Shown one piece after another: positions 1-64,000 of a stretch of DNA of 64,000 nt. Location: positions 1-64,000 of the IMG/VR virus record IMGVR_UViG_3300000439_000015. One strand, 5' to 3'. The notes beneath the pieces were generated by a model that worked only from the letters and a program-made list of their open reading frames with translations, ran no database searches and had not been told where the DNA came from. A program made the position numbers and the translations under genes. The DNA comes from a virus (taxonomy: Duplodnaviria > Caudoviricetes). How positions within the stretch are numbered: the first letter of the stretch is position 1; every line of letters begins with the position of its first letter.

Positions 1-424
1 GGCTTGCCCACGCCAGTACGGAGCCGTGCTTGCCCGTGGGAATCATCCACGCCTTCATCTCACGATTCCATACGGCGTTCAAGTCACCCTTGGGATAGGT
101 GCTGTCTCCCCACGGGATGAACACCACGACCTTGCCCTGACGAACGTCCACGGCTTTGATGCCACGAACTGGATTGTTGGCTACGGGCTTGGTGATGGCA
201 TCGTAGTCAATGCCTGCGAACGAGAGTTGCCACTTGTACTTCTCCAGCATCTCGTAGGCTTCTAGGGCCGTCTCAGGTGTCCATGCTTCAGCAGGCAGTT
301 GCGCTAGGGCGTTGCCGAACTTGGTGTCTCCACCGTTGTAGCCAACACCGTCAGGACGTACCGCTCCATCATCTACTGAGGCAAGCGCACGGACTGCTTT
401 TACAAGGTTTTCATCAGTTGGCAT
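1..424 (-). CDS. N-terminus of probable SNF2/DEAD-like helicase (runs off window start)
   Basis: Manual translation from ATG at 424: MPTDENLVKAVRALASVDDGAVRPDGVGYNGGDTKFGNALA...MLEKYKWQLSFAGIDY, open to base 1; resembles the N-terminal domain of actinophage SNF2 helicases. Not in the ORF track because it is truncated. Confidence 0.6.
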   Translation of the reverse strand, partial: MPTDENLVKAVRALASVDDGAVRPDGVGYNGGDTKFGNALAQLPAEAWTPETALEAYEMLEKYKWQLSFAGIDYDAITKPVANNPVRGIKAVDVRQGKVVVFIPWGDSTYPKGDLNAVWNREMKAWMIPTGKHGSVLAWAS

Positions 425-433
425 AGACTTACT

Positions 434-462
434 ATCATACTACGGTTTAGTGGTGATAGCAA
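434..462 (-). promoter_or_regulatory. sigma70/SigA-type promoter for the helicase gene
   Basis: Minus strand TTGCTA-17 nt-TATGAT, 9 nt before the ATG at 424. Confidence 0.7.
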
Positions 463-488
463 GTACCAAACTAAGAAATCCCGTGTGC

Positions 489-755
489 TTACTTCGTGTC
501 TCGGTTGTGGTGCTTGTACAAGGCTTGGTCTGTGGTGCCAGCCCATTCAGCAATCTTGCGCCACGTCACGCCTGCGTCACGGAGACGGGTGACGGTCTGA
601 CGACGCTCCTTGCCCAACTCGATAACCTTCTTCTCGTGGTCACGCATCTGAGCGCAGATGTCCTTGATGTGCTGAAGAAGTGAGGCGACCTCAGGCGAGA
701 ACGATGCCTCAGCCTCTTTGCGCTCTGGTAGTGGGGTGGTGAAATCGTTAGGCAT
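489..755 (-). CDS. Small helix-turn-helix DNA-binding protein
   Basis: RRQTVTRLRDAGVTWRKIAEWAGTTDQALYKHH HTH pattern. Confidence 0.7.
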   Translation of the reverse strand: MPNDFTTPLPERKEAEASFSPEVASLLQHIKDICAQMRDHEKKVIELGKERRQTVTRLRDAGVTWRKIAEWAGTTDQALYKHHNRDTK

Positions 756-774
756 TCTGTTCTCCTTGTGGGAT

Positions 775-1932
775 TTAGTCTAGTGGGGTTTCCAAAGTTG
801 GGTGGTCTATCTGGGGTTTAGTGGAATCCCCAATGAACTCGTGTGAGTAGGACATCCGTCGGCTGGGTTGCCAGCCAGAGAAACGCTCTACTCGCTGGTT
901 TTCAGCAACGCTGTCTTTGCGCTTGACGTGGTTCTTGGAAGTCGGCTTCCAAAGCGCAGAACCGTCTCTGTATTGGCCTAGTCGGGGGTGTGTGGTCTTG
1001 GTGAAAAAACGTCGCTCCATCAACGTCTGATTCGCACCTTGCCAGTCACTAAATCTTACACCCACTCCTAAACCTTGAAAGTCTGGCTTGACAACGAGGC
1101 GATGGCCTCGGTATGCGTTTTTCACTGTTCCACTTGGAAAAGAGAGAACTGCGTAGAAAGCGGCTGGGATTCCACCAATGACGGCGACGTAGCACTCGGA
1201 CGAACCGTTGAGTGAGCCATTGAGGTAGTGGTGTTCCACGAAATACTGCCACATGGCTGCTTCGACTTCGTATACCTCTGCCACCAAAGGTTCTCGATGA
1301 AGGCACTCCTTGGGCTGAAGGCAGTACATCCCTGCGTCGGTGTCAATAATCCAATCGGGCTGTAGCCATTCCAGCACGTCACGATGGCAAGTGGCGATGA
1401 CGATGTTGTGTACGGCGTTTGTACGGACGTACTTTTGGAACGTGTTGCTGGCGGCCTTGGCGACGGTGCGGTCTACGACTGAGGTGAACTCGTCAATGAC
1501 GGCGTTGGCGGCAATCTGACGAGCCAAGTCCACTCGGAACTTTTCACCAGTACTCAGAACGTTGTACGGCTTCGTCCACGTCGGCACGGCGTTCAATCCG
1601 ACGGCGTACATCAACGCTGCGCCTTGCTCTGCGGTGGTGAAGTGTGAGATGACTGAGCGTGTGTTGTCCCACTGCGGCTGTGCCATTTCACCAAACTCAG
1701 TTAGCAGTAACGTCTTGCCACTGCCAGAAGCGCCCACGATTACGCCGATGTTCCAATCCTCACCTACGTTGGGCTTAGCCCACGGGTAGAACCTCGTGCT
1801 GGTTGGGTCGTACTCGAACTGCTCGCACGCCTCGGTGGTGATGGGGTCTGATTCCAAATCAGATGTCAGCGGTGTGTTGGACTTTCCCAACGGCAGCCAC
1901 TCATCCGTGGTGGTGAAAAGCATTTCGTTCAT
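775..1932 (-). CDS. ABC-type ATPase fused to GNAT acetyltransferase
   Basis: Walker A GASGSGKT, signature-like LSTGEKFR, Walker B AVIDEF; C-terminal HRLVVKPDFQGLGVG acetyl-CoA motif. Confidence 0.8.
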   Translation of the reverse strand: MNEMLFTTTDEWLPLGKSNTPLTSDLESDPITTEACEQFEYDPTSTRFYPWAKPNVGEDWNIGVIVGASGSGKTLLLTEFGEMAQPQWDNTRSVISHFTTAEQGAALMYAVGLNAVPTWTKPYNVLSTGEKFRVDLARQIAANAVIDEFTSVVDRTVAKAASNTFQKYVRTNAVHNIVIATCHRDVLEWLQPDWIIDTDAGMYCLQPKECLHREPLVAEVYEVEAAMWQYFVEHHYLNGSLNGSSECYVAVIGGIPAAFYAVLSFPSGTVKNAYRGHRLVVKPDFQGLGVGVRFSDWQGANQTLMERRFFTKTTHPRLGQYRDGSALWKPTSKNHVKRKDSVAENQRVERFSGWQPSRRMSYSHEFIGDSTKPQIDHPTLETPLD

Positions 1933-2024
1933 TGCCTCTCCCCCGTCGAGGGATGGCGTGACATGCTGGCAAGACGTTCTTCTTCGTCGAACTCTTCGCC
2001 GTCGTATTCCACCAGAGTGAGCAT
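1929..2024 (-). CDS. Small acidic hypothetical protein (31 aa)
   Basis: MLTLVEYDGEEFDEEERLASMSRHPSTGERQ; stop overlaps the ABC-GNAT start (ATGA); TAGACT -10 lies 7 nt upstream. Confidence 0.45.
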   Translation of the reverse strand: MLTLVEYDGEEFDEEERLASMSRHPSTGERQ

Positions 2025-2029
2025 AAACC

Positions 2030-2407
2030 CTAGTCTAGCGGTGCGGATACCTCGGTGACGGTCATTTCCAATGCGTCCTTGCCAAACAACGGGGCTAGGA
2101 AGGTTAGTTTCACCACAATCTTGGCGTTGTCGTCAATCAGTACGCCTGCATCAACCAGTCCGTCAACCGCCGCCTTCACCTGAGGGAAGCATGCGCCCAC
2201 GTCTTGGCGGTACTTGGCGTTGAGGACGTAGGGCTGGATGGTGATTTCCACCTGCTCCATGCTTGGCATCATCGCCTCTTTTGCGAGGTCGCAAAATGCT
2301 GCTCGCCACTCCTTGACAATCTTGGCTCGCACCATGTGGTGAACCGTGCGCTCTTTGTTGAGCGTGAAGTCGGGACGTTCCTCGTAGGTGAGGACGTAAG
2401 CGTTCAT
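2030..2407 (-). CDS. rusA: RusA-like Holliday junction resolvase
   Basis: Start reassigned to ATG 2407 (ATGA-type overlap with the upstream gene); motif QDVGACFPQVKAAVDGLVDAGVLIDDNAKIV. Confidence 0.7.
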   Translation of the reverse strand: MNAYVLTYEERPDFTLNKERTVHHMVRAKIVKEWRAAFCDLAKEAMMPSMEQVEITIQPYVLNAKYRQDVGACFPQVKAAVDGLVDAGVLIDDNAKIVVKLTFLAPLFGKDALEMTVTEVSAPLD

Positions 2408-2892
2408 AGTGAAATCACTACGACGGGTGGGCGTGCGTTTGTTGTGTGTGTGACTGCGGCGTTCACTGCTGTCTCCACTCGTTCCTTGCCCGTGAGTTCC
2501 TTGCTGCGTTCCAAAGCGTACAGTGCGGCGAGGGCGGCCTGAGCGCCAGCGCCCGTAGCCCCGTATGGCTCTCGTGATTTCACCACGGCAAAATCCGAGC
2601 CAATCTCGTAAATGGCGGTCTTGTTGGCGACAAGGACGGCCCAATCGTCTGCTGGAAACCCTGCGTCGTTCGCCCGTGCCATGAGGTAGTCACGGATTTT
2701 GTACGGGTCAGAAACGGCGCTCTTTCGGAGAATGTCCATAATCCGAAACGAACCCGATACTCCGACAAGACTGGATTCGGTAACCCAAACTTTTGGTTCT
2801 GCTGAAATAATGACCGTGGAATCGTCAAATGCGCCGCTGTCCCCAGCCATCCACACTTGCTTTTTGTCTTTCCACGCTGCCAAACAGGTCAC
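2404..2892 (-). CDS. HslV/proteasome-beta-like Ntn peptidase
   Basis: N-terminal Thr after Met (MTCLAA), MAGDS motif, LVGVSGS, and GATGAG near the C-terminus. Confidence 0.65.
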   Translation of the reverse strand: MTCLAAWKDKKQVWMAGDSGAFDDSTVIISAEPKVWVTESSLVGVSGSFRIMDILRKSAVSDPYKIRDYLMARANDAGFPADDWAVLVANKTAIYEIGSDFAVVKSREPYGATGAGAQAALAALYALERSKELTGKERVETAVNAAVTHTTNARPPVVVISL

Positions 2893-2914
2893 AAGACAAG
2901 GCTACTAGCGGATT

Positions 2915-3310
2915 TCACTGCCCCTGAGTTGGGTAATGAACCTCGCCCGTTTGTGCGTATTCCGTGCGCATCTGGTTGGTCATCGCCTTTGCTCGCACCA
3001 TCTGTGCCGCCGTCTCTGCACGCTGCTGATTCACCTTGACACGGGCATCAAGTTCGTCCGCTTTGCTGCCGCCGTTGGCCTTTTCCAAATCTCTGGCGGC
3101 GGTGAAGTGCTTGACGGCCTCTTCGTGAAGTTCCTTGGCTTGTTGCCAGCGTCCGTTATGAAAGCGGTACACGCCAGTACGCTCGGCCCTTTCACCTGCG
3201 TTGACGTGTTCGGCTACCCCCTTGGAGTATTGGTTGCCGTGGAAGATGTGACCGAGTAGGTCGCCCTTTGTGAGCGGATACAACAACCCGTCGGTGGTGA
3301 AATCAGTCAT
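2915..3310 (-). CDS. GNQ-tag family protein (orphan copy) with His/Ala helical payload
   Basis: MTDFTTDGLLYPLTKGDLLGHIFHGNQY leader matches the family at 55.5-63.7 kb. Confidence 0.75.
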   Translation of the reverse strand: MTDFTTDGLLYPLTKGDLLGHIFHGNQYSKGVAEHVNAGERAERTGVYRFHNGRWQQAKELHEEAVKHFTAARDLEKANGGSKADELDARVKVNQQRAETAAQMVRAKAMTNQMRTEYAQTGEVHYPTQGQ

Positions 3311-3319
3311 GCCACAAGG

Positions 3320-3511
3320 CTAACCGACGTTTTCTAGATGCCTCTTGACTTCCGTTTCGGCTTGTACTTTCTTGAAGAACCGTGGAAGGCTCCATCCGCA
3401 GTTGCACCACGCTTCGTACAGTGTGGTGTTCAGCATTGAAGAACGGTATTCCTCGACCTGAGCGTCGTGGTCTTTAGGCGCTTCTGGTGCGGCCTTCTTC
3501 TTGGCTGCCAC
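3320..3511 (-). CDS. Hypothetical protein with CxC motif
   Basis: GTG at 3511 overlaps the upstream TAG; MAAKKKAAPEAP...EAWCNCGWS. Confidence 0.55.
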   Translation of the reverse strand: MAAKKKAAPEAPKDHDAQVEEYRSSMLNTTLYEAWCNCGWSLPRFFKKVQAETEVKRHLENVG

Positions 3512-3930
3512 TAGATGCTTCGCTTGAACAGTGTCCAGCGACGTACTTGATTTCCGTTTGGACTGCGTTCCAAAATCCACTGGTCGTGGCACGAGCGGCT
3601 GTACTTGCCCTCGGATTTCACTGCGTAGTCCGTGCACTCCCAAATGGTTCCGACGGGGAAGGAATCAACGTCGGGTTTCTTGCAGTCGTGGGGCATGTAA
3701 ATCACCATGCCGTGCTTCTTGCCGTCGTCCGTTGGTTCGCCTTGGCTTTCCAGTTGGCGCTGTACGGCAGCAATCTGGCGAGGTGAAGGCTGACCTGCTT
3801 GGGTGAGTAGCGACTGGCGCACGGGGCCGTGCTTACTCCACTCAACCGTCCACGGCAGGTGCTTGTTCTTTTCGTTCCACGATTCGATGTGCTTCTGTCG
3901 CTCGGTAGGTGGAATAAGTGGCTCGGTCAT
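3511..3930 (-). CDS. Hypothetical protein
   Basis: 139 aa ORF with RBS-like GAAAGAG, packed between genes. Confidence 0.6.
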   Translation of the reverse strand: MTEPLIPPTERQKHIESWNEKNKHLPWTVEWSKHGPVRQSLLTQAGQPSPRQIAAVQRQLESQGEPTDDGKKHGMVIYMPHDCKKPDVDSFPVGTIWECTDYAVKSEGKYSRSCHDQWILERSPNGNQVRRWTLFKRSI

Positions 3931-3989
3931 GTGTCACTCTTTCGGTAATGCGCTTCGTTCGGTACCGATAGCGTAGCACGGTGTAGTGG

Positions 3990-4532
3990 CTAGGCAACGC
4001 CCATCAAGAGTTGCAAGTTGGTTGGTGAAACCATGTACACGTCGGGCACGTCGAAGTACACGCCAGCAAAACGCATGGCCTCGTGCGCAAGGGCGGAGCA
4101 AATCCACGTTCCTTCACGGCGACACTCCAAGAACCACTGTGGTGAAATGATGTCCACTCCAATGCAGATGTCGGACAACAGGCCGTACTTTTTTCCAATC
4201 TGCTTCTCGGCAAACCACGCCGCCTTCTCAGCGTCTCCACCAAGCGAGGTGATGTCGTACATCGAGATGAGTTCGGACGAGGCAGTGAGGCTGGCGAGGG
4301 TTGATTTCACCACACCCTTCATCGTTGCTTGCACAATCCACACGTCGTCGTAAGTTGCGCCTTCGGTCACGACGGTAAAGCAGTGGTTGTAGGTGCCGTC
4401 CTTCCAGCGCAACTTTTCACCGAAGCGGATGAGTGCACCCATCGTGCCGTCGGTCTTGGCAAAGCCAGTCATGCCTCGCTTGATTTCACCAGCAGGCAGG
4501 TTCGTGATGCAGGGGGCGGCGTTCTTTGACAT
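3990..4532 (-). CDS. Permuted papain-like (YaeF/YiiX, NlpC/P60-related) amidase
   Basis: YNHCFTVV His before the catalytic Cys in WICSALAHEAM; IGKKYGLL segment. Confidence 0.7.
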   Translation of the reverse strand: MSKNAAPCITNLPAGEIKRGMTGFAKTDGTMGALIRFGEKLRWKDGTYNHCFTVVTEGATYDDVWIVQATMKGVVKSTLASLTASSELISMYDITSLGGDAEKAAWFAEKQIGKKYGLLSDICIGVDIISPQWFLECRREGTWICSALAHEAMRFAGVYFDVPDVYMVSPTNLQLLMGVA

Positions 4533-4544
4533 GGCTCTAAAGTA

Positions 4545-5030
4545 CTACGCTTCCCACGAATGCTTGGTCAGTCCCAGTTCGTGCGCCTTCTTTGGGTTGT
4601 CCTCAATCCATGAGTTGTGGTGATTGCAGACGAGGATGATACCGCTCACGTCGAGCAGGTTCGCATCGCTCTGCCCTGACCGTGCTCGGCTGAGGATTTC
4701 GTGCCCATTTATTTCACCAAAGCACGGCGTGCCAATGATGTCCTTGACGGTGCATTTCCACGTCTCACGCTTGCCGAAGTGGGCGAGCATGGCTTCCTTG
4801 CGCTGAACGTTGACCGCTCGGCGCTTGTCGCTCATCGGCTTCAGGGACGAACGCTTCAGTGCGCTGGGCTTGCGCTCCAACGGCTTGCGAGCCAGTTGCT
4901 TCTGCTTCTTTTCACCATCACGGCACTCCTTGCAGCGAGGCAGGTACTTGCCGGAACCGTCTCGACGTGCGATGAACTCGTCCGTGGATTTCACCTCACG
5001 GCACGAGCCACACTTCTTGACTTCGCTCAC
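4545..5030 (-). CDS. Zn-finger / HNH-like endonuclease
   Basis: CGSC...CKEC N-terminal finger; GHEILSRARSG...LVCNHHNSWIEDNP. Confidence 0.65.
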   Translation of the reverse strand: MSEVKKCGSCREVKSTDEFIARRDGSGKYLPRCKECRDGEKKQKQLARKPLERKPSALKRSSLKPMSDKRRAVNVQRKEAMLAHFGKRETWKCTVKDIIGTPCFGEINGHEILSRARSGQSDANLLDVSGIILVCNHHNSWIEDNPKKAHELGLTKHSWEA

Positions 5031-5569
5031 TTTTTGACGGATACGAGCGTCTCGTTCACCACGCCAAACTGCGTATCCGTAACGGCAACGTCGCTGTCAA
5101 AGGCCGTCAACGAACCGCCGCCTGCGTAAACCGCAGTGCCGTCTGATGCCAACTGCTGAAGGTCGGCTGAGAGGGTCTTGATTTCGGCATTGACCTTGGG
5201 GCTAAGAGAGTTAGCAAATGTAGCGAGAACCAACGCATCGTTGTCAAGGTTGGTGAAATCCTGCGCCGTTGCGGTATTGGAACTCAACGAGCCAACAATG
5301 ACGTTGTAGTCGGCAAGCGAAGTGCCAAACACGGGATTGAATCCCTTGTGCCAACGCTTCCAGTTTTCAGCAACCACAACAACCTTGACGGTCTTGACTT
5401 TGTTCTTGACGTTCGTCTCGTGGACGGCGATTCCGGCGGTGGTGATAATCGCCACGACCACAACTGCCGTGATGACCCACTGCCACCAGAACAGGCTCTT
5501 GAAGAACTGCTTGATTGCGCCCGTGGTGTCGTCGGCTTGGAGCGTAACGGTGGGGGTCTGGTCAACCAT
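5027..5569 (-). CDS. Membrane-anchored hypothetical protein
   Basis: Single hydrophobic helix WWQWVITAVVVVAIITTAGIAV; start uncertain (5569 or 5581). Confidence 0.6.
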   Translation of the reverse strand: MVDQTPTVTLQADDTTGAIKQFFKSLFWWQWVITAVVVVAIITTAGIAVHETNVKNKVKTVKVVVVAENWKRWHKGFNPVFGTSLADYNVIVGSLSSNTATAQDFTNLDNDALVLATFANSLSPKVNAEIKTLSADLQQLASDGTAVYAGGGSLTAFDSDVAVTDTQFGVVNETLVSVKK

Positions 5570-6122
5570 CAATGTAATCACTTTCGTCTGGTGATGCGAG
5601 TGCTTGCGTCTCAGACTTTACCACGGTTAGTGACGGGACGCTAACTGTGCCTGCGCCCAGTTGAAAACCGACGCTGGTGATTGTCTCTTTGTCGTACTTG
5701 TCCTTCAGTTCGTTGTACGCCTTCAGGAAGTGCGAACGCTCCACGCCGATGGTGTCGCTAAAGCACAGCGACGAGAACCCAACGGATTTCACTGCCCCCT
5801 CGATGAGGGGATGCGACCAACGGTTTCCATTTCGGTAGAACTCACGCCCGTGTTGACCGAGGCCGTCGTTCACCTCACGCCATGCCTCGAATGCGGTGGG
5901 GGCGAGGCTGCCGCTGACCTCTGCGCACTTTCTGCGGATGCCAGCGATGGTTGGGAACTTTTCCTCGGTCAACGCCCAGTCTTGGGCCGCACGGATGGCG
6001 ATTCCACCATCAACGTCGGCTAGGAGCATGCTCCACATCTCGATGGTGCCGTCGTTGGCCTTCCATGCTGGAAAGGCGCAGGCGAGGACGTAGCAGACGG
6101 TGGCGGTTTCTTGCTGGTTCAT
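5562..6122 (-). CDS. Helicase loader/inhibitor (SPP1 G39P-like)
   Basis: MNQQETATVCYVLACAFP...MWSMLLADVD...FPTIAGIR, directly downstream of the initiator. Confidence 0.7.
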   Translation of the reverse strand: MNQQETATVCYVLACAFPAWKANDGTIEMWSMLLADVDGGIAIRAAQDWALTEEKFPTIAGIRRKCAEVSGSLAPTAFEAWREVNDGLGQHGREFYRNGNRWSHPLIEGAVKSVGFSSLCFSDTIGVERSHFLKAYNELKDKYDKETITSVGFQLGAGTVSVPSLTVVKSETQALASPDESDYIDG

Positions 6123-6982
6123 TACAGGTGCCTCTTCATGAAGTTTTCGATGGCGGTCAGGGCGTTCCCAGCCTTGTTGGGTGCTGGGGCAACAGTCTCG
6201 CTGATTCCAGCGCCCGTGTCAAGGAAATCTTGGTAGCGGAGAGACGAGCCGAAGAACGTTGCGCCGTGGAGTGTGTACATCTCTGGTTCACCACGACGAC
6301 TGGCGGCGTAGTTCTCGGTGGCCTGTATCAAGCGCACCACGGTTTCACCAGCACGGATGCGAGCAACGAAGTTTTCCTGTGCCTTGCCTTTGTTGATTTT
6401 GCGTGGGTAGAGCCGCCAGACTTCCTCGAACTCTGCCGAGTACGGCTTCTCCTTCTTTGCCCGTTCGGATTTCACTGGCTCCAAAATGTGTCCGTCGCCC
6501 GATTTTTCGGGTGACGCAAAAGAACTATCTTCAGTACTTACTTCATTCAGTACTTGCTTTGATTCAGTACTTACTAAGTGGGGCACTTCACCGTCAACGG
6601 TGGAACCGTGCACGGTTGAGCCGTTGACGGTAAACCCGTCCACGGTTTCATCAGGGATTATGAGGATTTCACTGCCTATAGCGACCTCGTGCACCACCCG
6701 TTCGACGTGCGAGAACTGGCCTTTTTCGTCGTTGATGCGCTGTCCGTTGTTGGTGATGTAACCGAGGGATTCCAACTCGCTGAGGATGGTGAGGACTTTC
6801 TCCTTTTTAGCCTTGGGCGATTCCTTCACGAGGTGGTTCACCATGATGACCCAGTTGTCGGGCTTCGAGATGAGGTAGGCCAGCATGCCCTTGGCTTCCC
6901 ACGAAAGCCGAGCGTCGTTGAGGGTGACGTTGGGCATGATGGTGAAAGACTGGCGAGTGACGGACGGACTGCGACGTATCAC
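6122..6982 (-). CDS. Phage replication initiator (HTH N-terminus, DnaB2-like C-terminus)
   Basis: Start reassigned to GTG 6982 behind AAGGAG; FTIMPNVTLNDARLSWEAKGMLAYLISKPDNW and FEEVWRLYPRK motifs. Confidence 0.8.
   Translation of the reverse strand: MIRRSPSVTRQSFTIMPNVTLNDARLSWEAKGMLAYLISKPDNWVIMVNHLVKESPKAKKEKVLTILSELESLGYITNNGQRINDEKGQFSHVERVVHEVAIGSEILIIPDETVDGFTVNGSTVHGSTVDGEVPHLVSTESKQVLNEVSTEDSSFASPEKSGDGHILEPVKSERAKKEKPYSAEFEEVWRLYPRKINKGKAQENFVARIRAGETVVRLIQATENYAASRRGEPEMYTLHGATFFGSSLRYQDFLDTGAGISETVAPAPNKAGNALTAIENFMKRHL
6530..6650. repeat. Iteron-like repeats inside the initiator gene (candidate origin)
   Basis: TTCAGTACTT at 6530, 6546, 6563; four 15-bp units with a CCGTnnACGGT core at 6591, 6606, 6621, 6636. 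Confidence 0.6.
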
Positions 6983-7135
6983 GGCGATACTCCTTTTGCT
7001 ACGGGGTGGTGATGATACACGACCAGTGTCCAGTGCTGGTGCACGGTTTAGGGAGAAACTGTATGCGTTTTTTGCCAGACCACAAGATGTGGTGGAATGC
7101 GGTTGCGGCCCCCTACATGTTGTGTTTGCCAAGCA

Positions 7136-7151
7136 TGTGAAGTTTGTCACA
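7136..7151. promoter_or_regulatory. Perfect CRP-consensus palindrome upstream of the initiator
   Basis: TGTGA-AGTTTG-TCACA. Confidence 0.35.
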
Positions 7152-7184
7152 AGTTGGTGAACCGCTGAGCGGCCCTAGAACGCC

Positions 7185-7226
7185 AAAATCCCCTGCACCC
7201 ATGTCATCCACGGGTGCAGGGGATTC
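7185..7226 (-). terminator. Intrinsic terminator after the Sak4-like gene
   Basis: 14-bp stem AATCCCCTGCACCC/GGGTGCAGGGGATT, T-tract on the minus strand. Confidence 0.8.
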
Positions 7227-7266
7227 AGATGGCACACAGGGGCGTTTAGACCCCTCTGGCGGTCAA

Positions 7267-8181
7267 CTACTCAGGAACTACGTCCTCGGTTGGCTCTTCC
7301 TCTTCGAGGGTTGAGCACGAGGCGACCAACTCTTGGGCTTCCGACAAGCGAGCCTGCGTCAGGCTGTTCACCTTGGGCAAGCCAGCCTCGCCCCACGCCT
7401 TGGCGAGCGAACGGCGCTGGGCTGGGGTCAGGGTGCGAATGCGTCCGTCGAGAACGTCACGCTCCGTGTCGGTGATGATGGGGTCACCCGACTTCAACCA
7501 AGTGTTGAAAATCTGAGCCGCTTCGGTTCCCTTGTTCGGGGCGAACACCTTGTCTGCGAGAGCCTCGCAACGTGTCTTGCCGATGATGGTGCGGTGGTCA
7601 GTGTCCATGTCCACAACGAGGGTGAACTCGTACTCGATGCCGTCACGCTGAATGGGAGCCATGCCGACCTTGCGTGGAGCGGTGCGACCATTGTCGCCCT
7701 TCTCCAAGGTGTACTCCGTCTTGGAGCGCATCGTGCTGATGATGTGACCGTTGAAGTTGAGCAACGTGTCAACCATGCGCTGCTGAATCGGCGTGCCGGT
7801 TTTCCATCCGGCAAATCCGTTGCCGCCAGCCTTCGAGCCAGCCAAGTCCACAATCTCCAACAGGCCACCTGCGCCGTTGTAGAAGTGGGTGAGGCTGTCA
7901 ATCACAACGACTGCGTAGCCTTCGCCCTCGGCAGCCTTCAGCACTTCGACCAAGCGGTCAGGGTGGTAGGGGGCGGACATTGACAACGTGTCGAAGTCGA
8001 ATCGGTCTGCGTACAACTTGGCGCTGTCACGCTCCGTATCAATCACGGCAATCTTCCCACCGGCGGCAAGTTCCGTCGCCCACGCAAGTGCGCTGAACGT
8101 CTTACCCGAACCCGATGGGCCTGTCACTGCAATGCGAGCCTTGGCCTCAGCCTTAGTCGCCTTTGTAAATAATGAACTCAC
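7267..8181 (-). CDS. AAA_24 / Sak4-like ATPase (recombination)
   Basis: KARIAVTGPSGSGKTFSAL, VIDTERDSA, VVIDSLTH, QRDGIEYEFTLV. Confidence 0.8.
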   Translation of the reverse strand: MSSLFTKATKAEAKARIAVTGPSGSGKTFSALAWATELAAGGKIAVIDTERDSAKLYADRFDFDTLSMSAPYHPDRLVEVLKAAEGEGYAVVVIDSLTHFYNGAGGLLEIVDLAGSKAGGNGFAGWKTGTPIQQRMVDTLLNFNGHIISTMRSKTEYTLEKGDNGRTAPRKVGMAPIQRDGIEYEFTLVVDMDTDHRTIIGKTRCEALADKVFAPNKGTEAAQIFNTWLKSGDPIITDTERDVLDGRIRTLTPAQRRSLAKAWGEAGLPKVNSLTQARLSEAQELVASCSTLEEEEPTEDVVPE

Positions 8182-8230
8182 TGGTTCACCTTTCTCTCTC
8201 TATTACTACACAACACAACACAAGGCCCCT

Positions 8231-8260
8231 ATCTTATACGACGGACTACACCCATGTCCA
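8231..8260 (-). promoter_or_regulatory. Leftward promoter for the Sak4 operon
   Basis: TGGACA ... TATAAGAT on the minus strand. Confidence 0.5.
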
Positions 8261-8295
8261 GTCATCACCACAAAAAAGTTTCTGAAGTTATTGAC

Positions 8296-8324
8296 TTGCG
8301 TTTGTCACTCCCATGCTGTACCAT
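8296..8324 (+). promoter_or_regulatory. TGTCAC-box promoter 1
   Basis: TTGCGT-17-TACCAT with TGTCACT ending 9 nt before the -10. Confidence 0.7.
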
Positions 8325-8366
8325 AGTTGAGTACCGATTTACCAACTGATTAGAAAGTGAGCAGAC

Positions 8367-8756
8367 ATGGCTGATACCCAGAGCCGTTACCAGTTCGGTG
8401 TACTCAACGCCTTCCGTGGCATTGGCACCCCCAGCATCTACGGCATCAACAACAACGGCATCATTACGGTTGAGGTTGAACTGAACGAGGCGAAGGCAAG
8501 CATCAATGGCTTCACCACGAAGGTGATGGCGAACGAAGCCATTGACCTCGCCCAGCGAGCCTGCGGTGCGTACTCGTTGGTTGACGAGGACAAGCAGTTC
8601 GACTTCGTGGTGACGTTCCTCTCGATGCTCGTCTCGAAGTCCTACGTCCTTCAGGACGAGCCTCAGGACGATGGTGCTGATGCCATCGCTGAGCAGAACT
8701 ACCTCGACGCTGACATCGAGGCGTGGCAGTTCGAGAAGGCAGGGGTGTCGCTCTAA
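8367..8756 (+). CDS. Hypothetical early protein (acidic C-terminus)
   Basis: 129 aa ORF with own promoter and RBS. Confidence 0.7.
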   Translation: MADTQSRYQFGVLNAFRGIGTPSIYGINNNGIITVEVELNEAKASINGFTTKVMANEAIDLAQRACGAYSLVDEDKQFDFVVTFLSMLVSKSYVLQDEPQDDGADAIAEQNYLDADIEAWQFEKAGVSL

Positions 8757-9124
8757 TGGGTCTGTCAATCTACAACACCATCACCGACCAGTGCGTCTGG
8801 TCATCGTCCTACAGTGGCTTCGGCAACTGGCGTGACGACCTTGCGAAGGCTGCCGACGTTGGCGACTGGCGCACGACTGGCAACCCGACTGCCGATGAGG
8901 TGATGGGTTTCTGGGCGAACGCTCCCAAAGACCCACTGTCGTTCGTGTTGCAGCACAGTGACTGCGACGGCTACATCATGCCCGACGACGCTGGGCGACT
9001 GGAGCGCCGCTTGCGTGGCCTGCTCGATGACCTTGCCGAGAGCGAGTGGTTGGACGCTACCAAGGGCTTCATCAAGGCGCTCGACGAGGCGTGCAACACC
9101 AAGGCAATCTTGGTTTTCAAGTAA
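8756..9124 (+). CDS. Hypothetical early protein
   Basis: ATG 8756 in a TAATG overlap; MGLSIYN...SYSGFGNWRDDLA...HSDCDGYI. Confidence 0.7.
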   Translation: MGLSIYNTITDQCVWSSSYSGFGNWRDDLAKAADVGDWRTTGNPTADEVMGFWANAPKDPLSFVLQHSDCDGYIMPDDAGRLERRLRGLLDDLAESEWLDATKGFIKALDEACNTKAILVFK

Positions 9125-9139
9125 ACCTGAAAGAAAGAC

Positions 9140-9169
9140 TTGACATGTGTCACAGCCCTGTGGCACAAT
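9140..9169 (+). promoter_or_regulatory. TGTCAC-box promoter 2
   Basis: TTGACA-18-CACAAT with TGTCACA at 9148-9154, followed by GGTTAGGTA. Confidence 0.75.
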
Positions 9170-9208
9170 GGTTAGGTACAGATTTATCCAACTGATTAGG
9201 AGAATGAA

Positions 9209-9754
9209 ATGTCGTTTGACCGTAGCGGACGTGGATTTAGTTTTGAGAAGCGTCGTGAGTTGGAGTACGAACTCCGTCACGAGGACGAGCAGGCGGACTT
9301 CGAGTTTGGTCACCGTGCCAGCGCCAAGTCCATTGCCTACGCCAAGTCGCTCATCGAGCGTGCCAAGAAGTTCCCACAGTTGAAGGAGCAGGCGGAGCGC
9401 CACGAGGCTTCCATCGCCAAGGACGGTGGCAGAAGTCGCCACAGCGTTCCCTACAACATCGCTACCGTCTCCTACGCCATCGCTGACCTGAAGGCGAGTT
9501 TGGACGCACTGTTCAAGTCGTTTGCTGAAGCGAAGGCGAGCCGTGAGAGCGAGCCTAAGGTCGAGGCTCCTGTCGTCAACGGCGAGGCTGCGACGACGAA
9601 GCAGATTGGATTCATGAACGCCCTGCTGAAGAAGAAGGACGTGCCTGCCGACCTGTTTGCTCAGGTCGAGGCTGCCAAGGCATCGAAGGCCAAGGCATCG
9701 AAGTTGATTGACGCACTCACCAAGTGCGCCGACAAGGTGGCAGTAAGCGCCTAG
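9209..9754 (+). CDS. Hypothetical early protein
   Basis: 181 aa, RBS AGGAG; C-terminal ATTKQIGFMNALL...KASKLIDAL module common in actinophages. Confidence 0.75.
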   Translation: MSFDRSGRGFSFEKRRELEYELRHEDEQADFEFGHRASAKSIAYAKSLIERAKKFPQLKEQAERHEASIAKDGGRSRHSVPYNIATVSYAIADLKASLDALFKSFAEAKASRESEPKVEAPVVNGEAATTKQIGFMNALLKKKDVPADLFAQVEAAKASKAKASKLIDALTKCADKVAVSA

Positions 9755-9784
9755 TTGCGCCGTGTCACACCCATGCAGTACCGT
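9755..9784 (+). promoter_or_regulatory. TGTCAC-box promoter 3
   Basis: TTGCGC-18-TACCGT with TGTCACA at 9763-9769. Confidence 0.65.
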
Positions 9785-9812
9785 AGTAATGCAGTATCCC
9801 AACTAAGAGAAA

Positions 9813-10469
9813 GTGTCCACTGACATGACGGCAGAAGCCACCGCAGTATCGGCAGTACCCGAAGTATCCGTATCCAACCTTGGTGAAGGCATGTCCCTCG
9901 CTGACTGGCTCATCACCGATGGGCAGCCCGACACGCTCGTCGGTTTCGAGAGCGCCGAAGGCGAGCAGGCTCAGGCTTACGCCATCACCACTGACGACGA
10001 GGCTCTGTGGGCCATGCGTCGCCTCGCACAGGCTCAGCGTCACGTTGACAAGGTGAAGGCGCAGGCGCAGGCTGAGATTGACCGCATCAACCGCTGGGTC
10101 GAAGCGTCCACCACTGGCAACGTCCGCCTCATCGAGAAGTTTGACCGCTTGCTGGGCGACTACCTCATGGTCGTCCGTGAGGACGAGGCCGATGGTCGCA
10201 AGAAGTTGGAGTTCCCCGATGGCACGGTGTCGAGCCGTATGACCCCACCAAAGGTCGCCGTAGAGGACGTAGAAGCCTTCCTCGCTTGGGCTGAAGCCAA
10301 CGGCAAGACCGAGTGGGTTCGTGTCAAGCGTGAGGCTGACGTAGCGACCATCAAGAAGGTCGTGGACTACAACGGCAACGATGTCATTGACCCCATCACT
10401 GGTGTCACCGTCGCTGGTCTGTCGCACACCGAGGGTGGCGTGTCCATCACGGTGAAGGTGACCGACTAG
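9813..10469 (+). CDS. Mu Gam-like host-nuclease inhibitor / DNA end-binding protein
   Basis: DDEALWAMRRLAQAQ...AEIDRINRW coiled coil, then KKLEFPDGTVSSR; start could be ATG 9825. Confidence 0.65.
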   Translation: MSTDMTAEATAVSAVPEVSVSNLGEGMSLADWLITDGQPDTLVGFESAEGEQAQAYAITTDDEALWAMRRLAQAQRHVDKVKAQAQAEIDRINRWVEASTTGNVRLIEKFDRLLGDYLMVVREDEADGRKKLEFPDGTVSSRMTPPKVAVEDVEAFLAWAEANGKTEWVRVKREADVATIKKVVDYNGNDVIDPITGVTVAGLSHTEGGVSITVKVTD

Positions 10470-10589
10470 CCAAAGTCGCCACGGTGGGTGGGGCGAACTA
10501 ACCAATCGGTTCGTTATCCGCTACGTCTCACCTGCCGTGCCGTTACTCTCATCATCATCCAAACGTGAGGATTGGGTGGTGATGAGATG

Positions 10590-10640
10590 AAAGAATCCCC
10601 TAGCCATTCCAAAACGGAGTGACTAGGGGATTCTTTGTTT
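10590..10640. terminator. Bidirectional terminator between the converging early and late units
   Basis: AAAGAATCCCCTAG/CTAGGGGATTCTTT stem with A- and T-tracts on either side. Confidence 0.8.
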
Positions 10641-10654
10641 GCTGCGAAGAAGCG

Positions 10655-10975
10655 TTACGCCTTAGGCGTGGTGCCTTCCGTGGGCGCTGCAACCGTTGCT
10701 GAAGTCACGCCGATGGAAGCGACAGGCTTGGTGGCCTTCACGCCGAGCAGCCGACCAAACTCAGGAACCTTCGTCTCCAAGTAGCGGATGATGATGAAGT
10801 AGCCCGACGACACGAAGGGGAACACACGCTGGTATGCCTCTGCCGTGGTCATGTGGAAGCCAGCCTTGGCTCCGAGGGTGATGAACCAACCAACAAGGAT
10901 TGGGGTGATGTAGCGGACGATTTCCAAACCGTATTCGTCTACTACGGCGTTACCGCTTGTCTCTGGTGTTGCCAT
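10655..10975 (-). CDS. Putative holin / small membrane protein
   Basis: Two hydrophobic segments; last gene of the late operon. Confidence 0.5.
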   Translation of the reverse strand: MATPETSGNAVVDEYGLEIVRYITPILVGWFITLGAKAGFHMTTAEAYQRVFPFVSSGYFIIIRYLETKVPEFGRLLGVKATKPVASIGVTSATVAAPTEGTTPKA

Positions 10976-11282
10976 TGCCTGTCTCCTTTGAGAGCATTAG
11001 TGGTAGGTGCACCTCGGCCTCTGTACGATGCCAGTCGAGATGCCTTTCCACCTTATCCTCAATGGTGTCGAACCGCAAGTCCATACGGGCGAAGTTTGTG
11101 TCAATGCGCTCAAATCGTAGCGTCTGTTGCTCAATCAGGTTGTCTATTTTGTGGTCAATCTTGTCTGAATCTTTGTGGTTCTGCTTGCCATTCCTGTGCG
11201 CTCCGTACCATGCGGCAGCAGCGGTCAACGTCGCTGGGATGGCGCTGATGAGGGCGGCAGTGACGTAGGGATTCGATGGCAT
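10950..11282 (-). CDS. Membrane-anchored coiled-coil protein (lysis-cassette type)
   Basis: N-terminal TM ALISAIPATLTAAAAWYG, then a coiled coil ending VERHLDWH. Confidence 0.6.
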   Translation of the reverse strand: MPSNPYVTAALISAIPATLTAAAAWYGAHRNGKQNHKDSDKIDHKIDNLIEQQTLRFERIDTNFARMDLRFDTIEDKVERHLDWHRTEAEVHLPLMLSKETGNGNTRDKR

Positions 11283-11332
11283 ACCCAGATTCTAAATCAC
11301 GGTTTCCAAATCTCAGAATAATCAACCGTGCT

Positions 11333-12157
11333 TTATGCGCTTGGCCCCATGTCGTAGATGGTGAACTGCACGTTGTTGGGCGAGTTGAACTGCACGGCAG
11401 GGGCGTAGGAAGTATTGGAAGCAGTGGTGAACACGCCGAGTTTCCATGTGAACGTGTTGTTCGGATACTTCGTTGCCCACTGACCCTTGGTCAATGCCGT
11501 GGCTGGTTCGTCCGACGCAATGATGCTGCCATTCGTGGTGGTGATGCCATTCGTCGAGCCGCCGCTTCCAAAAGACATCCACCCCGTCACGGGCGCATAG
11601 ACCGCCAGTGAAACCGTAGGACTGTACGAGGCCACACCAAGGCTCACGGTGTACGTCGCCGTCACCTCGGCCTTGTACAACCGATTGGGCAGCACGGGGG
11701 CCACCAACGATGCGCCAGTTACCGTGAAGTAACCGCCAGAAGTTTTCACTGTGTTGATGCCTTGGAAGCCAAGTGGTTTCGCCGTCGTTCCAATGCTCAG
11801 CGTCTTGTGGGCGACCACTGAAATCGCCCCACCGATTTGCGTCGTAATCTGCGTTCCTGCCAGTTGCTTGATGCTGCCCGACAAGGAGCCGAGAACGTAT
11901 GCGTCATTTCCCGTTTGGGTAACAATGACCATTTCACCAAGGTTCGGTGTGTAGTGGGAAGAGAAGCGGCAGCCTGGGGTGGGGTAGTCGGAGCCTGCGA
12001 TGTAGACACTTACCGCTGGGTAAGTTCCGCCATCACCATCGTCGAACTGGGGGTCGTATCCTGCGATGGTTCCCATGCGCTGAATGTCCACAGGGGGCAG
12101 CGCCTCATGACCGTTGTTTGTAAGATGCTTTACAAGGTCGGAGTAGTCGAAGGGCAT
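11333..12157 (-). CDS. Minor tail protein with OB-fold-like N-terminus
   Basis: HYTPNLGEMVIVTQTGNDAYVLGSL motif; follows the DUF5047-type gene. Confidence 0.55.
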   Translation of the reverse strand: MPFDYSDLVKHLTNNGHEALPPVDIQRMGTIAGYDPQFDDGDGGTYPAVSVYIAGSDYPTPGCRFSSHYTPNLGEMVIVTQTGNDAYVLGSLSGSIKQLAGTQITTQIGGAISVVAHKTLSIGTTAKPLGFQGINTVKTSGGYFTVTGASLVAPVLPNRLYKAEVTATYTVSLGVASYSPTVSLAVYAPVTGWMSFGSGGSTNGITTTNGSIIASDEPATALTKGQWATKYPNNTFTWKLGVFTTASNTSYAPAVQFNSPNNVQFTIYDMGPSA

Positions 12158-12168
12158 GGTGGAATACC

Positions 12169-13830
12169 TTAGGCGTTGTTCGGGTTGACTTGGGAGTACT
12201 CGTTGAGGCGGATTGCATCCTTACGAGTACCAGTGCGGCGCTCACGGGCAGTGATGCTCAGAGCCGTCGTCAAGTCCAGTGGAATAACCAACTTGTCAAT
12301 GTAGTAGTTGACCGCACCGCCGTTGGCAATCACCTTCGGGTCGTTGATGTTCGTTGACGCAAGGAAGTCAGATGAGGGCGTAAATGGGTTCACCTGAATC
12401 AACTTGTCGCCCTTACGGGCAGGGTGTGACAGCGTAATGTTCTGCGTGATGTAGTCCGTGTAAATCACCAACTGCTCACCGCTGGTGATGTCCTTCTGCA
12501 AGGGCACCACGTTCAGGGTGGTGTACGTCTTGGAGCGGAAGATTTGCGAAGAGAGAACGGCGACGGTTGCGGCAGGGTCGAAGATGCCAAGGCGCTTGCG
12601 GCGCACGGCGATTACGTCGTTCACGTCGAGTGCTGGGTTCACCGCACCCTCGATAGTCAATGCTTCGTTACCGCCCGTGAACCACGACAGGAATGTGTCG
12701 GCGGCGTTCTGCACCTGCGCTTGGGTTTTCAGTAACTTGCGGCCTGGCTCGTAGCCGACTACTCGTCCAAATGTGCCGAGGTAGTTGGTTGGTGAAGTTG
12801 GGTCGTCGTCTACGGCGACGGCTTTCAAGGGGGTCTTGGCGCTCGTGGCTTCACCTGTTGCGATGACGTAGTTGACGGTCTTGCTGTCGGAGAGAACACG
12901 GCTGACGTTGGTGAGCAACCCACCATTGCCGTTGTTGTCGCCATCGAGGAACTCCCAAACTGGTGGAACGGCGTTGGGGTCTGGGATAGAGAGGGTCTGA
13001 AACTTTCCCTCAGCGTTGACGAACAGTTCACCACGTCCGCCGCCAAGCGACGCTGCTAGTCCTGAGATGTCAGTCCACGGCGAGTTTGAGCCTGAGTTTG
13101 AGACGTTGGTGGAACCCATGATGATGGGGTGCTTGATTGGAACGTCCTGCACGCCACTGAAATCAAACTCTGGTGGGCCAAAGACGCCTGGGTGGGTGGG
13201 CCAGCGGTCTTGGATGAGAATCTTGATGGCTTCGGTGACAGTGCCTGCGATGTAGTTGCGCTCCTTGGTGGTGTCACTCTTGGCGACAGGAACGGTGTAC
13301 GGCTTGGTGTACACGGTGGTCGGGTTCGTCCAGTGGTTCAGTCCGATGTTGTTCGACACGTCCGTGCCAGAAACCTCAATGGAAACGTCGCCGTCTTTAT
13401 CTTCGGAAATGGTGACGGAGTTGATGCGGAAAACGCCGATTGGAACTAACTCGTATGCGCCGTTGGCTGGGCGCAGCCATTGGTCGTCGAGCGGAGCAGG
13501 TGCAGTGAAAAGACGTGGGTCAATCTCGCTTAGGTTCCATACCACGCCTCGGTAGGCGTAGATGTGCTGACCATAGATGTTGAGTGGGTCGGTGTCCTTT
13601 TGGGGAATCAGGTTGACGATTGACCCGTCGGGATTCGTAATGTACGGCAGGTTGGTGGTGAAATCAATCGAGCGGCGGAACTGCGACGACGTTCGGTCTA
13701 CCGTGACTGTGCCGCTGACGACGGGAATCGTAGTCGTGGTGCCATCAATGCTCAGCGCCTTGACAATCACCATCGCTCGATTCGGCGCTTTCATAGCGTC
13801 CATGAACTTCTGCGTGGCTTTTTTGTACAT
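12169..13830 (-). CDS. Tail hub protein (DUF5047-like)
   Basis: VSGTVTVDRTSSQFRRSIDF, ELVPIGVFRI, NYVIATGE, VDDDPTSPTNYLGTFGRV motifs of actinophage minor tail proteins. Confidence 0.7.
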   Translation of the reverse strand: MYKKATQKFMDAMKAPNRAMVIVKALSIDGTTTTIPVVSGTVTVDRTSSQFRRSIDFTTNLPYITNPDGSIVNLIPQKDTDPLNIYGQHIYAYRGVVWNLSEIDPRLFTAPAPLDDQWLRPANGAYELVPIGVFRINSVTISEDKDGDVSIEVSGTDVSNNIGLNHWTNPTTVYTKPYTVPVAKSDTTKERNYIAGTVTEAIKILIQDRWPTHPGVFGPPEFDFSGVQDVPIKHPIIMGSTNVSNSGSNSPWTDISGLAASLGGGRGELFVNAEGKFQTLSIPDPNAVPPVWEFLDGDNNGNGGLLTNVSRVLSDSKTVNYVIATGEATSAKTPLKAVAVDDDPTSPTNYLGTFGRVVGYEPGRKLLKTQAQVQNAADTFLSWFTGGNEALTIEGAVNPALDVNDVIAVRRKRLGIFDPAATVAVLSSQIFRSKTYTTLNVVPLQKDITSGEQLVIYTDYITQNITLSHPARKGDKLIQVNPFTPSSDFLASTNINDPKVIANGGAVNYYIDKLVIPLDLTTALSITARERRTGTRKDAIRLNEYSQVNPNNA

Positions 13831-13832
13831 AG

Positions 13833-16800
13833 TTACGAACCGTAAGTGTATCCGTAGCCGTTGGGCGGTGGGGCCTCAACGTAGGTGATTGCGACATCAC
13901 GGTATGGCGAAGCCGCAGCGTTGTGTGTGACCGTAACGTCGTCGCTGATTTGGATGTACTTCTTTGTGCCCTCGACTGGGTTAGTGAGGACAAGCGTTTC
14001 ACCAAGGTTGAGTAGGGAGACGAAGTTCTCCCAGTTGGCATTATCCGTCCACTTGACGGTGATTTGTGCATCTCGGCCCTGAACCACACCTGGGACGATG
14101 ATGGGGCGTGAGGAACCAAGTGGGTAGAACACGCCGACAGGGTGCTTTTGCGTCTCTTGAAAGGCGTTCTGCACAAGGATGGGGAAGCGGCGGTCTGGGT
14201 CGGACGAACTGGCAATCCACCACGAGTTGATTGTCAACGTCGTCGCAACAACGTTTGCCGACACGCCCTTGACGAGGTTGTTGTGTTCGTCGGAGAACGA
14301 TGGTGTAATGCGGTAGCCCGTGGCGACGTTAGGCACGACTTCCACGTCGTAGAAGATTCCAGTGCCGTTCACAGAGCCAACGCCCCGTCCATCTGCCACC
14401 ACGACATCACCACCAAATGCAGTGTTGTAGGTTGTGCCGTCGTCACTGCGCTCAATCTTGTAGCGGTACGAGGTGTTCGGCGTGTTGACGTAGCCGTCGT
14501 TGTTCCAGTTGAAAACTGCGACCAACGTACCCTTGGGCTGATTGTTGATGAAGTGACCAGCGATGCGTGTGGTCTGCGCCGTGATTGGCGTGTTTGCTGC
14601 TTGGTTGAAGCCGATGGGGTCGGTCAGTGAAATCTGCGGCGAACCGTCCCAACCAGCCGTGATGATGGCGGTTTCGTAGGTAGCGTCAGTGCTGTTTCCA
14701 ATGTAGAGCGTCGTACCTGCACCGAAGCCCACGGGATTGTGGACGGTGATGGACGTGTCGCCTGCTTTCGCTGGCTTTTGCAGGTATGTAACCCGACCCG
14801 TTTCACCAGCGCCAAAGTGGATTTCCCGACTGCCGTTATCTGCGGTGGGGTCGAACAGGTAGATGCTGTTAGCGCCAGCCGTGGGCGTGGTGCTGGGGAT
14901 GGAGAAGGAACTGTCGGCGTTGACCGCAGTTGTGGTGGAAACGTATGCCGATGCAGAAAGGGCAGGCATCTGTGTGTTGAGCGCTTTGTACGAACTTGTT
15001 GGCAAGTATGGAGTGAGCGCCTTGAACTGCAAGCCACAAAAGGTGATGGTGTCTCTGTAGGTGAGGTTGCTTACGTTGATGCGAGGTGCGGCTCGGCTTG
15101 CTGAAATCTGAACGGTCACGCCCGTCGTGCCGCTGGCAGGAGCGCCGCCAAATGGAAACTTCAGCGAAAGGACATTGGCGTTGTATGGAGACTGCGAGGT
15201 GAGAATCGCAACGGCGTTGTTTACCGACAAGTAAGTGCCCACACTGAGCGCAGGGGCAGGCGTTCCACCAGTCCATGCCAAGGTTCCCGTCAATGTGTCG
15301 TTTGCGAGGTACGTTGCGTTGGTGGTGAAAACAATCGTCGGAGCGATGGCAGCGATGGCGTTGGGCGACCAACCAGCATTTGTGGTGTTCTCCACGCCGA
15401 TTGGAACGGCAAGGTTCGCCAAGGTCTGGGTGACGGTAATCGAGCCAGAAGAAGTGGCCTTGCGTGACATGGTGACGGTCTGGGCGGTGTACGAGAAGGC
15501 CGTGATGTAGGTGTACGAAGGAATGCCCGTACCCGAAATCTTTGCGCCGACGACAAGGTTCTGGGTTGCTGAAACGCCCGTGAGCGTGGCGCTGCCAGAA
15601 GTTTTGGTCGCTGTCCATGTTTGGGTGTTTGACGCACCAGAGTTGATGACGCTGAGCGAGCCATCGTGGGTCGAGATAAGGTTGCCCAACTCGTCGTACC
15701 AGTCAATGAGCAGTGAAAACCACGCCGTTGTGTTGCCGCAGGCCAGCGCCTTTCCAATAGCCGAGAACCCGTAGGTCACGCCAGCGTTGACGGGGATGGA
15801 GTTTTGGTTTGTGTAAGGCGGTGGGGTGAAGATGGTCACATCCGACAGGCTGTCGCCAACGGCTGCCGTGTTTGAGCACGAGAGGCTAAGTGAGGCATCA
15901 CCATTCAAGGGGTTGTTGTACAACTTCACGGACGTGTGTCGCAGGTAGTCGTACTTGGGGGTGAACGGAACCACGGGAATGCTCTGAACAGGAGTGGGAA
16001 CCGTGCCCGTACCCAAATAAGTTGCTGAAATGAGCGTGGCGGCAGGCGGATAGAAAATCACGCCGTCGTTGATGAAGTAGGTCGTGGTGGTGTTGTTCGG
16101 CTGTGCACCTTGCGTACTGCTACCAAAGAAGATTGCCGTGTAGCCGTTGTACGTTCCTGAGGTGATGGCAACCGTACTTGTGACAGTTGTACCGAGAGGC
16201 AGGCCATTCATCAGAACGGTGTAGCCAGCAGTCACGCCGCCAAGAGAGGAAGTTGGCACGGCGACGGCGTTGAAGATTCCACCATTGGTTGCGCCGTCTA
16301 CTGTGAGGGGCGTAAACGTTGTCGTTCCAAAACCCAGCACGGCAGCCTTGAACCCGACTGGCTTTGCTGAAGTGTTGTAGTCAACCAAGAAGTCTTGGAA
16401 GTCGTCAACCGTTTTCAGCGCAGAGTGCTTCGTGTATGCCGTAGATGAGGCTACCGTGGCGTAGGTTGGGCTGATTGCTGGGACGTAGTGAACGTTTGAT
16501 ACACGGACTGTCTGACCAACTGCAAGGTTCAGGCCCTTGATGCTGTTGAGCGATTCGTTGAGCGTGACGGTAAGTGGCTGCACGGAAGGCAGTGTCTGCG
16601 CAGGGATTTTCACTGAGATGGTTGCGGTATTTGGAATGTAAAAGAACCCAGGGGCATTCTTCAAGTTGAACGTTCCAGCACTATTGGCTGGTTTGATTGA
16701 CAAGGCTGGCATTCCTGCGCAACTGTTTCCTAGTCCCGTCTGCGCCAAGGTGAACGTGCACGAGTAACTGCCGCTACGGTTCCAGTTGGTTTGGCCTGGG

Positions 16801-18686
16801 ATGGAGTAGCCAGCGTTGGCTTCGACGTAGAGGGTGGTACCAGAGGGCAGACGATTGAGTGCCGCCAACGTGTTCAGGCTGAGGTTGTTGGCCTGAACAA
16901 AGCCGAGAAGTGTCAATGGATTTGACGAACTCCGCAGGTAGCCGCCGTTTTGGGTGAGCGAGGCGCTTGACCAGTTGTTGACGTAGCCAATGACGACGGT
17001 GGTCGCTGGGACGCTTACGCCTGCAACATTCTCTACAGTGAAATAAGTGCTTGGCGAGGGAAAGACGAACTGGTTTTCCGCAGGGGTGGTGGACTTCAAC
17101 TTGTTGTTGACTGCCGTGTACGCCGCTGTTTCGGTGTAGTAAGAGATTTGTATCTGCGAACCCTTTTGGATTATTCCAGTGGGGTCGTTGACGTAAATGG
17201 TCTTACCATCGTTGGCGCTGAGTTTGCCGCTGCTTGAAGCGATGAAAGCAACGCCGTAGTTCAGGGGAATAGTGGTCGCCGCCACGCCCGAAGTCTCACG
17301 AACGGTGGTGTAATAGGTGTGCGAGGTTGTCTTTTCGGCTTGTGAGTAGGTGTACATCATGGCAAGTTGACCGCTGTACCCCGTGTAGATGTCCTTCTGA
17401 AGCCCGTAATACACGGTTGCGCCAGCACTGTGCGATGCCGCCGTCGTGCCCTGATAGCCACGTTGGATGACGTAGAAGGTGTCGCCACTGTTGTTGCCGT
17501 TCACCTTGTTCGTTACGAGGATTCGCTCTTGACCAATCTGAATCCAAAACTGACCACTGCGTGGGAAACCCACTGCGTCTGCGGCGCTGTAGTAGTTGCC
17601 CACCAAGTTTGCGCCGCTGTATGTTGAGGTCGCTTTTGCTGAAATGGTGACCGTCGTGCCGCCACTCACGTTTGTAATAGTTGCCCCAGCAGGAATGCCC
17701 ACGCCAAAGATAACCATGCCGATAATCAGTCCCGTGACGCTCGATACGCCCGTAATGCTGGTGGAACCGTTGGTCACCTTTCCCGTAAATGCAACGTGGC
17801 TTGCCGCCGTGCCGCTGGTGGAACCCGTTACCTTGAACGAAGTTGCAGATGCGTTGATGTCCTCGGCAAGGCCACCCTGCGCACCAACCGAGAGGCTGCT
17901 GATGGTGTTCTTGTGCGAAAGGGGGTCGGAGAGAGAAATGGAAGTGACTTGAACGCCGATTGAGGTGGCAGCGGTGTCCACGCCGTTTTGGGTGGTTGTC
18001 CATCCGCCCGAAGTTTTATTGAACGAGCCATTGTCTGCTGAAAAGAGGTTGTCGGAAGTCTGCACGGAGATGGCGTTGCGAGCATTTGTTCCGTCTGCGT
18101 AAACGGCAACGAGCGGCGGTTGCGGCTGCACGATGGTGGTGGTGAAACCAATCGTGGCCCAATCGCTGTACCAGTTCTTACCAGACTTCTTTGCCCAGAC
18201 CTTGACACATGCCCAATACTGCGCACCGTTGATGTAGCCGTCATTGGGGTCGAGGTTGTAGGTGTTTGCATCGGTGTTGCCGATAAACGTTTTCTTGATG
18301 GTGGGCGTTTGGTCGGGTGTCCAGTTTGGATTTGAGAACTCTTGGTCAGTGAAAAGACTGACCTGATACCCAACCTGCGCCGTCTTGTCGGGGTCGTAGA
18401 AAACCCAGTTGAGCGAGTAGTTGCCGTCGGCAACCTTCTTGGTGAAATCAAACTGGATGTTGTTGGTCGGACTGACCGAAAGGTTGGTGACCTGCGGCTT
18501 GGCAACAGTTTGCGGCGTGGCGATAATGCTCTTGTGGCTCGCTTTTCCACCAGCAGGAACCACGGAAGTAATCTTGATTCCAAGGTCTTTTAGAACCTTA
18601 GAATCCCAGTTCACACCCTTGGGGCTATTCCCCTTCTTTCCACCAGTGTGGACTGAGTGAGTGTTTTTCTTCTTCTTAGTCGTCAC
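13833..18686 (-). CDS. Large minor tail protein (1617 aa) with Fn3-like segments and a distal-tail-like C-terminus
   Basis: S/T/G-rich beta repeats; C-terminal VGVFYPLGSSRPIIVPGVVQGRDAQITV. Confidence 0.7.
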   Translation of the reverse strand: MTTKKKKNTHSVHTGGKKGNSPKGVNWDSKVLKDLGIKITSVVPAGGKASHKSIIATPQTVAKPQVTNLSVSPTNNIQFDFTKKVADGNYSLNWVFYDPDKTAQVGYQVSLFTDQEFSNPNWTPDQTPTIKKTFIGNTDANTYNLDPNDGYINGAQYWACVKVWAKKSGKNWYSDWATIGFTTTIVQPQPPLVAVYADGTNARNAISVQTSDNLFSADNGSFNKTSGGWTTTQNGVDTAATSIGVQVTSISLSDPLSHKNTISSLSVGAQGGLAEDINASATSFKVTGSTSGTAASHVAFTGKVTNGSTSITGVSSVTGLIIGMVIFGVGIPAGATITNVSGGTTVTISAKATSTYSGANLVGNYYSAADAVGFPRSGQFWIQIGQERILVTNKVNGNNSGDTFYVIQRGYQGTTAASHSAGATVYYGLQKDIYTGYSGQLAMMYTYSQAEKTTSHTYYTTVRETSGVAATTIPLNYGVAFIASSSGKLSANDGKTIYVNDPTGIIQKGSQIQISYYTETAAYTAVNNKLKSTTPAENQFVFPSPSTYFTVENVAGVSVPATTVVIGYVNNWSSASLTQNGGYLRSSSNPLTLLGFVQANNLSLNTLAALNRLPSGTTLYVEANAGYSIPGQTNWNRSGSYSCTFTLAQTGLGNSCAGMPALSIKPANSAGTFNLKNAPGFFYIPNTATISVKIPAQTLPSVQPLTVTLNESLNSIKGLNLAVGQTVRVSNVHYVPAISPTYATVASSTAYTKHSALKTVDDFQDFLVDYNTSAKPVGFKAAVLGFGTTTFTPLTVDGATNGGIFNAVAVPTSSLGGVTAGYTVLMNGLPLGTTVTSTVAITSGTYNGYTAIFFGSSTQGAQPNNTTTTYFINDGVIFYPPAATLISATYLGTGTVPTPVQSIPVVPFTPKYDYLRHTSVKLYNNPLNGDASLSLSCSNTAAVGDSLSDVTIFTPPPYTNQNSIPVNAGVTYGFSAIGKALACGNTTAWFSLLIDWYDELGNLISTHDGSLSVINSGASNTQTWTATKTSGSATLTGVSATQNLVVGAKISGTGIPSYTYITAFSYTAQTVTMSRKATSSGSITVTQTLANLAVPIGVENTTNAGWSPNAIAAIAPTIVFTTNATYLANDTLTGTLAWTGGTPAPALSVGTYLSVNNAVAILTSQSPYNANVLSLKFPFGGAPASGTTGVTVQISASRAAPRINVSNLTYRDTITFCGLQFKALTPYLPTSSYKALNTQMPALSASAYVSTTTAVNADSSFSIPSTTPTAGANSIYLFDPTADNGSREIHFGAGETGRVTYLQKPAKAGDTSITVHNPVGFGAGTTLYIGNSTDATYETAIITAGWDGSPQISLTDPIGFNQAANTPITAQTTRIAGHFINNQPKGTLVAVFNWNNDGYVNTPNTSYRYKIERSDDGTTYNTAFGGDVVVADGRGVGSVNGTGIFYDVEVVPNVATGYRITPSFSDEHNNLVKGVSANVVATTLTINSWWIASSSDPDRRFPILVQNAFQETQKHPVGVFYPLGSSRPIIVPGVVQGRDAQITVKWTDNANWENFVSLLNLGETLVLTNPVEGTKKYIQISDDVTVTHNAAASPYRDVAITYVEAPPPNGYGYTYGS

Positions 18687-18736
18687 GGCTCTCCAACGGG
18701 GTGTCTTGGACTAAATCCTACCCCACTAAAGCGATT

Positions 18737-21700
18737 TTAGGAAGATGCGGCTGGGTTGGTGGCGTTTTGGTAGGTGTCCGCTGGGGCCACGTCACCAGTG
18801 GTTAGGTCGGTCAGGGCGTAGGTGTGCTTGTCACCGCCGTTCTCCGCACCCTGAAGGGCAACCGAAATCTGCACCGAGGCAACTTCTGCGTCATTCCACC
18901 TCGTGCCGTCGTACTTCTGAATGGTTTGGGTGTCTGGCTTCCAACGAACATCGCCTGACACGGCGGTGGGCTGGGCGTAGAACGAAACGTTTGTGCCTGT
19001 GTCGTAGGAGTTGCTCAGCGGCGCAGCAATCTGCATCTGGTACGTTCCATTTGTCTGACGCACAGGAATCGTGTAGGGGTAGACGATTTCACTGAGCGTC
19101 TCGTTGCCGACGACGAGTTCAATCGGGGCAGTCAAGGTGGTCGGGTTGACCCGCAACGTCGTTCCTGAGAACGTGGCGCACGCTGGGATGTTTGTGGTGA
19201 CCGTAGGGCCAGAGACAGACGTAACGAACGCTGGCGACGAGAACGCCGTGGTCGTGAATGAAATCGTTTCACCAGTAGCCGAGAGGGTGGCGACCAAGTT
19301 GAGAATGGCGGAAGAGCCGCTAATCGAGGTGATAACCGTGTCGTAGGGGATTCCTGCGCCCGTGATTTGGGTTCCTACAACCAAGTTGGCGGTGCTGGAA
19401 ACGCCAGCGATGGTCGTGCTTCCTGCCGTGAGGTTCGCCGTAAACGTTCCCGTCACTGAGGTGGAAATCAACTGCTGCCCAACCTGCGGAGCGGCGTTGA
19501 TTGTTCCATTTGACGTAGTAGCACTGGCATTCTGGGACATGGTGATAAACGTTCCCGAAGCCGATGCGGTCATTGAAACGATGTACGAGTTGAGCGGAAT
19601 GCCCGTTCCCGAAAGACCCTCACCCGTGTACAAGCCAGCAATGCTGGAAACACCTGTAATGGTTGCGCTGCCCGATGTCAAGTAGCCGCTAAACGAGTAG
19701 GTGGAAAGGGTAATCGTGTTTGTAGCAACCGTGGTCGCCGCCGTAAAGGAACCAGAAGCAACCAACGTGTTGTCGTAGTTGTACAACGGGATGAAAGGCT
19801 GCACTGAAATCTTGTCAGAGAAGAAAGGTTCAGGCTCCGTCACAACCAACTCTTGGGGCGTGGTGCCAGAGCCAAGGACGATTGTCTGGTCGGCGCTCAG
19901 TTCATTGATGAGGCCGTATGAGACGAGCGTGGCAGTATTGGAACCGTTGTAGAAGTTGGTGACTGCGCCATTTGCTACGTTGGCGGCAATGTAGTCAAAC
20001 ACTGGGATGAACGGCGACACCGAGATGCTTGTATCGCCCGTGTTCACTGAAGCAGAGGTGGTGACTATTTGCGTGTACAGTCCCGACTTCAAGTAGATGG
20101 TCGAACCAGAAGGCAAATAGCACGGCGCTGGTGAAATGTACAACGTTGAGACGTACTGTCCACTGGAGTAGAGCGATGCGTCAATGTTCATGGTCACCTG
20201 TGAGGTGGTGGTTACCGTTGGGTAAGCAGGCTGACCAGAGGCATAGGTGAGAGTCACCGTTCCCGTGCCGCTAGTGAACGTTCCGCTGGTGCCCGCAATG
20301 TAGGCAAGAGATGGAATGTTTGCGCCCTGAACGGCGTAGGCGAACGTGAGGGCATTTGTAGAGGTAATAGCGCCCATAAGGGGCTTACTCAGCGTCACCG
20401 TGGTCGTCGTGGGGGCGACGGCAACAACAATCGTGTTGGCGGAGATGACCGTATCACCAAAAACCGACATGCCGACTGAAGGAGCCGTACCCGAGTAAAC
20501 GAGCGTCGTCTGTCCAGCCACCGTCGCTGTTGATGGAACCGTGCTGGTGACCGAGGCTGAGAGTGGTGTGGCACAGTAGACGCTGGTGATGACATTGCTG
20601 CCAACCGAAGCCGAGCCAGAGAAAGAACGGTTGAGGTACGAGTGTGGCACGTTCAGGCTGTTGTGCGTCGTGTTCGTGTCGAGCATCTTCAAGGTGATTG
20701 GCGTGCCGTCAACGTAGGTAGCACTTGTGGTGGCGACGAGGTTGAGGTAGTAGCCCGTTGGTGAAATGGCACCCGTAGCGTCAATCGCTACGTTCAAGAC
20801 TTGAACAACGTCGTAACCGATTTGCACGAAGAACAAAGGCATGGATGGGATGGTGGAACCATTGGGCAGGAATGGAACCGCAGTGGCCCCCGAAGCGATA
20901 AGACCTGCAACTCGACCAATCTCTGGTGGTAGAAAGAGGCCGCTGTTGATGACATTGTTGTAGTTCGACGTTGGGAACAAGTCGTTCGTGGTGATTGTCA
21001 GCGTGGTCGCACTTGCGCTTGCTGGCACGGCAAGGGTGGTGGCGATTGATGGGCTGTCGTTGTCGCCCGAAGTCAACCAGTTGGGTGACAGTGAAATCAT
21101 CGTGTCGAACGTCGCAGCCTGCGCACCTGACGTGTTGTCTGCCAAGAGGTTTTGCTGCCCCTGCGCCGACGCAGCGTTTTCAGCACCGGCACTAATCAAC
21201 GCACCAGCGGCGTGTTGGTTTTGGAAGCCGTCGAGGGTGTAGATGTTGGGGACAACAACTGGCTCACCAGCAAAGTGGTTGTATTGAAACTTCTGACCAG
21301 CGGCAAGGGCAATCGAAATAGGTGAAATGGTATTGCCCGTGGCAGCGCCTGACAAGAAGTTGTAGGTGCCGTTGAACACCACGGTTTCCTGCGTGTCGCC
21401 TTCGCCCACGACCATAACGCCCCATACCTGTGGAGTGAAAAGATACGAGGCGGAAGAAGCACTAACACTGATGGGGTTGGACAGATAGATGTTTCCGCTG
21501 TCAATGTAGGTGACGACGGTGCCCGTAGGAATGCCGTTACCTCGAACCGTCCAGCCCACCGAGATGTTGGGACTAGCAATAGTTGGCAGGGTCATGTAGT
21601 AGTTGCCTGCAACGGTGGTCACACCCGTGATGGTTGTGCCAGTGGTTGGTGAAATGCCTTGCGAAGCGATGTTGCCGTACTGGTCGTAGTAGGTGCCGCC

Positions 21701-24700
21701 GATGGAGACGCTTGTACTGTTGAGTGGTGAAACAACAATGTAGTTCTGGTCTGACGTGGCAGTGGCGTAGACGGTGGTGCCGAAGAGCGAGCCAATGGTG
21801 GTGGGGGTAAGAACCTCTTGGTCGCCCACGGTGTCTGAACCGAAGTAGCGGTCACCTACGTCGTAAGAGCCGACAAGCGTTCCTGCGGCGTGGTTGAATG
21901 ACGTGTTGCCGCTCATCATCACAACGCCTGCATTCTGGATTCCCGATGCGTCAAGGGCAGGTGAAGTGTAGGCAGAGTAGATGGTTGCCGTGTTCTCCAG
22001 TGGCAAGATGGCGGTCTGGCTGTCGCCATTTGGATACGTCGTAAAGGCGCTCGTCAAGAAGTTTTCACCGTCCACTGCCCACACGATTGCGGAGTTGGAG
22101 TATGCGTCCACTTCCAATACGGCAAGTCGGCTTTGGTAGAAAACGTAGTTTGGCGTGTACGTCGTGAACGTGGTGTTTGTTGAGCCAACCGTAAGCATGA
22201 ACGGATTGCTTTGGTTGTCCACCAAGTACACGGTGTAGGTAGAGCCGTTCAGCACAATCGCTGAGACGAAACAGATGTTGTAGGCGAACTGGGTGGCTGA
22301 CGTTGATGCAGGAGAGAAAATAACGTTCTGAGGTGAAATGACAACCGCATCTCCGATGTGGATGTACGGCGTGGCGGAAGGCGATACGCCAGTAATGCCG
22401 TTGTAGTTGCCGTTGGCGTATCCCGTCCATGAGTACGAAGGTGAAGCCTCTAGGTTCGCAACCGTGTCAAGGTAGAGCGTATAGGTGGTTCCACCAACCT
22501 GACCTGCCGATACGTTTGTCACGCCAGACTGCAACACGCCAGCGACCAGCAGTGCGTTGCTTTGCGTGCCGCCGATTGGGTACATTCCTGAGAATCCCGT
22601 GAACGGCGTTCCACCAGTGACAGAGCCTGGGTTGACCCATTCGCAGAGGGTGGCGTTGTAGTAGTTGAAATCAATGGTGTCTTGGAGAACCGTGGCGATG
22701 GCAGGATTGGAAACCGTGACCTGCGTGGCGCTGTCCACTGAAATAATGACGGTGCCGCTTGGGAAGCCCGTGTACGAAACCGTTTGCCCGACAAGAAGGC
22801 CATTCGTGCCGTTCAACCCAGCCGCCGTGTTTGCGGTGCTGGAAATGTTGAGGATGGTAGACGTTCCGTAGGCCACGTCGCCCAAGTACGCCGTCACCTG
22901 TGCGGTCTGGTTGATGTTGTAGATGAACGGGCCGCTTATGCCCTTAGCGCTGGCAAGGGCGTTGTAGTTGCTGGAGTAGGGAACGATGTCGCCCGAAACG
23001 TACTGCCCAGACGAAAGACCCGTGATGTCTGATACCTGCAATGGTGCTGAAAAGACCATTTGCGTGGGGCTTACAATGGTGGGGCCAACCAAGTTTGTCG
23101 TTGTGTGAAGCGTCGTGTACGGAACGGTAATCGTTTCACCACCAAACGTTGCCGTTGGGTTTGCGCTGAGGACTACCGTCGAGGCCGTAGTATTCACTGA
23201 AGAGATTGTTGTATTCGCAGGTATGTTCGCCCCTGAGATGCTCATGCCAGCAAACAAAGAACTGATGTTGGTGACGCTCGTCAGGGTCGCAGATGCGGTT
23301 GAAGTTGCGCTTGCGGTAAACGTAGTGCCAGCAGGTGTAATGACATCAACCGAGTAGGCAGGCGTGTAGTCGTATGCGTGCCCACGGGGGCCGTAGAGTA
23401 GCCAGTTGGTTGGTGAAGTCGGGAACGTGCCACTTTGGTCGGTAACCGTTATTGAAGTCCCAGAACCAGTGTATGTACCTTGGAACACCACGGACTGGGT
23501 GACGTTGGCGTAGACGCCCACGCCTTCGACGGTGGTTGAGGCGTTTGGTGAATGGCTCGCCACAGACAGTGCGTTGGCGACAGGATTCGACTTGATGCTC
23601 GTTGGGGTGACGGGCATAATCAAGAACTGCCCGTGGTTTGGATTGTTGTACCCGTCAATGCTCAGGTAGGGGGCAGTGAAAAACGTTTCGTCAAACTTGT
23701 TGCCGCTGTCTGTGTTGAGGCGTGTGACAGTTGAATCAATGGTCGCCCCAAAGATGCCCGTATTGGATTGTGGGACGGCGTAGGAGACGGTGTAGGTGTC
23801 TCGCTGAGTGGTGTTAGCAGAAGCGGCGTTAGAGAGGCTCACGAAGCCATTGCTGACGTTGAACTGGATGCCGCTGGAGTTGCTTGAACCGCCGTTGATG
23901 TCATTGCTCAGGTAGATGTTTCCACCACTGATGTTGATAATGGTTGCCACATTGGTTGTGGCGGTGGTTGATGCGCTGACAATCATGCCGAGCATAAAAC
24001 CCGTGATTTGCGAAATCAAGTTGGTGGTGAAATAGTACGACGTTCCGCTTACCGTGTACGGGGCGCTGACCGTAAACGTCTGTGCGGCAAAGAGAGCGGT
24101 GGTGAAGGTTCCCGTGAACGCCGAACTTGGTTGGTGCGACAGAGTGATGTACTTGTTCACGGTGTCAATGTTTGTAATGACCGTGCTTGCTGGGATGCCC
24201 GTTCCGCTTACGACCTGACCGACGCATAGGTTCTGCAACGTCGTTGAGGTGAAACCACTGCCTGTCACAACGTTCGATACGCTCAAGGTGTATGCCGTCG
24301 CACCAATGCTGGCGGTGACCGTAACTGGCTTGCCACTGACGAACTCGTCCTGCAAGAAGGTTTGTGAAATAGTGGTGCCAGCAGGAAGGTTGTTGCCCTG
24401 AATCGCCATGCCCGAAAGGAAACTTCCGTCGGCTTGGTTGGTGGTGTAATACGAGTTGGAGCCGTTTGTCAAAAACCCGTTAGTGGTATACGAGGACTGG
24501 TAGCCGCCCGTCTGCGAGAAGTTGTACTGAGCCGAGGTGATTGACAAAGGCGTGATTGCCGTGCCTGCGGCAGTTGTCGTGCTGCTGATGGTGATGGTGC
24601 CAGAGCCAACCGATGAAACCGTGGTTCCAAATGGGATGCCAGCACCCAACACAGACATCCCTGCGTACACGCCAGCGGTGCTTGACAGTGAAATCGTGGT

Positions 24701-27652
24701 GGCACCCGACGACCATGTAGCGTTTGGTGCGGTACCGACGTTGTAGCCAAGAGCGTTGCCGACTGCGTACAGTTCGTCAATGTTGAAACTTGCTGAACCC
24801 GTGATACTTGTGCCGTAAGTCTGGTAGCCACCAGAGGCAAGGCTGTTACCCGTGGTGATTGTGGAGCCAGAAACGCTATAGACCGTTGTGTTGCCCAGAA
24901 GCGTTGCACCGTTGTACACGAGGATGCTGTCACCAGCGCCCAGCGGTGGCGTGGCGACGACGTTGTTTAGCGTATTGGAATAGATAGTTCCCGTGAAGGT
25001 GTTGGCGACAACTGCCGAAGTTGTGCTCCATGAAACTGTATTGGCGGTTGCGGAAAGGAGCATCTCCACGGGGCCAGCACCGAGTTGTGTACTGCTGGCA
25101 AAAGTCGTCCCTGCTGGCAAATAAGTGCTGGAAACACTTGACCCACCTGTCAAGATGTTGTCCTGCGTCGTACCTGCCTTGGTTACAAAAACTGCTTCAC
25201 CAGTTGTGCCCGTAAACGTGTTGGTTGAAACGCCTGAAACGCCTGAGGCAACGGTAGTAACCGTCCCAGGCCCAAGCGTCACCCCGTTACCAGAAACGGT
25301 TGTAACGGTTCGACCAAGTGGGATGGCTGTGCCCCCATTGAATGGCGCACCCACGCCAAACAAAGTGCTGATGTTGTACGCCGTGGCACCAACGGTAAAG
25401 GTGCCGCTGGTAGTGACAGTGTACGCCGTGGTTCCAATGTTGACAGAGGTGATTGTGGGCGTGACGTTTGTGCCTGCGGTGGCTGCAACGTTGGAGTTGA
25501 ACACGAACGAGAAGGTTGAGGTGAAAGTTGTATTGGAAAAGTTGTTTGACGGGGCGGCGTTCAGTGCAACACGTTGTGCGCTAGTGCCGTATCCCGTAGC
25601 GTCGTAACCAGCGACGCTGTACGTCGTTCCCCATAGAGAGGTTGCCGTTCCGTTAGCCGTAGGGGTCTTACTGAAAGTGACTGTTCCCGTGCCGATTGAA
25701 ACGATTGTGGTTCCGTTGGGGATGCCTGTTCCGAAAACGGTGGCTCCAACCTGATAGGTGGCGGTGCTGGCAACCGTGGCGGTGACCGATGCCGTTGTCC
25801 AAGTACCAGTGGAGTATTCACCTACACCATTGGCGTAGATGTGCGCCCAGCCCGTGGGTGTGGGGCTGAGGTACGGAAGCGATGCTGCGTTGCCCGAAAG
25901 GAATGAAGAGGAAATAACCATTTTTTGATTGGCAGCAACCGTGTATGTAGCCGAGTTGGTGAAACTAGCGCCCGACAGAAGAGTGCCGGAAGTTTGATTG
26001 ACGTACACCGCCGTTCCCACGGTGGCGGAAGTGACCAGTGCGCCCGAAAAACTAGCCGTTGAGTTGTCAACGGCTTGGTTTAGACCAACAGTCGTGTTTG
26101 TAGTAGCGATGTAACTGCCACCGCCAAGGGTCGCTGTGTATGAAACGGAATCCGGTTGAGACGATGAGCCTGCGGCTGCATTCGACATGGTGATGGTGCC
26201 CGACGTGGAGTTGACGGCTGTGACGTATGTCGTCGCTGGGATGTTCGTGGAAGTCGTGCTGTCGGTGACGACCATTCCCACTTGGATGCCCCGTGTTGCT
26301 GAAACTCCCTGAATGGTGGTGCTGGCATTTGTTACCACGCCAGAGAAGCCTGCGTTGGGCAACTGCATGACGAAAGTCGAGGGGTTGAGCGTCAGGTTCG
26401 TGGTGTTCCCTGAGCCTGCGATAACGGTCTGGCGCTGAGTGTTCGTGTTGAGGTCGGTGACAATCCAACCATTGGAAATCGAGATAATCTTCCCTGCATT
26501 CCACCCCATTGAGGCAGGCGTAAGCGTGGTCTGCGGCTTGGTCGCAATGGTGACGGTCTGGCCTACTGCGAAGTAAGCGGTGCTTGACACGTTGATGGCG
26601 GTGCTGAAATAACCAATCGAAATCGAGAGAACCGTGGGCGGCGTGGCGGCTGCGTAGTTTGCCACCGTAGCGTCAGGCAAGATGCTGGTCAGATTGGAAA
26701 GCGCCTGCGCATCACCACTTGTGGCGACGTACCAAGGCGAGGCCGAGCCGTTGCCGACTGCGTAGGGGGTTGGCGCTTGACCGAGGACGTAGGCCGTGCT
26801 CTGGGCTGCTGAAAGGAACTGCCCCATGTACTTGTTCGCTGGCGGCTTGTAGAACTGCACGTTGGGCGACATCACCGTCGAGATGTTCTGGTACCCCTGA
26901 GGAAGCATCAGCGACGACGTTGGGTAGTCCACGGGGTCTACAGACTGCTTGTACGGGACATTTGGAATCACGCCTGTTGCAGTGAAATCTAACCACTCGC
27001 TGTAGTAAGCGTCAGTCGAGGTGGCGTTTGGCGAGTAGGGGGTCTGCCCCTGTTGCAAGCCTTCCAAGATGGCAACGATTTGACCAGCACGGAATCGAGT
27101 GATGTCGTTGACGTAGAGGAAGAAGTCGCCACCCGTCTGGGCAAACGCCTGTGTTACCGTACCCGTTGCTGAAACGGTGCCAGCCGAGGCCGTGCTCGCC
27201 ACCGTGAATGACGTAGATGAAGCAGCCGTAATCAGGGCTTTGGTGATGTTATACGCCGTTGCGGTGCTCGTCATGGAGACGGAGATGTACGCACTCGTGT
27301 TGGGGATTGCGCCCGATGCTGATTGCGTGTACGAGTATGTGGCGGCGGTTCCCGAAGCCGTCACGCCTGTCACCGAGTAGGTGACTGCCGTACCATCGTT
27401 GGGGTTGAAGGTGTTGGCGGCATTGGCGCTGCGTGTGCCGACATTTGGCTGTTGGAGCGTTGTACTGGTGGTGAAAAACTGGTACAGGTCTTGCGCTTGA
27501 CCGTAGTAAGTGTTGCCCGAAAGGTCGGGAATCGTGGCTACTGAAAAGTGCGTTACGTCGTCTACGGCATCGGCGTGGTCTGATGAGTTGACGACTGTCC
27601 AGTTACCCTGCGAAGCAACCGTAGATTTAGGGCGTAACGTAAGGACTTTCAT
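18737..27652 (-). CDS. Giant tail/adhesin protein (2971 aa) with repeated GxxVxGxGIPxxTxI modules
   Basis: Uninterrupted 8.9 kb ORF right after the tape measure gene; at least 11 copies of the module. Confidence 0.75.
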   Translation of the reverse strand: MKVLTLRPKSTVASQGNWTVVNSSDHADAVDDVTHFSVATIPDLSGNTYYGQAQDLYQFFTTSTTLQQPNVGTRSANAANTFNPNDGTAVTYSVTGVTASGTAATYSYTQSASGAIPNTSAYISVSMTSTATAYNITKALITAASSTSFTVASTASAGTVSATGTVTQAFAQTGGDFFLYVNDITRFRAGQIVAILEGLQQGQTPYSPNATSTDAYYSEWLDFTATGVIPNVPYKQSVDPVDYPTSSLMLPQGYQNISTVMSPNVQFYKPPANKYMGQFLSAAQSTAYVLGQAPTPYAVGNGSASPWYVATSGDAQALSNLTSILPDATVANYAAATPPTVLSISIGYFSTAINVSSTAYFAVGQTVTIATKPQTTLTPASMGWNAGKIISISNGWIVTDLNTNTQRQTVIAGSGNTTNLTLNPSTFVMQLPNAGFSGVVTNASTTIQGVSATRGIQVGMVVTDSTTSTNIPATTYVTAVNSTSGTITMSNAAAGSSSQPDSVSYTATLGGGSYIATTNTTVGLNQAVDNSTASFSGALVTSATVGTAVYVNQTSGTLLSGASFTNSATYTVAANQKMVISSSFLSGNAASLPYLSPTPTGWAHIYANGVGEYSTGTWTTASVTATVASTATYQVGATVFGTGIPNGTTIVSIGTGTVTFSKTPTANGTATSLWGTTYSVAGYDATGYGTSAQRVALNAAPSNNFSNTTFTSTFSFVFNSNVAATAGTNVTPTITSVNIGTTAYTVTTSGTFTVGATAYNISTLFGVGAPFNGGTAIPLGRTVTTVSGNGVTLGPGTVTTVASGVSGVSTNTFTGTTGEAVFVTKAGTTQDNILTGGSSVSSTYLPAGTTFASSTQLGAGPVEMLLSATANTVSWSTTSAVVANTFTGTIYSNTLNNVVATPPLGAGDSILVYNGATLLGNTTVYSVSGSTITTGNSLASGGYQTYGTSITGSASFNIDELYAVGNALGYNVGTAPNATWSSGATTISLSSTAGVYAGMSVLGAGIPFGTTVSSVGSGTITISSTTTAAGTAITPLSITSAQYNFSQTGGYQSSYTTNGFLTNGSNSYYTTNQADGSFLSGMAIQGNNLPAGTTISQTFLQDEFVSGKPVTVTASIGATAYTLSVSNVVTGSGFTSTTLQNLCVGQVVSGTGIPASTVITNIDTVNKYITLSHQPSSAFTGTFTTALFAAQTFTVSAPYTVSGTSYYFTTNLISQITGFMLGMIVSASTTATTNVATIINISGGNIYLSNDINGGSSNSSGIQFNVSNGFVSLSNAASANTTQRDTYTVSYAVPQSNTGIFGATIDSTVTRLNTDSGNKFDETFFTAPYLSIDGYNNPNHGQFLIMPVTPTSIKSNPVANALSVASHSPNASTTVEGVGVYANVTQSVVFQGTYTGSGTSITVTDQSGTFPTSPTNWLLYGPRGHAYDYTPAYSVDVITPAGTTFTASATSTASATLTSVTNISSLFAGMSISGANIPANTTISSVNTTASTVVLSANPTATFGGETITVPYTTLHTTTNLVGPTIVSPTQMVFSAPLQVSDITGLSSGQYVSGDIVPYSSNYNALASAKGISGPFIYNINQTAQVTAYLGDVAYGTSTILNISSTANTAAGLNGTNGLLVGQTVSYTGFPSGTVIISVDSATQVTVSNPAIATVLQDTIDFNYYNATLCEWVNPGSVTGGTPFTGFSGMYPIGGTQSNALLVAGVLQSGVTNVSAGQVGGTTYTLYLDTVANLEASPSYSWTGYANGNYNGITGVSPSATPYIHIGDAVVISPQNVIFSPASTSATQFAYNICFVSAIVLNGSTYTVYLVDNQSNPFMLTVGSTNTTFTTYTPNYVFYQSRLAVLEVDAYSNSAIVWAVDGENFLTSAFTTYPNGDSQTAILPLENTATIYSAYTSPALDASGIQNAGVVMMSGNTSFNHAAGTLVGSYDVGDRYFGSDTVGDQEVLTPTTIGSLFGTTVYATATSDQNYIVVSPLNSTSVSIGGTYYDQYGNIASQGISPTTGTTITGVTTVAGNYYMTLPTIASPNISVGWTVRGNGIPTGTVVTYIDSGNIYLSNPISVSASSASYLFTPQVWGVMVVGEGDTQETVVFNGTYNFLSGAATGNTISPISIALAAGQKFQYNHFAGEPVVVPNIYTLDGFQNQHAAGALISAGAENAASAQGQQNLLADNTSGAQAATFDTMISLSPNWLTSGDNDSPSIATTLAVPASASATTLTITTNDLFPTSNYNNVINSGLFLPPEIGRVAGLIASGATAVPFLPNGSTIPSMPLFFVQIGYDVVQVLNVAIDATGAISPTGYYLNLVATTSATYVDGTPITLKMLDTNTTHNSLNVPHSYLNRSFSGSASVGSNVITSVYCATPLSASVTSTVPSTATVAGQTTLVYSGTAPSVGMSVFGDTVISANTIVVAVAPTTTTVTLSKPLMGAITSTNALTFAYAVQGANIPSLAYIAGTSGTFTSGTGTVTLTYASGQPAYPTVTTTSQVTMNIDASLYSSGQYVSTLYISPAPCYLPSGSTIYLKSGLYTQIVTTSASVNTGDTSISVSPFIPVFDYIAANVANGAVTNFYNGSNTATLVSYGLINELSADQTIVLGSGTTPQELVVTEPEPFFSDKISVQPFIPLYNYDNTLVASGSFTAATTVATNTITLSTYSFSGYLTSGSATITGVSSIAGLYTGEGLSGTGIPLNSYIVSMTASASGTFITMSQNASATTSNGTINAAPQVGQQLISTSVTGTFTANLTAGSTTIAGVSSTANLVVGTQITGAGIPYDTVITSISGSSAILNLVATLSATGETISFTTTAFSSPAFVTSVSGPTVTTNIPACATFSGTTLRVNPTTLTAPIELVVGNETLSEIVYPYTIPVRQTNGTYQMQIAAPLSNSYDTGTNVSFYAQPTAVSGDVRWKPDTQTIQKYDGTRWNDAEVASVQISVALQGAENGGDKHTYALTDLTTGDVAPADTYQNATNPAASS

Positions 27653-27685
27653 GGGCTGACCCCCACTTTACTACTGTTCCAGCGT

Positions 27686-30600
27686 TTAGCGTCCTTGCGC
27701 TCGCACTGCGTATTTCAGTTGCTTGAACTGTTCGTTGACGTGATTCTTCACGTCCGACATGGATGCGCTGTCCAGTGAACCCTGTACGTTGACTTGGAAG
27801 GCCCCTTGGTGGACGTTTACGGTGGTGTGGGGCACGTTGGAACCCTTTGTACCCGTGAGTGCCTTTCCAGCCGCAGCAGAGGCGCTGAGGATGTGTACGT
27901 TCATCGCCCCAGCCGTCGTCGGGGCTGTCTTTCCACCAGATGCACTTGGGCCACCGATTGTCTTTAGGTAGCCAAACTTGGCTCCGCCACCCAAACCAAG
28001 CCACCCAAGGACGTTTCCAATCGTGGCGTTGTACGCCTTGATAATCATGTTGGCAACACGAACGAAGCCGTTGTACAAGCCGTCCCAGATGGTCTTGCCA
28101 ATGCTCTCCACATAACCGAATGCGCCAGTAAGCCAACTCCACACTTTTTTACCAGCGCCCAAAATGTCGTGCCATACGCCGACTGCTGCGTTGCGAACAG
28201 CATCCCACGCACTGACGAACCAGCCCATGACGACCTTGCCAGCGTCCATGATTCCACCCCAAGCGCCTTGAATCCAACCAAATACGGTCTTTGCTGCGTC
28301 CTCAATGCCGTGCCAAGCGTCAACGGCCCAGTGCTTGACATCCTTCCAATACTTGATGATGAGGTACACCGCAGTGCCGACAAGGGCTACTGCGCCCGTA
28401 ATCAGCAAGAGTTCAGGCAAGATTGGAAGCAGGGCAGTCCACAGTGCCGCACCCATTTCCACGATGGCAGGGATGATGGTTTCGGTGATAGCCGCCCATG
28501 CACCAAGCGCCAACTCCTTCATTCCTGCAAGTGCGCTCAGGACGAACCCCTTGAACGCCCCAGCCATTTCACCAATCGCAGGGATAATCGTTTCGGTAAT
28601 CATGGTGCTTGCGGCAATGGCAAACTTCTTTATGGCTCCCAAGGCGGAGAGGGCAAATGCTTTTGCCTTCCCTGCCATAAGAACAAATGCGTCACCAACC
28701 GTGGTCGCAAGGTTTCTCATCCAAGCCCCAGCGGACAAGGCAAAGTCCTTCATCCACCCCAAGGCGGTGAGAGCAAACGCCTTTGCCTGTGAAGCCATGG
28801 ACGCAAGCGCCGTTCCAGCATTAGAAGCAAGGTTTTTCATCCACGACAAACCGTTGGTGATGAACGTCTTTAGGGCCTTACCCATCTTGCCAAACACGCC
28901 AACAGAGGTGCCTTCCGTGGCGGTCATTTCTGCTTCAATGGTTCCTGTGGCCCCAGTGAAATCGGTAACCATCTGTGCGCCCGTGGCATCGGCAACGGCC
29001 CCGATGGTTGCGAAGTTCCCTTCAACACTGGCAGACATTGCCGCTGCTTCACCAGAAATGGTCGTCATTGACGTACCGATTGCGGTTTCGGTTCCCGTTC
29101 CTGCGGTGACTGCATCGAGCACCTCAGAGCCAAACATCTTCTTGATGATTTTACCAGCGCCACCAAACATGTTTCCAAGGCCGTGAACGAGCGGAGCCAT
29201 CGAGCCGAGTTCACCACTCAACTGCATGGCACCCATCATCATGCCGTTCCAGTCAACCTTCTTGCCGTTGAACAGGTCTGAGATTCCCTTGCCGAACTGC
29301 GACAACTGACCCATTCCACCACCGAGGGCGAACGACGTTGCGGCACCGAACGCACCAGTCGCCGCCATACCAACGCCCGATGCGAACTGGCGACCACCAC
29401 CCGTGCCGCCAAGACGACCACCGAGGCGGCTGAAGAACGAGGGCTTCGAGATTCCTTCCAGTGCCTTCGCAGACTTTTCAGCGGCCTCTCGTGCTTTGGC
29501 GTTATCGTCCCCCATCCGCTTCATCATCTGGTAGGTCTTGGCGCTCCAAGCATCCTTTTCTTCCTGCGTCGTCCCCCCAGGCTTAGCACTAGCAATCATC
29601 ATCGCTTGGTAGTATGGACTGTTCTTGTATGATTCAGCGCCCGTGTGGACGGTTGAACTCATGCCCGTCTTGAACATGTCGGCGGACGCTTGCAGCGCCT
29701 TGGTGTTCTCGTTCAGAGCCGAGATGTTGCCCTCTTCGTCCTCGCTGGGCAACTGCGACTGCTTCATGAACTCTTGAACGCTGAGGTTTGAGCCGAGCAG
29801 GTAGTTTTTCACCCCTCGTGCTTTCTTCAGTTCCGCTTGACGGGCCTCGTAAGCGGCATCGCTTTCACCAGCCTTCTGTCGGGCGGCGAAGTACTTACCG
29901 AACAATGGCATGGTCTGCAAGCGAGCGTTCTTGTAAACTTCTTCGGCTTCGGGGCCTTGCACGTCGAGCATGCGCTGAAGTCGAGTAGCGGAGCGTGGGT
30001 TGACCTGCTTGGTCAGAACCATCATGTTCAACTGGCGCTGGCGAATGTCTTTTTCAGCAGCAGCCATGCCCTTGCGCCAACCCATGCCCATTCCTGCAAA
30101 GGCGCTATCACCCTCTTCACGAATACCTGAGAAGGCACCCTTGAACCCAGCCTTCATGCGGATGGTCTGGCGCAAGACGCTGCCCACCATCTTTTCAGTA
30201 CCCTGCACAAGGGCCATCATCGGGGTTTGGAACAACTTTTTCGAGAACCAAACGGCGGCAAACGCCAACATGATTCCACCAAGTACCGCAAACAACGGCT
30301 TGAACTTGGTAATGACCCTTACGAAACCATCGAAGCCGCTAACCAAGGCATTGATTGTCTTGGCTGAAATCTTCGCCAGAATGGTAACAAGTTCCGCAAA
30401 GTACGGGATAATGGGCATGACGGCTTGGAGCATCTGAGCAAATGCCGTAACCAAAGTTGGGAGCACGGGAAGGATTGCGGTGAGAACGCCGAGAAAGGCG
30501 TTGAGCAACTGCGTGAGTTGTCCGCTCTGCTCCAACTTCTTGAAAATCCCAGCCAGTTCATTCAGGGCAGGTAAAATGGCACCAGCGACGGCGGTACCCA

Positions 30601-31735
30601 ACTTGATGAAGAGGTTGACGAAGATGCCAATCTCCTTGCTGCTGAACACCTTTGACAAGATTTGTCCAACTGCCGAGAAGAAACCGATGATTGGCTTCAG
30701 TACCGCCAGCAATGCAGGAAGAAATCCTGAGGTGAAAATCTTTATCATCGGCATGAAACTGGTAACCAAGGCACCAAGCGCATTACCAATCGTGGACGAC
30801 ACCAGCGTCATGGACTGTGCGATGGCGTTGAAGAGTGGCATGGCTGCTTGGAGCGCCGCACCCAACAACTGCGCCATGTTGTCAATGACGGGCATCAGCC
30901 CTCGGCCCAGCGTTTGACCGAGGTTGTTGAAGTCGTTTTGCAAGCGTTCAACTGGTGTAATGGCGGCCTCTGCGGTGCCACCCAACTGTGAGTTGATGTC
31001 CTTGATGGTCAACTGCTGAGCGGCAAGAAGGCCGTTGCGCTTCTCCGTCAACTTGATTTGTTCCTGCATGGGCTTCGAGAGGTGGAATCCCATGCGAGAC
31101 ATGGAACCCATTGCCTTGGCAGGGTCGGCAAGCACTCGTCCCAGCGCCTTGGCACCCGTGACGACGCTTCCTCGTGAACCCATCTGTGCTGAAAGGTTGG
31201 CGGCAGCAATCAATGACTGGTTTAGGTAGTCGCCGCTCTTCTTCGTTTCAGCATTCTGCGAGTTGTACAGTTTTGTCAGGTCTTGGTTTGGAATAAGAAG
31301 ATTCTGGGCCTGAATGATGCTGTTCTTCGAGATACCAGTTTGGAACGACATCTTGGTCGCCTGTTGGTCGAGCAGCGCCGAGTACTGTTCACCAGCCTTG
31401 TTGATGGCTGTCTGCGTACCGAGAACGGTTGACAAGCCGCCAACGAACGACATACTTGCGGAGCCTTGGTTTTTCACCAAGACTGCCTGTTGTGCCTGCA
31501 AACTGGTCTGCTGCGAGGCGAGGTCTACACCCTTGCTAAGCAGTGCGTATGCACCACCGAAAGCAATGGCTGAGCCAACGATTCCACCAACGTTGCTAAA
31601 CAAGTTGGTCATGCGACCAGCGACGTTAGAGGCGTGTGCCGATACAGCGTCTAGTGATTCTTGAAGGTTGGTGGGGTCACCAATAATCTGTACCCGAAGT
31701 TGGGCAGCAGATTCCATTCCACCTGACATAGACAT
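27686..31735 (-). CDS. Tape measure protein
   Basis: 1349 aa Ala/Gly-rich; N-terminal LRVQIIGDPTNLQESL; C-terminal W-spaced repeats; follows the tail chaperones. Confidence 0.9.
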   Translation of the reverse strand: MSMSGGMESAAQLRVQIIGDPTNLQESLDAVSAHASNVAGRMTNLFSNVGGIVGSAIAFGGAYALLSKGVDLASQQTSLQAQQAVLVKNQGSASMSFVGGLSTVLGTQTAINKAGEQYSALLDQQATKMSFQTGISKNSIIQAQNLLIPNQDLTKLYNSQNAETKKSGDYLNQSLIAAANLSAQMGSRGSVVTGAKALGRVLADPAKAMGSMSRMGFHLSKPMQEQIKLTEKRNGLLAAQQLTIKDINSQLGGTAEAAITPVERLQNDFNNLGQTLGRGLMPVIDNMAQLLGAALQAAMPLFNAIAQSMTLVSSTIGNALGALVTSFMPMIKIFTSGFLPALLAVLKPIIGFFSAVGQILSKVFSSKEIGIFVNLFIKLGTAVAGAILPALNELAGIFKKLEQSGQLTQLLNAFLGVLTAILPVLPTLVTAFAQMLQAVMPIIPYFAELVTILAKISAKTINALVSGFDGFVRVITKFKPLFAVLGGIMLAFAAVWFSKKLFQTPMMALVQGTEKMVGSVLRQTIRMKAGFKGAFSGIREEGDSAFAGMGMGWRKGMAAAEKDIRQRQLNMMVLTKQVNPRSATRLQRMLDVQGPEAEEVYKNARLQTMPLFGKYFAARQKAGESDAAYEARQAELKKARGVKNYLLGSNLSVQEFMKQSQLPSEDEEGNISALNENTKALQASADMFKTGMSSTVHTGAESYKNSPYYQAMMIASAKPGGTTQEEKDAWSAKTYQMMKRMGDDNAKAREAAEKSAKALEGISKPSFFSRLGGRLGGTGGGRQFASGVGMAATGAFGAATSFALGGGMGQLSQFGKGISDLFNGKKVDWNGMMMGAMQLSGELGSMAPLVHGLGNMFGGAGKIIKKMFGSEVLDAVTAGTGTETAIGTSMTTISGEAAAMSASVEGNFATIGAVADATGAQMVTDFTGATGTIEAEMTATEGTSVGVFGKMGKALKTFITNGLSWMKNLASNAGTALASMASQAKAFALTALGWMKDFALSAGAWMRNLATTVGDAFVLMAGKAKAFALSALGAIKKFAIAASTMITETIIPAIGEMAGAFKGFVLSALAGMKELALGAWAAITETIIPAIVEMGAALWTALLPILPELLLITGAVALVGTAVYLIIKYWKDVKHWAVDAWHGIEDAAKTVFGWIQGAWGGIMDAGKVVMGWFVSAWDAVRNAAVGVWHDILGAGKKVWSWLTGAFGYVESIGKTIWDGLYNGFVRVANMIIKAYNATIGNVLGWLGLGGGAKFGYLKTIGGPSASGGKTAPTTAGAMNVHILSASAAAGKALTGTKGSNVPHTTVNVHQGAFQVNVQGSLDSASMSDVKNHVNEQFKQLKYAVRAQGR

Positions 31736-31775
31736 AACGGCACGCTCCTAGACCTGAAGTCTATTTCACCTTTGA

Positions 31776-32320
31776 CTAATAGCCGTTTTTGGCCTTCGCC
31801 ATTTCCTGCTCTTGGTCATAAGCACGAAGTTTGTAGAAGGCCAACCATTCCACCAACTCAGGGGATGAGAGCGGACGGTGTGAGGGCGAACCCTCTAAGA
31901 GTTCCTCAACCGTCCGCCCCAACGTTTCCGCTAGGACAAAGAGGAATCGTCGCTCTGGGTTGGCGAGAAGTCTTTTCCCGATTCGTCCACCGCATCTTCA
32001 CCCATGCCCGAAAGACGAAGGGCGACGGCAGCGATGCCTTCGATTGCGGCAGCCGACTTCGCCATGAGAGCATCACGGTCAGTAGGAAGGAATACACGCT
32101 CGCCCGATACGGGGTCGAAGGTGCAGTGAATCACCAAGTCGGGAAGAACATCCTCTAGGGCAAAGATGCCGTTGTTCTCGTTCTGAGCCTTGCCAATCAT
32201 CCGAGCACGGTCTTTGGCGGTCATAGCCTTGACCAGAACCTCTACGCCCCATGCTGGGACGTTGTAAAGTTCCGACTGGATGTCGTCGGCAGCGAAAATC
32301 TTTTCACTAAGGGTTGACAT
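31776..32320 (-). CDS. Tail assembly chaperone, frameshifted long form (G-T)
   Basis: -1 shift at GGGAAAA gives ...GKRLLANPERRFLFVLAETLGRTVEELL...LSSPELVEWLAFYKLRAYDQEQEMAKAKNGY*. Confidence 0.8.
31931..32320 (-). CDS. Tail assembly chaperone (G)
   Basis: ATG 32320 behind CAGGAG; VPAWGVEVLVKAMTAKDR motif. Confidence 0.85.
   Translation of the reverse strand: MSTLSEKIFAADDIQSELYNVPAWGVEVLVKAMTAKDRARMIGKAQNENNGIFALEDVLPDLVIHCTFDPVSGERVFLPTDRDALMAKSAAAIEGIAAVALRLSGMGEDAVDESGKDFSPTQSDDSSLS
31973..31979 (-). other. -1 programmed ribosomal frameshift slippery site
   Basis: TCG GGA AAA GAC contains G GGA AAA; the -1 frame is open to TAG at 31776. Confidence 0.8.
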
Positions 32321-32375
32321 TATTCTCCTGTTCGTTGTGGGCAAAACCCACCTACAGGATAGCCTACTCTATGGA

Positions 32376-33137
32376 TTAGATAAGCGAGCGAGAGACGACA
32401 CCCGTGACCTGAAGTTCAGCGTCAAAGGTGACTACGCCCGAAACCGTTGACTTCAGGTCGTACTTCGTCAAGATGCCCTGACCGTAGTATTTCACTGAGG
32501 CAGCGCCACCAGCAAAGGCACCTGGGTCGGTGGGGCCGTAGACGAAGGAGATGAACTGACCAGCGGTGTTCTGGTAGTTCAGAGCCGACTGCATTGCAGC
32601 GTCAAGACCAGTAAGGCCGAAGATGGTCGAAGCCGAATCGTAGTGACCAGAGAAGGTGACCGTGTAGTCCTTCAGACCGACGATGAACGACTTGACACCA
32701 GAGGCGTTGAACGAGGTCGTCTCTTCGGCAGCAATGGCAGTTGGGAAGTCCACGTCGTTGATGTATGGTGAAATGTTCCACATTGGAAGCAAGTAGCCCG
32801 TACCCGAAGTCGCACCTGCGGCGATGGTAGCGACGGAGAAGATGCTCGTGCTCGACGTGGTGGGCTGGGTCGCCGTAAGCAGCGGAACGGTCAACGAAGG
32901 CAGGGGTGAAAGGTTCTGGCTGTTGGCGGCGTTGGCGAAGAAACCGTAGTACGACGTACCCGACGAGTTGGTGTACAGAACGTTGTCTGAGGCAAGGAGC
33001 GAACCAGTCGTAACCAACGTACCAGCAGTACCCGTGAACGTCGTGGTGCTCATGGACGTGTAGGTGTTGATGGGCGTGGTTGCGTTCTCGAATCCGAGGG
33101 CGAGAAAGGCATTCTTACCGTGCTGGAAAGTTGGCAT
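32376..33137 (-). CDS. Tail tube protein paralogue B
   Basis: MPTFQHGKNAFL...ISPYINDVDFPTAIAAEETTSF...KSFIVGLKDYTVTFSG...TFDAELQVTGVV. Confidence 0.75.
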   Translation of the reverse strand: MPTFQHGKNAFLALGFENATTPINTYTSMSTTTFTGTAGTLVTTGSLLASDNVLYTNSSGTSYYGFFANAANSQNLSPLPSLTVPLLTATQPTTSSTSIFSVATIAAGATSGTGYLLPMWNISPYINDVDFPTAIAAEETTSFNASGVKSFIVGLKDYTVTFSGHYDSASTIFGLTGLDAAMQSALNYQNTAGQFISFVYGPTDPGAFAGGAASVKYYGQGILTKYDLKSTVSGVVTFDAELQVTGVVSRSLI

Positions 33138-33146
33138 TGTTACTCC

Positions 33147-34166
33147 TTAGTAACGGGCGAACCCGTAATAGACCACCGCTGAGGGGCTTGTGCCGCCCAG
33201 CGTTACTGCGAGCCGTGTGTACGAATAAATCGTACCAGTCAAAATCTGAATGCTTGAACCTAGCGAGGTCAAGGCGACACCCTCAGGGCCACCAGTGGCA
33301 GGAACCCATGAACTACCCGTTTGTGAGTGCTGCAACTGCACTGAAATCGTTGGCGACGTGCCGTTCAGGGTCAAAACGCCTAAGTGCAACTGACCACCGT
33401 TCGAGGAACCCGTGCCTGAAGAGGTGAGTGAGGCAGCCGTGTAGAACGTACCTGCGCCGTTCAGCACGGTGGCAGGAAGGTACTGACCCACGCCGTTCCA
33501 CACACCGCCGTCGGCGGTGGCTTCCATGTCAATGGCGACAACGCCAGCGACAGGCGACTTGATGTCGTACTTGGTTTCCACCACCTGAGCCAAGTGGCAG
33601 CGGAAGTCAGGGCCACCAGTGGCGGTAGCCGTTCCACCATCGGGGAAGATGAGGAATCCGTCGTCATTGTTGCCTTGGAAGGCGGCACCAAAGGCGTTCT
33701 CAACACCGCCAAGCGACTGCTCGAACATGCCCGACATGCTTAGGGAGCCTTCACGCAGGCCCTGAATGAACGACTTGACACCGTTGGTTTGGAACGCAGT
33801 CGTCTCCGTGGCTTCGATGCCTCGTGAGATTGATACGTCGTTGAAGTACTGGGAGAGGTCTGCACCGTAGCCAGCAGGAGCGGTGACGGCGATGGGAACC
33901 GTACCGCTGATGTCGGTTCTTGTGGTCGTACCGCTGATGGTGATGGTCTGGCTCGTGAGCGAGTTTGAGACTGCCGTGATGGTGCTCGAAGGAACTCCAG
34001 CAGCCGTTGCAGCCACGGTCATGCCGACGTAGAGGGGGGCGTTCGTCGCTTCGATGATGGTGATGGTGCTCGACGACGTGGCCCAAGTGCCGTTGACGGT
34101 AGCCGAGGTGAACGTGGGGTTCGAGAAGAGTACTCGTGTGTTCTTACCAATCATGAAAGTAGCCAT
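33147..34166 (-). CDS. Tail tube protein paralogue A with inserted and C-terminal domains
   Basis: MATFMIGKNTRV...LSQYFNDVSISRGIEATETTAF...KSFIQGLREGSLSMSG...AIDMEATADGG. Confidence 0.75.
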   Translation of the reverse strand: MATFMIGKNTRVLFSNPTFTSATVNGTWATSSSTITIIEATNAPLYVGMTVAATAAGVPSSTITAVSNSLTSQTITISGTTTRTDISGTVPIAVTAPAGYGADLSQYFNDVSISRGIEATETTAFQTNGVKSFIQGLREGSLSMSGMFEQSLGGVENAFGAAFQGNNDDGFLIFPDGGTATATGGPDFRCHLAQVVETKYDIKSPVAGVVAIDMEATADGGVWNGVGQYLPATVLNGAGTFYTAASLTSSGTGSSNGGQLHLGVLTLNGTSPTISVQLQHSQTGSSWVPATGGPEGVALTSLGSSIQILTGTIYSYTRLAVTLGGTSPSAVVYYGFARY

Positions 34167-34408
34167 TAGTTGCTCTCTTCAGTCGTGTTTTCGGCAGGTA
34201 CCGAGGTATCGGCAACAGGCTCAGGAGCCGTCACAGGGGCTTCTGGCGTGGCTGCTGATGCGCTTACGGCGACAATCCAGCCATCGGCAAGCAACCAAGC
34301 GATGTCCTCGCCTGGGAAATCGGAGATGATGGAACCAACCGTGGCAACCTTGCCGTTGTAAGCAATGTCGGCGTTGGTGACTTGATACGACTGGGTAGCC
34401 TTAGCCAT
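34166..34408 (-). CDS. Small structural-region protein
   Basis: Start reassigned to ATG 34408; IAWLLADGWIVAV, Pro/Glu-rich tail. Confidence 0.65.
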   Translation of the reverse strand: MAKATQSYQVTNADIAYNGKVATVGSIISDFPGEDIAWLLADGWIVAVSASAATPEAPVTAPEPVADTSVPAENTTEESN

Positions 34409-34461
34409 GAGTGCCTTTCGGGACGTTCCTACGGAAAATCGTACCACTCGTATTGGAAATG

Positions 34462-34740
34462 TCAGTCTGCTTCAGACTTCCGTCGCTTCTTGGCGTGTGG
34501 CTTGCTGACCCTGTTGGGATAGAAGGCTCGCATAGTGACGTGCCCGTAGACACCGCCGTGGACGATGATGCTGATGGCCTCACCGTCAATGACGTGGGCC
34601 GAGATGAACTTGAAGTCCCCTCGTTCACCACTGATGACGATGGGGTCGTCCTTCACAAACCCGTTCCATTCCTCGACGGCGACCCACTTGTGGGCAATCG
34701 TCGTGGGCGCTGATGCTGATGTGATGGTTCTTTTAGCCAT
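34462..34740 (-). CDS. Hypothetical protein (SH3-like beta)
   Basis: 92 aa; follows the 44-aa ORF. Confidence 0.6.
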   Translation of the reverse strand: MAKRTITSASAPTTIAHKWVAVEEWNGFVKDDPIVISGERGDFKFISAHVIDGEAISIIVHGGVYGHVTMRAFYPNRVSKPHAKKRRKSEAD

Positions 34741-34742
34741 AG

Positions 34743-34877
34743 TTAGAATCCCCCCAGCAGACGGACGAGGGCAGGTGGAGCAGGAGTGTTGCTGGTCTTG
34801 GGTCGAGCAACCCTTGCGGCTGGCTTTACCGACTTCTTAGCGGCACCCTTGTTGTTCTTGGTCTTGTCGTTATTCAT
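34743..34877 (-). CDS. Small basic protein (44 aa)
   Basis: MNNDKTKNNKGAAKKSVKPAARVARPKTSNTPAPPALVRLLGGF; RBS ATAGGAG; own promoter. Confidence 0.55.
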   Translation of the reverse strand: MNNDKTKNNKGAAKKSVKPAARVARPKTSNTPAPPALVRLLGGF

Positions 34878-34925
34878 AGTTGCTCCTATCAGTGGGAAAA
34901 TCGCAGCGGCTAACTGCGTCTACTT

Positions 34926-34954
34926 ATTGTACAGTATGGCTGTGACAAAAGCAA
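34926..34954 (-). promoter_or_regulatory. TGTCAC-box promoter 4 (internal to the neck module)
   Basis: TTGCTT-17-TACAAT with TGTCACA ending 9 nt before the -10. Confidence 0.7.
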
Positions 34955-34961
34955 GAATCTA

Positions 34962-35228
34962 TTATTCTTCTATCTGTTCACCACACTCGCACACTTTGTA
35001 CGAACCCGACATCGTGGAAACCAACATAGCATTCTCATGAGCGCAGCCGACTGGTACCACTTCCTGCACAGATTCCTGCACGGGTTCAGGTGATTCCAAA
35101 ACAGGCTCGTCCTCAATCATGATGAGCAACTGCTCGGCGGCACGGATGGCGTGCAGGGCTGCTTCGTTCGCCAGCCGTGCTGAACGTAGGGCGAGCATTA
35201 TGGGATTTGGCACATACTCACTAGACAT
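34962..35228 (-). CDS. Hypothetical protein with C-terminal CxH...CxC
   Basis: 88 aa; VGCAHENAMLV...YKVCECG. Confidence 0.6.
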   Translation of the reverse strand: MSSEYVPNPIMLALRSARLANEAALHAIRAAEQLLIMIEDEPVLESPEPVQESVQEVVPVGCAHENAMLVSTMSGSYKVCECGEQIEE

Positions 35229-35676
35229 TTGGAACTCCGTTTGTTGCGTTGGTTGTCATGATGAAGTTCATGGTGAACTTGGGGCGCTCGACCTCATCAG
35301 GGCCGAGGTAGTTCGGGATGCCTTCGGTGGCGATGCGGACGCAGTAGGGGAAGTAGGTGGAATCGGGGACGACGTGGCCTGCAAAGACGTTGCGAATGGC
35401 GACTGCCCATGCGTAGGTGTTCGGGTAGTCCTCAGGGATGCCACGGACGGAGATTTGGATTCGAGGAAACTCCAACGCCGAGATGTTCGGCCCCATGGTG
35501 AAGTTCGGCTCCTGACCGAGGTACTCGTAGACGGCGACGGTCTGGTTCGGCGCTTCAGCAGGGATGCGGCCCAGAAAGAGGTTCACGCCAAGGGTGAGGT
35601 TGCCGTATGAGGTGGAAAGGTTCTGGCTGCTAAGGAACCGTCCGATGTCATCAAGTATTGCCATTAGTGCTTCCAT
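35221..35676 (-). CDS. Tail terminator / minor capsid-type protein
   Basis: GVNLFLGRIPAEAPNQTVAVYEYLG...PRIQISVRG...RPKFTMNF. Confidence 0.75.
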   Translation of the reverse strand: MEALMAILDDIGRFLSSQNLSTSYGNLTLGVNLFLGRIPAEAPNQTVAVYEYLGQEPNFTMGPNISALEFPRIQISVRGIPEDYPNTYAWAVAIRNVFAGHVVPDSTYFPYCVRIATEGIPNYLGPDEVERPKFTMNFIMTTNATNGVPNV

Positions 35677-36083
35677 CCCATGAGTGCGCCCTTTATCGTA
35701 GCCTTCTTTATGGCTTCCATCAACTTCGCCTCAGACTGCGCCAGTGGTGTTTCTAGGAACTTCGCCTGCGTCGGGGCTTCGTGACGTGCTTCGAGGTTTT
35801 CGTGGACGTAGAGGGCGTAGTCAACGTCGGCGTTGCCGTAGTTGATGTACGCCTGCGGCTTCTCGTAGTTTGCCATTACCGACTTTGCTGGAATGAACAC
35901 GCCAGATGCTTTCAGAGCGCCCGTGTCCACGGGGACAAGTTCTTGGCTCTTGGCGAACACGCCGCTCATCACCTCGTTGATTGCGAGGGCCACATGCTTG
36001 TTGATGCTGCGTCGGATGATTGCCGGAACGGGAAGGGTGCTGGGGTCAATCTTGAAACGGGCGAACGGGCGACTGCGAGGCAT
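35664..36083 (-). CDS. HK97 gp10-like neck/tail completion protein
   Basis: SQELVPVDTGALKAS, YALYVHE, AKFLETP; start reassigned to ATG 36083. Confidence 0.8.
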   Translation of the reverse strand: MPRSRPFARFKIDPSTLPVPAIIRRSINKHVALAINEVMSGVFAKSQELVPVDTGALKASGVFIPAKSVMANYEKPQAYINYGNADVDYALYVHENLEARHEAPTQAKFLETPLAQSEAKLMEAIKKATIKGALMGWKH

Positions 36084-36090
36084 TATTTCA

Positions 36091-36561
36091 CTACTCGAAG
36101 TGCAGGACAGTGTTGTAGCCAATCAAGCCGTTCTCGTCGTAGTTGTTCTCAACGAACATGATGATGGGGTGCTGCTGCGCAGGATTAGTGACATTTGGAA
36201 GGGTCACACGGCTTTCGGTGCTGATGCCCAAGTAGAACCCGTTGAGGTACGCACGGCCCGAACTAACGAGGTCACGTCCATTGATGGTCGCCAACACTTT
36301 GGTCTGGTACTCCAAGCGACAGAGGTACTGCGTCGCCGCTCCGTATTCCACCGTCGAACTAGAGTTGCCCGATGAGTTCACAAAGTGCCGCCCGTAACCG
36401 TCCAGCGTTGCCGTCGGATTTGACGGGTTGTAGTTCGGGTTGGCGATGACATTCTCGATAAGAATAGGCTGGTTCATCAGGGCTAATAGGTCAGCGTCAA
36501 TGCCCGTGGCGGCTATTCCACCAAGTCCATTGGGTTCTTCATAGCCGTAGTAAATCGTCAT
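36091..36561 (-). CDS. Head closure / head-tail adaptor
   Basis: Position in the neck module; LDGYG...YLCRLE pattern. Confidence 0.6.
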   Translation of the reverse strand: MTIYYGYEEPNGLGGIAATGIDADLLALMNQPILIENVIANPNYNPSNPTATLDGYGRHFVNSSGNSSSTVEYGAATQYLCRLEYQTKVLATINGRDLVSSGRAYLNGFYLGISTESRVTLPNVTNPAQQHPIIMFVENNYDENGLIGYNTVLHFE

Positions 36562-37073
36562 TACGGAACTTCCTCAACGATTTGACCAGTCTCAGCCGAG
36601 TACTCTCCTGCGTAGTCGGGCGAGTAGCCCGTGCCATACGTCGTGGTGGTACCAAGGACGGAGCCAGAAGGCCACGCATTTGGAACGGCGTAGTAGGGGT
36701 CGAACTCGCCAACCTTCAGTTCCGCACCCAGTGCGTTGGGGTCTGCTGAAACCGATGGTGGGTTGACACGACGACCACGGAGCAACAAGTCCTTGGCGAG
36801 ACGTTCGTAGCGTTGCGCACGGTCACCGTAGGACTTGCTGATGTCCAGTCCGCCGACGCTCTTGCTCTCGCTCTGAGCGAGGCCCGTGAACTGCGCTGCG
36901 AGGTTGTAGCAGACGTTTGAGGCGGCTCGGTAGAGGTTCTGGTTCACCTCTGCCAAGCAGAAGTAGATTTCCTCGTCCTGAATCAAGGGATTCGCCTCGA
37001 CGGTATCACCAATCATGAAGCGAACTTGGTCTTTGAGGGAACTGTTCGGATTGCCTGAGTAAGTCCATCCCAT
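36561..37073 (-). CDS. Head-tail connector protein
   Basis: WTYSG...DQVRFMIGDT...LIQDEEI...YRAAS...SVGGLDISKSY. Confidence 0.75.
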   Translation of the reverse strand: MGWTYSGNPNSSLKDQVRFMIGDTVEANPLIQDEEIYFCLAEVNQNLYRAASNVCYNLAAQFTGLAQSESKSVGGLDISKSYGDRAQRYERLAKDLLLRGRRVNPPSVSADPNALGAELKVGEFDPYYAVPNAWPSGSVLGTTTTYGTGYSPDYAGEYSAETGQIVEEVP

Positions 37074-37426
37074 TATTGGAGCACGCTTTCATCAATGACG
37101 AGCGTGCCCGTGAGTACACGAGATGCGCCGTTCGAGGTTTGTGTTGCGGTGATTTGGAAGCGCCAACGCCCTGCCGACAAGGACGAGAGTTCGCCAACGG
37201 CCCAGTTGACAGTCAAGTTTGGCTGCCCCACAGTAGGTGGAACAGTCGAGTTGGTCACGAAGTAGGTCTGGTTGGTCTTGGTAATCGTGGCACCGTTGGG
37301 TGGCTGACCAATCGTCATTTTGAACGTCCATCCGCTACTGAAATCCAGTAGTGCACCGCTTGCGTCGAACCATTGGAATGCTGCGGCTGGCAGGCTTGCG
37401 GCAGGGGTGGGGTAATGAATGGTCAT
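37073..37426 (-). CDS. BppU-N-like Ig-fold structural protein
   Basis: DASGALLDFSSGWTFKMTI...GRWRFQITAT. Confidence 0.55.
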   Translation of the reverse strand: MTIHYPTPAASLPAAAFQWFDASGALLDFSSGWTFKMTIGQPPNGATITKTNQTYFVTNSTVPPTVGQPNLTVNWAVGELSSLSAGRWRFQITATQTSNGASRVLTGTLVIDESVLQ

Positions 37427-37456
37427 TGCTTTCCTTTGGCGACTAAAGAGGTGAAA

Positions 37457-39112
37457 CTACTGTCCGTCCTCATACGATGATACCCCGTCCTCTCGGAATC
37501 CCTCTGCCGTGTTTTGGGTGGTGAACGACTGCTGGTTGGGGTTGACGAACGTCTCGGCGGTGTTCTCGGTGTAGAACGGATTTGGGTTCTTGAAACCGAA
37601 CAGGCTGGTGATTGCTGCCGAGTACTTGAAGTACGTCGCTATGGCCTTGGTCGCTTGGCGAAGCGCAGCGGAGCCAGTTCGGACGGCACTTACCGCACGG
37701 TAACCAACGGTTGATTCCACCAGAGCGGAGTAAGCAGCGCCGAAGAACGAGGTAGACTTGACAACCTCAGTCTTTTGTGTGAGCGTGGTTTCGCTCGTTT
37801 TGGAAGTGCCGTATGACTTGGTTGCCACTGTCTTTTCCACCTCGGCGGCTTGTGCGGCGGCGAAGTATTGAGCGGACTTGGCTGCTTCGGTTGATTCCAC
37901 CAACGCCGTTTCGTTTGTTTTGGTTACGCCACGAGATTTGGAACCGACAGTACTTTCGGTCAATGGTGTTTCACTTGTTTCAGATACGGTGCGTGACTTG
38001 GTGGCGTTAGTTGCCTGCGTCTCCGACGTGGCCCCATTCTTTACCGACGAGTAAGCCTTGCCATTCTCCTGCGACAGGATTTCACTGGCCTCAGAAGTGC
38101 GTGGGAAGTTTGCAGCACGGGCAACTTCTTGGCCTTCGACGAGGTACGGTTCAGCATCAACTGCGCTGTAGCCGTGGGCTTGTGCGCCAGCCGTTGCCTC
38201 TGTGCTGATGCCCCTGTACAAGACGACACTGTTGTCCTTGTAGTCGCCGTAGAAACCCGCCAAAGTCCACGTTGACTGTCCATTGACGGTTGGAACGGGG
38301 GAAGCAAGGTAGTAGGTGGTGAACGGGTCGCCTGTGTGAATGAGTGTTGAAGATGTAACTTTCACAACGGGGATGTCAACGTATGCGTTGCCGTTTGAGA
38401 ATCGAATGACCTTCCCGTAGTAATCACCTATAACGAAAGAGGCGTAAGCGTCAAACTGCGTTGCGCCACTAGTAACAACCCCACTAAGGGCAGTCCCACC
38501 AACGGCGCTTGAATAAATGGCTTCTAGGTCTACCGAGCGGTTGTTGTCTGTCACGACGTAGCCGTGCTGATTAGCAGTCTCGACATTTGGAAGTTCGCTA
38601 CTTTGCGAACTCTTGACACTGGCGTAGATGCGACCAGAAGTTGATTTTTCCACCAAAGCGGAAATAGCAGAACGGATAATGCCAACAACTTTGACGGCGT
38701 TTGTTGACTGCCCCCCAAGCGTTTGCGATGTCTTGTTGTACGCACGCTGGTTGGCAACCTCTGTGGTGAAAACCGTGGCATTGGCGTTGGTTTTTGCGGA
38801 CGACACCGCACGCTCGGCGTTGGTGTTGCTCGCCTCTGCACCCCGACCAATCTTTGATGACGAAACAGACTTTTCACCATTGGTCGCCTCTAGCAGTACC
38901 GTTGTCAATCCAGTCTCATTACGGGTCTGTGACTTGGTAGTGACGGTGTATTGGCGTTCAGCGGCGACGGATGCCTTGTTGCTCTCTGAAGCCTTTTCAG
39001 CGTTGGTCTTTTGCGATTGGTTATTCTCGCTCGCACCGCTCAGGAAGCGCCCTGCGAAATCGTACTGTCCGCCGTTGAAGAAGGCTTGGCTGTACTTGAC
39101 ACCCCTTGACAT
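37457..39112 (-). CDS. S/T/A-rich repetitive structural protein
   Basis: 551 aa; repeated ALVE/STE units; located among virion genes. Confidence 0.6.
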   Translation of the reverse strand: MSRGVKYSQAFFNGGQYDFAGRFLSGASENNQSQKTNAEKASESNKASVAAERQYTVTTKSQTRNETGLTTVLLEATNGEKSVSSSKIGRGAEASNTNAERAVSSAKTNANATVFTTEVANQRAYNKTSQTLGGQSTNAVKVVGIIRSAISALVEKSTSGRIYASVKSSQSSELPNVETANQHGYVVTDNNRSVDLEAIYSSAVGGTALSGVVTSGATQFDAYASFVIGDYYGKVIRFSNGNAYVDIPVVKVTSSTLIHTGDPFTTYYLASPVPTVNGQSTWTLAGFYGDYKDNSVVLYRGISTEATAGAQAHGYSAVDAEPYLVEGQEVARAANFPRTSEASEILSQENGKAYSSVKNGATSETQATNATKSRTVSETSETPLTESTVGSKSRGVTKTNETALVESTEAAKSAQYFAAAQAAEVEKTVATKSYGTSKTSETTLTQKTEVVKSTSFFGAAYSALVESTVGYRAVSAVRTGSAALRQATKAIATYFKYSAAITSLFGFKNPNPFYTENTAETFVNPNQQSFTTQNTAEGFREDGVSSYEDGQ

Positions 39113-39132
39113 TTCACCTTCTACATGGTCGC

Positions 39133-40380
39133 TCAGATACTAAGAATACCACCGAAGCGTTCGCTGTCCTCTTTGAGGGCAATGAGGTTGGCTTGGACGT
39201 AACTGATGTTCTGCTGCTGATGCCACTCGCTGGGGAAGTAGGTGCGCAAGCGAGAGACTTGGAACTTGGCGGTGATGGATGGGACGAAGCGGCGGTAGTT
39301 GGCATCTGTCCAATACCAATGGCTCTGCTCAACGTAGTACGAGATGTGCGTCGGGTCTTGAAACGCTCCTACGCCAGTGGCGCTAGGGGTCAGGCTAAGC
39401 ACCATTCCACCACTTGCCAGTACACGGTGCATTTCGTTCCAAATCTCAACCTTGCGCATTGGGTCGAGGTGTTCGAGGAAGTCGCTGGCACGGAGTACGC
39501 CTACCGAGTTGTCGGGGCAAGCGCCGAGGATGTCAAACACATCACCAACGTGGTCGGCAGGCTCATTGATGTCTACTGTCTGGTAGCCGCTGGCTGGGTT
39601 GTGTGCACCGCCGAGGTCGAAGGCAAACAGGTTGTTGTCCTTGGCCCATTTCACCATCATGTCCGAGATGAACCGTTCGTATAACTGCTGTGTTCCGTCT
39701 TGGATTGCTGGGTTGATGTCGGCTTGCGCCTGCGTCTGTCCAGCGTGCACCCGTTGCAGGTAGAGGTTCTTGGGTATGTGGTGAAATGACGTGATTTGGT
39801 ACATGCGGCACATCAGGTCTTGGTCATCGAGCACGACGAAGGTGTCGTTGTAGCCGCCCACCGCTTCGTAAACGCTCTTGCGCCACGCCCTGAGGTGATT
39901 TGGTGCGTACCAGATGTATGCGACGTGATGGGGGTGTGGGGACTTTGATTGCACCACTTGGTAGTTGCGGTCTGCGTAGTACGACCACCCGTAGTTGTCA
40001 TCAAACCGAGAGTAGTTCGGTGTTCCGTCCTCGTTGATTTGCGAGAAGTCGGAGTAGACGAAGCCAACGTCGGGCATTTCACCAAATGCCTTGACCACCT
40101 CGTCAAGCGCCGACGGCAGAAGAAGGTCGTCGTGGTCGAGTTCCAAGATGATGTCGCCGTTGCACAACTCCACCGCACGTTTTTTCAGTGCGCCCACGCC
40201 CTTGACATTTGGATTTGCGTGTGAAACTCTGACACGGCTGTCGTCGGGCATGTCCCACTCTGCGCCATTGTTCAGCAACACCACCCATTCCCAGTCGGGA
40301 TTCGTCTGCGCTTTGAGGCTGTCGTACACTTCATCTAGCCACTTTGGATTGTGGCTGGGCGTGAACACTGAAATCGTCAT
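39133..40380 (-). CDS. GT2 glycosyltransferase fused to a SAM-methyltransferase-like domain
   Basis: MTISVFTPSHN, LELDHDD (DxD-type), LDDQDL; C-terminal FDLGGA...RASDFLEHL...FQDPTH; start ATG 40380. Confidence 0.85.
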   Translation of the reverse strand: MTISVFTPSHNPKWLDEVYDSLKAQTNPDWEWVVLLNNGAEWDMPDDSRVRVSHANPNVKGVGALKKRAVELCNGDIILELDHDDLLLPSALDEVVKAFGEMPDVGFVYSDFSQINEDGTPNYSRFDDNYGWSYYADRNYQVVQSKSPHPHHVAYIWYAPNHLRAWRKSVYEAVGGYNDTFVVLDDQDLMCRMYQITSFHHIPKNLYLQRVHAGQTQAQADINPAIQDGTQQLYERFISDMMVKWAKDNNLFAFDLGGAHNPASGYQTVDINEPADHVGDVFDILGACPDNSVGVLRASDFLEHLDPMRKVEIWNEMHRVLASGGMVLSLTPSATGVGAFQDPTHISYYVEQSHWYWTDANYRRFVPSITAKFQVSRLRTYFPSEWHQQQNISYVQANLIALKEDSERFGGILSI

Positions 40381-40388
40381 GGAGACGA

Positions 40389-42014
40389 CTATACCCCGTT
40401 TGTGTGGACGACTTCCTGATAACCACTGAGGTAGGGGTTCAACGCACCAGCGATGCCTGTGTACGGATAGGCCGCTCCGCTCGCCCAACAGATGCGCACA
40501 ACGCCGTTTCCACCTTGAGGCCACCAGCCGATTGGTGGCGTGAAGGATTGGTTGTTGTAACTGGGGTTGTTGTTTATTCCACCGTAGCCGACAGTAATCG
40601 TGTAAGTGTTTCCCTGCACGAGACTGATGTTGTTGGCATAAAGCAACGCTCCACCGCCACCAGCGCCTGAACCTGTACTAGCGTCGGGGGTTGTGTTCGC
40701 ACCGTTTCCACCAAGGCCACCGCCTGGGAAGCCGCCGTTGCAATACAGATACGCCTGCGGAGTATTGGTTGAGGTGAAGCCAGCAAACGTACCGCTAAGA
40801 AAGTTGTAGTAGTTGATGAGGCCACTGCCAGCAGTTCCCGTGTTGCCCCAAGTGGAACCACCGAAGCCACCGTAAGTGTTGTATGAAGCGTTACCAATCC
40901 CGTGAGCAGAGCAAGGGTTTGCAACCTGTCCGTTGTTTTGACTTGGAGTGACATACCAAGCCGTGTACGTCGTTGCTGGGCCGCTAGACACACTCAACGT
41001 GCAGACAAGCGCACCCGTGGCAGAGTTGTACGAAGTTACCTGTTGGATTGAGTAATAGTAATACGACTGTCCACCAGCGTCAGTTTGGGGCGTGAACGTA
41101 AGGTACATACCCGTGGTGATTGGAAGTCCTGTTCCAATAGTTCCTGACCATGAGGCTGATAACGCACGGGCAGTTGACGTTCCCGAAGTTCCCCAGCCAC
41201 CGTAAATGCCCGTGCCACCGCCACCGCCACCGAAGTACGTTTCGCCGTTGGTGTTTCCACCACCGCCACCGCCACCGCCACCGCCAGCGGCACCAGTAGT
41301 TCCTGCGGCATTGTTAGCGCCACCCGTTCCACCAGCAGCGTTGTAGCCAGCGCACCCACCGCCCCCAGCAGCACGAGCAGCACTCCCCGTTCCACCAGCG
41401 CCACCTGCGTAGCCCGTGTACGTCACGGTTCCCAATGTTCCCGACGTTGAAACTCCACCGCCAGAACCGCCCGTAGGGTTTAGACCCGTTGTTCCACCAT
41501 TAGCGGTAAGCGTGTACGTTCCATTGGAGAATGATGATGAGCCACCATTGCCGTAGTTGGAACTAGCAAAAGGCTGACCGCCAGAACCAGAACCGCCGCC
41601 GCCGCCGATGAGAAGTATTGTGGCTGTTGCGGTCACGGGGCTTACCCATGAGTAAGTGGTGGAACGCCCCGTGGTCGAGTTGGTGGGGACGTTTCCGTAA
41701 CCAACGTACAACGTGACACTTGTGGTGATACCCGTGGCGCTTGACACCGTGAACGTCGTGGCGCTCACAACTGAAGCAACCGTCGTGACGTTCCTGCACA
41801 CCGAGGTAGCGGTAGCCGTAAACACGTTCATTCCAGCAGAGATGTTGCCCGTGCTGGCGACGGTTACCGTTGTTCCTGAAACGTTCGACACAGCAAACTG
41901 GTTGTAGTTGTTTGAGGCTGGTAGAAAAAGGTGCGAGTTGACTGTGCGTGTGTCGGTAGTCTCAAACCCTGCACCACGAGCCGTTCCTTCAGCAAAAGTA
42001 TTTGGAAAGGGCAT
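40389..42014 (-). CDS. Glycine-rich fibre-associated protein 1
   Basis: ILLIGGGGGSG...GGGGALLYANNISLVQGNTYTITVG...GGNGVVRICW; start ATG 42014 (TAATG overlap). Confidence 0.7.
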   Translation of the reverse strand: MPFPNTFAEGTARGAGFETTDTRTVNSHLFLPASNNYNQFAVSNVSGTTVTVASTGNISAGMNVFTATATSVCRNVTTVASVVSATTFTVSSATGITTSVTLYVGYGNVPTNSTTGRSTTYSWVSPVTATATILLIGGGGGSGSGGQPFASSNYGNGGSSSFSNGTYTLTANGGTTGLNPTGGSGGGVSTSGTLGTVTYTGYAGGAGGTGSAARAAGGGGCAGYNAAGGTGGANNAAGTTGAAGGGGGGGGGGNTNGETYFGGGGGGTGIYGGWGTSGTSTARALSASWSGTIGTGLPITTGMYLTFTPQTDAGGQSYYYYSIQQVTSYNSATGALVCTLSVSSGPATTYTAWYVTPSQNNGQVANPCSAHGIGNASYNTYGGFGGSTWGNTGTAGSGLINYYNFLSGTFAGFTSTNTPQAYLYCNGGFPGGGLGGNGANTTPDASTGSGAGGGGALLYANNISLVQGNTYTITVGYGGINNNPSYNNQSFTPPIGWWPQGGNGVVRICWASGAAYPYTGIAGALNPYLSGYQEVVHTNGV

Positions 42015-43009
42015 TAGTACTTGACCTGTGAGGCAAAGACCGTCCAAGTACTTGTACCCGTTGACATGATGGTGAACGTGTACACGTCAACGGTTGATGG
42101 GTTGGCGCTCGATGGTGCGGTACCGCCCTGCCAGAACGTTGTGATGCCGTTAGTTGTGTTGCCACTTGGTGGGAACTGGGTCGTACTTGAGTACGAGTTG
42201 GTTCCGTTCAACGTGTAGGTATACGGGGCATACGCCGTCGAACCGTTTAGCACTGAAAAGACTACGGTGGCGGACTGACCAGAAGTTGTTGGCGCACCCG
42301 TGATTGCAATGGTGTACTGACCGCCGACACCACCGTTGTAATAGGCGAAGGCAGGGTTAGTGGCAAGTGCAATGGTGACCGTGCTGGAAGATGCGATTGA
42401 ACTACCACCGAGAGTGAATGCCTCGTAGGGAGCATTGAACACGGCGTTCTGAGAGACGGCTGAGTTTCCTTGACTGCCCTGATTTCCTTGGTTTCCCTGA
42501 GGCCCTTGAGGAAGGGTGAAGTTGAATACCGCTTGACCTGCGGTTGCAGAGACGTTTGTGACGATTGCAGAGTTGGGGTACGCCGTTGTGGTGACCGTAC
42601 CGACGGCAATGGAAGATTGATTTCCTTGGAACCCTTGGTTACCTTGGTTTCCCTGATAACCCTGAGGCCCAATCAAGGTTGACTGGGCACCTTGGATACC
42701 CTGTACGCCCTGAACTCCTTGCACCCCTTGGATACCCTGATTGCCCTGAAGTCCCTGTGAGCCGACGACGGCGGTAACCCACGAGCCGATAACGAGCGGA
42801 GTTGATGTGGTGATACCCGTGCCGAGGGCAACCGTAACGGTGCCTGTTCCAATCGAGGAAATGGTCGTGTTGACACCAGCCGAAGCGTTCTCGACAAACA
42901 TACCGACGGCAACGTTGGCTGTGCTGGAAATGCCAACGACTGTGCCCGCCACCGAAGTCGGCGTGAACGGAGAACCCGTCGCAGGCACAAAATACTTCAA
43001 CTGGGACAT
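42014..43009 (-). CDS. Collagen-like fibre protein
   Basis: G-X-Q triplets, NAVFNFTLPQGPQG, C-terminal WQGGTAPS...VDVYTF. Confidence 0.75.
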   Translation of the reverse strand: MSQLKYFVPATGSPFTPTSVAGTVVGISSTANVAVGMFVENASAGVNTTISSIGTGTVTVALGTGITTSTPLVIGSWVTAVVGSQGLQGNQGIQGVQGVQGVQGIQGAQSTLIGPQGYQGNQGNQGFQGNQSSIAVGTVTTTAYPNSAIVTNVSATAGQAVFNFTLPQGPQGNQGNQGSQGNSAVSQNAVFNAPYEAFTLGGSSIASSSTVTIALATNPAFAYYNGGVGGQYTIAITGAPTTSGQSATVVFSVLNGSTAYAPYTYTLNGTNSYSSTTQFPPSGNTTNGITTFWQGGTAPSSANPSTVDVYTFTIMSTGTSTWTVFASQVKY

Positions 43010-43010
43010 T

Positions 43011-43430
43011 TCACTGCGCCTTTCGGATTAGTTCCAAAACCATCTGAAGTTCTTGCTCAACGGTCAAACCGTCTTTGATTACGAGGTCTGCGTCAGGCGT
43101 TTCCCACATGGTGTTGGTGTCGGGGTATGGACTTGACCCTATTCTATCTACCCAAATCAAGAAGTCTGGCTTGCCAAATGCTTCACGGGTGTCTACCGTC
43201 GGGCATACGAAGTCAACGACGACAGTGAACTCTTGCTCCTGAAACAGGCGAGCCATTCCACCAAGACGACGGGCTTGCTCGATGCGGTCTGTGTGGGAGA
43301 ACCCGAGGTCGGCGTTGACGTGGTTTCGCACTGCGTCTGCGTTGAGGTGAATGGCACCGAGCCATTCCGACAAAGCCTCTGCAAGAACCGTTTTGCCAGC
43401 CGTCGGCAACCCGATTATCTGGATAATCAT
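43011..43430 (-). CDS. Adenylylsulfate (APS) kinase-like protein
   Basis: IIGLPTAGKT P-loop, HLNADAVR, DLGFSHTDRIEQARR, VVVDFVCP; start ATG 43430. Confidence 0.75.
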   Translation of the reverse strand: MIIQIIGLPTAGKTVLAEALSEWLGAIHLNADAVRNHVNADLGFSHTDRIEQARRLGGMARLFQEQEFTVVVDFVCPTVDTREAFGKPDFLIWVDRIGSSPYPDTNTMWETPDADLVIKDGLTVEQELQMVLELIRKAQ

Positions 43431-44089
43431 TGCCCCTGCTTCCAAAACAACGAGTTGTCCATGTAGATTTCACTGTCCGCTTCCGTCATCTTCTGAAGGC
43501 GCTTGACTTGCGAGTACGACAGGTTGTTGAAGGTCAACTGGCTCTGCGTGTTGGCGTTGTAGTTCGGCATGGTGTACTTGGCGTTGATGAGGTCGGGCAA
43601 GTCGAACCGTGTGCAGATTGCTTTGCGCACTTCCTCTAGCGTTTCACCATTGAGTTGGTTGTCACGGAGAAGCACGTCCACTCGCTTGACGTTCTTTAGA
43701 ACCGCCTCGTTTTCCACCTCAATGGGCATTGCGTTGAGTTTCGTCAACAGCGCACCGCCCTGAACATCGAACGAGTAGGCGAACATCTTGCTCTGGTAGT
43801 TAGTCAGCGCAACTTCGTTTGTGTCGAGCCACTCGTCAAAGGCCAACCACTCTTCCGCCATCTGCACCCGTCGGTACTCGTATTGGCTCACAAGGCGACG
43901 CATTGGCTCTCGGACTGAACTGATGACGAACGTCTCATCGTCCACGTCCTTCCACCCGTAATGCTCTTGACTGCCTGAGGTGGAAAGTTGTTGACCCTCA
44001 ATGCCGTGGGCGTAGACCAACGGGTCGAGCAATGTGGACTTGATGTACGTTCCGCCTGCTTTTGGAATGTGGTGATGGAAGATTTCCAT
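43427..44089 (-). CDS. Sulfotransferase family protein
   Basis: 5'-PSB HHHIPKAGGTYI and 3'-PB VREPMRRLVSQY motifs. Confidence 0.8.
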   Translation of the reverse strand: MEIFHHHIPKAGGTYIKSTLLDPLVYAHGIEGQQLSTSGSQEHYGWKDVDDETFVISSVREPMRRLVSQYEYRRVQMAEEWLAFDEWLDTNEVALTNYQSKMFAYSFDVQGGALLTKLNAMPIEVENEAVLKNVKRVDVLLRDNQLNGETLEEVRKAICTRFDLPDLINAKYTMPNYNANTQSQLTFNNLSYSQVKRLQKMTEADSEIYMDNSLFWKQGQ

Positions 44090-44316
44090 TAGGCGATTGG
44101 GTTGGGGTTGGGCGCTACGGGAACGGCGCTAATGGTTGCTGGTGGAATGAAGTCTGTTCCGTCGTATGTCCAACCGACGTTTGGAACCATGTCATTGTTC
44201 GTCACGTCAATGATGTTCGCCGAAGAGGTGAACGACGTAGCGAGAGTATCGTCCGTGTTGAGGACAAGTGTGACGTTTCCACCAGCGTCTACGAATGCGA
44301 TTACTACGTTTGCCAT
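44089..44316 (-). CDS. Small fibre-assembly-type protein
   Basis: PNVGWTYDGTDFIPP motif typical of small genes next to glycine-rich fibre genes. Confidence 0.65.
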   Translation of the reverse strand: MANVVIAFVDAGGNVTLVLNTDDTLATSFTSSANIIDVTNNDMVPNVGWTYDGTDFIPPATISAVPVAPNPNPIA

Positions 44317-45626
44317 TAGTTGACCACCTCATTGGTTGTTGAACTGACATTAGTTGAAGGGAATGCTCGCTGGGTTCCTGCAATGCCCCAGACAATGCGC
44401 ACGGCTCCGCCACCTGCCCCTGCCTGAACGTTTGCTGGGATTGCCGCTACTCCACCAGTGTTTGTGCCAACGTACCCCGAGGCAACGGTAAAAGAAGATG
44501 AGTTGGCGCTGGTGATTATGTAAGTTCCATTGAGTGTTAGAGAGAAGTTGTTTAGAAAAACAATCTGCCCAGCCTTGTAAGTGTTGGCTACGGTTATTGT
44601 CGTCGTTGTGCCATTTCCACTTGATGAAGCGCCAGTGTATGTTGCTTGAACTGGCCCAGCACTTGCGGTGCCCACTTGGACGGTGTAAGTCTGGTTTGGG
44701 ATAACCAAGTAGTTGTTGATGTATGCCAATGCTCCACCACCGCCAGAAAAAACACTGCTGAAGGGTGTGGTTAGTGGGGTTGAGTATGGGGGTGAAGGGG
44801 CACTAAAACCCGCACCGCCACCGAAGGCACCGCCACCGCCAGAACCGCCGTAGTTTGCCGTAGGCGAGTAACTGCTCCAAGCGCCGCCAAGACCGCCTGC
44901 CAGACCACTGGTACTGAAATCTGTAGTGCCAGCCGTACCATTTGTGTCTATTTGATTGCTGCTGTTGTCGCCTTGACCGCCTGAACCGCCAGCGGAACTT
45001 CCACTTCCGCCCCCAGTGCCACCTAAGGCGTAACCGCTCGATAGTGTCCCCTTAGCGCCACCTGTTCCTGAGTATTGGTAGTTAGCGCCGTACACGCCTG
45101 TTCCACCACCGCCTGCACCACCGCCTACGGTGTACTGGTTCTGGTAGTAGCCAGAGCCACCACCACCACCACCGTCGGTTGATGATGCGCCAGCACTTGA
45201 CCGAGCGCCCGTATTTAGGGTTGTTCCACCTGCTCCGCCATTGGAAGAGTATCCACCAGCACCACCGCCGCCACCGCCGTCATAAGAGTTTCCAGCACCG
45301 CCAGAGCCACCAGTACCTGCCAGTACGACACCGCCTGTTCCATTGGCTTGACCACCAGAAGAAGCCACAATGCTTGCGCTTCCAAAGTACGAGGTTCCGC
45401 CAGAAAAGTATCCGCCACCTGCGCCTACGCAGACGACGCTGATGTTGTATACCCCTGCTGGACACGTCCATGTGTACATCTGGGCGTTGCTTGCCGTAAC
45501 CGAAGAAGTTGCGTACACCGTTGAGGTGAAAAGGTGCGACCCAGTTGATTGGTTGACTAGGACGGTTTGGAACTCCCCGTATCCGTCCACCGACATCTCT
45601 GCTCGTGCTGAAATAATGGGCGACAT
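44316..45626 (-). CDS. Glycine-rich fibre-associated protein 2
   Basis: YTWTCPAGVYNISVVCVGAGGG...GGGGALAYINNYLVIPNQTYTVQVG...GGGAVRIVWG. Confidence 0.75.
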   Translation of the reverse strand: MSPIISARAEMSVDGYGEFQTVLVNQSTGSHLFTSTVYATSSVTASNAQMYTWTCPAGVYNISVVCVGAGGGYFSGGTSYFGSASIVASSGGQANGTGGVVLAGTGGSGGAGNSYDGGGGGGAGGYSSNGGAGGTTLNTGARSSAGASSTDGGGGGGSGYYQNQYTVGGGAGGGGTGVYGANYQYSGTGGAKGTLSSGYALGGTGGGSGSSAGGSGGQGDNSSNQIDTNGTAGTTDFSTSGLAGGLGGAWSSYSPTANYGGSGGGGAFGGGAGFSAPSPPYSTPLTTPFSSVFSGGGGALAYINNYLVIPNQTYTVQVGTASAGPVQATYTGASSSGNGTTTTITVANTYKAGQIVFLNNFSLTLNGTYIITSANSSSFTVASGYVGTNTGGVAAIPANVQAGAGGGAVRIVWGIAGTQRAFPSTNVSSTTNEVVN

Positions 45627-48600
45627 TAGTACTTATTGAGGTTGAGAAGTAGCGTCCAAGTATTGGTGCCCGTACAGATTGCGTTTATGACGTACACATC
45701 GAGGGTAGAAGCGTCCGCAGTAGACCACGCTACTCCACTTTGGTAGTACGACGTGATGCCGTTGTTCGTAGCGCCTTGCGCTGGGAGAGTGGTGAACGAT
45801 GCGGTTGATGTTGCACCCGTGGCTGGATTGGTTACCGAGAAGGACGAAGAAGTGGCGCTAAGGACAACCCACGAACCGTTGAAGTTGCTGTTTCCTGTCG
45901 CACCCGTAATGTACACTTCCTGCCCTGCTACCAGAGAGTTGCTGGCAGTGTAGGTAACAACGCCACCCGTGTACGAGATGGCGGAAATGGCAGTCGAAGC
46001 GCCCGCTTGGTAGCCGTTCACTGAAATGTTGCTGGGCAAGTACGCAGTTGCCGAGTTGTTGACCATGAGGGCAACTGTGATTGACTGACCAGCAGTAGTT
46101 GGGGCATTTGTCAAGTTCAACTGCCACGGAGCGGTTGGTGAGTACGAGTTGTAGTAGTACACCGACTGGGTGTTGAGAGGGATTGATGCTGGGACGGCGT
46201 TGCTCAACTGCGCCGTCGAGAGGTTTACGCTTTCGATTGGTGAAGCGATGATGGGGAAGTTGATGATGGGCGAAGTCAGGGTCTTGTTGGTTAGCGTCTG
46301 AGAAGCCGTCGTGCCCACAACCTGCTGGGCAATACTGGCTGGGTCGTAGGTGGACGTACTCATGTTTCCACCACCCTGAGGGCCTTGAGTACCGTTTCCT
46401 GAAGCGGTTGTGTCTAGCCAGAGAAGCGTCGTGTCGTATGGGGGCAATCCGTTGCTAGAGGTGTAAATGCCCTGCGCACCTTGGTTGCCTTGGTTGCCTT
46501 GATAGCCTTGATTGCCTTGTGTACCCTGAGCGCCAGTAACCGAGGCTCCCTGATTACCTTGGTTCCCCTGAAATCCCTGTGTTCCGGTAGAACCCGTCGA
46601 ACCCTGACTACCCGTAGACCCCTGATTACCCTGATTTCCTTGGTTGCCCTGTGCTCCGGTTGAGCCTTGGGCACCAGTGGCACCAGTTGCGCCCTGAGCG
46701 CCGGTGGAGCCTTGCGCTCCGGTGTTGCCTTGGTTGCCTTGAAATCCTTGGTTACCTTGATAGCCCTGACTACCTTGTGCACCTGTTGTACCCTGTGCGC
46801 CAGTTGAGCCTTGGTTGCCCTGTGAACCCTGTGAACCCGTCGCCCCTTGTGCACCTGTTGTACCCTGAAAGCCCTGCGTCCCTTGGAATCCCTGTGTACC
46901 TTGGTAGCCTTGGTTTCCCTGCGCCCCTTGGTATGTCACTTGCTGAGCAGTGAAAATGACGCTTGGGGTGGCTGGGACGGTGGGGCCGGTCTGGGAGCCA
47001 GTGGCGGCGATGGAGATAGTCGTGTTCGACGGTGCCCACGCCAACTGAACGTAGTCGTTGGCATTGACGTTGATGACGTAGTTGACGGCAGCAATCAGCG
47101 CACCAGAGCCACCATGCGAAGTCCCAGGCACGTTATACGTCGAGTTGCTGTCAATGACATCCGTACCGTTTTGACGAAGCCAAACATCCACGTTGTCAGA
47201 GTTGCTGTCAGAGTTAGCAAACTGAATCGAGTATTGGATGTTGTACGTTCCAGCGTGGGCGAACGTGACTTGGTTTCCACTGGCGATGGTAATCCCGTAG
47301 TTGGCGCTCACCGTGTTGATGTTTACGACGTTGGAAACCGTTGTGGATGAGGCCGTCTGGGTCGTCGTGTCGTATGCCGAGATGTAGTTGGCGATTACAC
47401 CACCGGCACCCTGCACGCCTTGATACCCTTGTGCGCCCTGACCAGAAACTTGCGTCCAGTTGATGTTGTCGGTGCCGATAAGGATTACACCATCAGTACC
47501 AGTACCAGTCGAAATCATCTCGTAGGTCTTGCCAACGTTGCTTGTTCCGGCGATGGTGAGCGTGTAGTCGCCAGCGGCAACCTCGCCAGCGGTGGAATCG
47601 TTGTAGTCGGTGGCACGGGTGAGTGTCCACGGCGTTGATACTGAGCCGGTTGCCGTTACGGTGTAGATACCGTTGTACTTGGCGTTGGTGTTTGCGGTAA
47701 CGAGAACACGTTGGTTGGCGGTCAGGGTCACGCCGTCAATCACCAAAGCACCGTTTGCAGAAGCGGTAAGTTTTGCGCCGATGCCGTAACCGCCACTAGC
47801 GTCAATCGTGCCAGCCGTGTAGGTGGAAGAGTTCGTCGTTCCGGCGGTGTCGGCAACCTGAACGGATGAGTGGGCGTTGAGTGCTGAAGGCGCTCCCTGC
47901 ACGCCTTGATTTCCCTGATACCCTTGATTTCCTTGGAATCCTTGCGTACCCTGCGTCCCTTGGAACCCTTGAACGCCTTGCGTACCCTGATTTCCTTGGT
48001 TACCCTGAGAACCAGTCGAGCCGGTTGAACCCTGATTGCCCTGAGAACCCTGTACACCCTGCGTACCTTGGAATCCCTGACTGCCCTGAACACCTTGGCT
48101 GCCGGTTACTCCTTGGTAACCTTGGTTTCCTTGGCTACCAGTCGCCCCCGTCGAACCTTGCGAGCCAGTAGAACCTTGACTACCCGTTGCTCCTTGGTTT
48201 CCTTGATTTCCCTGTGAACCAGTATTTCCTTGGACACCCTGTGTACCCTGTGTACCAGTGGTACCAGTGGTACCAACGTTGCCTTGGTTGCCTTGGAATC
48301 CCTGATTCCCCTGTACGCCCTGTACTCCTTGCGTACCTTGGTTTCCCTGCACGCCGTTTATTCCAGCATTCCCTTGGTTTCCTTGAACCCCTTGTACCCC
48401 TTGTACGCCAATAGAGCCTTGGTTGCCCTGATTGCCTTGTGTACCGTTTGCGCCGTTGTTTCCTTGGTTGCCCTGAACACCTTGGGTACCTTGGGTACCT
48501 TGGGTACCCTGCGTGCCCGTAGAACCCCACTGAAGCCCTGATGCACCAACAGTAAGCACTTGGCCCGTAGAGCCTTGTGGCAGTCGAGCCAAAGAGTTTG

Positions 48601-49018
48601 CCCCCGAGCCGACAAGAAGGTCGCCAGATGCGACGATTTGCCCAACGGTTTCAGCAACGGCGTAGTTTGCCTCTGAGATGTCCGTCGAGGTCATGATTGG
48701 AACAACGGAAGCACCCGAAGCGTGCGACATTCCAGTACCCGACGTAGCGGTATCAAATGCACGAACTACGCCCGTCAAGGTGACATTAGAGCCTGACCAG
48801 TTGTAGACGTTGGCTGGAACGTAGATGTGCTCTTCGAGTGACGTTCCGTAGTCAAGGGCGAGGTAGAAACCGCCGTTGATGCCAAGTCCTGCCCACGAGC
48901 CGATGCCTGCCGAGAAGGTCAGGTAGATGGTGGTATCCGTGGCCCCGATGGGCGACGTTAGAAGCGCAGCGTATGGTTCGCCCGTGTAACTGTTGAGCGA
49001 ATAGGGAGTTCTTGCCAT
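45626..49018 (-). CDS. Long collagen-like fibre protein (1130 aa)
   Basis: Two long G-X-Q blocks flanking a GVTLTANQRVLV...YNGIY...LTRATD tail-fibre domain; C-terminus paralogous to the 42014 gene. Confidence 0.8.
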   Translation of the reverse strand: MARTPYSLNSYTGEPYAALLTSPIGATDTTIYLTFSAGIGSWAGLGINGGFYLALDYGTSLEEHIYVPANVYNWSGSNVTLTGVVRAFDTATSGTGMSHASGASVVPIMTSTDISEANYAVAETVGQIVASGDLLVGSGANSLARLPQGSTGQVLTVGASGLQWGSTGTQGTQGTQGTQGVQGNQGNNGANGTQGNQGNQGSIGVQGVQGVQGNQGNAGINGVQGNQGTQGVQGVQGNQGFQGNQGNVGTTGTTGTQGTQGVQGNTGSQGNQGNQGATGSQGSTGSQGSTGATGSQGNQGYQGVTGSQGVQGSQGFQGTQGVQGSQGNQGSTGSTGSQGNQGNQGTQGVQGFQGTQGTQGFQGNQGYQGNQGVQGAPSALNAHSSVQVADTAGTTNSSTYTAGTIDASGGYGIGAKLTASANGALVIDGVTLTANQRVLVTANTNAKYNGIYTVTATGSVSTPWTLTRATDYNDSTAGEVAAGDYTLTIAGTSNVGKTYEMISTGTGTDGVILIGTDNINWTQVSGQGAQGYQGVQGAGGVIANYISAYDTTTQTASSTTVSNVVNINTVSANYGITIASGNQVTFAHAGTYNIQYSIQFANSDSNSDNVDVWLRQNGTDVIDSNSTYNVPGTSHGGSGALIAAVNYVINVNANDYVQLAWAPSNTTISIAATGSQTGPTVPATPSVIFTAQQVTYQGAQGNQGYQGTQGFQGTQGFQGTTGAQGATGSQGSQGNQGSTGAQGTTGAQGSQGYQGNQGFQGNQGNTGAQGSTGAQGATGATGAQGSTGAQGNQGNQGNQGSTGSQGSTGSTGTQGFQGNQGNQGASVTGAQGTQGNQGYQGNQGNQGAQGIYTSSNGLPPYDTTLLWLDTTASGNGTQGPQGGGNMSTSTYDPASIAQQVVGTTASQTLTNKTLTSPIINFPIIASPIESVNLSTAQLSNAVPASIPLNTQSVYYYNSYSPTAPWQLNLTNAPTTAGQSITVALMVNNSATAYLPSNISVNGYQAGASTAISAISYTGGVVTYTASNSLVAGQEVYITGATGNSNFNGSWVVLSATSSSFSVTNPATGATSTASFTTLPAQGATNNGITSYYQSGVAWSTADASTLDVYVINAICTGTNTWTLLLNLNKY

Positions 49019-49041
49019 TTCAGCCCCTAAGGGTTATCCCC

Positions 49042-49764
49042 TTAGTTGCTCAGCAACCAAGTAGGCGTGACCTTCAGGGTGTCGTTCGCTCCAAGGGTTG
49101 GGCCTGCATTGGTTGCTGAACCATCTGCGAAGTTGGCGGCGTAGTAAATGTTTCCTGTCGTGGTGCTGGAAACGGCATCCGTAATGAAGTAACCGTTTGC
49201 CTGAGGCCACGAACCAGTCGCCGTGAACGTAACCTGACCGCCCGTTGACTTTTCACCATTCACGGTGTCACCGATGAGAACGGTTGCGCTAGTCGTGTGC
49301 GATGAGGTGAAGGCGGAAGAAACCGTTACCGTCGAGCCAGAGATACCCGTAATGACTTTGAGTTCCGAGGTACCAGTGCTGTCGAAGTTGGCGGTCATAC
49401 CAATGGCGACACCCGTGGTCGAAGAAAGCGAAGCAGTCCACGAGCCAGAAGCGATTGAGGCGCTAGGCGTGGTGGAAAGAACTGGCGAACCAGCGTTGTA
49501 TGCAGTAGCGGTTGCAATGGCAGCAAAGTTGACAGACTGGCGGCTGTAACCCGATGCGGCGGTGCCAGAAGCGCCCCAGATTTCGTAACCCGAAGAGTTC
49601 AACGTGGCAAGGGTGACGGTGGCGGCAGGAACCGTGGTACCAGAGAAGTTAGTGAAAAGACCAAGGTAGTAGGTCGGGGCGGTACCAGAAGGCGTGGTGC
49701 CAGTAGGCACGGCAAGTTGGTTGAAAATCTTTGTCAAGCCTTGGTTGAAGAATACCTGAGCCAT
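49042..49764 (-). CDS. Virion structural protein (fibre-base type)
   Basis: YYLGLFT...GYSRQSV...TFTATGSW...GYFITDA pattern. Confidence 0.6.
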   Translation of the reverse strand: MAQVFFNQGLTKIFNQLAVPTGTTPSGTAPTYYLGLFTNFSGTTVPAATVTLATLNSSGYEIWGASGTAASGYSRQSVNFAAIATATAYNAGSPVLSTTPSASIASGSWTASLSSTTGVAIGMTANFDSTGTSELKVITGISGSTVTVSSAFTSSHTTSATVLIGDTVNGEKSTGGQVTFTATGSWPQANGYFITDAVSSTTTGNIYYAANFADGSATNAGPTLGANDTLKVTPTWLLSN

Positions 49765-49825
49765 GTCTACTCCTAGGGGTTTGCGCTGTGTCTATTCTGC
49801 CACAGGATTGGTGAAATGAAGCCCT

Positions 49826-50290
49826 TTACTGCTGGGCATCGCCCATGAACGTGCGCAGTTCATGGCTCAACTTCTTGACTTCATGCAGTTCAACTTCGAG
49901 GCGATGGAGTATTTCAGCACTCTCCTTGGAGATTTGCAGGTGCGACAAGGCTTGCTCGGCGGAAACGGCATCGGCTCGCTTGGCGGCAATCAGCAGAATC
50001 GCTCCTTGCAAGCCAGCCAACATTGAGAGGAAGAGGTTTAGCAAGATGAACGGATACGGGTCGAACCCCTTGTTGTTCAGCCAAAAGACATTGACCGCTG
50101 CCCAGATTGCCATGAACACCAAGAATGTGCCCACGAATCCCCACGAACCCATCTTGTTGCGCACTGCATCCGCAGCCTTTTCACCACGGGTTAGTTCGCC
50201 ACCCGTGCGAACGTATGGGTGGTCGTTCCACGGGTTGTTCTCGTCGTACCAGATTTCGTTTTCTACGCCGTCAGTCCACTCACTTGACAT
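49826..50290 (-). CDS. DUF1003-like membrane protein
   Basis: GEKAADAVRNKMGSWGF...FDPYPFILLNLFLSMLAGLQGAILLIAAKR. Confidence 0.8.
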   Translation of the reverse strand: MSSEWTDGVENEIWYDENNPWNDHPYVRTGGELTRGEKAADAVRNKMGSWGFVGTFLVFMAIWAAVNVFWLNNKGFDPYPFILLNLFLSMLAGLQGAILLIAAKRADAVSAEQALSHLQISKESAEILHRLEVELHEVKKLSHELRTFMGDAQQ

Positions 50291-50654
50291 GGATAACCTC
50301 GGCTCTGGTGATGATGTTGACGTTGGGCAGTCTCTCCAGCATTTGCGCAGGGGGGCGGTTTGGGTAGATGGCGTAGGTTTCCAATCCTGCCGCCACAGCC
50401 GCAGCCATTTCCACCTTCGCACCCTCACTGGTTGACCAACCCATGAGAACGGCGATTGCGTCACACTCTAGGAGTTCCTTCAGGTGCGCCCTAAACGCCT
50501 CTGTGAGGCCCACAGTCTCGTCTGGGGTATCTCTGCCCCCAGTTGGGTTGTAAACGTCGTATCCGGCCCTCTGAAGGGCATCTGACGCTTTGTTGAAGGC
50601 TGGGAAGTTGCCCTGAGGTAGGCCACGCATTACGCCACTGATGTAAAACTTCAT
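50280..50654 (-). CDS. DUF4406 / nucleoside deoxyribosyltransferase-like protein
   Basis: FYISGVMRGLPQGNFPAF...VYNP...ECDAIAVLMGWSTSEGAKVE. Confidence 0.8.
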   Translation of the reverse strand: MKFYISGVMRGLPQGNFPAFNKASDALQRAGYDVYNPTGGRDTPDETVGLTEAFRAHLKELLECDAIAVLMGWSTSEGAKVEMAAAVAAGLETYAIYPNRPPAQMLERLPNVNIITRAEVIHVK

Positions 50655-50676
50655 AGGCGACCTGCGTTACGGCTTT

Positions 50677-50937
50677 CTACCTAGTGGTTTTCTTAGCGAC
50701 GGGCTTCTTGGCAGGAGCGGCCTTCTTGACGGGAGCCTTTTTCACCACGGGGGCCTCTTCTGGCTCAACCGTTGCGGTGAGTTCGGAAATCTCGTCGCTG
50801 CTCAACTTGACAAGGTAGTCAGTGCTGATAAGCGACTGCACGTTTGCCCAGTTGGAAGCGTCAACAAGGTCATTGACTTTGTAGTCAAAATCACCTGCGG
50901 ACAGCAACTTTGTAACACGGTGTGTTGGAGTACTCAT
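50677..50937 (-). CDS. Small capsid-adjacent protein with Lys/Pro/Ala tail
   Basis: Start ATG 50937, leaderless TACGCT. Confidence 0.6.
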   Translation of the reverse strand: MSTPTHRVTKLLSAGDFDYKVNDLVDASNWANVQSLISTDYLVKLSSDEISELTATVEPEEAPVVKKAPVKKAAPAKKPVAKKTTR

Positions 50938-50962
50938 AGGATTTAGCGTACCACAGTAAAGC

Positions 50963-50998
50963 AAAATCCCCCCCGAACCCGAAGGCCGAGGGGGATTT
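50963..50998 (-). terminator. Intrinsic terminator after the major capsid gene
   Basis: AAATCCCC...GGGGATTT stem with T-tract on the minus strand. Confidence 0.75.
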
Positions 50999-51016
50999 CA
51001 CTGAACTGCTTTGGAA

Positions 51017-52003
51017 CTAGATAATCGAGTTCCAGAAGAAGCCGAGGTCGGCGGCAACAACCTTGTCGTCGAAGGCGATTTCACCTTCAACACGGTCAGC
51101 CTTCAACTCTTCCATGCGGAAGCGTGAAACACCAACCGTGGTGCCGAGGCCACCCGAAACGCCAGTCCACATAAACGTGTAACCAGCCGAAGGGGTCATC
51201 AGACCAGGGTTAGGAGCCGAGTAGCACAACAGAGCGTTGTTGTTGGCGGTGAAGTTGTACGAGCCGGTCAAGCCTTCGTCAGCGTTGTTGACGACTGCCT
51301 TGGCGACGAGCACACGGTCAAGACCGAAGAGTTGAGCAATCAAGTCCTCGGTGATGATGGCACCAGCCTGCGTGTACTTGTAGCGGTCAACCAGCGTGGG
51401 GTGAGCCTTCAACTTCTGAAACACGGGGTACGAGAGCACGAGCGTGTTGGGTTCGTAACCAGTGTTCTGAAGAACCTGATACTTGGCCCACTCGATGTCC
51501 ACGATGGGCAGACCGTTGGTGTAGTCAGACCACTTGATGGTGGTCGCCGTACCAGCGGTACCTGCACCAGCGGTTACACCGATAGCGTCGGTGCCCCACA
51601 CGCCACCCTGAAAGAAGTCCTGCGCCCACTGCACTTCACGGCGCAGCAAGAGACGCTGGGTGACGAACTGCGTCGCTTCCATGTCGGGGTTGAGGGGGTT
51701 GTCGGCGTTAGCACGGGTCTGGTCGCCAATGTCCTTGTGGAAGGCGAACACGTCGGCCTGATAGGTGTCCGTGGTGAGGCCGTAACCTGAACCAGCGGAA
51801 GCCGTACCGTCGGCACGACGCTGAGCCTCGTCACGGAACCAGTCGTCCTTGGTGTACTTGAAGTAGAGGTTCGACTTCTTGTCCACTGGAACGACAGGGA
51901 AAACCTTGTCCGCAATGAAGTTGTTGGTGTTCTGCAAGTACGCAACCGAGATGTTCGTCAGGATTGCGTCAATGTGAACGTTGTTTACTGATGGCTGTGG
52001 CAT
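51017..52003 (-). CDS. Major capsid protein
   Basis: HIDAILTNISVAYLQ...IADKVFPVVPV...ITEDLIAQLFGL...VVAADLGFFW. Confidence 0.9.
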   Translation of the reverse strand: MPQPSVNNVHIDAILTNISVAYLQNTNNFIADKVFPVVPVDKKSNLYFKYTKDDWFRDEAQRRADGTASAGSGYGLTTDTYQADVFAFHKDIGDQTRANADNPLNPDMEATQFVTQRLLLRREVQWAQDFFQGGVWGTDAIGVTAGAGTAGTATTIKWSDYTNGLPIVDIEWAKYQVLQNTGYEPNTLVLSYPVFQKLKAHPTLVDRYKYTQAGAIITEDLIAQLFGLDRVLVAKAVVNNADEGLTGSYNFTANNNALLCYSAPNPGLMTPSAGYTFMWTGVSGGLGTTVGVSRFRMEELKADRVEGEIAFDDKVVAADLGFFWNSII

Positions 52004-52021
52004 GTTATTTCACAGTCCTTT

Positions 52022-52759
52022 CTAGATAGCACGCACGGCGGCGGCAGCCGACAGAGCGAGGGTGATAACGTCACCAGCAGCCGAGGCTGGGGTGAGCGCA
52101 GTACCAACGACAAACGGAATCGTCGTTGACGTGACGTTCGTACCCGACAGGTAGAACGTGGTCGAAACCGCACGACCTGAACTGTCAACCGTGATGGGAG
52201 CGCCAGCGGTAACGGCAGCGCCAGCAATCACCTTCGTGATGCCCGAAATCGTGATTTCGGCCTCAGAGTTGCCCTCAACACCAGAGTTGGAGTTCAACTT
52301 GGTGATGGGCTGGTTCTGAAGAACACCGACGGGACGGTCAGAAGCAGCCGTGACGAGGGTGGCAACAGGGCCGCTCTGGTAGGGCTGCGACGAAGGGGTC
52401 ACGTTGGCGGTGACGGTAGCCGAGGTCAGCGCCAGAACCGAGAGGTTCACGGCGGTGATGTTGGTACCACTGTAGGTAATGCCCGTGATGAAGGCACCAG
52501 CAGGAATCTGCGAGGTACCAGCAGCAGCGGTGACGGGAGCGCCAAGGACGATTCCAGCACTCGACGCAACAGTGATGCCAGTAATCTGGCTGCTGTTGGT
52601 GGTCGTGGTACCAGTGAAAGCGGCGGACGACAAGCCTGCAACCTTCACGAACTTGAACTGTGGCGAGGACGACACGATTCCGTTGGTGATGGTTGAGTTC
52701 AGGGTGTTGTCAGCCGTCATCGTAATCTTGACGGCGTAGGGATTCTGCTCGAAAGCCAT
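52022..52759 (-). CDS. Capsid cement/decoration protein (DUF2190-like) with an inserted beta module
   Basis: RPVGVLQNQP...ISGITKVIAGAAVTAGAPITVDSSGRA...AAGDVI. Confidence 0.75.
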   Translation of the reverse strand: MAFEQNPYAVKITMTADNTLNSTITNGIVSSSPQFKFVKVAGLSSAAFTGTTTTNSSQITGITVASSAGIVLGAPVTAAAGTSQIPAGAFITGITYSGTNITAVNLSVLALTSATVTANVTPSSQPYQSGPVATLVTAASDRPVGVLQNQPITKLNSNSGVEGNSEAEITISGITKVIAGAAVTAGAPITVDSSGRAVSTTFYLSGTNVTSTTIPFVVGTALTPASAAGDVITLALSAAAAVRAI

Positions 52760-52762
52760 GGC

Positions 52763-53578
52763 TTAGCGACCTTTCTCGTTGAGGTAAGACGTGTACAGGT
52801 CGGGGTTGCTCTGGGCGACAGACATCAGCGCAGCCTCGAACGAAGGAGCGGTACCGGCAGAAACAGCAGCCTTGGCAAGCGATTCCATCTTCGAGTAAGC
52901 GTCGTCGGTCATGACGGGAGCGTCCGAACCAACCTCAGTGAAAACAACGTTGGTTTCCACGAGGGCGTTAGCACTGTCGAGGGCCTTGACGATTTCGCCA
53001 GCGAGAACGCCGTCGGATTCGGAAAGGCGACGAAGGGCAGGGCCAACAATCGTAGGGTCAATGTTGAGGTGCGACCAGCCAGCAGCCTTGATGACAGCAG
53101 CCTCATCAGCACGAGCCTCACGCTCGGCAATAAGGGCAGCCTCAGAAGCAGCAGCCTTGCGAAGGGCAGCCTCGGCGTTAGCCGAAGCCTCGTCCAGCAT
53201 CTTGCGAATAGCCTGTGGCATCGCCTTGATGATGTCAGCCTCGCTCGCAGCCTCAGGAACGATGACAACTTCGGTCATCTCTGAAACTTCAGACATAGTT
53301 TTCTCCTTGAAAACTTTGAGGGTTTCCAAAACAGCGTTCGCTGCCTTGGCGGTGTCCAGTAAAATCTCGTCTGCTTCGATTTCCTCAGCAGGCAACTCGG
53401 TTACCTCTTCAACAGGGGCAACTTCGTCCGAGACTTCAGTGGGACGGAGTTCGTCAAGCACCGCTTCAGCATCCGCAGGGCTTGCCGACTTCATTACTAC
53501 CCAACCATCGTGCAGGTGCGCAGGGTGGTCAACACCCGACGTTTCCTTGATGCTCAGTTTCACAAGTTTGCGAGCCAT
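52763..53578 (-). CDS. Scaffold protein (XkdF-associated type)
   Basis: ARKLVKLSIKETSGVDHPAH N-terminus, acidic linker, coiled coil, NPDLYTSYL C-terminus; directly upstream of cement and capsid. Confidence 0.7.
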   Translation of the reverse strand: MARKLVKLSIKETSGVDHPAHLHDGWVVMKSASPADAEAVLDELRPTEVSDEVAPVEEVTELPAEEIEADEILLDTAKAANAVLETLKVFKEKTMSEVSEMTEVVIVPEAASEADIIKAMPQAIRKMLDEASANAEAALRKAAASEAALIAEREARADEAAVIKAAGWSHLNIDPTIVGPALRRLSESDGVLAGEIVKALDSANALVETNVVFTEVGSDAPVMTDDAYSKMESLAKAAVSAGTAPSFEAALMSVAQSNPDLYTSYLNEKGR

Positions 53579-53623
53579 TCGCTTCTGCTTTCTACGACTT
53601 GACCAAACGGGAACCCGTAGGTC

Positions 53624-53680
53624 TTGACATAGTGAACAGTAGAGGCAGTTTTGGAAATGTCAAGTGTCAAATACTTGACA
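53624..53680. promoter_or_regulatory. Cluster of TTGACA/TGTCAA boxes upstream of the capsid operon
   Basis: TTGACA 53624, TGTCAA 53658 and 53665, TTGACA 53675; minus-strand TTGACA-16-TACTGT promoter candidate. Confidence 0.5.
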
Positions 53681-53693
53681 CGACGAAAGACGA

Positions 53694-54509
53694 CTAAAAG
53701 GGGTCGTCGGAGATGGTGGAATAGAGGGGGCAAATGTCCTTGAACGAGCACCACTTATCGCACAGATTGTTGGCGATTGGTGGGAAGTAGCCAGCGTTGT
53801 ACCAGCCCTCAATCTTCGCCCACGCCTCTCGCACACGGCGCTCTGCGTATAGGACATCTTCGTCGGTGACATCAATCACCAGCGTCTTGCCGAACTGAAC
53901 GTAGAGCAGTCGAATCTGCTTGGGGCGCTCTCCAAGAACTTGCTCACACAGGTAGGCGTAAATCTTGGCAGGTAGAATGGCTGCCGCTTTGTACTTGTCG
54001 GTAGGGACTTTGCCAGTCTTGTAGTCCACAATCACCAACGAGCCGTCAGGGTCACGGTCTAAGCGGTCTAGGATGCCACGGAGCGTCCATCCGCCCATGT
54101 CTACGTCCATCTTGATTTCGATGCCCTCTGAGGTGATTTCCTCTGGGTTCTCCATCGTGAAGTAGGTGCGGATGTACTTGGCGAGGTCACGGGCGAACGT
54201 TTGCACGCCGACCTCATCGAGTTCCATTTCACCAGCAATCTCGTCGCTCACGAGCGTGGGGAATAACTCACGCATCACTTCGAGGGTGTAGTCGAGGGTG
54301 CGGAGTTCGGGTGTCTCGGTGGTTCGCAGGAACACGGTTTCCAGCACTTCGTGGAACACGGTGCCACGGTAAGTCGCCATCTTCTTCGCCTCTGGGAGAC
54401 GCTCGATGGTGGAATACTGATACTGACGTGGGCACGTCTCGATTTGGTTCACTCGGCTAGGTGATACGCCATAGGGCTTTTCGCCTAGATACACAGGAGC
54501 GCTCGACAC
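53694..54509 (-). CDS. RecB/Cas4-like PD-(D/E)XK exonuclease with Fe-S cysteines
   Basis: VSPSRV...CPRQY, RGTVFHEVLE, LRGILDRLD...IVDYKTG, LCDKWCSFKDICP. Confidence 0.85.
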   Translation of the reverse strand: MSSAPVYLGEKPYGVSPSRVNQIETCPRQYQYSTIERLPEAKKMATYRGTVFHEVLETVFLRTTETPELRTLDYTLEVMRELFPTLVSDEIAGEMELDEVGVQTFARDLAKYIRTYFTMENPEEITSEGIEIKMDVDMGGWTLRGILDRLDRDPDGSLVIVDYKTGKVPTDKYKAAAILPAKIYAYLCEQVLGERPKQIRLLYVQFGKTLVIDVTDEDVLYAERRVREAWAKIEGWYNAGYFPPIANNLCDKWCSFKDICPLYSTISDDPF

Positions 54510-54536
54510 GATGTCAACCTTATCAGTTGGGTGATG

Positions 54537-54818
54537 CTAGATGGTGGACTGCGTAATGGGGCTGATGAACGTGTTGTATTCGATTGACGACTTCAACACC
54601 CGTGCCATCTTTTCACCAGTGCGCAACGCTTCTTTGCGGTTCTTGCAGTAAATGGAGAAATCGGAGACGGGGGTGATTACACCAGTGAACGCTTCGTTAC
54701 GGATGAGACGCAGTTCGCCGTACTCTTTGTTCTGCCAAGCGACCAAACGGTAAGGGCCTAACTTGGCTTCCTGTTGACCAAAGTCATCAGGCTCAGTCCA
54801 TTTCAGCAACTTACGCAA
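54537..54818 (-). CDS. Hypothetical protein
   Basis: Probable TTG start overlapping the upstream TAA; the track ORF begins at 54878. Confidence 0.5.
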   Translation of the reverse strand: MRKLLKWTEPDDFGQQEAKLGPYRLVAWQNKEYGELRLIRNEAFTGVITPVSDFSIYCKNRKEALRTGEKMARVLKSSIEYNTFISPITQSTI

Positions 54819-55098
54819 CTTCAACGGCAGAACCCGTGGTTTCCTCGGCGTACTGGACAAGGTGGCTGGCGGTAGCAAGAGTGCTCAGACTGTCAATCTG
54901 GCCTTCCAACTTGGTGATGTGGTCGCCTGCCTCGATGACGGCCTTGGTGAGGCGCTCGTTGTCGGCTGCCAACTGCGTAAGCGTGGCGCTCTGCTTGTGG
55001 GCGAGGTTGATAAGGGCGGTGATGTCATTGTCGTCAGGGGTGCCCTGCACGACGGCCTTCATGATGCGTTCGGTCAGTTCGTCTAGGTTGCTGCTCAT
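54811..55098 (-). CDS. Coiled-coil hypothetical protein
   Basis: ATG 55098 behind AAGGAG; heptad pattern. Confidence 0.65.
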   Translation of the reverse strand: MSSNLDELTERIMKAVVQGTPDDNDITALINLAHKQSATLTQLAADNERLTKAVIEAGDHITKLEGQIDSLSTLATASHLVQYAEETTGSAVEVA

Positions 55099-55156
55099 AA
55101 CACTCTCCTTGGTAGGGGGGTTGCCTAACTCTAGTGTATCACCACTATTTATGAAA

Positions 55157-55519
55157 TCAGACATTCCCAACGTATCGGAGCACGGCGGCGTTCTCGAAGG
55201 TTGTTTTGGCGGTGTATTCCACCTCAGTTGTTTTGCCGCAGTCGTTGCACTGAAGGGGCATGGGGTTAGCGATTTTGCGAACTCGCCAGTCGTGAGAGCA
55301 GTAGCGAACATCACCATTGTTGACAAGACGGATGTTGCGTCCGTTTGCGCCAACCTTGATTAGCCCTTGTTGCTCTAGTGCTTTGAGGTGAACCGAGATG
55401 GTAGAGGTCGAAGAGATGCCCACACCAGCACCTATGGTGCGATACGTCGGGGCGTAGCCGAGATTATCCCAGTGCCAGCCGATGTATTTGAGTATCTTGT
55501 CCCGTGTACCTGTAGCCAT
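55157..55519 (-). CDS. LexA-type winged-HTH regulator with a C-terminal Zn ribbon (no peptidase domain)
   Basis: KILKYI...GYAPTYRTIGAGVGISSTSTISVHLKALEQQGLI; CSHDW...CNDCG. Confidence 0.75.
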   Translation of the reverse strand: MATGTRDKILKYIGWHWDNLGYAPTYRTIGAGVGISSTSTISVHLKALEQQGLIKVGANGRNIRLVNNGDVRYCSHDWRVRKIANPMPLQCNDCGKTTEVEYTAKTTFENAAVLRYVGNV

Positions 55520-55543
55520 TCACCACAGCGTAGCAGGGTTTAG

Positions 55544-56023
55544 TTATTCGGCGTGAGTGTTGGCAAGCATGCCAGTGGCGGTATCAGCATTGAAGGAAGC
55601 GATTGCCGCCCTCTGAGCCAAAGCCTGAGCCGCTGGGTCTTTCTCGTATGACGCTTGTCCGCCCAATGGGGCGATGTGGTCGAGAATGGCCTCGTGAGCC
55701 TGCGCTGCATCGAGGTGGGCCTGAATCGCACGGGTCGCACGCATGCGGTCACCGTTAGACATTTCACTGCTGTGCTTCAGAACCATGTTCTTGATTCCTT
55801 CGGCGGTGGTGCGGTGAATCTGGGCGAGGGGCTTGGTCAGGCCATTGGAGATGCCGATGCCACGAGCGAAGTTCTGGGCGTTGGTGGAAAGGAAGTGCGA
55901 ACTGCTCACGGCCTTTTCCATGTCTGCACCCGACTGCCACTGGTTGCCGTGGAAAGCGTGGCCCTTGACATCACCCTTAGCCAACTGTACCCACGCAATG
56001 ATTTCGTTGTTCAGATTGTCCAT
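55544..56023 (-). CDS. GNQ-tag family protein
   Basis: QLAKGDVKGHAFHGNQW, then His/Ala helices. Confidence 0.75.
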   Translation of the reverse strand: MDNLNNEIIAWVQLAKGDVKGHAFHGNQWQSGADMEKAVSSSHFLSTNAQNFARGIGISNGLTKPLAQIHRTTAEGIKNMVLKHSSEMSNGDRMRATRAIQAHLDAAQAHEAILDHIAPLGGQASYEKDPAAQALAQRAAIASFNADTATGMLANTHAE

Positions 56024-56559
56024 TAGATACCTTCCGAGAAACTTCCAACGCCAGCGGCTTGCTCGGCGCTACGGACGTTGTTTTCAGCAGCATCAACCTT
56101 ATCTTGTGCGTCACTCATACGTTGTCCCGTGGCGTGGGCTGGGTCGGCGTTGGTGATTGTGTCACGGTTCGCCTCAAAGTTTTTGGTGTCACGGGCTGCA
56201 CTTGCCAAACCAGCGTGGGCGTTGGCTGCGCTTTCGTGGGCGGTGGCAACATCACGGAGTTTTCCAGCCATTGAGCCAGTCGCCTTGTCTGCCATTGCGT
56301 GGTACATCTGGGCTTGCTGATTGTGCGAAGCGCTTTGCTGCGTTGAGGTGGCTTCAGCGTTGCGACCTGCGTTCATCATGTCGTTTGCACCCCAGCGGCC
56401 TGGGTCTACACGACGGGCTGGCTGTGCTGAAGCGCCAGTCGGGATGCCGCCAGTGTGCTGGTTCCCATTGAAGGCATGGCCTGCGGTTTCGTACTTCAAG
56501 ATTTCACCAACCTTGGCCCAGTTTGGGGCAAGTGCGTCTGTTGAGAAAGGGTTTGTCAT
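56023..56559 (-). CDS. GNQ-tag family protein
   Basis: MTNPFSTDAL...EILKYETAGHAFNGNQH; start ATG 56559. Confidence 0.75.
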   Translation of the reverse strand: MTNPFSTDALAPNWAKVGEILKYETAGHAFNGNQHTGGIPTGASAQPARRVDPGRWGANDMMNAGRNAEATSTQQSASHNQQAQMYHAMADKATGSMAGKLRDVATAHESAANAHAGLASAARDTKNFEANRDTITNADPAHATGQRMSDAQDKVDAAENNVRSAEQAAGVGSFSEGI

Positions 56560-56563
56560 TTGA

Positions 56564-57499
56564 TTACATTCCTTCGTCTGCGCCCGTGGCACTACCTAGG
56601 CGTTCGGCAACCATGCTGGCACCTCGTGCAAGCATGGTGTTGTCACGGAGAATAGGACTTGTTGAGCCGCTTGCGTGTTGTTCGGCAACCCAGTTGTGAA
56701 GTTCTGCGGCGTGGTCGTGGGCGGCGATTGCCGACTTCAGAGCGCCCTGCTTCTCAGGGTTAGTCTCCTTGGCAAGGGCGTTTTTCAGCACTTGGCTGGC
56801 AATGCCGTGCTCGAAGGCTGCTGCACGGTGGGCGTTGGCGATTTGTGCGCCAGTACCACCGTGCTGAACAAGGTCACGAGCGTGCGAGGCAGCCATGAGA
56901 GCAGACCAGCCAGCGCCGTCCCGTCGTACATGGTCAAAGCCCTTGTCGAAGGGGTTTGAGGCGTACTGATTGCCGTGAAACTCGTGGCCCTTTACGTCGC
57001 CCTTCGTCACAAAAGACTTTTCAGCACCAGAGAGGATGACGTTGCCGTCGGTCACGCCTGCATTGCGACCAGACGTTGCCTTCATGGTTGCATCGGCGGC
57101 TTTCAGGGTGTTTTCAGCACTGGGGTTGTCGGCAGCGGCGTAGTGTGCGGCTGCTGCGGCTTCGTGCAACTTGGCGGCACCCTCTTCCATTGCGTATGAA
57201 CGCCCGTTGGGGTTGTGGTAACTGGCGACAAGTTGACGCAAGCGCCCTGCCTCTTCGAGGTGCATACGAGCCATGCGGTCATGGGCCATGGTAGAAACGG
57301 TTGGCGACTTTTTGCCTGCGCTCGCTGCCATCTGCGACGCTCGGTCACGAAGTGAGTTCAGAGCATCCCGTGTTTCACCAGTGGAACGAGCCGTGTATTG
57401 GTTCCCGTTGAAAGCATGGCCTGCCAACTCGTACTTCAGGATTTCACTGGCGGACTTCCAAACTGGAACCAGTGCGTCAGTAGAGAAGGGGTTTGTCAT
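56564..57499 (-). CDS. GNQ-tag family protein with two tagged modules
   Basis: MTNPFSTDAL...EILKYELAGHAFNGNQY and internal FVTKGDVKGHEFHGNQY. Confidence 0.8.
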   Translation of the reverse strand: MTNPFSTDALVPVWKSASEILKYELAGHAFNGNQYTARSTGETRDALNSLRDRASQMAASAGKKSPTVSTMAHDRMARMHLEEAGRLRQLVASYHNPNGRSYAMEEGAAKLHEAAAAAHYAAADNPSAENTLKAADATMKATSGRNAGVTDGNVILSGAEKSFVTKGDVKGHEFHGNQYASNPFDKGFDHVRRDGAGWSALMAASHARDLVQHGGTGAQIANAHRAAAFEHGIASQVLKNALAKETNPEKQGALKSAIAAHDHAAELHNWVAEQHASGSTSPILRDNTMLARGASMVAERLGSATGADEGM

Positions 57500-57509
57500 T
57501 ATGTTTTCC

Positions 57510-57941
57510 TCACTTTGGCAGGTCAGCGTTGCCGTAGTGGTTTACCGCAGCCATTGTCTGGTTTACTGCCTTGGAAGCGTCTGTCGCTACGTTCTTGTTG
57601 CTGTAGTCCGCAACCTTGGCCCACGTCTTTTGAGCAGCGAGGTGCGCTTGGGCGAGGGCGTTCAGGTTGCCAGCAACGTCTTTGTAGCCAGTTTCGTTTC
57701 GTGCTGCCATTGCTTTGGCTGCTTCACCACGGTGGTACTCCGCCATGCCCAAAGCGTCTGCACGGTTTGGTGCACCGCCAATACGGTCACTGCCAACTTT
57801 GGCTGCTCGTCGCACAATGTTGTCCGTTCTGCCCGAAGTGAACTGGTTGCCGTGAAAGGGGTGACCATCAACGTCGCCTTTAGCCACGGGGTAGCGAGAG
57901 AGTGACTTGAGTAGTTCGTCGGTGTGGAAGCCAGATGACAC
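57510..57941 (-). CDS. GNQ-tag family protein
   Basis: MSSGFHTDELL...YPVAKGDVDGHPFHGNQF; RBS AAGGAG. Confidence 0.75.
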   Translation of the reverse strand: MSSGFHTDELLKSLSRYPVAKGDVDGHPFHGNQFTSGRTDNIVRRAAKVGSDRIGGAPNRADALGMAEYHRGEAAKAMAARNETGYKDVAGNLNALAQAHLAAQKTWAKVADYSNKNVATDASKAVNQTMAAVNHYGNADLPK

Positions 57942-58014
57942 GAGGTTCTCCTTGTAGGGATTTCTACCTCAGATACTACGCCACGATTTCCTAAACCGAT
58001 GTTCCAAAACCCCA

Positions 58015-58043
58015 TTGACGGTGGTGATAAACGGTGCTAGACT
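58015..58043 (+). promoter_or_regulatory. Promoter of the small antisense RNA
   Basis: TTGACG-17-TAGACT with extended TG. Confidence 0.75.
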
Positions 58044-58049
58044 TCGCCC

Positions 58050-58128
58050 GACTGACTTGGGGGCGCTGGACACAACGCCAAGTACATTCACACCGACCCC
58101 TGCCGAAAGGTGGGGGATTCGGTTTATT
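58050..58128 (+). ncRNA. Putative ~79 nt trans-acting antisense sRNA
   Basis: Own promoter; 5' hairpin ACTTGG/CCAAGT with loop CTGGACACAA; 3' GAAA-loop terminator (G.U pairs favour the plus strand) plus TTTATT; 14-nt identity to 59987-60000. Confidence 0.65.
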
Positions 58129-58621
58129 GGGGCCTGTTTGCGTCCCAAAGTGAGGTGAAATGGCCTCGCTCCGCTTCGCCAATGTGCTCCAAGAGCAGGT
58201 ATCCATCGAGATGGTCTGTCTCGTGCTGAAAGATGCGAGCGAGCAATCCTTCCCCGTCAATCCTGTACTGGTTCCCGTCAAGGTCAAGGGCCGTCAAGGT
58301 CGCTTTGTACGAGCGGCTGATTTGCCACCCGAACTTGGGCACCGACAAGCATCCTTCGGGCGTGACCTCGATGTCAAGGGGGTCAGTGAAAACCTCTGGG
58401 TTGATGGCGACGTGAGCGCCCGTGCCGTCGCCGCTGTCCCAAACGAACATGCGGTGCGAGTAGCCGATTTGGTTGGCGGCAAGCCCAACACCGAGGTGAA
58501 AGTACATGGCCTCAACCATCTCGGCGGCAATCATCTTGATGTTGTCTGTGATTTCACTGACCGAGGTCGTGGGGGCTTCCAAAATGGGGTCGCCATAGAA
58601 ACGCAGGGCTGGGATGTTCAT
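58124..58621 (-). CDS. def: Peptide deformylase
   Basis: GVGLAANQIG, EGCLSV and QHETDHLDG motifs; start ATG 58621. Confidence 0.92.
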   Translation of the reverse strand: MNIPALRFYGDPILEAPTTSVSEITDNIKMIAAEMVEAMYFHLGVGLAANQIGYSHRMFVWDSGDGTGAHVAINPEVFTDPLDIEVTPEGCLSVPKFGWQISRSYKATLTALDLDGNQYRIDGEGLLARIFQHETDHLDGYLLLEHIGEAERGHFTSLWDANRPQ

Positions 58622-58884
58622 CGTGCGCCCATCTCTCTCTTTGCCTCTTCGAGCAGTTCGGCGGTGAAGTCCTCTGGCGACAGTTCGGTCTTGGCGTGGG
58701 CCATCAACTTGCCGCAAGCGATGCTGAACGCCCATGTGTACAGGCTGAGTTCCTCGTCGAGGTGCGTCAACTCCTTGCGGTAGCCGAGAACCATCTGGTC
58801 GTGCTTGGCAATCAGCCCTGCCGTCCCAGTGCGCATGGTAGCCAACTTCTCTTCGAGGTCGGCAATCTGCTCCGACTTACGCAC
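58618..58884 (-). CDS. Coiled-coil hypothetical protein
   Basis: 88 aa, overlaps both neighbours. Confidence 0.6.
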   Translation of the reverse strand: MRKSEQIADLEEKLATMRTGTAGLIAKHDQMVLGYRKELTHLDEELSLYTWAFSIACGKLMAHAKTELSPEDFTAELLEEAKREMGAR

Positions 58885-59029
58885 GGTACTTCTCTGGCAC
58901 TGGGCCTGTGTACGGAGCGCCGTTCAGGTCTGAGGTGAACGGGAAACGTGTCGAGCACTGCTGGCACATGACGTAGGTCTTAGCGCCTGCGTTCATCAGA
59001 ATCCACTTGTGGAAGGCGCAACTAGCCAT
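58877..59029 (-). CDS. Small Zn-ribbon protein (50 aa)
   Basis: MASCAFHKW...VMCQQCSTRF; manual translation; overlaps both neighbours. Confidence 0.55.
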   Translation of the reverse strand: MASCAFHKWILMNAGAKTYVMCQQCSTRFPFTSDLNGAPYTGPVPEKYRA

Positions 59030-59195
59030 GCTGAACCGTCATGACGTATTTGCTGGCGTTGGCGGTGAACGCCTGCGCCTCTTCCTTCGTGGCGAAGTCG
59101 GGCGATGTCATGACGGTGTAGTAGTAGCCATCACCACCTTGGTAGGTCTTGAAGAAGAACCCGTTGCCATTCCAAATCTCGACGACTTTACTCAT
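59022..59195 (-). CDS. Small hypothetical protein
   Basis: MSKVVEIWNGNGFFFKTY...FATKEEAQAF. Confidence 0.55.
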   Translation of the reverse strand: MSKVVEIWNGNGFFFKTYQGGDGYYYTVMTSPDFATKEEAQAFTANASKYVMTVQHG

Positions 59196-59398
59196 CAAAT
59201 AAACGCCTTCATGTCTTGCGCTTCTGCTTCCCATTGCTCTGGTGAACCGAGACGAACGACGTGCAAGCACACGTCCGTGCCGTTCTCCATGAGTTCTGAT
59301 TCGGTGTCGGTCAACTCCACGCCTGCGTGGGTTTCGCACACCTGCTGGGTGCAGAACTTGTTGTCAATGCCGTACTGAAGCCACTCATCAAAGGTCAT
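59195..59398 (-). CDS. Small hypothetical protein with Cys/His motif
   Basis: MTFDEWLQYGIDNKFC...VCETHAG...DVCLHVVRL. Confidence 0.65.
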   Translation of the reverse strand: MTFDEWLQYGIDNKFCTQQVCETHAGVELTDTESELMENGTDVCLHVVRLGSPEQWEAEAQDMKAFI

Positions 59399-59408
59399 GG
59401 CGTTCACC

Positions 59409-59942
59409 TTAGCAGCCGTCGGCGTTCCATTCTGGGTGGATTCCGCCATTACGGTTCCAATAGAAGGCGGCGACACGGAACTGGTCTGCGATGCTCGCAT
59501 CTTGGGCGTACTGGGCGGTGATGCCAAGGGCGTGAGCGCCGAACTGCCACGTTGGGGGCATGAACTGGAAGATGCCTGCTGCGCCTTCTGGGTTCACCTC
59601 ACGGTAGTTGTGGAAGTCCGTGGGGGTCGAGCGAGATTCACGCCACATGACGCAGGTGAAGGCCGCTCGGCTCGGTGGTGGGAGCAAGTCCGTGTAGCCA
59701 CCAGAGGGGGCTGTGTGGCTCGCTACGGGCTTTGGCTTGGCTTTGTGGTGAACCACAGGCTTGGCGACGTGAGCGTGCACCACGGGGCGGCTGTTGCCGT
59801 ACCAGAAGATGGTAATCATCTTGGGCGTAGTCGTCCGAGCGGCGAGGTGATAGGCCACCTTGGGCGCAGCGTGGAACGTTCCTACGACAAGGGAGACTAC
59901 GACTGTCAGTGCGAGGAAGCCACCTCGCACCGTGCCTAGCAC
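59409..59942 (-). CDS. Secreted/anchored Rpf-like lytic transglycosylase
   Basis: N-terminal hydrophobic helix, Pro/His/Lys linker, CVMWRES...AAGIFQFMPPTW...QDASIADQ...W...C lysozyme-like domain; start GTG 59942 inferred. Confidence 0.75.
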   Translation of the reverse strand: MLGTVRGGFLALTVVVSLVVGTFHAAPKVAYHLAARTTTPKMITIFWYGNSRPVVHAHVAKPVVHHKAKPKPVASHTAPSGGYTDLLPPPSRAAFTCVMWRESRSTPTDFHNYREVNPEGAAGIFQFMPPTWQFGAHALGITAQYAQDASIADQFRVAAFYWNRNGGIHPEWNADGC

Positions 59943-59995
59943 GAGCCTGCCTTGGTAGAGGGATAGAACGGTACCGCTATTGGGTTGCTGGACAC
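59936..59995 (-). CDS. Leader uORF (19 aa) overlapping the Rpf-like start
   Basis: AAGGAG-6 nt-GTG; MSSNPIAVPFYPSTKAGSC*; ends in GTGCTAG overlapping the Rpf GTG. Confidence 0.5.
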   Translation of the reverse strand: MSSNPIAVPFYPSTKAGSC

Positions 59996-60031
59996 AACGC
60001 ACTCCTTTGGTTGCCCATTGGGGGATGCACC

Positions 60032-60060
60032 AGTTTACCCGAATGTGACGGATAAGGCAA
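60032..60060 (-). promoter_or_regulatory. Promoter of the uORF-Rpf-def operon
   Basis: TTGCCT-17-TAAACT. Confidence 0.65.
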
Positions 60061-60137
60061 GTACTAAGCGATTTCCTTGCAAATAAAGGGTTTTGCCCAC
60101 ACCGTCGAGGTGATAGAAAAAAAACATGCAAAAAGAC

Positions 60138-60167
60138 TTGACAGATGTCACACGGGGGTGCCATACT
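60138..60167 (+). promoter_or_regulatory. TGTCAC-box promoter 5 (drives the large ncRNA)
   Basis: TTGACA-18-CATACT with TGTCACA at 60146-60152, then GGTTAGGTA as at 9169. Confidence 0.8.
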
Positions 60168-60173
60168 GGTTAG

Positions 60174-60504
60174 GTAAGAAAGCAGCAGTGCCGAGGTGCG
60201 CTTGTAAAGTCCCCACGAGAAAGTGGTCGAGCAAGCCGAAGGCCAGCCTGTGAGCCGTACCACCTGTTTGCGACACGGGCGCATTCAGTAAGGCCGTAGG
60301 GAGTTCGGAGCGAACTACGGCGAGGTGGGTACGGAACTCCTAGTGGGGGTGAGTGTTAGGCGTGAGGAAAAGCGCAAACCACCGAACCGCAAGGGGTAGG
60401 GTCGGGCGCTCGTTGGGAAACGGGTAGTCCGCCAGTGACATCAGTACGGAAAACCAAGGCTACCGAGTTAGAAGTCCCCTCAGCAAAGGCTGGGGGGATT
60501 TTCT
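60174..60504 (+). ncRNA. Putative large structured ncRNA (~330 nt), family unassigned
   Basis: Promoter plus terminator, no plausible ORF; nested long-range stems and GNRA loops (see findings). Confidence 0.7.
60472..60504 (+). terminator. Terminator of the large ncRNA (abuts the polyprotein stop)
   Basis: AAGTCCCCTCAGC-AAAG-GCTGGGGGGATT-TTCT. Confidence 0.7.
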
Positions 60505-62092
60505 ATTTGTAGACCTCGTTCAGCACTTGATAGTGGATTTGGCTTGCCTTGTCGTCGTCGCCTGCCTCGTGCGCCTCTTGCTCTTGGGCGAGCAGTTTGG
60601 CAGCCTTGTCGCTGAGGTGTTCTTCCTTGGGCTTCGTTGCCTTTTGGAACGGGAGCAGGGCGTACTTGGCCCAGATTTCGCCAGCGGTTTTGGAAACGTC
60701 GCCTTTTTGGACTGGGCTTTCCCAAACAACTGCGTCGGGGTTCCAGATTGAGTAGTTCGTGTGGTCTTTGGGCTGCGAAATGTCTTGTTGTGAAACTAGG
60801 GTCATCTTGCCATCTACGTTTGCGGTCTTTCCATCCTCTTCGTTGGTTAGGCCGCTTGTAAATAACTTCGCTCCATCTCTAAGTTTCCCACGGAGTACGG
60901 TTCCGCCCTCACCAGCGTAGGCACGAGCGACTTCTTCGCTATCGGTTGCGTAAACTGCTTTTCCGTCTAGACCGATTTCTTTCTTGCCGCTTAGGGTATC
61001 CGAGACTGCTTGCGAACTTCTTACGCCTCGATAAACGGTTACTCCACTTGCGTCAGTCGTTTCCCACTGATTTCCGTGAAAGACGTGGCCCTGAACGTCG
61101 CCCTTTTGGACGTGCCGCTCTACCATGGACTTCGCCCACGAGTAGCCAGCATCACCACCCCACGCATCCCACGCCACACGTCCGTGCGACGGGTATCCGT
61201 GTTCACCCTGACGGAAGCCTTCTGCCTTCTTGTCGGGCTGGTGACGGTCAAAATACGCCTTCATCCGCTTCAGAGTGTCCAGTGAAATCTGGTGCCCGTT
61301 ACCGAGGTCTGACGCACGCTTGCGCCCGACGTTGGTGAACCCTGAGCCAGCCTTGCCGTCGGCAATCCATTCCAATGCTCGCTTAGCGGCCTCTTGTACC
61401 CCCTGCGGCGGAGTGAACGTATCCTTCTTCACCGCAAAGTGGGCAGCGAGGGTTTGGAACACGTCAATAAGGCGGTTCAAGTTGTCAATCATCTGGGCGT
61501 ACTTGTCGTCCATGCCGAGTTGGTGAAACTCATCCTGTAGCGCCTCTAGACGGGGCCGTAAGCCTGCCAGCGTCTCCAAGGTCAGTCCTGCGTTCCAAAG
61601 GGCTGTGGCGACCTCTGGGGTGGCTTCACGGACACGAAAGTTGCAGAGAGCGTGGTCAATGCCGACTATTCCACCTTGGGCAAACATCAGGTTCTTGGGA
61701 CGACGGTCTGCGTTGGCGGTGATGTAGTCGAACAGGCGTAGGTTTCTGCCTTGGTTATCGTTTGGGTAGCAGTCCTCGCTGCCGAGTTCCAATCCTGACT
61801 TGCCGTCAATGTACGGCATAATCACCATCTTGGCATCGGTTCCCACAAAGCGGCAGTCACGGACGGGGGCGTTCATCGCCTCTCCGACACGGGCGGCGAG
61901 ATACTCCTGAGCGGCGAGTATTTCAGCACGGTACAAACGACCCGTCTTGTTGCCGTGCCAGTCCTTCATGTGCTTCTCGACCCCTTCGGAGCCATCAGCA
62001 AAGCGAACACGGAACATTCCGTCGTTCTGGTTGCCCTTCACAAACATGGGTTCACGAGACACGATGTCCGTGCTGGTGAACGGCACGAACAT
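60503..62092 (-). CDS. Multidomain GNQ-tag protein: HipA/PI3K-like kinase, conserved phage head domain, ART-like domain
   Basis: QEYLAARVG...FDYITANADRRPKN...GIDH; TPPQGVQEAAKRAL...GRVAWDAWGGDAG; VQKGDVQGHVFHGNQW then VYRG...GKAVYATDS...ARAYA...YSIWNPDAV. Confidence 0.75.
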   Translation of the reverse strand: MFVPFTSTDIVSREPMFVKGNQNDGMFRVRFADGSEGVEKHMKDWHGNKTGRLYRAEILAAQEYLAARVGEAMNAPVRDCRFVGTDAKMVIMPYIDGKSGLELGSEDCYPNDNQGRNLRLFDYITANADRRPKNLMFAQGGIVGIDHALCNFRVREATPEVATALWNAGLTLETLAGLRPRLEALQDEFHQLGMDDKYAQMIDNLNRLIDVFQTLAAHFAVKKDTFTPPQGVQEAAKRALEWIADGKAGSGFTNVGRKRASDLGNGHQISLDTLKRMKAYFDRHQPDKKAEGFRQGEHGYPSHGRVAWDAWGGDAGYSWAKSMVERHVQKGDVQGHVFHGNQWETTDASGVTVYRGVRSSQAVSDTLSGKKEIGLDGKAVYATDSEEVARAYAGEGGTVLRGKLRDGAKLFTSGLTNEEDGKTANVDGKMTLVSQQDISQPKDHTNYSIWNPDAVVWESPVQKGDVSKTAGEIWAKYALLPFQKATKPKEEHLSDKAAKLLAQEQEAHEAGDDDKASQIHYQVLNEVYK

Positions 62093-63073
62093 TTAGAAAC
62101 TCATTCCGTGACTTTGCCCGTAAGTAACTGCGCCCATTTGGAAACGGCTCATCATGTCGTTGTAATCGCTCGCACGACCCATCGAGGCGAATGTGTCTCT
62201 CAAACCAGACAGCGTGTTTGCCATGCCCATGATGTCGTTTCTGCTGGGGTTGCCAAGCAGTGAAAAGTTTGGCATGCCTGTCAAGCGACCCAACCTCGTG
62301 CCCACCGTGGCACCGTCGAAAGCCATGGCGTGGTCAATGCCGAGAATCGAACCGTCCTTTTGCACCCAGACGTTGCCTGGGTTCATGGCGTTTCGACCAC
62401 CAAACACGCCGTCGCCGTTGCCGATGAGTTCACCAAAGAAGCGCAACTGGTTCAAGCGATTGGCGTTGTCGGGGTTCAGACTGTGCAGGGCGCTGGGATT
62501 GTTTCCGCCATTCACACCGGCAATGTCGGCGGCAGGCTTGCCTTCAAGCCATGGTTGGACAATCTGGTTTTTGTTTCCAGCAACACCCTCGCAACAGCGG
62601 ATGGGCATGCCGAGGGCTTCGCCAACCTTAGATGACAAGATTTCGTTCTGCGCTTGGCGTGAGGCGGTCAAACCCTGAGCAGGGAACGGCTTGAAGTTCT
62701 TGATGGCTCCGACAGAACCGTCCTTCATCTCGACCTTTTGAAAGCCTTTGTTCATTGCTCCGCCCATGCGCATTACACCACCTAACGGCTTGTTGATTTC
62801 CGAAGTGTTCAACCCTACCGCTTTGCCCGTTGTCTTTAGGGGCGGCGCTGGCTTAGATGGTGCGGCGGCTGGTGCGGCGGCACGCCCAGCGGTTGGTCGG
62901 GGCGCACGGCCCACCCGTGGAATGGCTGGCTGAACAACACGAACTGCACGTCCACCGCCGTTTCCACCTGCACCGCCTCGGAAGTTGCCGTTCTCGTCAA
63001 GCCATTGGTTACCGTTGAACTTGTGGCCTGGCAACTCGTATTTCAGTACACGGAGAATCTGACGGAAGTCCAT
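62093..63073 (-). CDS. GNQ-tag protein with HipA/PI3K-like kinase domain
   Basis: VLKYELPGHKFNGNQW, Pro/Ala/Arg linker, QNEILSSKVGEALG...LIGNGD...PGNVW...GIDHAMAF. Confidence 0.75.
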   Translation of the reverse strand: MDFRQILRVLKYELPGHKFNGNQWLDENGNFRGGAGGNGGGRAVRVVQPAIPRVGRAPRPTAGRAAAPAAAPSKPAPPLKTTGKAVGLNTSEINKPLGGVMRMGGAMNKGFQKVEMKDGSVGAIKNFKPFPAQGLTASRQAQNEILSSKVGEALGMPIRCCEGVAGNKNQIVQPWLEGKPAADIAGVNGGNNPSALHSLNPDNANRLNQLRFFGELIGNGDGVFGGRNAMNPGNVWVQKDGSILGIDHAMAFDGATVGTRLGRLTGMPNFSLLGNPSRNDIMGMANTLSGLRDTFASMGRASDYNDMMSRFQMGAVTYGQSHGMSF

Positions 63074-63075
63074 GG

Positions 63076-63291
63076 TTACCCCTCTAGGAACGAAACGTAG
63101 GCACCGTTTGTCCAGTCCTTGCCGAGGTACGCAATGGTCTGCGCATCATCGGCACCCATCATCTTGCATGTGTCAACGAGGTTTTGGGCAACGCCCGTCA
63201 CCGAGGTGATTGAATCGCCATCGAACACGATTGTTCCGCTTGGAGCAGCATCGGGATTGTTGACGGGAACGAAGATGATTGTCTGTGCCAT
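63076..63291 (-). CDS. Small hypothetical protein (71 aa)
   Basis: ATG 63291 with TAAAGT 7 nt upstream; ends WTNGAYVSFLEG 2 nt before the kinase start. Confidence 0.65.
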   Translation of the reverse strand: MAQTIIFVPVNNPDAAPSGTIVFDGDSITSVTGVAQNLVDTCKMMGADDAQTIAYLGKDWTNGAYVSFLEG

Positions 63292-63320
63292 ACGACACAC
63301 TTTACTATGGGTTTGGTGAT

Positions 63321-63719
63321 TTAGACAGTTGGAGTTGAGGCAGTCTGAACGTAGTTCTGCCCACCTACGCCCCACTGCTGATACTGCGAAGGCTTGTCGC
63401 TACTGGGATTTGGAAGAACCTTCTGTCCAGCAACGAGTGACCAACGGTTGTCAATCGGGCGAGAGCAGGTGGAACAGGTGCGTGACTGCGAAGAGGCAGC
63501 GAACTGACCCGTGATGGAGCCGTCGGCGTTGCGCTCAATCCAAGTGTCGGGAACCTTGATGGTATTGGAATGCCCCGACGCACACGTTGCAGTGAAAAGC
63601 AGGTTCTTAGCGTCAAAGGCGTTCAGTCCGCCCGTTGAGTGCTGGTTGCCACGAAAGACGTGGCCCTTCAAGTCGCCCTTTGTAATGGGGTACAAGAGTG
63701 CGTCGGTGCTGAAGTCCAT
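63321..63719 (-). CDS. GNQ-tag protein with Zn-ribbon payload
   Basis: MDFSTDALLYPITKGDLKGHVFRGNQH; CASGH...CSTC. Confidence 0.75.
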   Translation of the reverse strand: MDFSTDALLYPITKGDLKGHVFRGNQHSTGGLNAFDAKNLLFTATCASGHSNTIKVPDTWIERNADGSITGQFAASSQSRTCSTCSRPIDNRWSLVAGQKVLPNPSSDKPSQYQQWGVGGQNYVQTASTPTV

Positions 63720-63720
63720 G

Positions 63721-64000
63721 CTACGAGTTTACCGTAGGGTTTGCGAGTATCCCGATTTCGCACATGCAGTCGGGGTGAAATGGCGGCAGGTCTGCGTCGC
63801 TTGTGACGGGCAGTCCGTCTTGAGCCTGACACTCTGGGCAAGCGCCATCAGCAGCGATGATTTGCATCTGAGCGCCGTTGGCTTGGAGTGTGTTCCTTAC
63901 GCCGAGGTTGAATCCACGGTTCGCCTCTGTGTTGGCAATCATCATGGCTCGATGTTCGGCGGCTATTTCAGCAACCACTGCCGCCATAATCGCCGCTTTG
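63721..64000 (-). CDS. C-terminus of MuF / SPP1 gp7-like head morphogenesis protein (runs off window end)
   Basis: RAMMIANTEANRGFNLG...DGACPECQAQDG...PPFHPDCMC. Confidence 0.85.
   Translation of the reverse strand, partial: KAAIMAAVVAEIAAEHRAMMIANTEANRGFNLGVRNTLQANGAQMQIIAADGACPECQAQDGLPVTSDADLPPFHPDCMCEIGILANPTVNS

Follow-up and report, generated by a model that had tools for sequence, protein, structure and literature searches.

We describe a 529-residue phage protein, P0001, that is organised as a chain of separable modules joined at lysines 222/223, 330 and 463 and encoded among the head genes of an uncultured virus of the class Caudoviricetes. The modules comprise a predicted active kinase, a six-helix phage domain, a strain-variable orphan module and a conserved helical tail, and we give an even chance to the proposal that P0001 is a polyvalent head-cassette protein of mobile modules that is loaded into the prohead and cut after the lysines at its joints. 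The window, by which we mean the whole stretch of DNA under analysis, spans 64,000 nucleotides (positions 1 to 64,000 of IMG/VR record IMGVR_UViG_3300000439_000015).

The open-reading frame (ORF) occupies positions 60,503..62,092 on the minus strand, stop codon included, and translates to 529 residues, as an earlier note on this DNA had reported. Its ATG start lies immediately 3′ of the TAA of the upstream gene (62,093..63,073, minus strand), which encodes a 326-residue paralogue of the P0001 kinase module (26% identity, E = 8e-15) with an N-terminal leader, a K-YE-type tag at residue 16 and a weak match to HipA_2. The gene order runs from the portal (73,375–75,009) through a 552-residue protein (71,550–73,208) carrying a Peptidase_S78_2 (XkdF) domain at residues 413–531 and a 16-kb cassette to the major capsid protein (MCP; 51,017..52,003, minus strand; phrog_1005, E = 1.5e-96), the closing gene of the head module. 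This context places P0001 in a head-morphogenesis cassette, next to an XkdF-like prohead protease. Just ahead of the protease domain, the 552-residue protein has a φ-x-K-S-E site (LQK401-SE; φ, hydrophobic residue). The profile match of the MCP covers residues 2–327 against a full-length capsid profile, with neither a delta domain nor a tag, so that the MCP offers no maturation site within the genome with which the lysine motif could be compared. A MuF-like gene is placed three genes upstream of P0001 by synteny, through a weak PF04233 match in the syntenic neighbour, and a Pfam profile search found no MuF (PF04233) in P0001 itself. The same cassette or its flank also holds genes for a peptide deformylase, an exonuclease and a transglycosylase-like protein. 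The 8-kb region around P0001 returned no megablast match among phage records. In uniting at least two domains of unlike activity in one polypeptide within a phage late/virion gene context, P0001 conforms to the definition of a polyvalent protein.

The kinase module (residues 1–222; 61,427..62,092, minus strand) is predicted by AlphaFold2, VIA and Foldseek to adopt a protein-kinase-like fold of the CtkA/PI4KII/HipA type over residues 7–220, with AlphaFold2 pLDDT above 90 over residues 1–220. The best VIA match is CtkA (PDB 3akk; Z 14.5, rmsd 3.7, 206 residues aligned), followed by PI4KIIalpha (Z 12.6) and HipA/HipT (Z about 11–12), and Foldseek, a check named in the earlier note, returned E = 7.6e-5. 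These structural matches, together with the conservation of catalytic residues, uphold the original reading of an N-terminal HipA/PI3K-like kinase. The module falls below the thresholds for membership of the curated families PF00454 and PF20613, scoring 16.2 bits against a cut-off of 27.1 for Pfam PF00454, and TIGR03843 yields 19.2 bits against a cut-off of 172. The module is predicted to resemble CtkA/HipA/PI4KII kinases in its working while lying outside the curated sequence families. Its catalytic loop, D129-R-R-P-K-N134 (61,691..61,708, minus strand), falls within the PI3_PI4_kinase profile match (residues 121–150) and shows at least 90% conservation across 25 homologues, as does D146-H147 of the GIDHA motif (61,652..61,657, minus strand), which provides the metal-binding Asp equivalent to that of DFG. 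With both elements kept, the modelled kinase looks catalytically competent. K40, K43 and E63 are conserved among kinase homologues and are candidates for the ATP-binding Lys and helix-C Glu. The GNQNxG stretch (residues 20–25) is invariant in the 25 kinase homologues, and its G20-N21-Q22 (62,027..62,035, minus strand), with K19 directly ahead, is probably the kinase P-loop; we take it to correspond to the GAQ P-loop of HipA, on the strength of the HipA sequence and of the start of the structural alignment.

This arrangement bears directly on a further boundary that had been put forward, a leader ending in FVK19 and cut ahead of the following glycine. The predicted kinase fold spans K19, with structural alignments beginning at residue 7/8; AlphaFold2 models residues 1–30 at pLDDT 93–95 with a strand at residues 10–16, and in P0012 the N-terminal residues of P0001 accompany the kinase even where it is internal. 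Since K19 sits within this predicted fold, next to the invariant GNQ, and cleavage at that point would take away the first strand of the N-lobe, we reject it as a cleavage site.

The central domain (residues 224–328; 61,109..61,423, minus strand) matches phrog_2859 with E = 2.8e-46, in agreement with the conserved phage domain initially recognised at this location. It is modelled as six helices with a pLDDT of 96.8, bears the invariant motifs GFT.VG..RA, RH..D and P..GRVAW.AWGG, and matches 3,718 cluster representatives at E ≤ 1e-3. Searches for a solved relative found none: among 48,161 chains compared by VIA-align the highest Z was 4.8, for helical membrane proteins unrelated to it; Foldseek reached E = 0.68 at best; and a profile search of PDB sequences gave only E ≥ 0.3. 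Among predicted structures in BFVD, the domain superimposes with TM values of 0.75–0.97 on proteins that bear the names prohead protease, XkdF or portal. In other phages it is fused to portals, XkdF/prohead proteases, MuF and many enzymes, further partners being zeta toxin, GNAT, NUDIX, ParB and DUF3626, and in Synechococcus phage S-CBS1 it forms the N-terminal module of a protease-MCP fusion protein. Homologous chains reach 2,795 residues and carry MuF (present in homologue P0125), ADPrib_exo_Tox and a second kinase; the kinase module lies ahead of or behind the central domain, depending on the protein. The six-helix domain is most likely what brings P0001 into the assembling prohead.

The joints between these modules were located by homology as well as by motif. 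BLAST matches to homologues begin or stop at query residues 221–227, 324–337 and 460–466, and the chance that three breakpoints would each fall within 2 residues of any of the 8 φ-x-K sites in the protein is about 4e-4. The claim that all domain boundaries coincide with lysine sites therefore stands for K222/223, K330 and K463, which establish P0001 as a chain of separable modules, and fails for K19. Joint 1 links the kinase to the central domain and reads A220-V-K-K-D224 (61,421..61,435, minus strand); in homologues it takes the form φ-φ-x-K, with either a GD tag or the central domain coming next, and some have tandem φ-x-K sites where the kinase ends (VVKSVKK, VVKSFEK). Joint 2 and its tag consist of V328-Q-K330 followed by G-D-V-Q-G-H-V-F-H-G-N-Q-W343 (61,064..61,111, minus strand), where pLDDT drops to 33–48 and the tag is predicted to be disordered. 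The sequence elements that had been listed are all present: VQKGD at residues 328–332 and 461–465, the GNQ tag at 335–343 and FQK at 482–484.

The signal does not lie in hydrophobic-x-K sites in general, which are not enriched in P0001 (8 of 37 lysines, with 8.5 expected), but in the longer motif φ-x-K-[GASY]-[DE], enriched 8.6-fold in the head cassette (p = 3e-7). The full joint motif extends over 16 residues, [VI]-x-K-G-D-x-x-G-H-x-F-[HR]-G-N-Q-[WY]; its shorter form is [VI]-x-K followed by G/A/S and D/E, often extended to K-GDxxGHxFHGNQ[WY]. The 16-residue motif has 16 copies in the genome and occurs in at least 119 IMG/VR stretches. In a motif logo compiled from 111 instances in 47 homologues, V/I occupies position −7 in 86% and K position −5 in 94%, with G-D following in 93–96%; R replaces K in 2 of the 111, and G, H, F, G, N and Q are invariant among homologues that are 35–60% identical. 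A φ-x-K site stands at a fixed distance ahead of the central domain in 82% of 201 cases (background 19%) and behind it in 81% of 201 (background 29%). Most cassette ORFs carry the tag after a leader of 15–25 residues, and it is absent from portal, protease, scaffold (a 271-residue candidate) and MCP. Tagged ORFs end in φ-x-K 8.5 times more often than others (p = 9e-6), yet only 5.7% do so. A tblastn search of 50,697 phage records with a 50-residue leader-plus-tag query found no match in cultured phages, and none of the phage papers searched contained the strings FHGNQ, FRGNQ, FNGNQ, HDQKTHG or HDQSTH.

The third joint, between K463 and G464, delimits a cassette that is naturally swappable. Residues 331–463 (60,704..61,102, minus strand), comprising the tag, the orphan module and VQK, are missing from the 396-residue allele P0259; this 98%-identical shorter allele is found on 14 contigs, and the 399-nt indel ends exactly at K330 and K463. 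In the long allele, a 17/18-nt direct repeat lies at both indel ends, with copy 1, GTCCAAAAGGGCGACGTT, at 61,094..61,111 and copy 2, GTCCAAAAAGGCGACGTT, which is also joint 3, at 60,695..60,712 (both minus strand, both encoding VQKGDV). The joint thus doubles as a DNA recombination site, and this partly accounts for its recurrence without invoking cleavage.

Within the cassette, the orphan module proper (residues 344–460; 60,713..61,063, minus strand) had been interpreted, as part of residues 331–463, as an ADP-ribosyltransferase (ART)-like domain. We find no homologue, no HMM match and no confident fold to sustain this interpretation. Pfam at E ≤ 10 gave no match to the module, and hence no ART profile; PF00644 and PF18760, searched directly in the genome, were not found; PDB sequences gave no match; a word search of 5.8 billion proteins, run once with the module by itself and once with region 349–462, recovered only P0001; and its IMG/VR matches come from the same phage only. 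AlphaFold2 returns a pLDDT of about 30, as expected of a module without homologues. Its named neighbours in ESM-Atlas all belong to ART families (PARP, Tox-ART-HYD1, Arr-ms and ART-PolyVal), with values (0.89–0.91) within the tool's stated noise range. Read by eye rather than from an ART alignment, YRG (354–356) and VYATDS (380–385) resemble ART motifs 1 and 2, and the third position (NYSIW, 446–450) displays no Glu or Gln-x-Glu. Drawn solely from weak protein-language-model similarity and motif resemblance, the ART assignment is not supported. The helical tail that follows (residues 466–529; 60,506..60,697, minus strand) contains FQK484, ends in V-Y-K529 and is 88% identical to the C-termini of P0004 and P0122.

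The process that we propose would begin with loading of the P0001 precursor into the prohead. The XkdF-like serine protease, for which the joint motif probably marks cut sites, would then cleave after K222/223, K330, K463 and perhaps K484, so that the kinase and its companion modules would become individual internal proteins and leave the capsid along with the DNA. Packaging, cleavage and ejection are here modelled by analogy on the head cargo of T4 (L/I-x-E) and phiKZ/SPN3US (A-x-E). HK97 has a Lys103-Ser104 site; in the literature on XkdF and prohead-protease cleavage we found no specificity data for the XkdF protease family. Joint 1 calls for some caution, since it is short and modelled at pLDDT 84–89, so that the kinase and central domain may stay joined, and the lysine ahead of the central domain could be conserved as part of that domain's N-terminus. 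Any new termini at the joint lysines would appear fully tryptic in virion proteomics, rather than semi-tryptic as previously anticipated, because trypsin itself cuts after Lys. More tentatively, and with less confidence than we attach to the processing of P0001 itself, the 16-residue joint and a sister motif, K followed by H-[NL]-x-G-x-H-D-Q-x-x-H-G, might constitute a general address-and-cut code by which phages with XkdF/HK97-type proteases load exchangeable enzymes into the capsid and then free them as individual effectors, with the six-helix domain as their common prohead anchor.

The same joints could also belong to a polyvalent protein that is never cut, packaged or acting as a whole chain, in which they would serve as flexible linkers and as a docking or address peptide while the DNA encoding them acts as a recombination joint through which modules are exchanged, in the manner of the VENN pre-toxin motif of CdiA. 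The direct repeats flanking the natural indel, the predicted disorder of the tag, and the short, confidently modelled kinase/central joint are all in keeping with such a protein, and Iyer et al. (PMC5512222) describe some polyvalent proteins as transferred full-length. Conservation of the peptide, however, exceeds what recombination needs, given the six invariant positions and the near-constant lysine among such divergent homologues, and both the tandem φ-x-K sites and the φ-x-K ORF ends fit a linker role badly; on balance we regard an uncut chain as rather unlikely.

More improbable still is that P0001 is no capsid cargo at all, but a late cytoplasmic enzyme, for instance a kinase that modifies proteins of the host or the phage in the course of assembly, and that its gene simply happens to lie in the head region. 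The enzyme genes in and beside the cassette indicate that not all of its products need be structural; against this stand the central domain's fusions, in other phages, with portals, with prohead proteases and with an MCP precursor, the MuF within homologous chains, and the presence of portal, protease and MCP homologues in at least 24, 13 and 14, respectively, of the 119 IMG/VR tag loci. Finally, the tag might itself be chemically active, either cleaving itself or forming an isopeptide between its Lys and the invariant Asn/Gln that would tether cargo to a head protein. HK97-type capsids, which contain Lys-Asn isopeptides, provide a parallel, and K, D, H, N and Q are all invariant within the 16 residues, but the tag matches no known autoprocessing motif, is predicted to be unstructured, and would as a covalent tether suit ejection poorly, making this by far the least credible of the explanations considered.

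Proteins that travel with phage DNA set the first minutes of infection, and they are known in detail for few models (T4, P1, N4 and phiKZ-like phages). The locus analysed here is a natural example of how cargo may be built, combining a fixed joint, a swappable cassette whose presence and absence are both represented among natural alleles, and a head-associated domain that is very common yet has no solved structure. Were the joint a protease site, as we propose, the mature cargo sets of thousands of uncultured phages would become predictable from sequence, and a short peptide would become available for putting chosen proteins into capsids. The P0001 kinase would sit beside T7 gp0.7 and the HipA toxins as an agent of host reprogramming via phosphorylation.

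Among characterized systems, polyvalent proteins, which join unrelated enzymatic domains in one polypeptide of late/virion context (Iyer, Burroughs, Anand, de Souza and Aravind 2017, PMC5512222), are a family that includes kinases, ARTs, GNATs, zeta toxins and MuF/portal fusions, and they resemble the reading proposed for P0001 in their predicted co-delivery with DNA and in the shuffling of modules. That work proposes that processing falls mainly to zincin-like metallopeptidase domains, of which P0001 has none; its kinase clade, from phages of Verrucomicrobia and Bacteroidetes, is missing the C-terminal subdomain, while the P0001 kinase keeps a helical C-lobe; and term searches of its text turned up neither the lysine joint nor the GHxFxGNQ tag nor the six-helix domain. 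MuF polymorphic toxins and SPP1 gp7-Mu gpF fusions, as cited in the same work, likewise pair a constant head-associated part with variable C-terminal effectors; in P0001, which lacks MuF, the six-helix domain appears to fill that constant role. With Helicobacter pylori CtkA (PDB 3akk), HipA/HipT and PI4KIIalpha, the kinase shares the D-x-x-x-x-N catalytic loop and the metal-binding Asp, yet it is only 10–16% identical to them, is much smaller (about 215 residues) and, unlike HipA/HipT, has no HipB/HipS-type partner. In phage P1, a short N-terminal peptide suffices to load the large anti-defence enzyme DarB into the capsid (PMC9024508); this signal is a model, with no sequence similarity, for the 15–25-residue leaders of neighbouring cassette ORFs, P0001 itself having no free leader of this type. 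The closest parallel to the proposed processing comes from the internal proteins of T4, with their capsid-targeting sequence, and the ejection proteins of phiKZ/SPN3US, which are loaded into the prohead, trimmed by the prohead protease and ejected (PMC10052503), and which resemble the cassette proteins in their short N-terminal propeptides or leaders and in a three-residue motif with a fixed P1. The S77-type proteases of those phages cut after Glu (L/I-x-E, A-x-E), whereas P0001 would be cut after Lys by an XkdF-like protease (Peptidase_S78_2), at a putative site extended by an invariant 13-residue tag. If true, the address-and-cut code could be harnessed to bring foreign proteins into capsids, and would give the glutamate system of T4/phiKZ a lysine-specific equivalent operating across thousands of environmental phages.

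The virus record is a single contig of 85,207 bp, classified in IMG/VR as linear and roughly 68% complete; the window covers its initial 64 kb, and the minus strand carries nearly all genes. The open reading frame at 60503-62092 (minus strand) translates without stops into a 529-aa protein, P0001, and its ATG comes immediately after the stop codon (TAA) of the preceding gene. On the same strand, the head genes run from the portal (73375-75009; phrog_113, E 2e-80) to a 552-aa protein with an XkdF-like Peptidase_S78_2 domain at its C-terminus (71550-73208, or L001:7550-9208 in the sequence beyond the window; aa 413-531, E 4e-12), a cassette of about 16 kb that includes P0001 (71.5 to 55.5 kb), an exonuclease, a 271-aa protein (phrog_13547), a cement/decoration-like protein and the major capsid protein (MCP; 51017-52003; phrog_1005, E 1.5e-96). 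Synteny with related contigs places a weakly MuF-like gene (63721-64440, three genes upstream of P0001) and a Dps/ferritin gene in this cassette. In the 552-aa protein the protease makes up the C-terminal third, and aa 163-265 form a charged, coiled region. Beyond the tail-fibre genes, on their downstream side, there are three very large ORFs of 1,617, 2,971 and 1,349 aa (13833-31735, minus strand).

Two module boundaries of P0001 are revealed by a common natural allele. Its 90% cluster includes a 396-aa form (P0259), present on 14 contigs from several samples with the same gene order, which shares 98% identity with P0001 and is missing precisely aa 331-463. Comparison of an ENA contig carrying the short form (L126:6001-7191) with the window (60503-62092) locates a gap of 399 nt whose limits lie immediately behind the codons for K330 and K463; in the long allele, both ends of this segment carry the direct repeat GTCCAAAA(G/A)GGCGACGTT (17/18 nt), which encodes VQKGDV. 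Because the gap falls exactly between joint codons and is flanked by repeats, the tag and orphan module constitute a cassette that recombination at the joint inserts or removes. The allele confirms to the residue the K330 and K463 boundaries that the earlier note had proposed as protease sites, and reveals the orphan module to be an accessory payload that varies between strains. The tail (aa 466-529) recurs with 88% identity at the C-termini of two homologues, P0004 and P0122, which have different middle modules.

The generic hydrophobic-x-K pattern on which the earlier note had relied occurs in P0001 at chance level (8 observed vs 8.5 expected), and the true signal at the joints is a longer motif. 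The pattern [VIL]-x-K-(GD/YE)-x-x-G-H-x-F-x-G-N-Q occurs 16 times in the genome, always on the minus strand; 15 copies fall between 55.9 and 71.2 kb (55544-64000 in the window, continuing to genome position 71245, L001:1-7245), and the outlying one is at 2915-3310. Most copies follow a 15-25-aa leader (M-x-D-F-S-T-D-A-L-L...) that opens a cassette ORF, GD pairing with F-H or F-R and YE with F-N. The tag is absent from the portal, protease, scaffold candidates and MCP of this genome, and from the two genes directly downstream of P0001 inside the cargo cassette, a peptide deformylase (58124-58735; E 2e-40) and a weakly SLT/Rpf-like transglycosylase (59409-60284), both on the minus strand. Across 111 non-identical instances in 47 homologues, with up to 8 copies per homologue, the logo is [VI]-x-K-G-D-[VL]-x-G-H-x-F-[HR]-G-N-Q-[WY], where K reaches 94%, R accounts for just 2 of the 111 instances, and G, H, F, G, N and Q never vary.

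Lysine sites also frame the central domain. Hydrophobic-x-K stands at a fixed distance ahead of it (with K preceding the PP of F-T-P-P by five to six residues) in 82% of 201 instances, vs a 19% background, and within 20 residues after it in 81%, vs 29%. The kinase end of homologues reads hydrophobic-hydrophobic-x-K whatever comes next, with tandem examples (VVKSVKK, VVKSFEK, VVKSLGHKVQK). A large sister family has a sister tag, K|H-[NL]-x-G-x-H-D-Q-x-x-H-G, possibly another version of this address code; in homologues P0037-P0076 (about 706-745 aa, phrog_2859-like) it follows the central domain as hydrophobic-x-K|H-[NL]-x-G-x-H-D-Q-x-x-H-G-[SA]-W. The density of hydrophobic-x-K-[GASY]-[DE] in the cassette is 8.6-fold that of the remaining proteome (p 3e-7). 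A back-translated pattern matched the tag in at least 119 IMG/VR stretches, with up to 10 copies each and on a single strand in nearly all; these loci are short, and homologues of portal, XkdF-like protease and MCP fall within at least 24, 13 and 14 of them. We found no description of a lysine joint with a GHxFxGNQ tag in the phage literature searched.

The kinase module (aa 1-222) lies outside curated kinase families, scoring under their thresholds in profile searches (PF00454, E 0.01, under the family cut-off; TIGR03843, E 6e-4). AlphaFold2, with a 54-sequence alignment, models aa 1-330 at pLDDT above 90, and the Foldseek matches of the module are kinases only, led by CtkA (E 7.6e-5). VIA-align gives Z 14.5 for H. 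pylori CtkA (rmsd 3.7 over 206 residues, model residues 8-222), 12.6 for PI4KIIalpha, about 12 for Rio kinases and 11-12 for HipA/HipT. Residues conserved at 90% or more across 25 kinase homologues comprise GNQ(20-22), K40, K43, E63, D129RRPKN134 and GIDHALCNFR(144-153). Based on these fold matches and conserved residues, we read the module as a predicted catalytically competent atypical kinase. The gene just upstream (62093-63073, minus strand) is a paralogue of the module (26% identity, E 8e-15), so the phage has two predicted atypical kinases side by side; the paralogue carries its own leader, a YE-type tag and a Gly/Ala/Pro/Arg-rich spacer.

A further cut at K19, proposed as a leader boundary, is not tenable. 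The model of residues 1-30 has pLDDT 93-95 and includes a strand at 10-16; VIA-align alignments begin at residues 4-9 for CtkA, Rio and PI4K and at 18-19 for HipA; and in homologue P0012, where the kinase follows the central domain, the supposed leader residues are still attached (FVKLTSTKI... at residue 290). The GNQNxG that immediately follows K19 does not vary within the kinase family and falls where, we presume, the G-A-Q P-loop of HipA should be. Cutting here would deprive the kinase N-lobe of its first strand: a domain spans the site, the outcome that the earlier note itself had named as refuting.

Judged by sequence matches, the central domain (aa 224-328; phrog_2859, E 2.8e-46) is the most widespread part of P0001, accounting for nearly all of the 3,718 cluster representatives that match the protein at E<=1e-3. 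It occurs fused to, among others, portal C-termini (PF04860), MuF, zeta toxin, GNAT, NUDIX, ParB_N and DUF3626, and it forms the N-terminus of gp04, the prohead-protease/MCP fusion protein of Synechococcus phage S-CBS1. Annotated as major capsid protein (L005:4007-6517), gp04 comprises in 836 aa the six-helix domain, a prohead protease and an HK97-type capsid protein, with SIKK/ARED after the first module; S-CBS1 is cultured, and processing of the domain could be tested there. Folded alone, the domain forms six helices (pLDDT 96.8); many of its BFVD structural matches are named prohead protease, XkdF, portal or Mu gp29 (TM 0.75-0.97), and an alignment of 29 sequences has 16 invariant columns, among them G..T..G..RA, RH..D, P..G and W..WGG. 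Profile searches returned no Pfam or NCBIfam family, comparisons with solved structures no relative (PDB-sequence profile E>=0.3, Foldseek E 0.68, best VIA Z 4.8), and the phage literature searched no description. Since portal and protease genes constantly accompany the domain, a prohead-associated role would be the most economical reading of its gene company.

For the orphan module (aa 344-460), the earlier note's ADP-ribosyltransferase (ART) call could not be confirmed. No homologue beyond P0001's own 90% cluster was found in a collection of 5.8 billion proteins, and the sole match in IMG/VR was a 100%-identical fragment, apparently of the same phage; no Pfam family matched, nor did PARP and ART-PolyVal profiles run directly on the genome, and AlphaFold2 gives pLDDT of about 30. 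The only positive sign is that the nearest named ESM Atlas clusters by language-model features are all ART (PARP, Tox-ART-HYD1, Arr-ms, ART-PolyVal), at 0.89-0.91, where by the tool's own statement shuffled sequences attain 0.9 in 4-10% of cases. Look-alikes of ART motifs 1 and 2 can be read in the sequence (YRG, 354-356; VYATDSEEVARAYA, 380-393), with no evident catalytic Glu. An ART fold is thus a tentative assignment, leaning towards doubtful.

Alongside the modules, joints and head-gene context established here, we propose that the P0001 precursor would be packaged in the head and then cut after the joint lysines. Packaging is rather probable; for cutting, we put the chances at nearly even. 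We infer cutting from the form of the motif (fixed P1 Lys rather than Arg, hydrophobic P3, small P1', acidic P2'), from sites repeated in tandem where the kinase ends, from a tag predicted to be disordered, from neighbouring single-module ORFs built as leader plus tag, and from ORFs that stop right after hydrophobic-x-K. P0001 itself ends in VYK; 3 of 14 cassette ORFs have a hydrophobic-x-K ending (p 5e-4), and among IMG/VR loci such endings occur in 9 of 159 tagged vs 22 of 3,156 other ORFs (p 9e-6). Cassette ORFs 57510-57941 and L001:1300-1659 (genome 65300-65659) end in LPK and LQK, as if a stop had replaced the joint. A hydrophobic-x-K-S-E site just before the protease domain of the 552-aa protein also argues for cutting; this site, LQK401/SE, lies 12 residues ahead of the domain and is a candidate self-release site.

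Against cutting, the joint lysine may simply be part of the central domain's own edge; the MCP here has no delta domain, hence no reference maturation site, and the DNA repeats provide a second, recombinational reason for conservation of the joint. In favour of cutting there are precedents from other phages. The T4 capsid-targeting sequence is one for head cargo, and HK97 is cut after Lys103. Others are SPN3US and phiKZ, with an A-x-E motif and 20-24-aa propeptides (PMC10052503), and P1 DarB, with a 30-aa packaging signal (PMC9024508).

The P0001 locus contributes a residue-exact natural indel, together with corrections at K19 and of the ART call. P0001 fits the definition of polyvalent proteins (PMC5512222) and is not a member of the MuF toxins; it is proposed to work like the head cargo of T4 and phiKZ.
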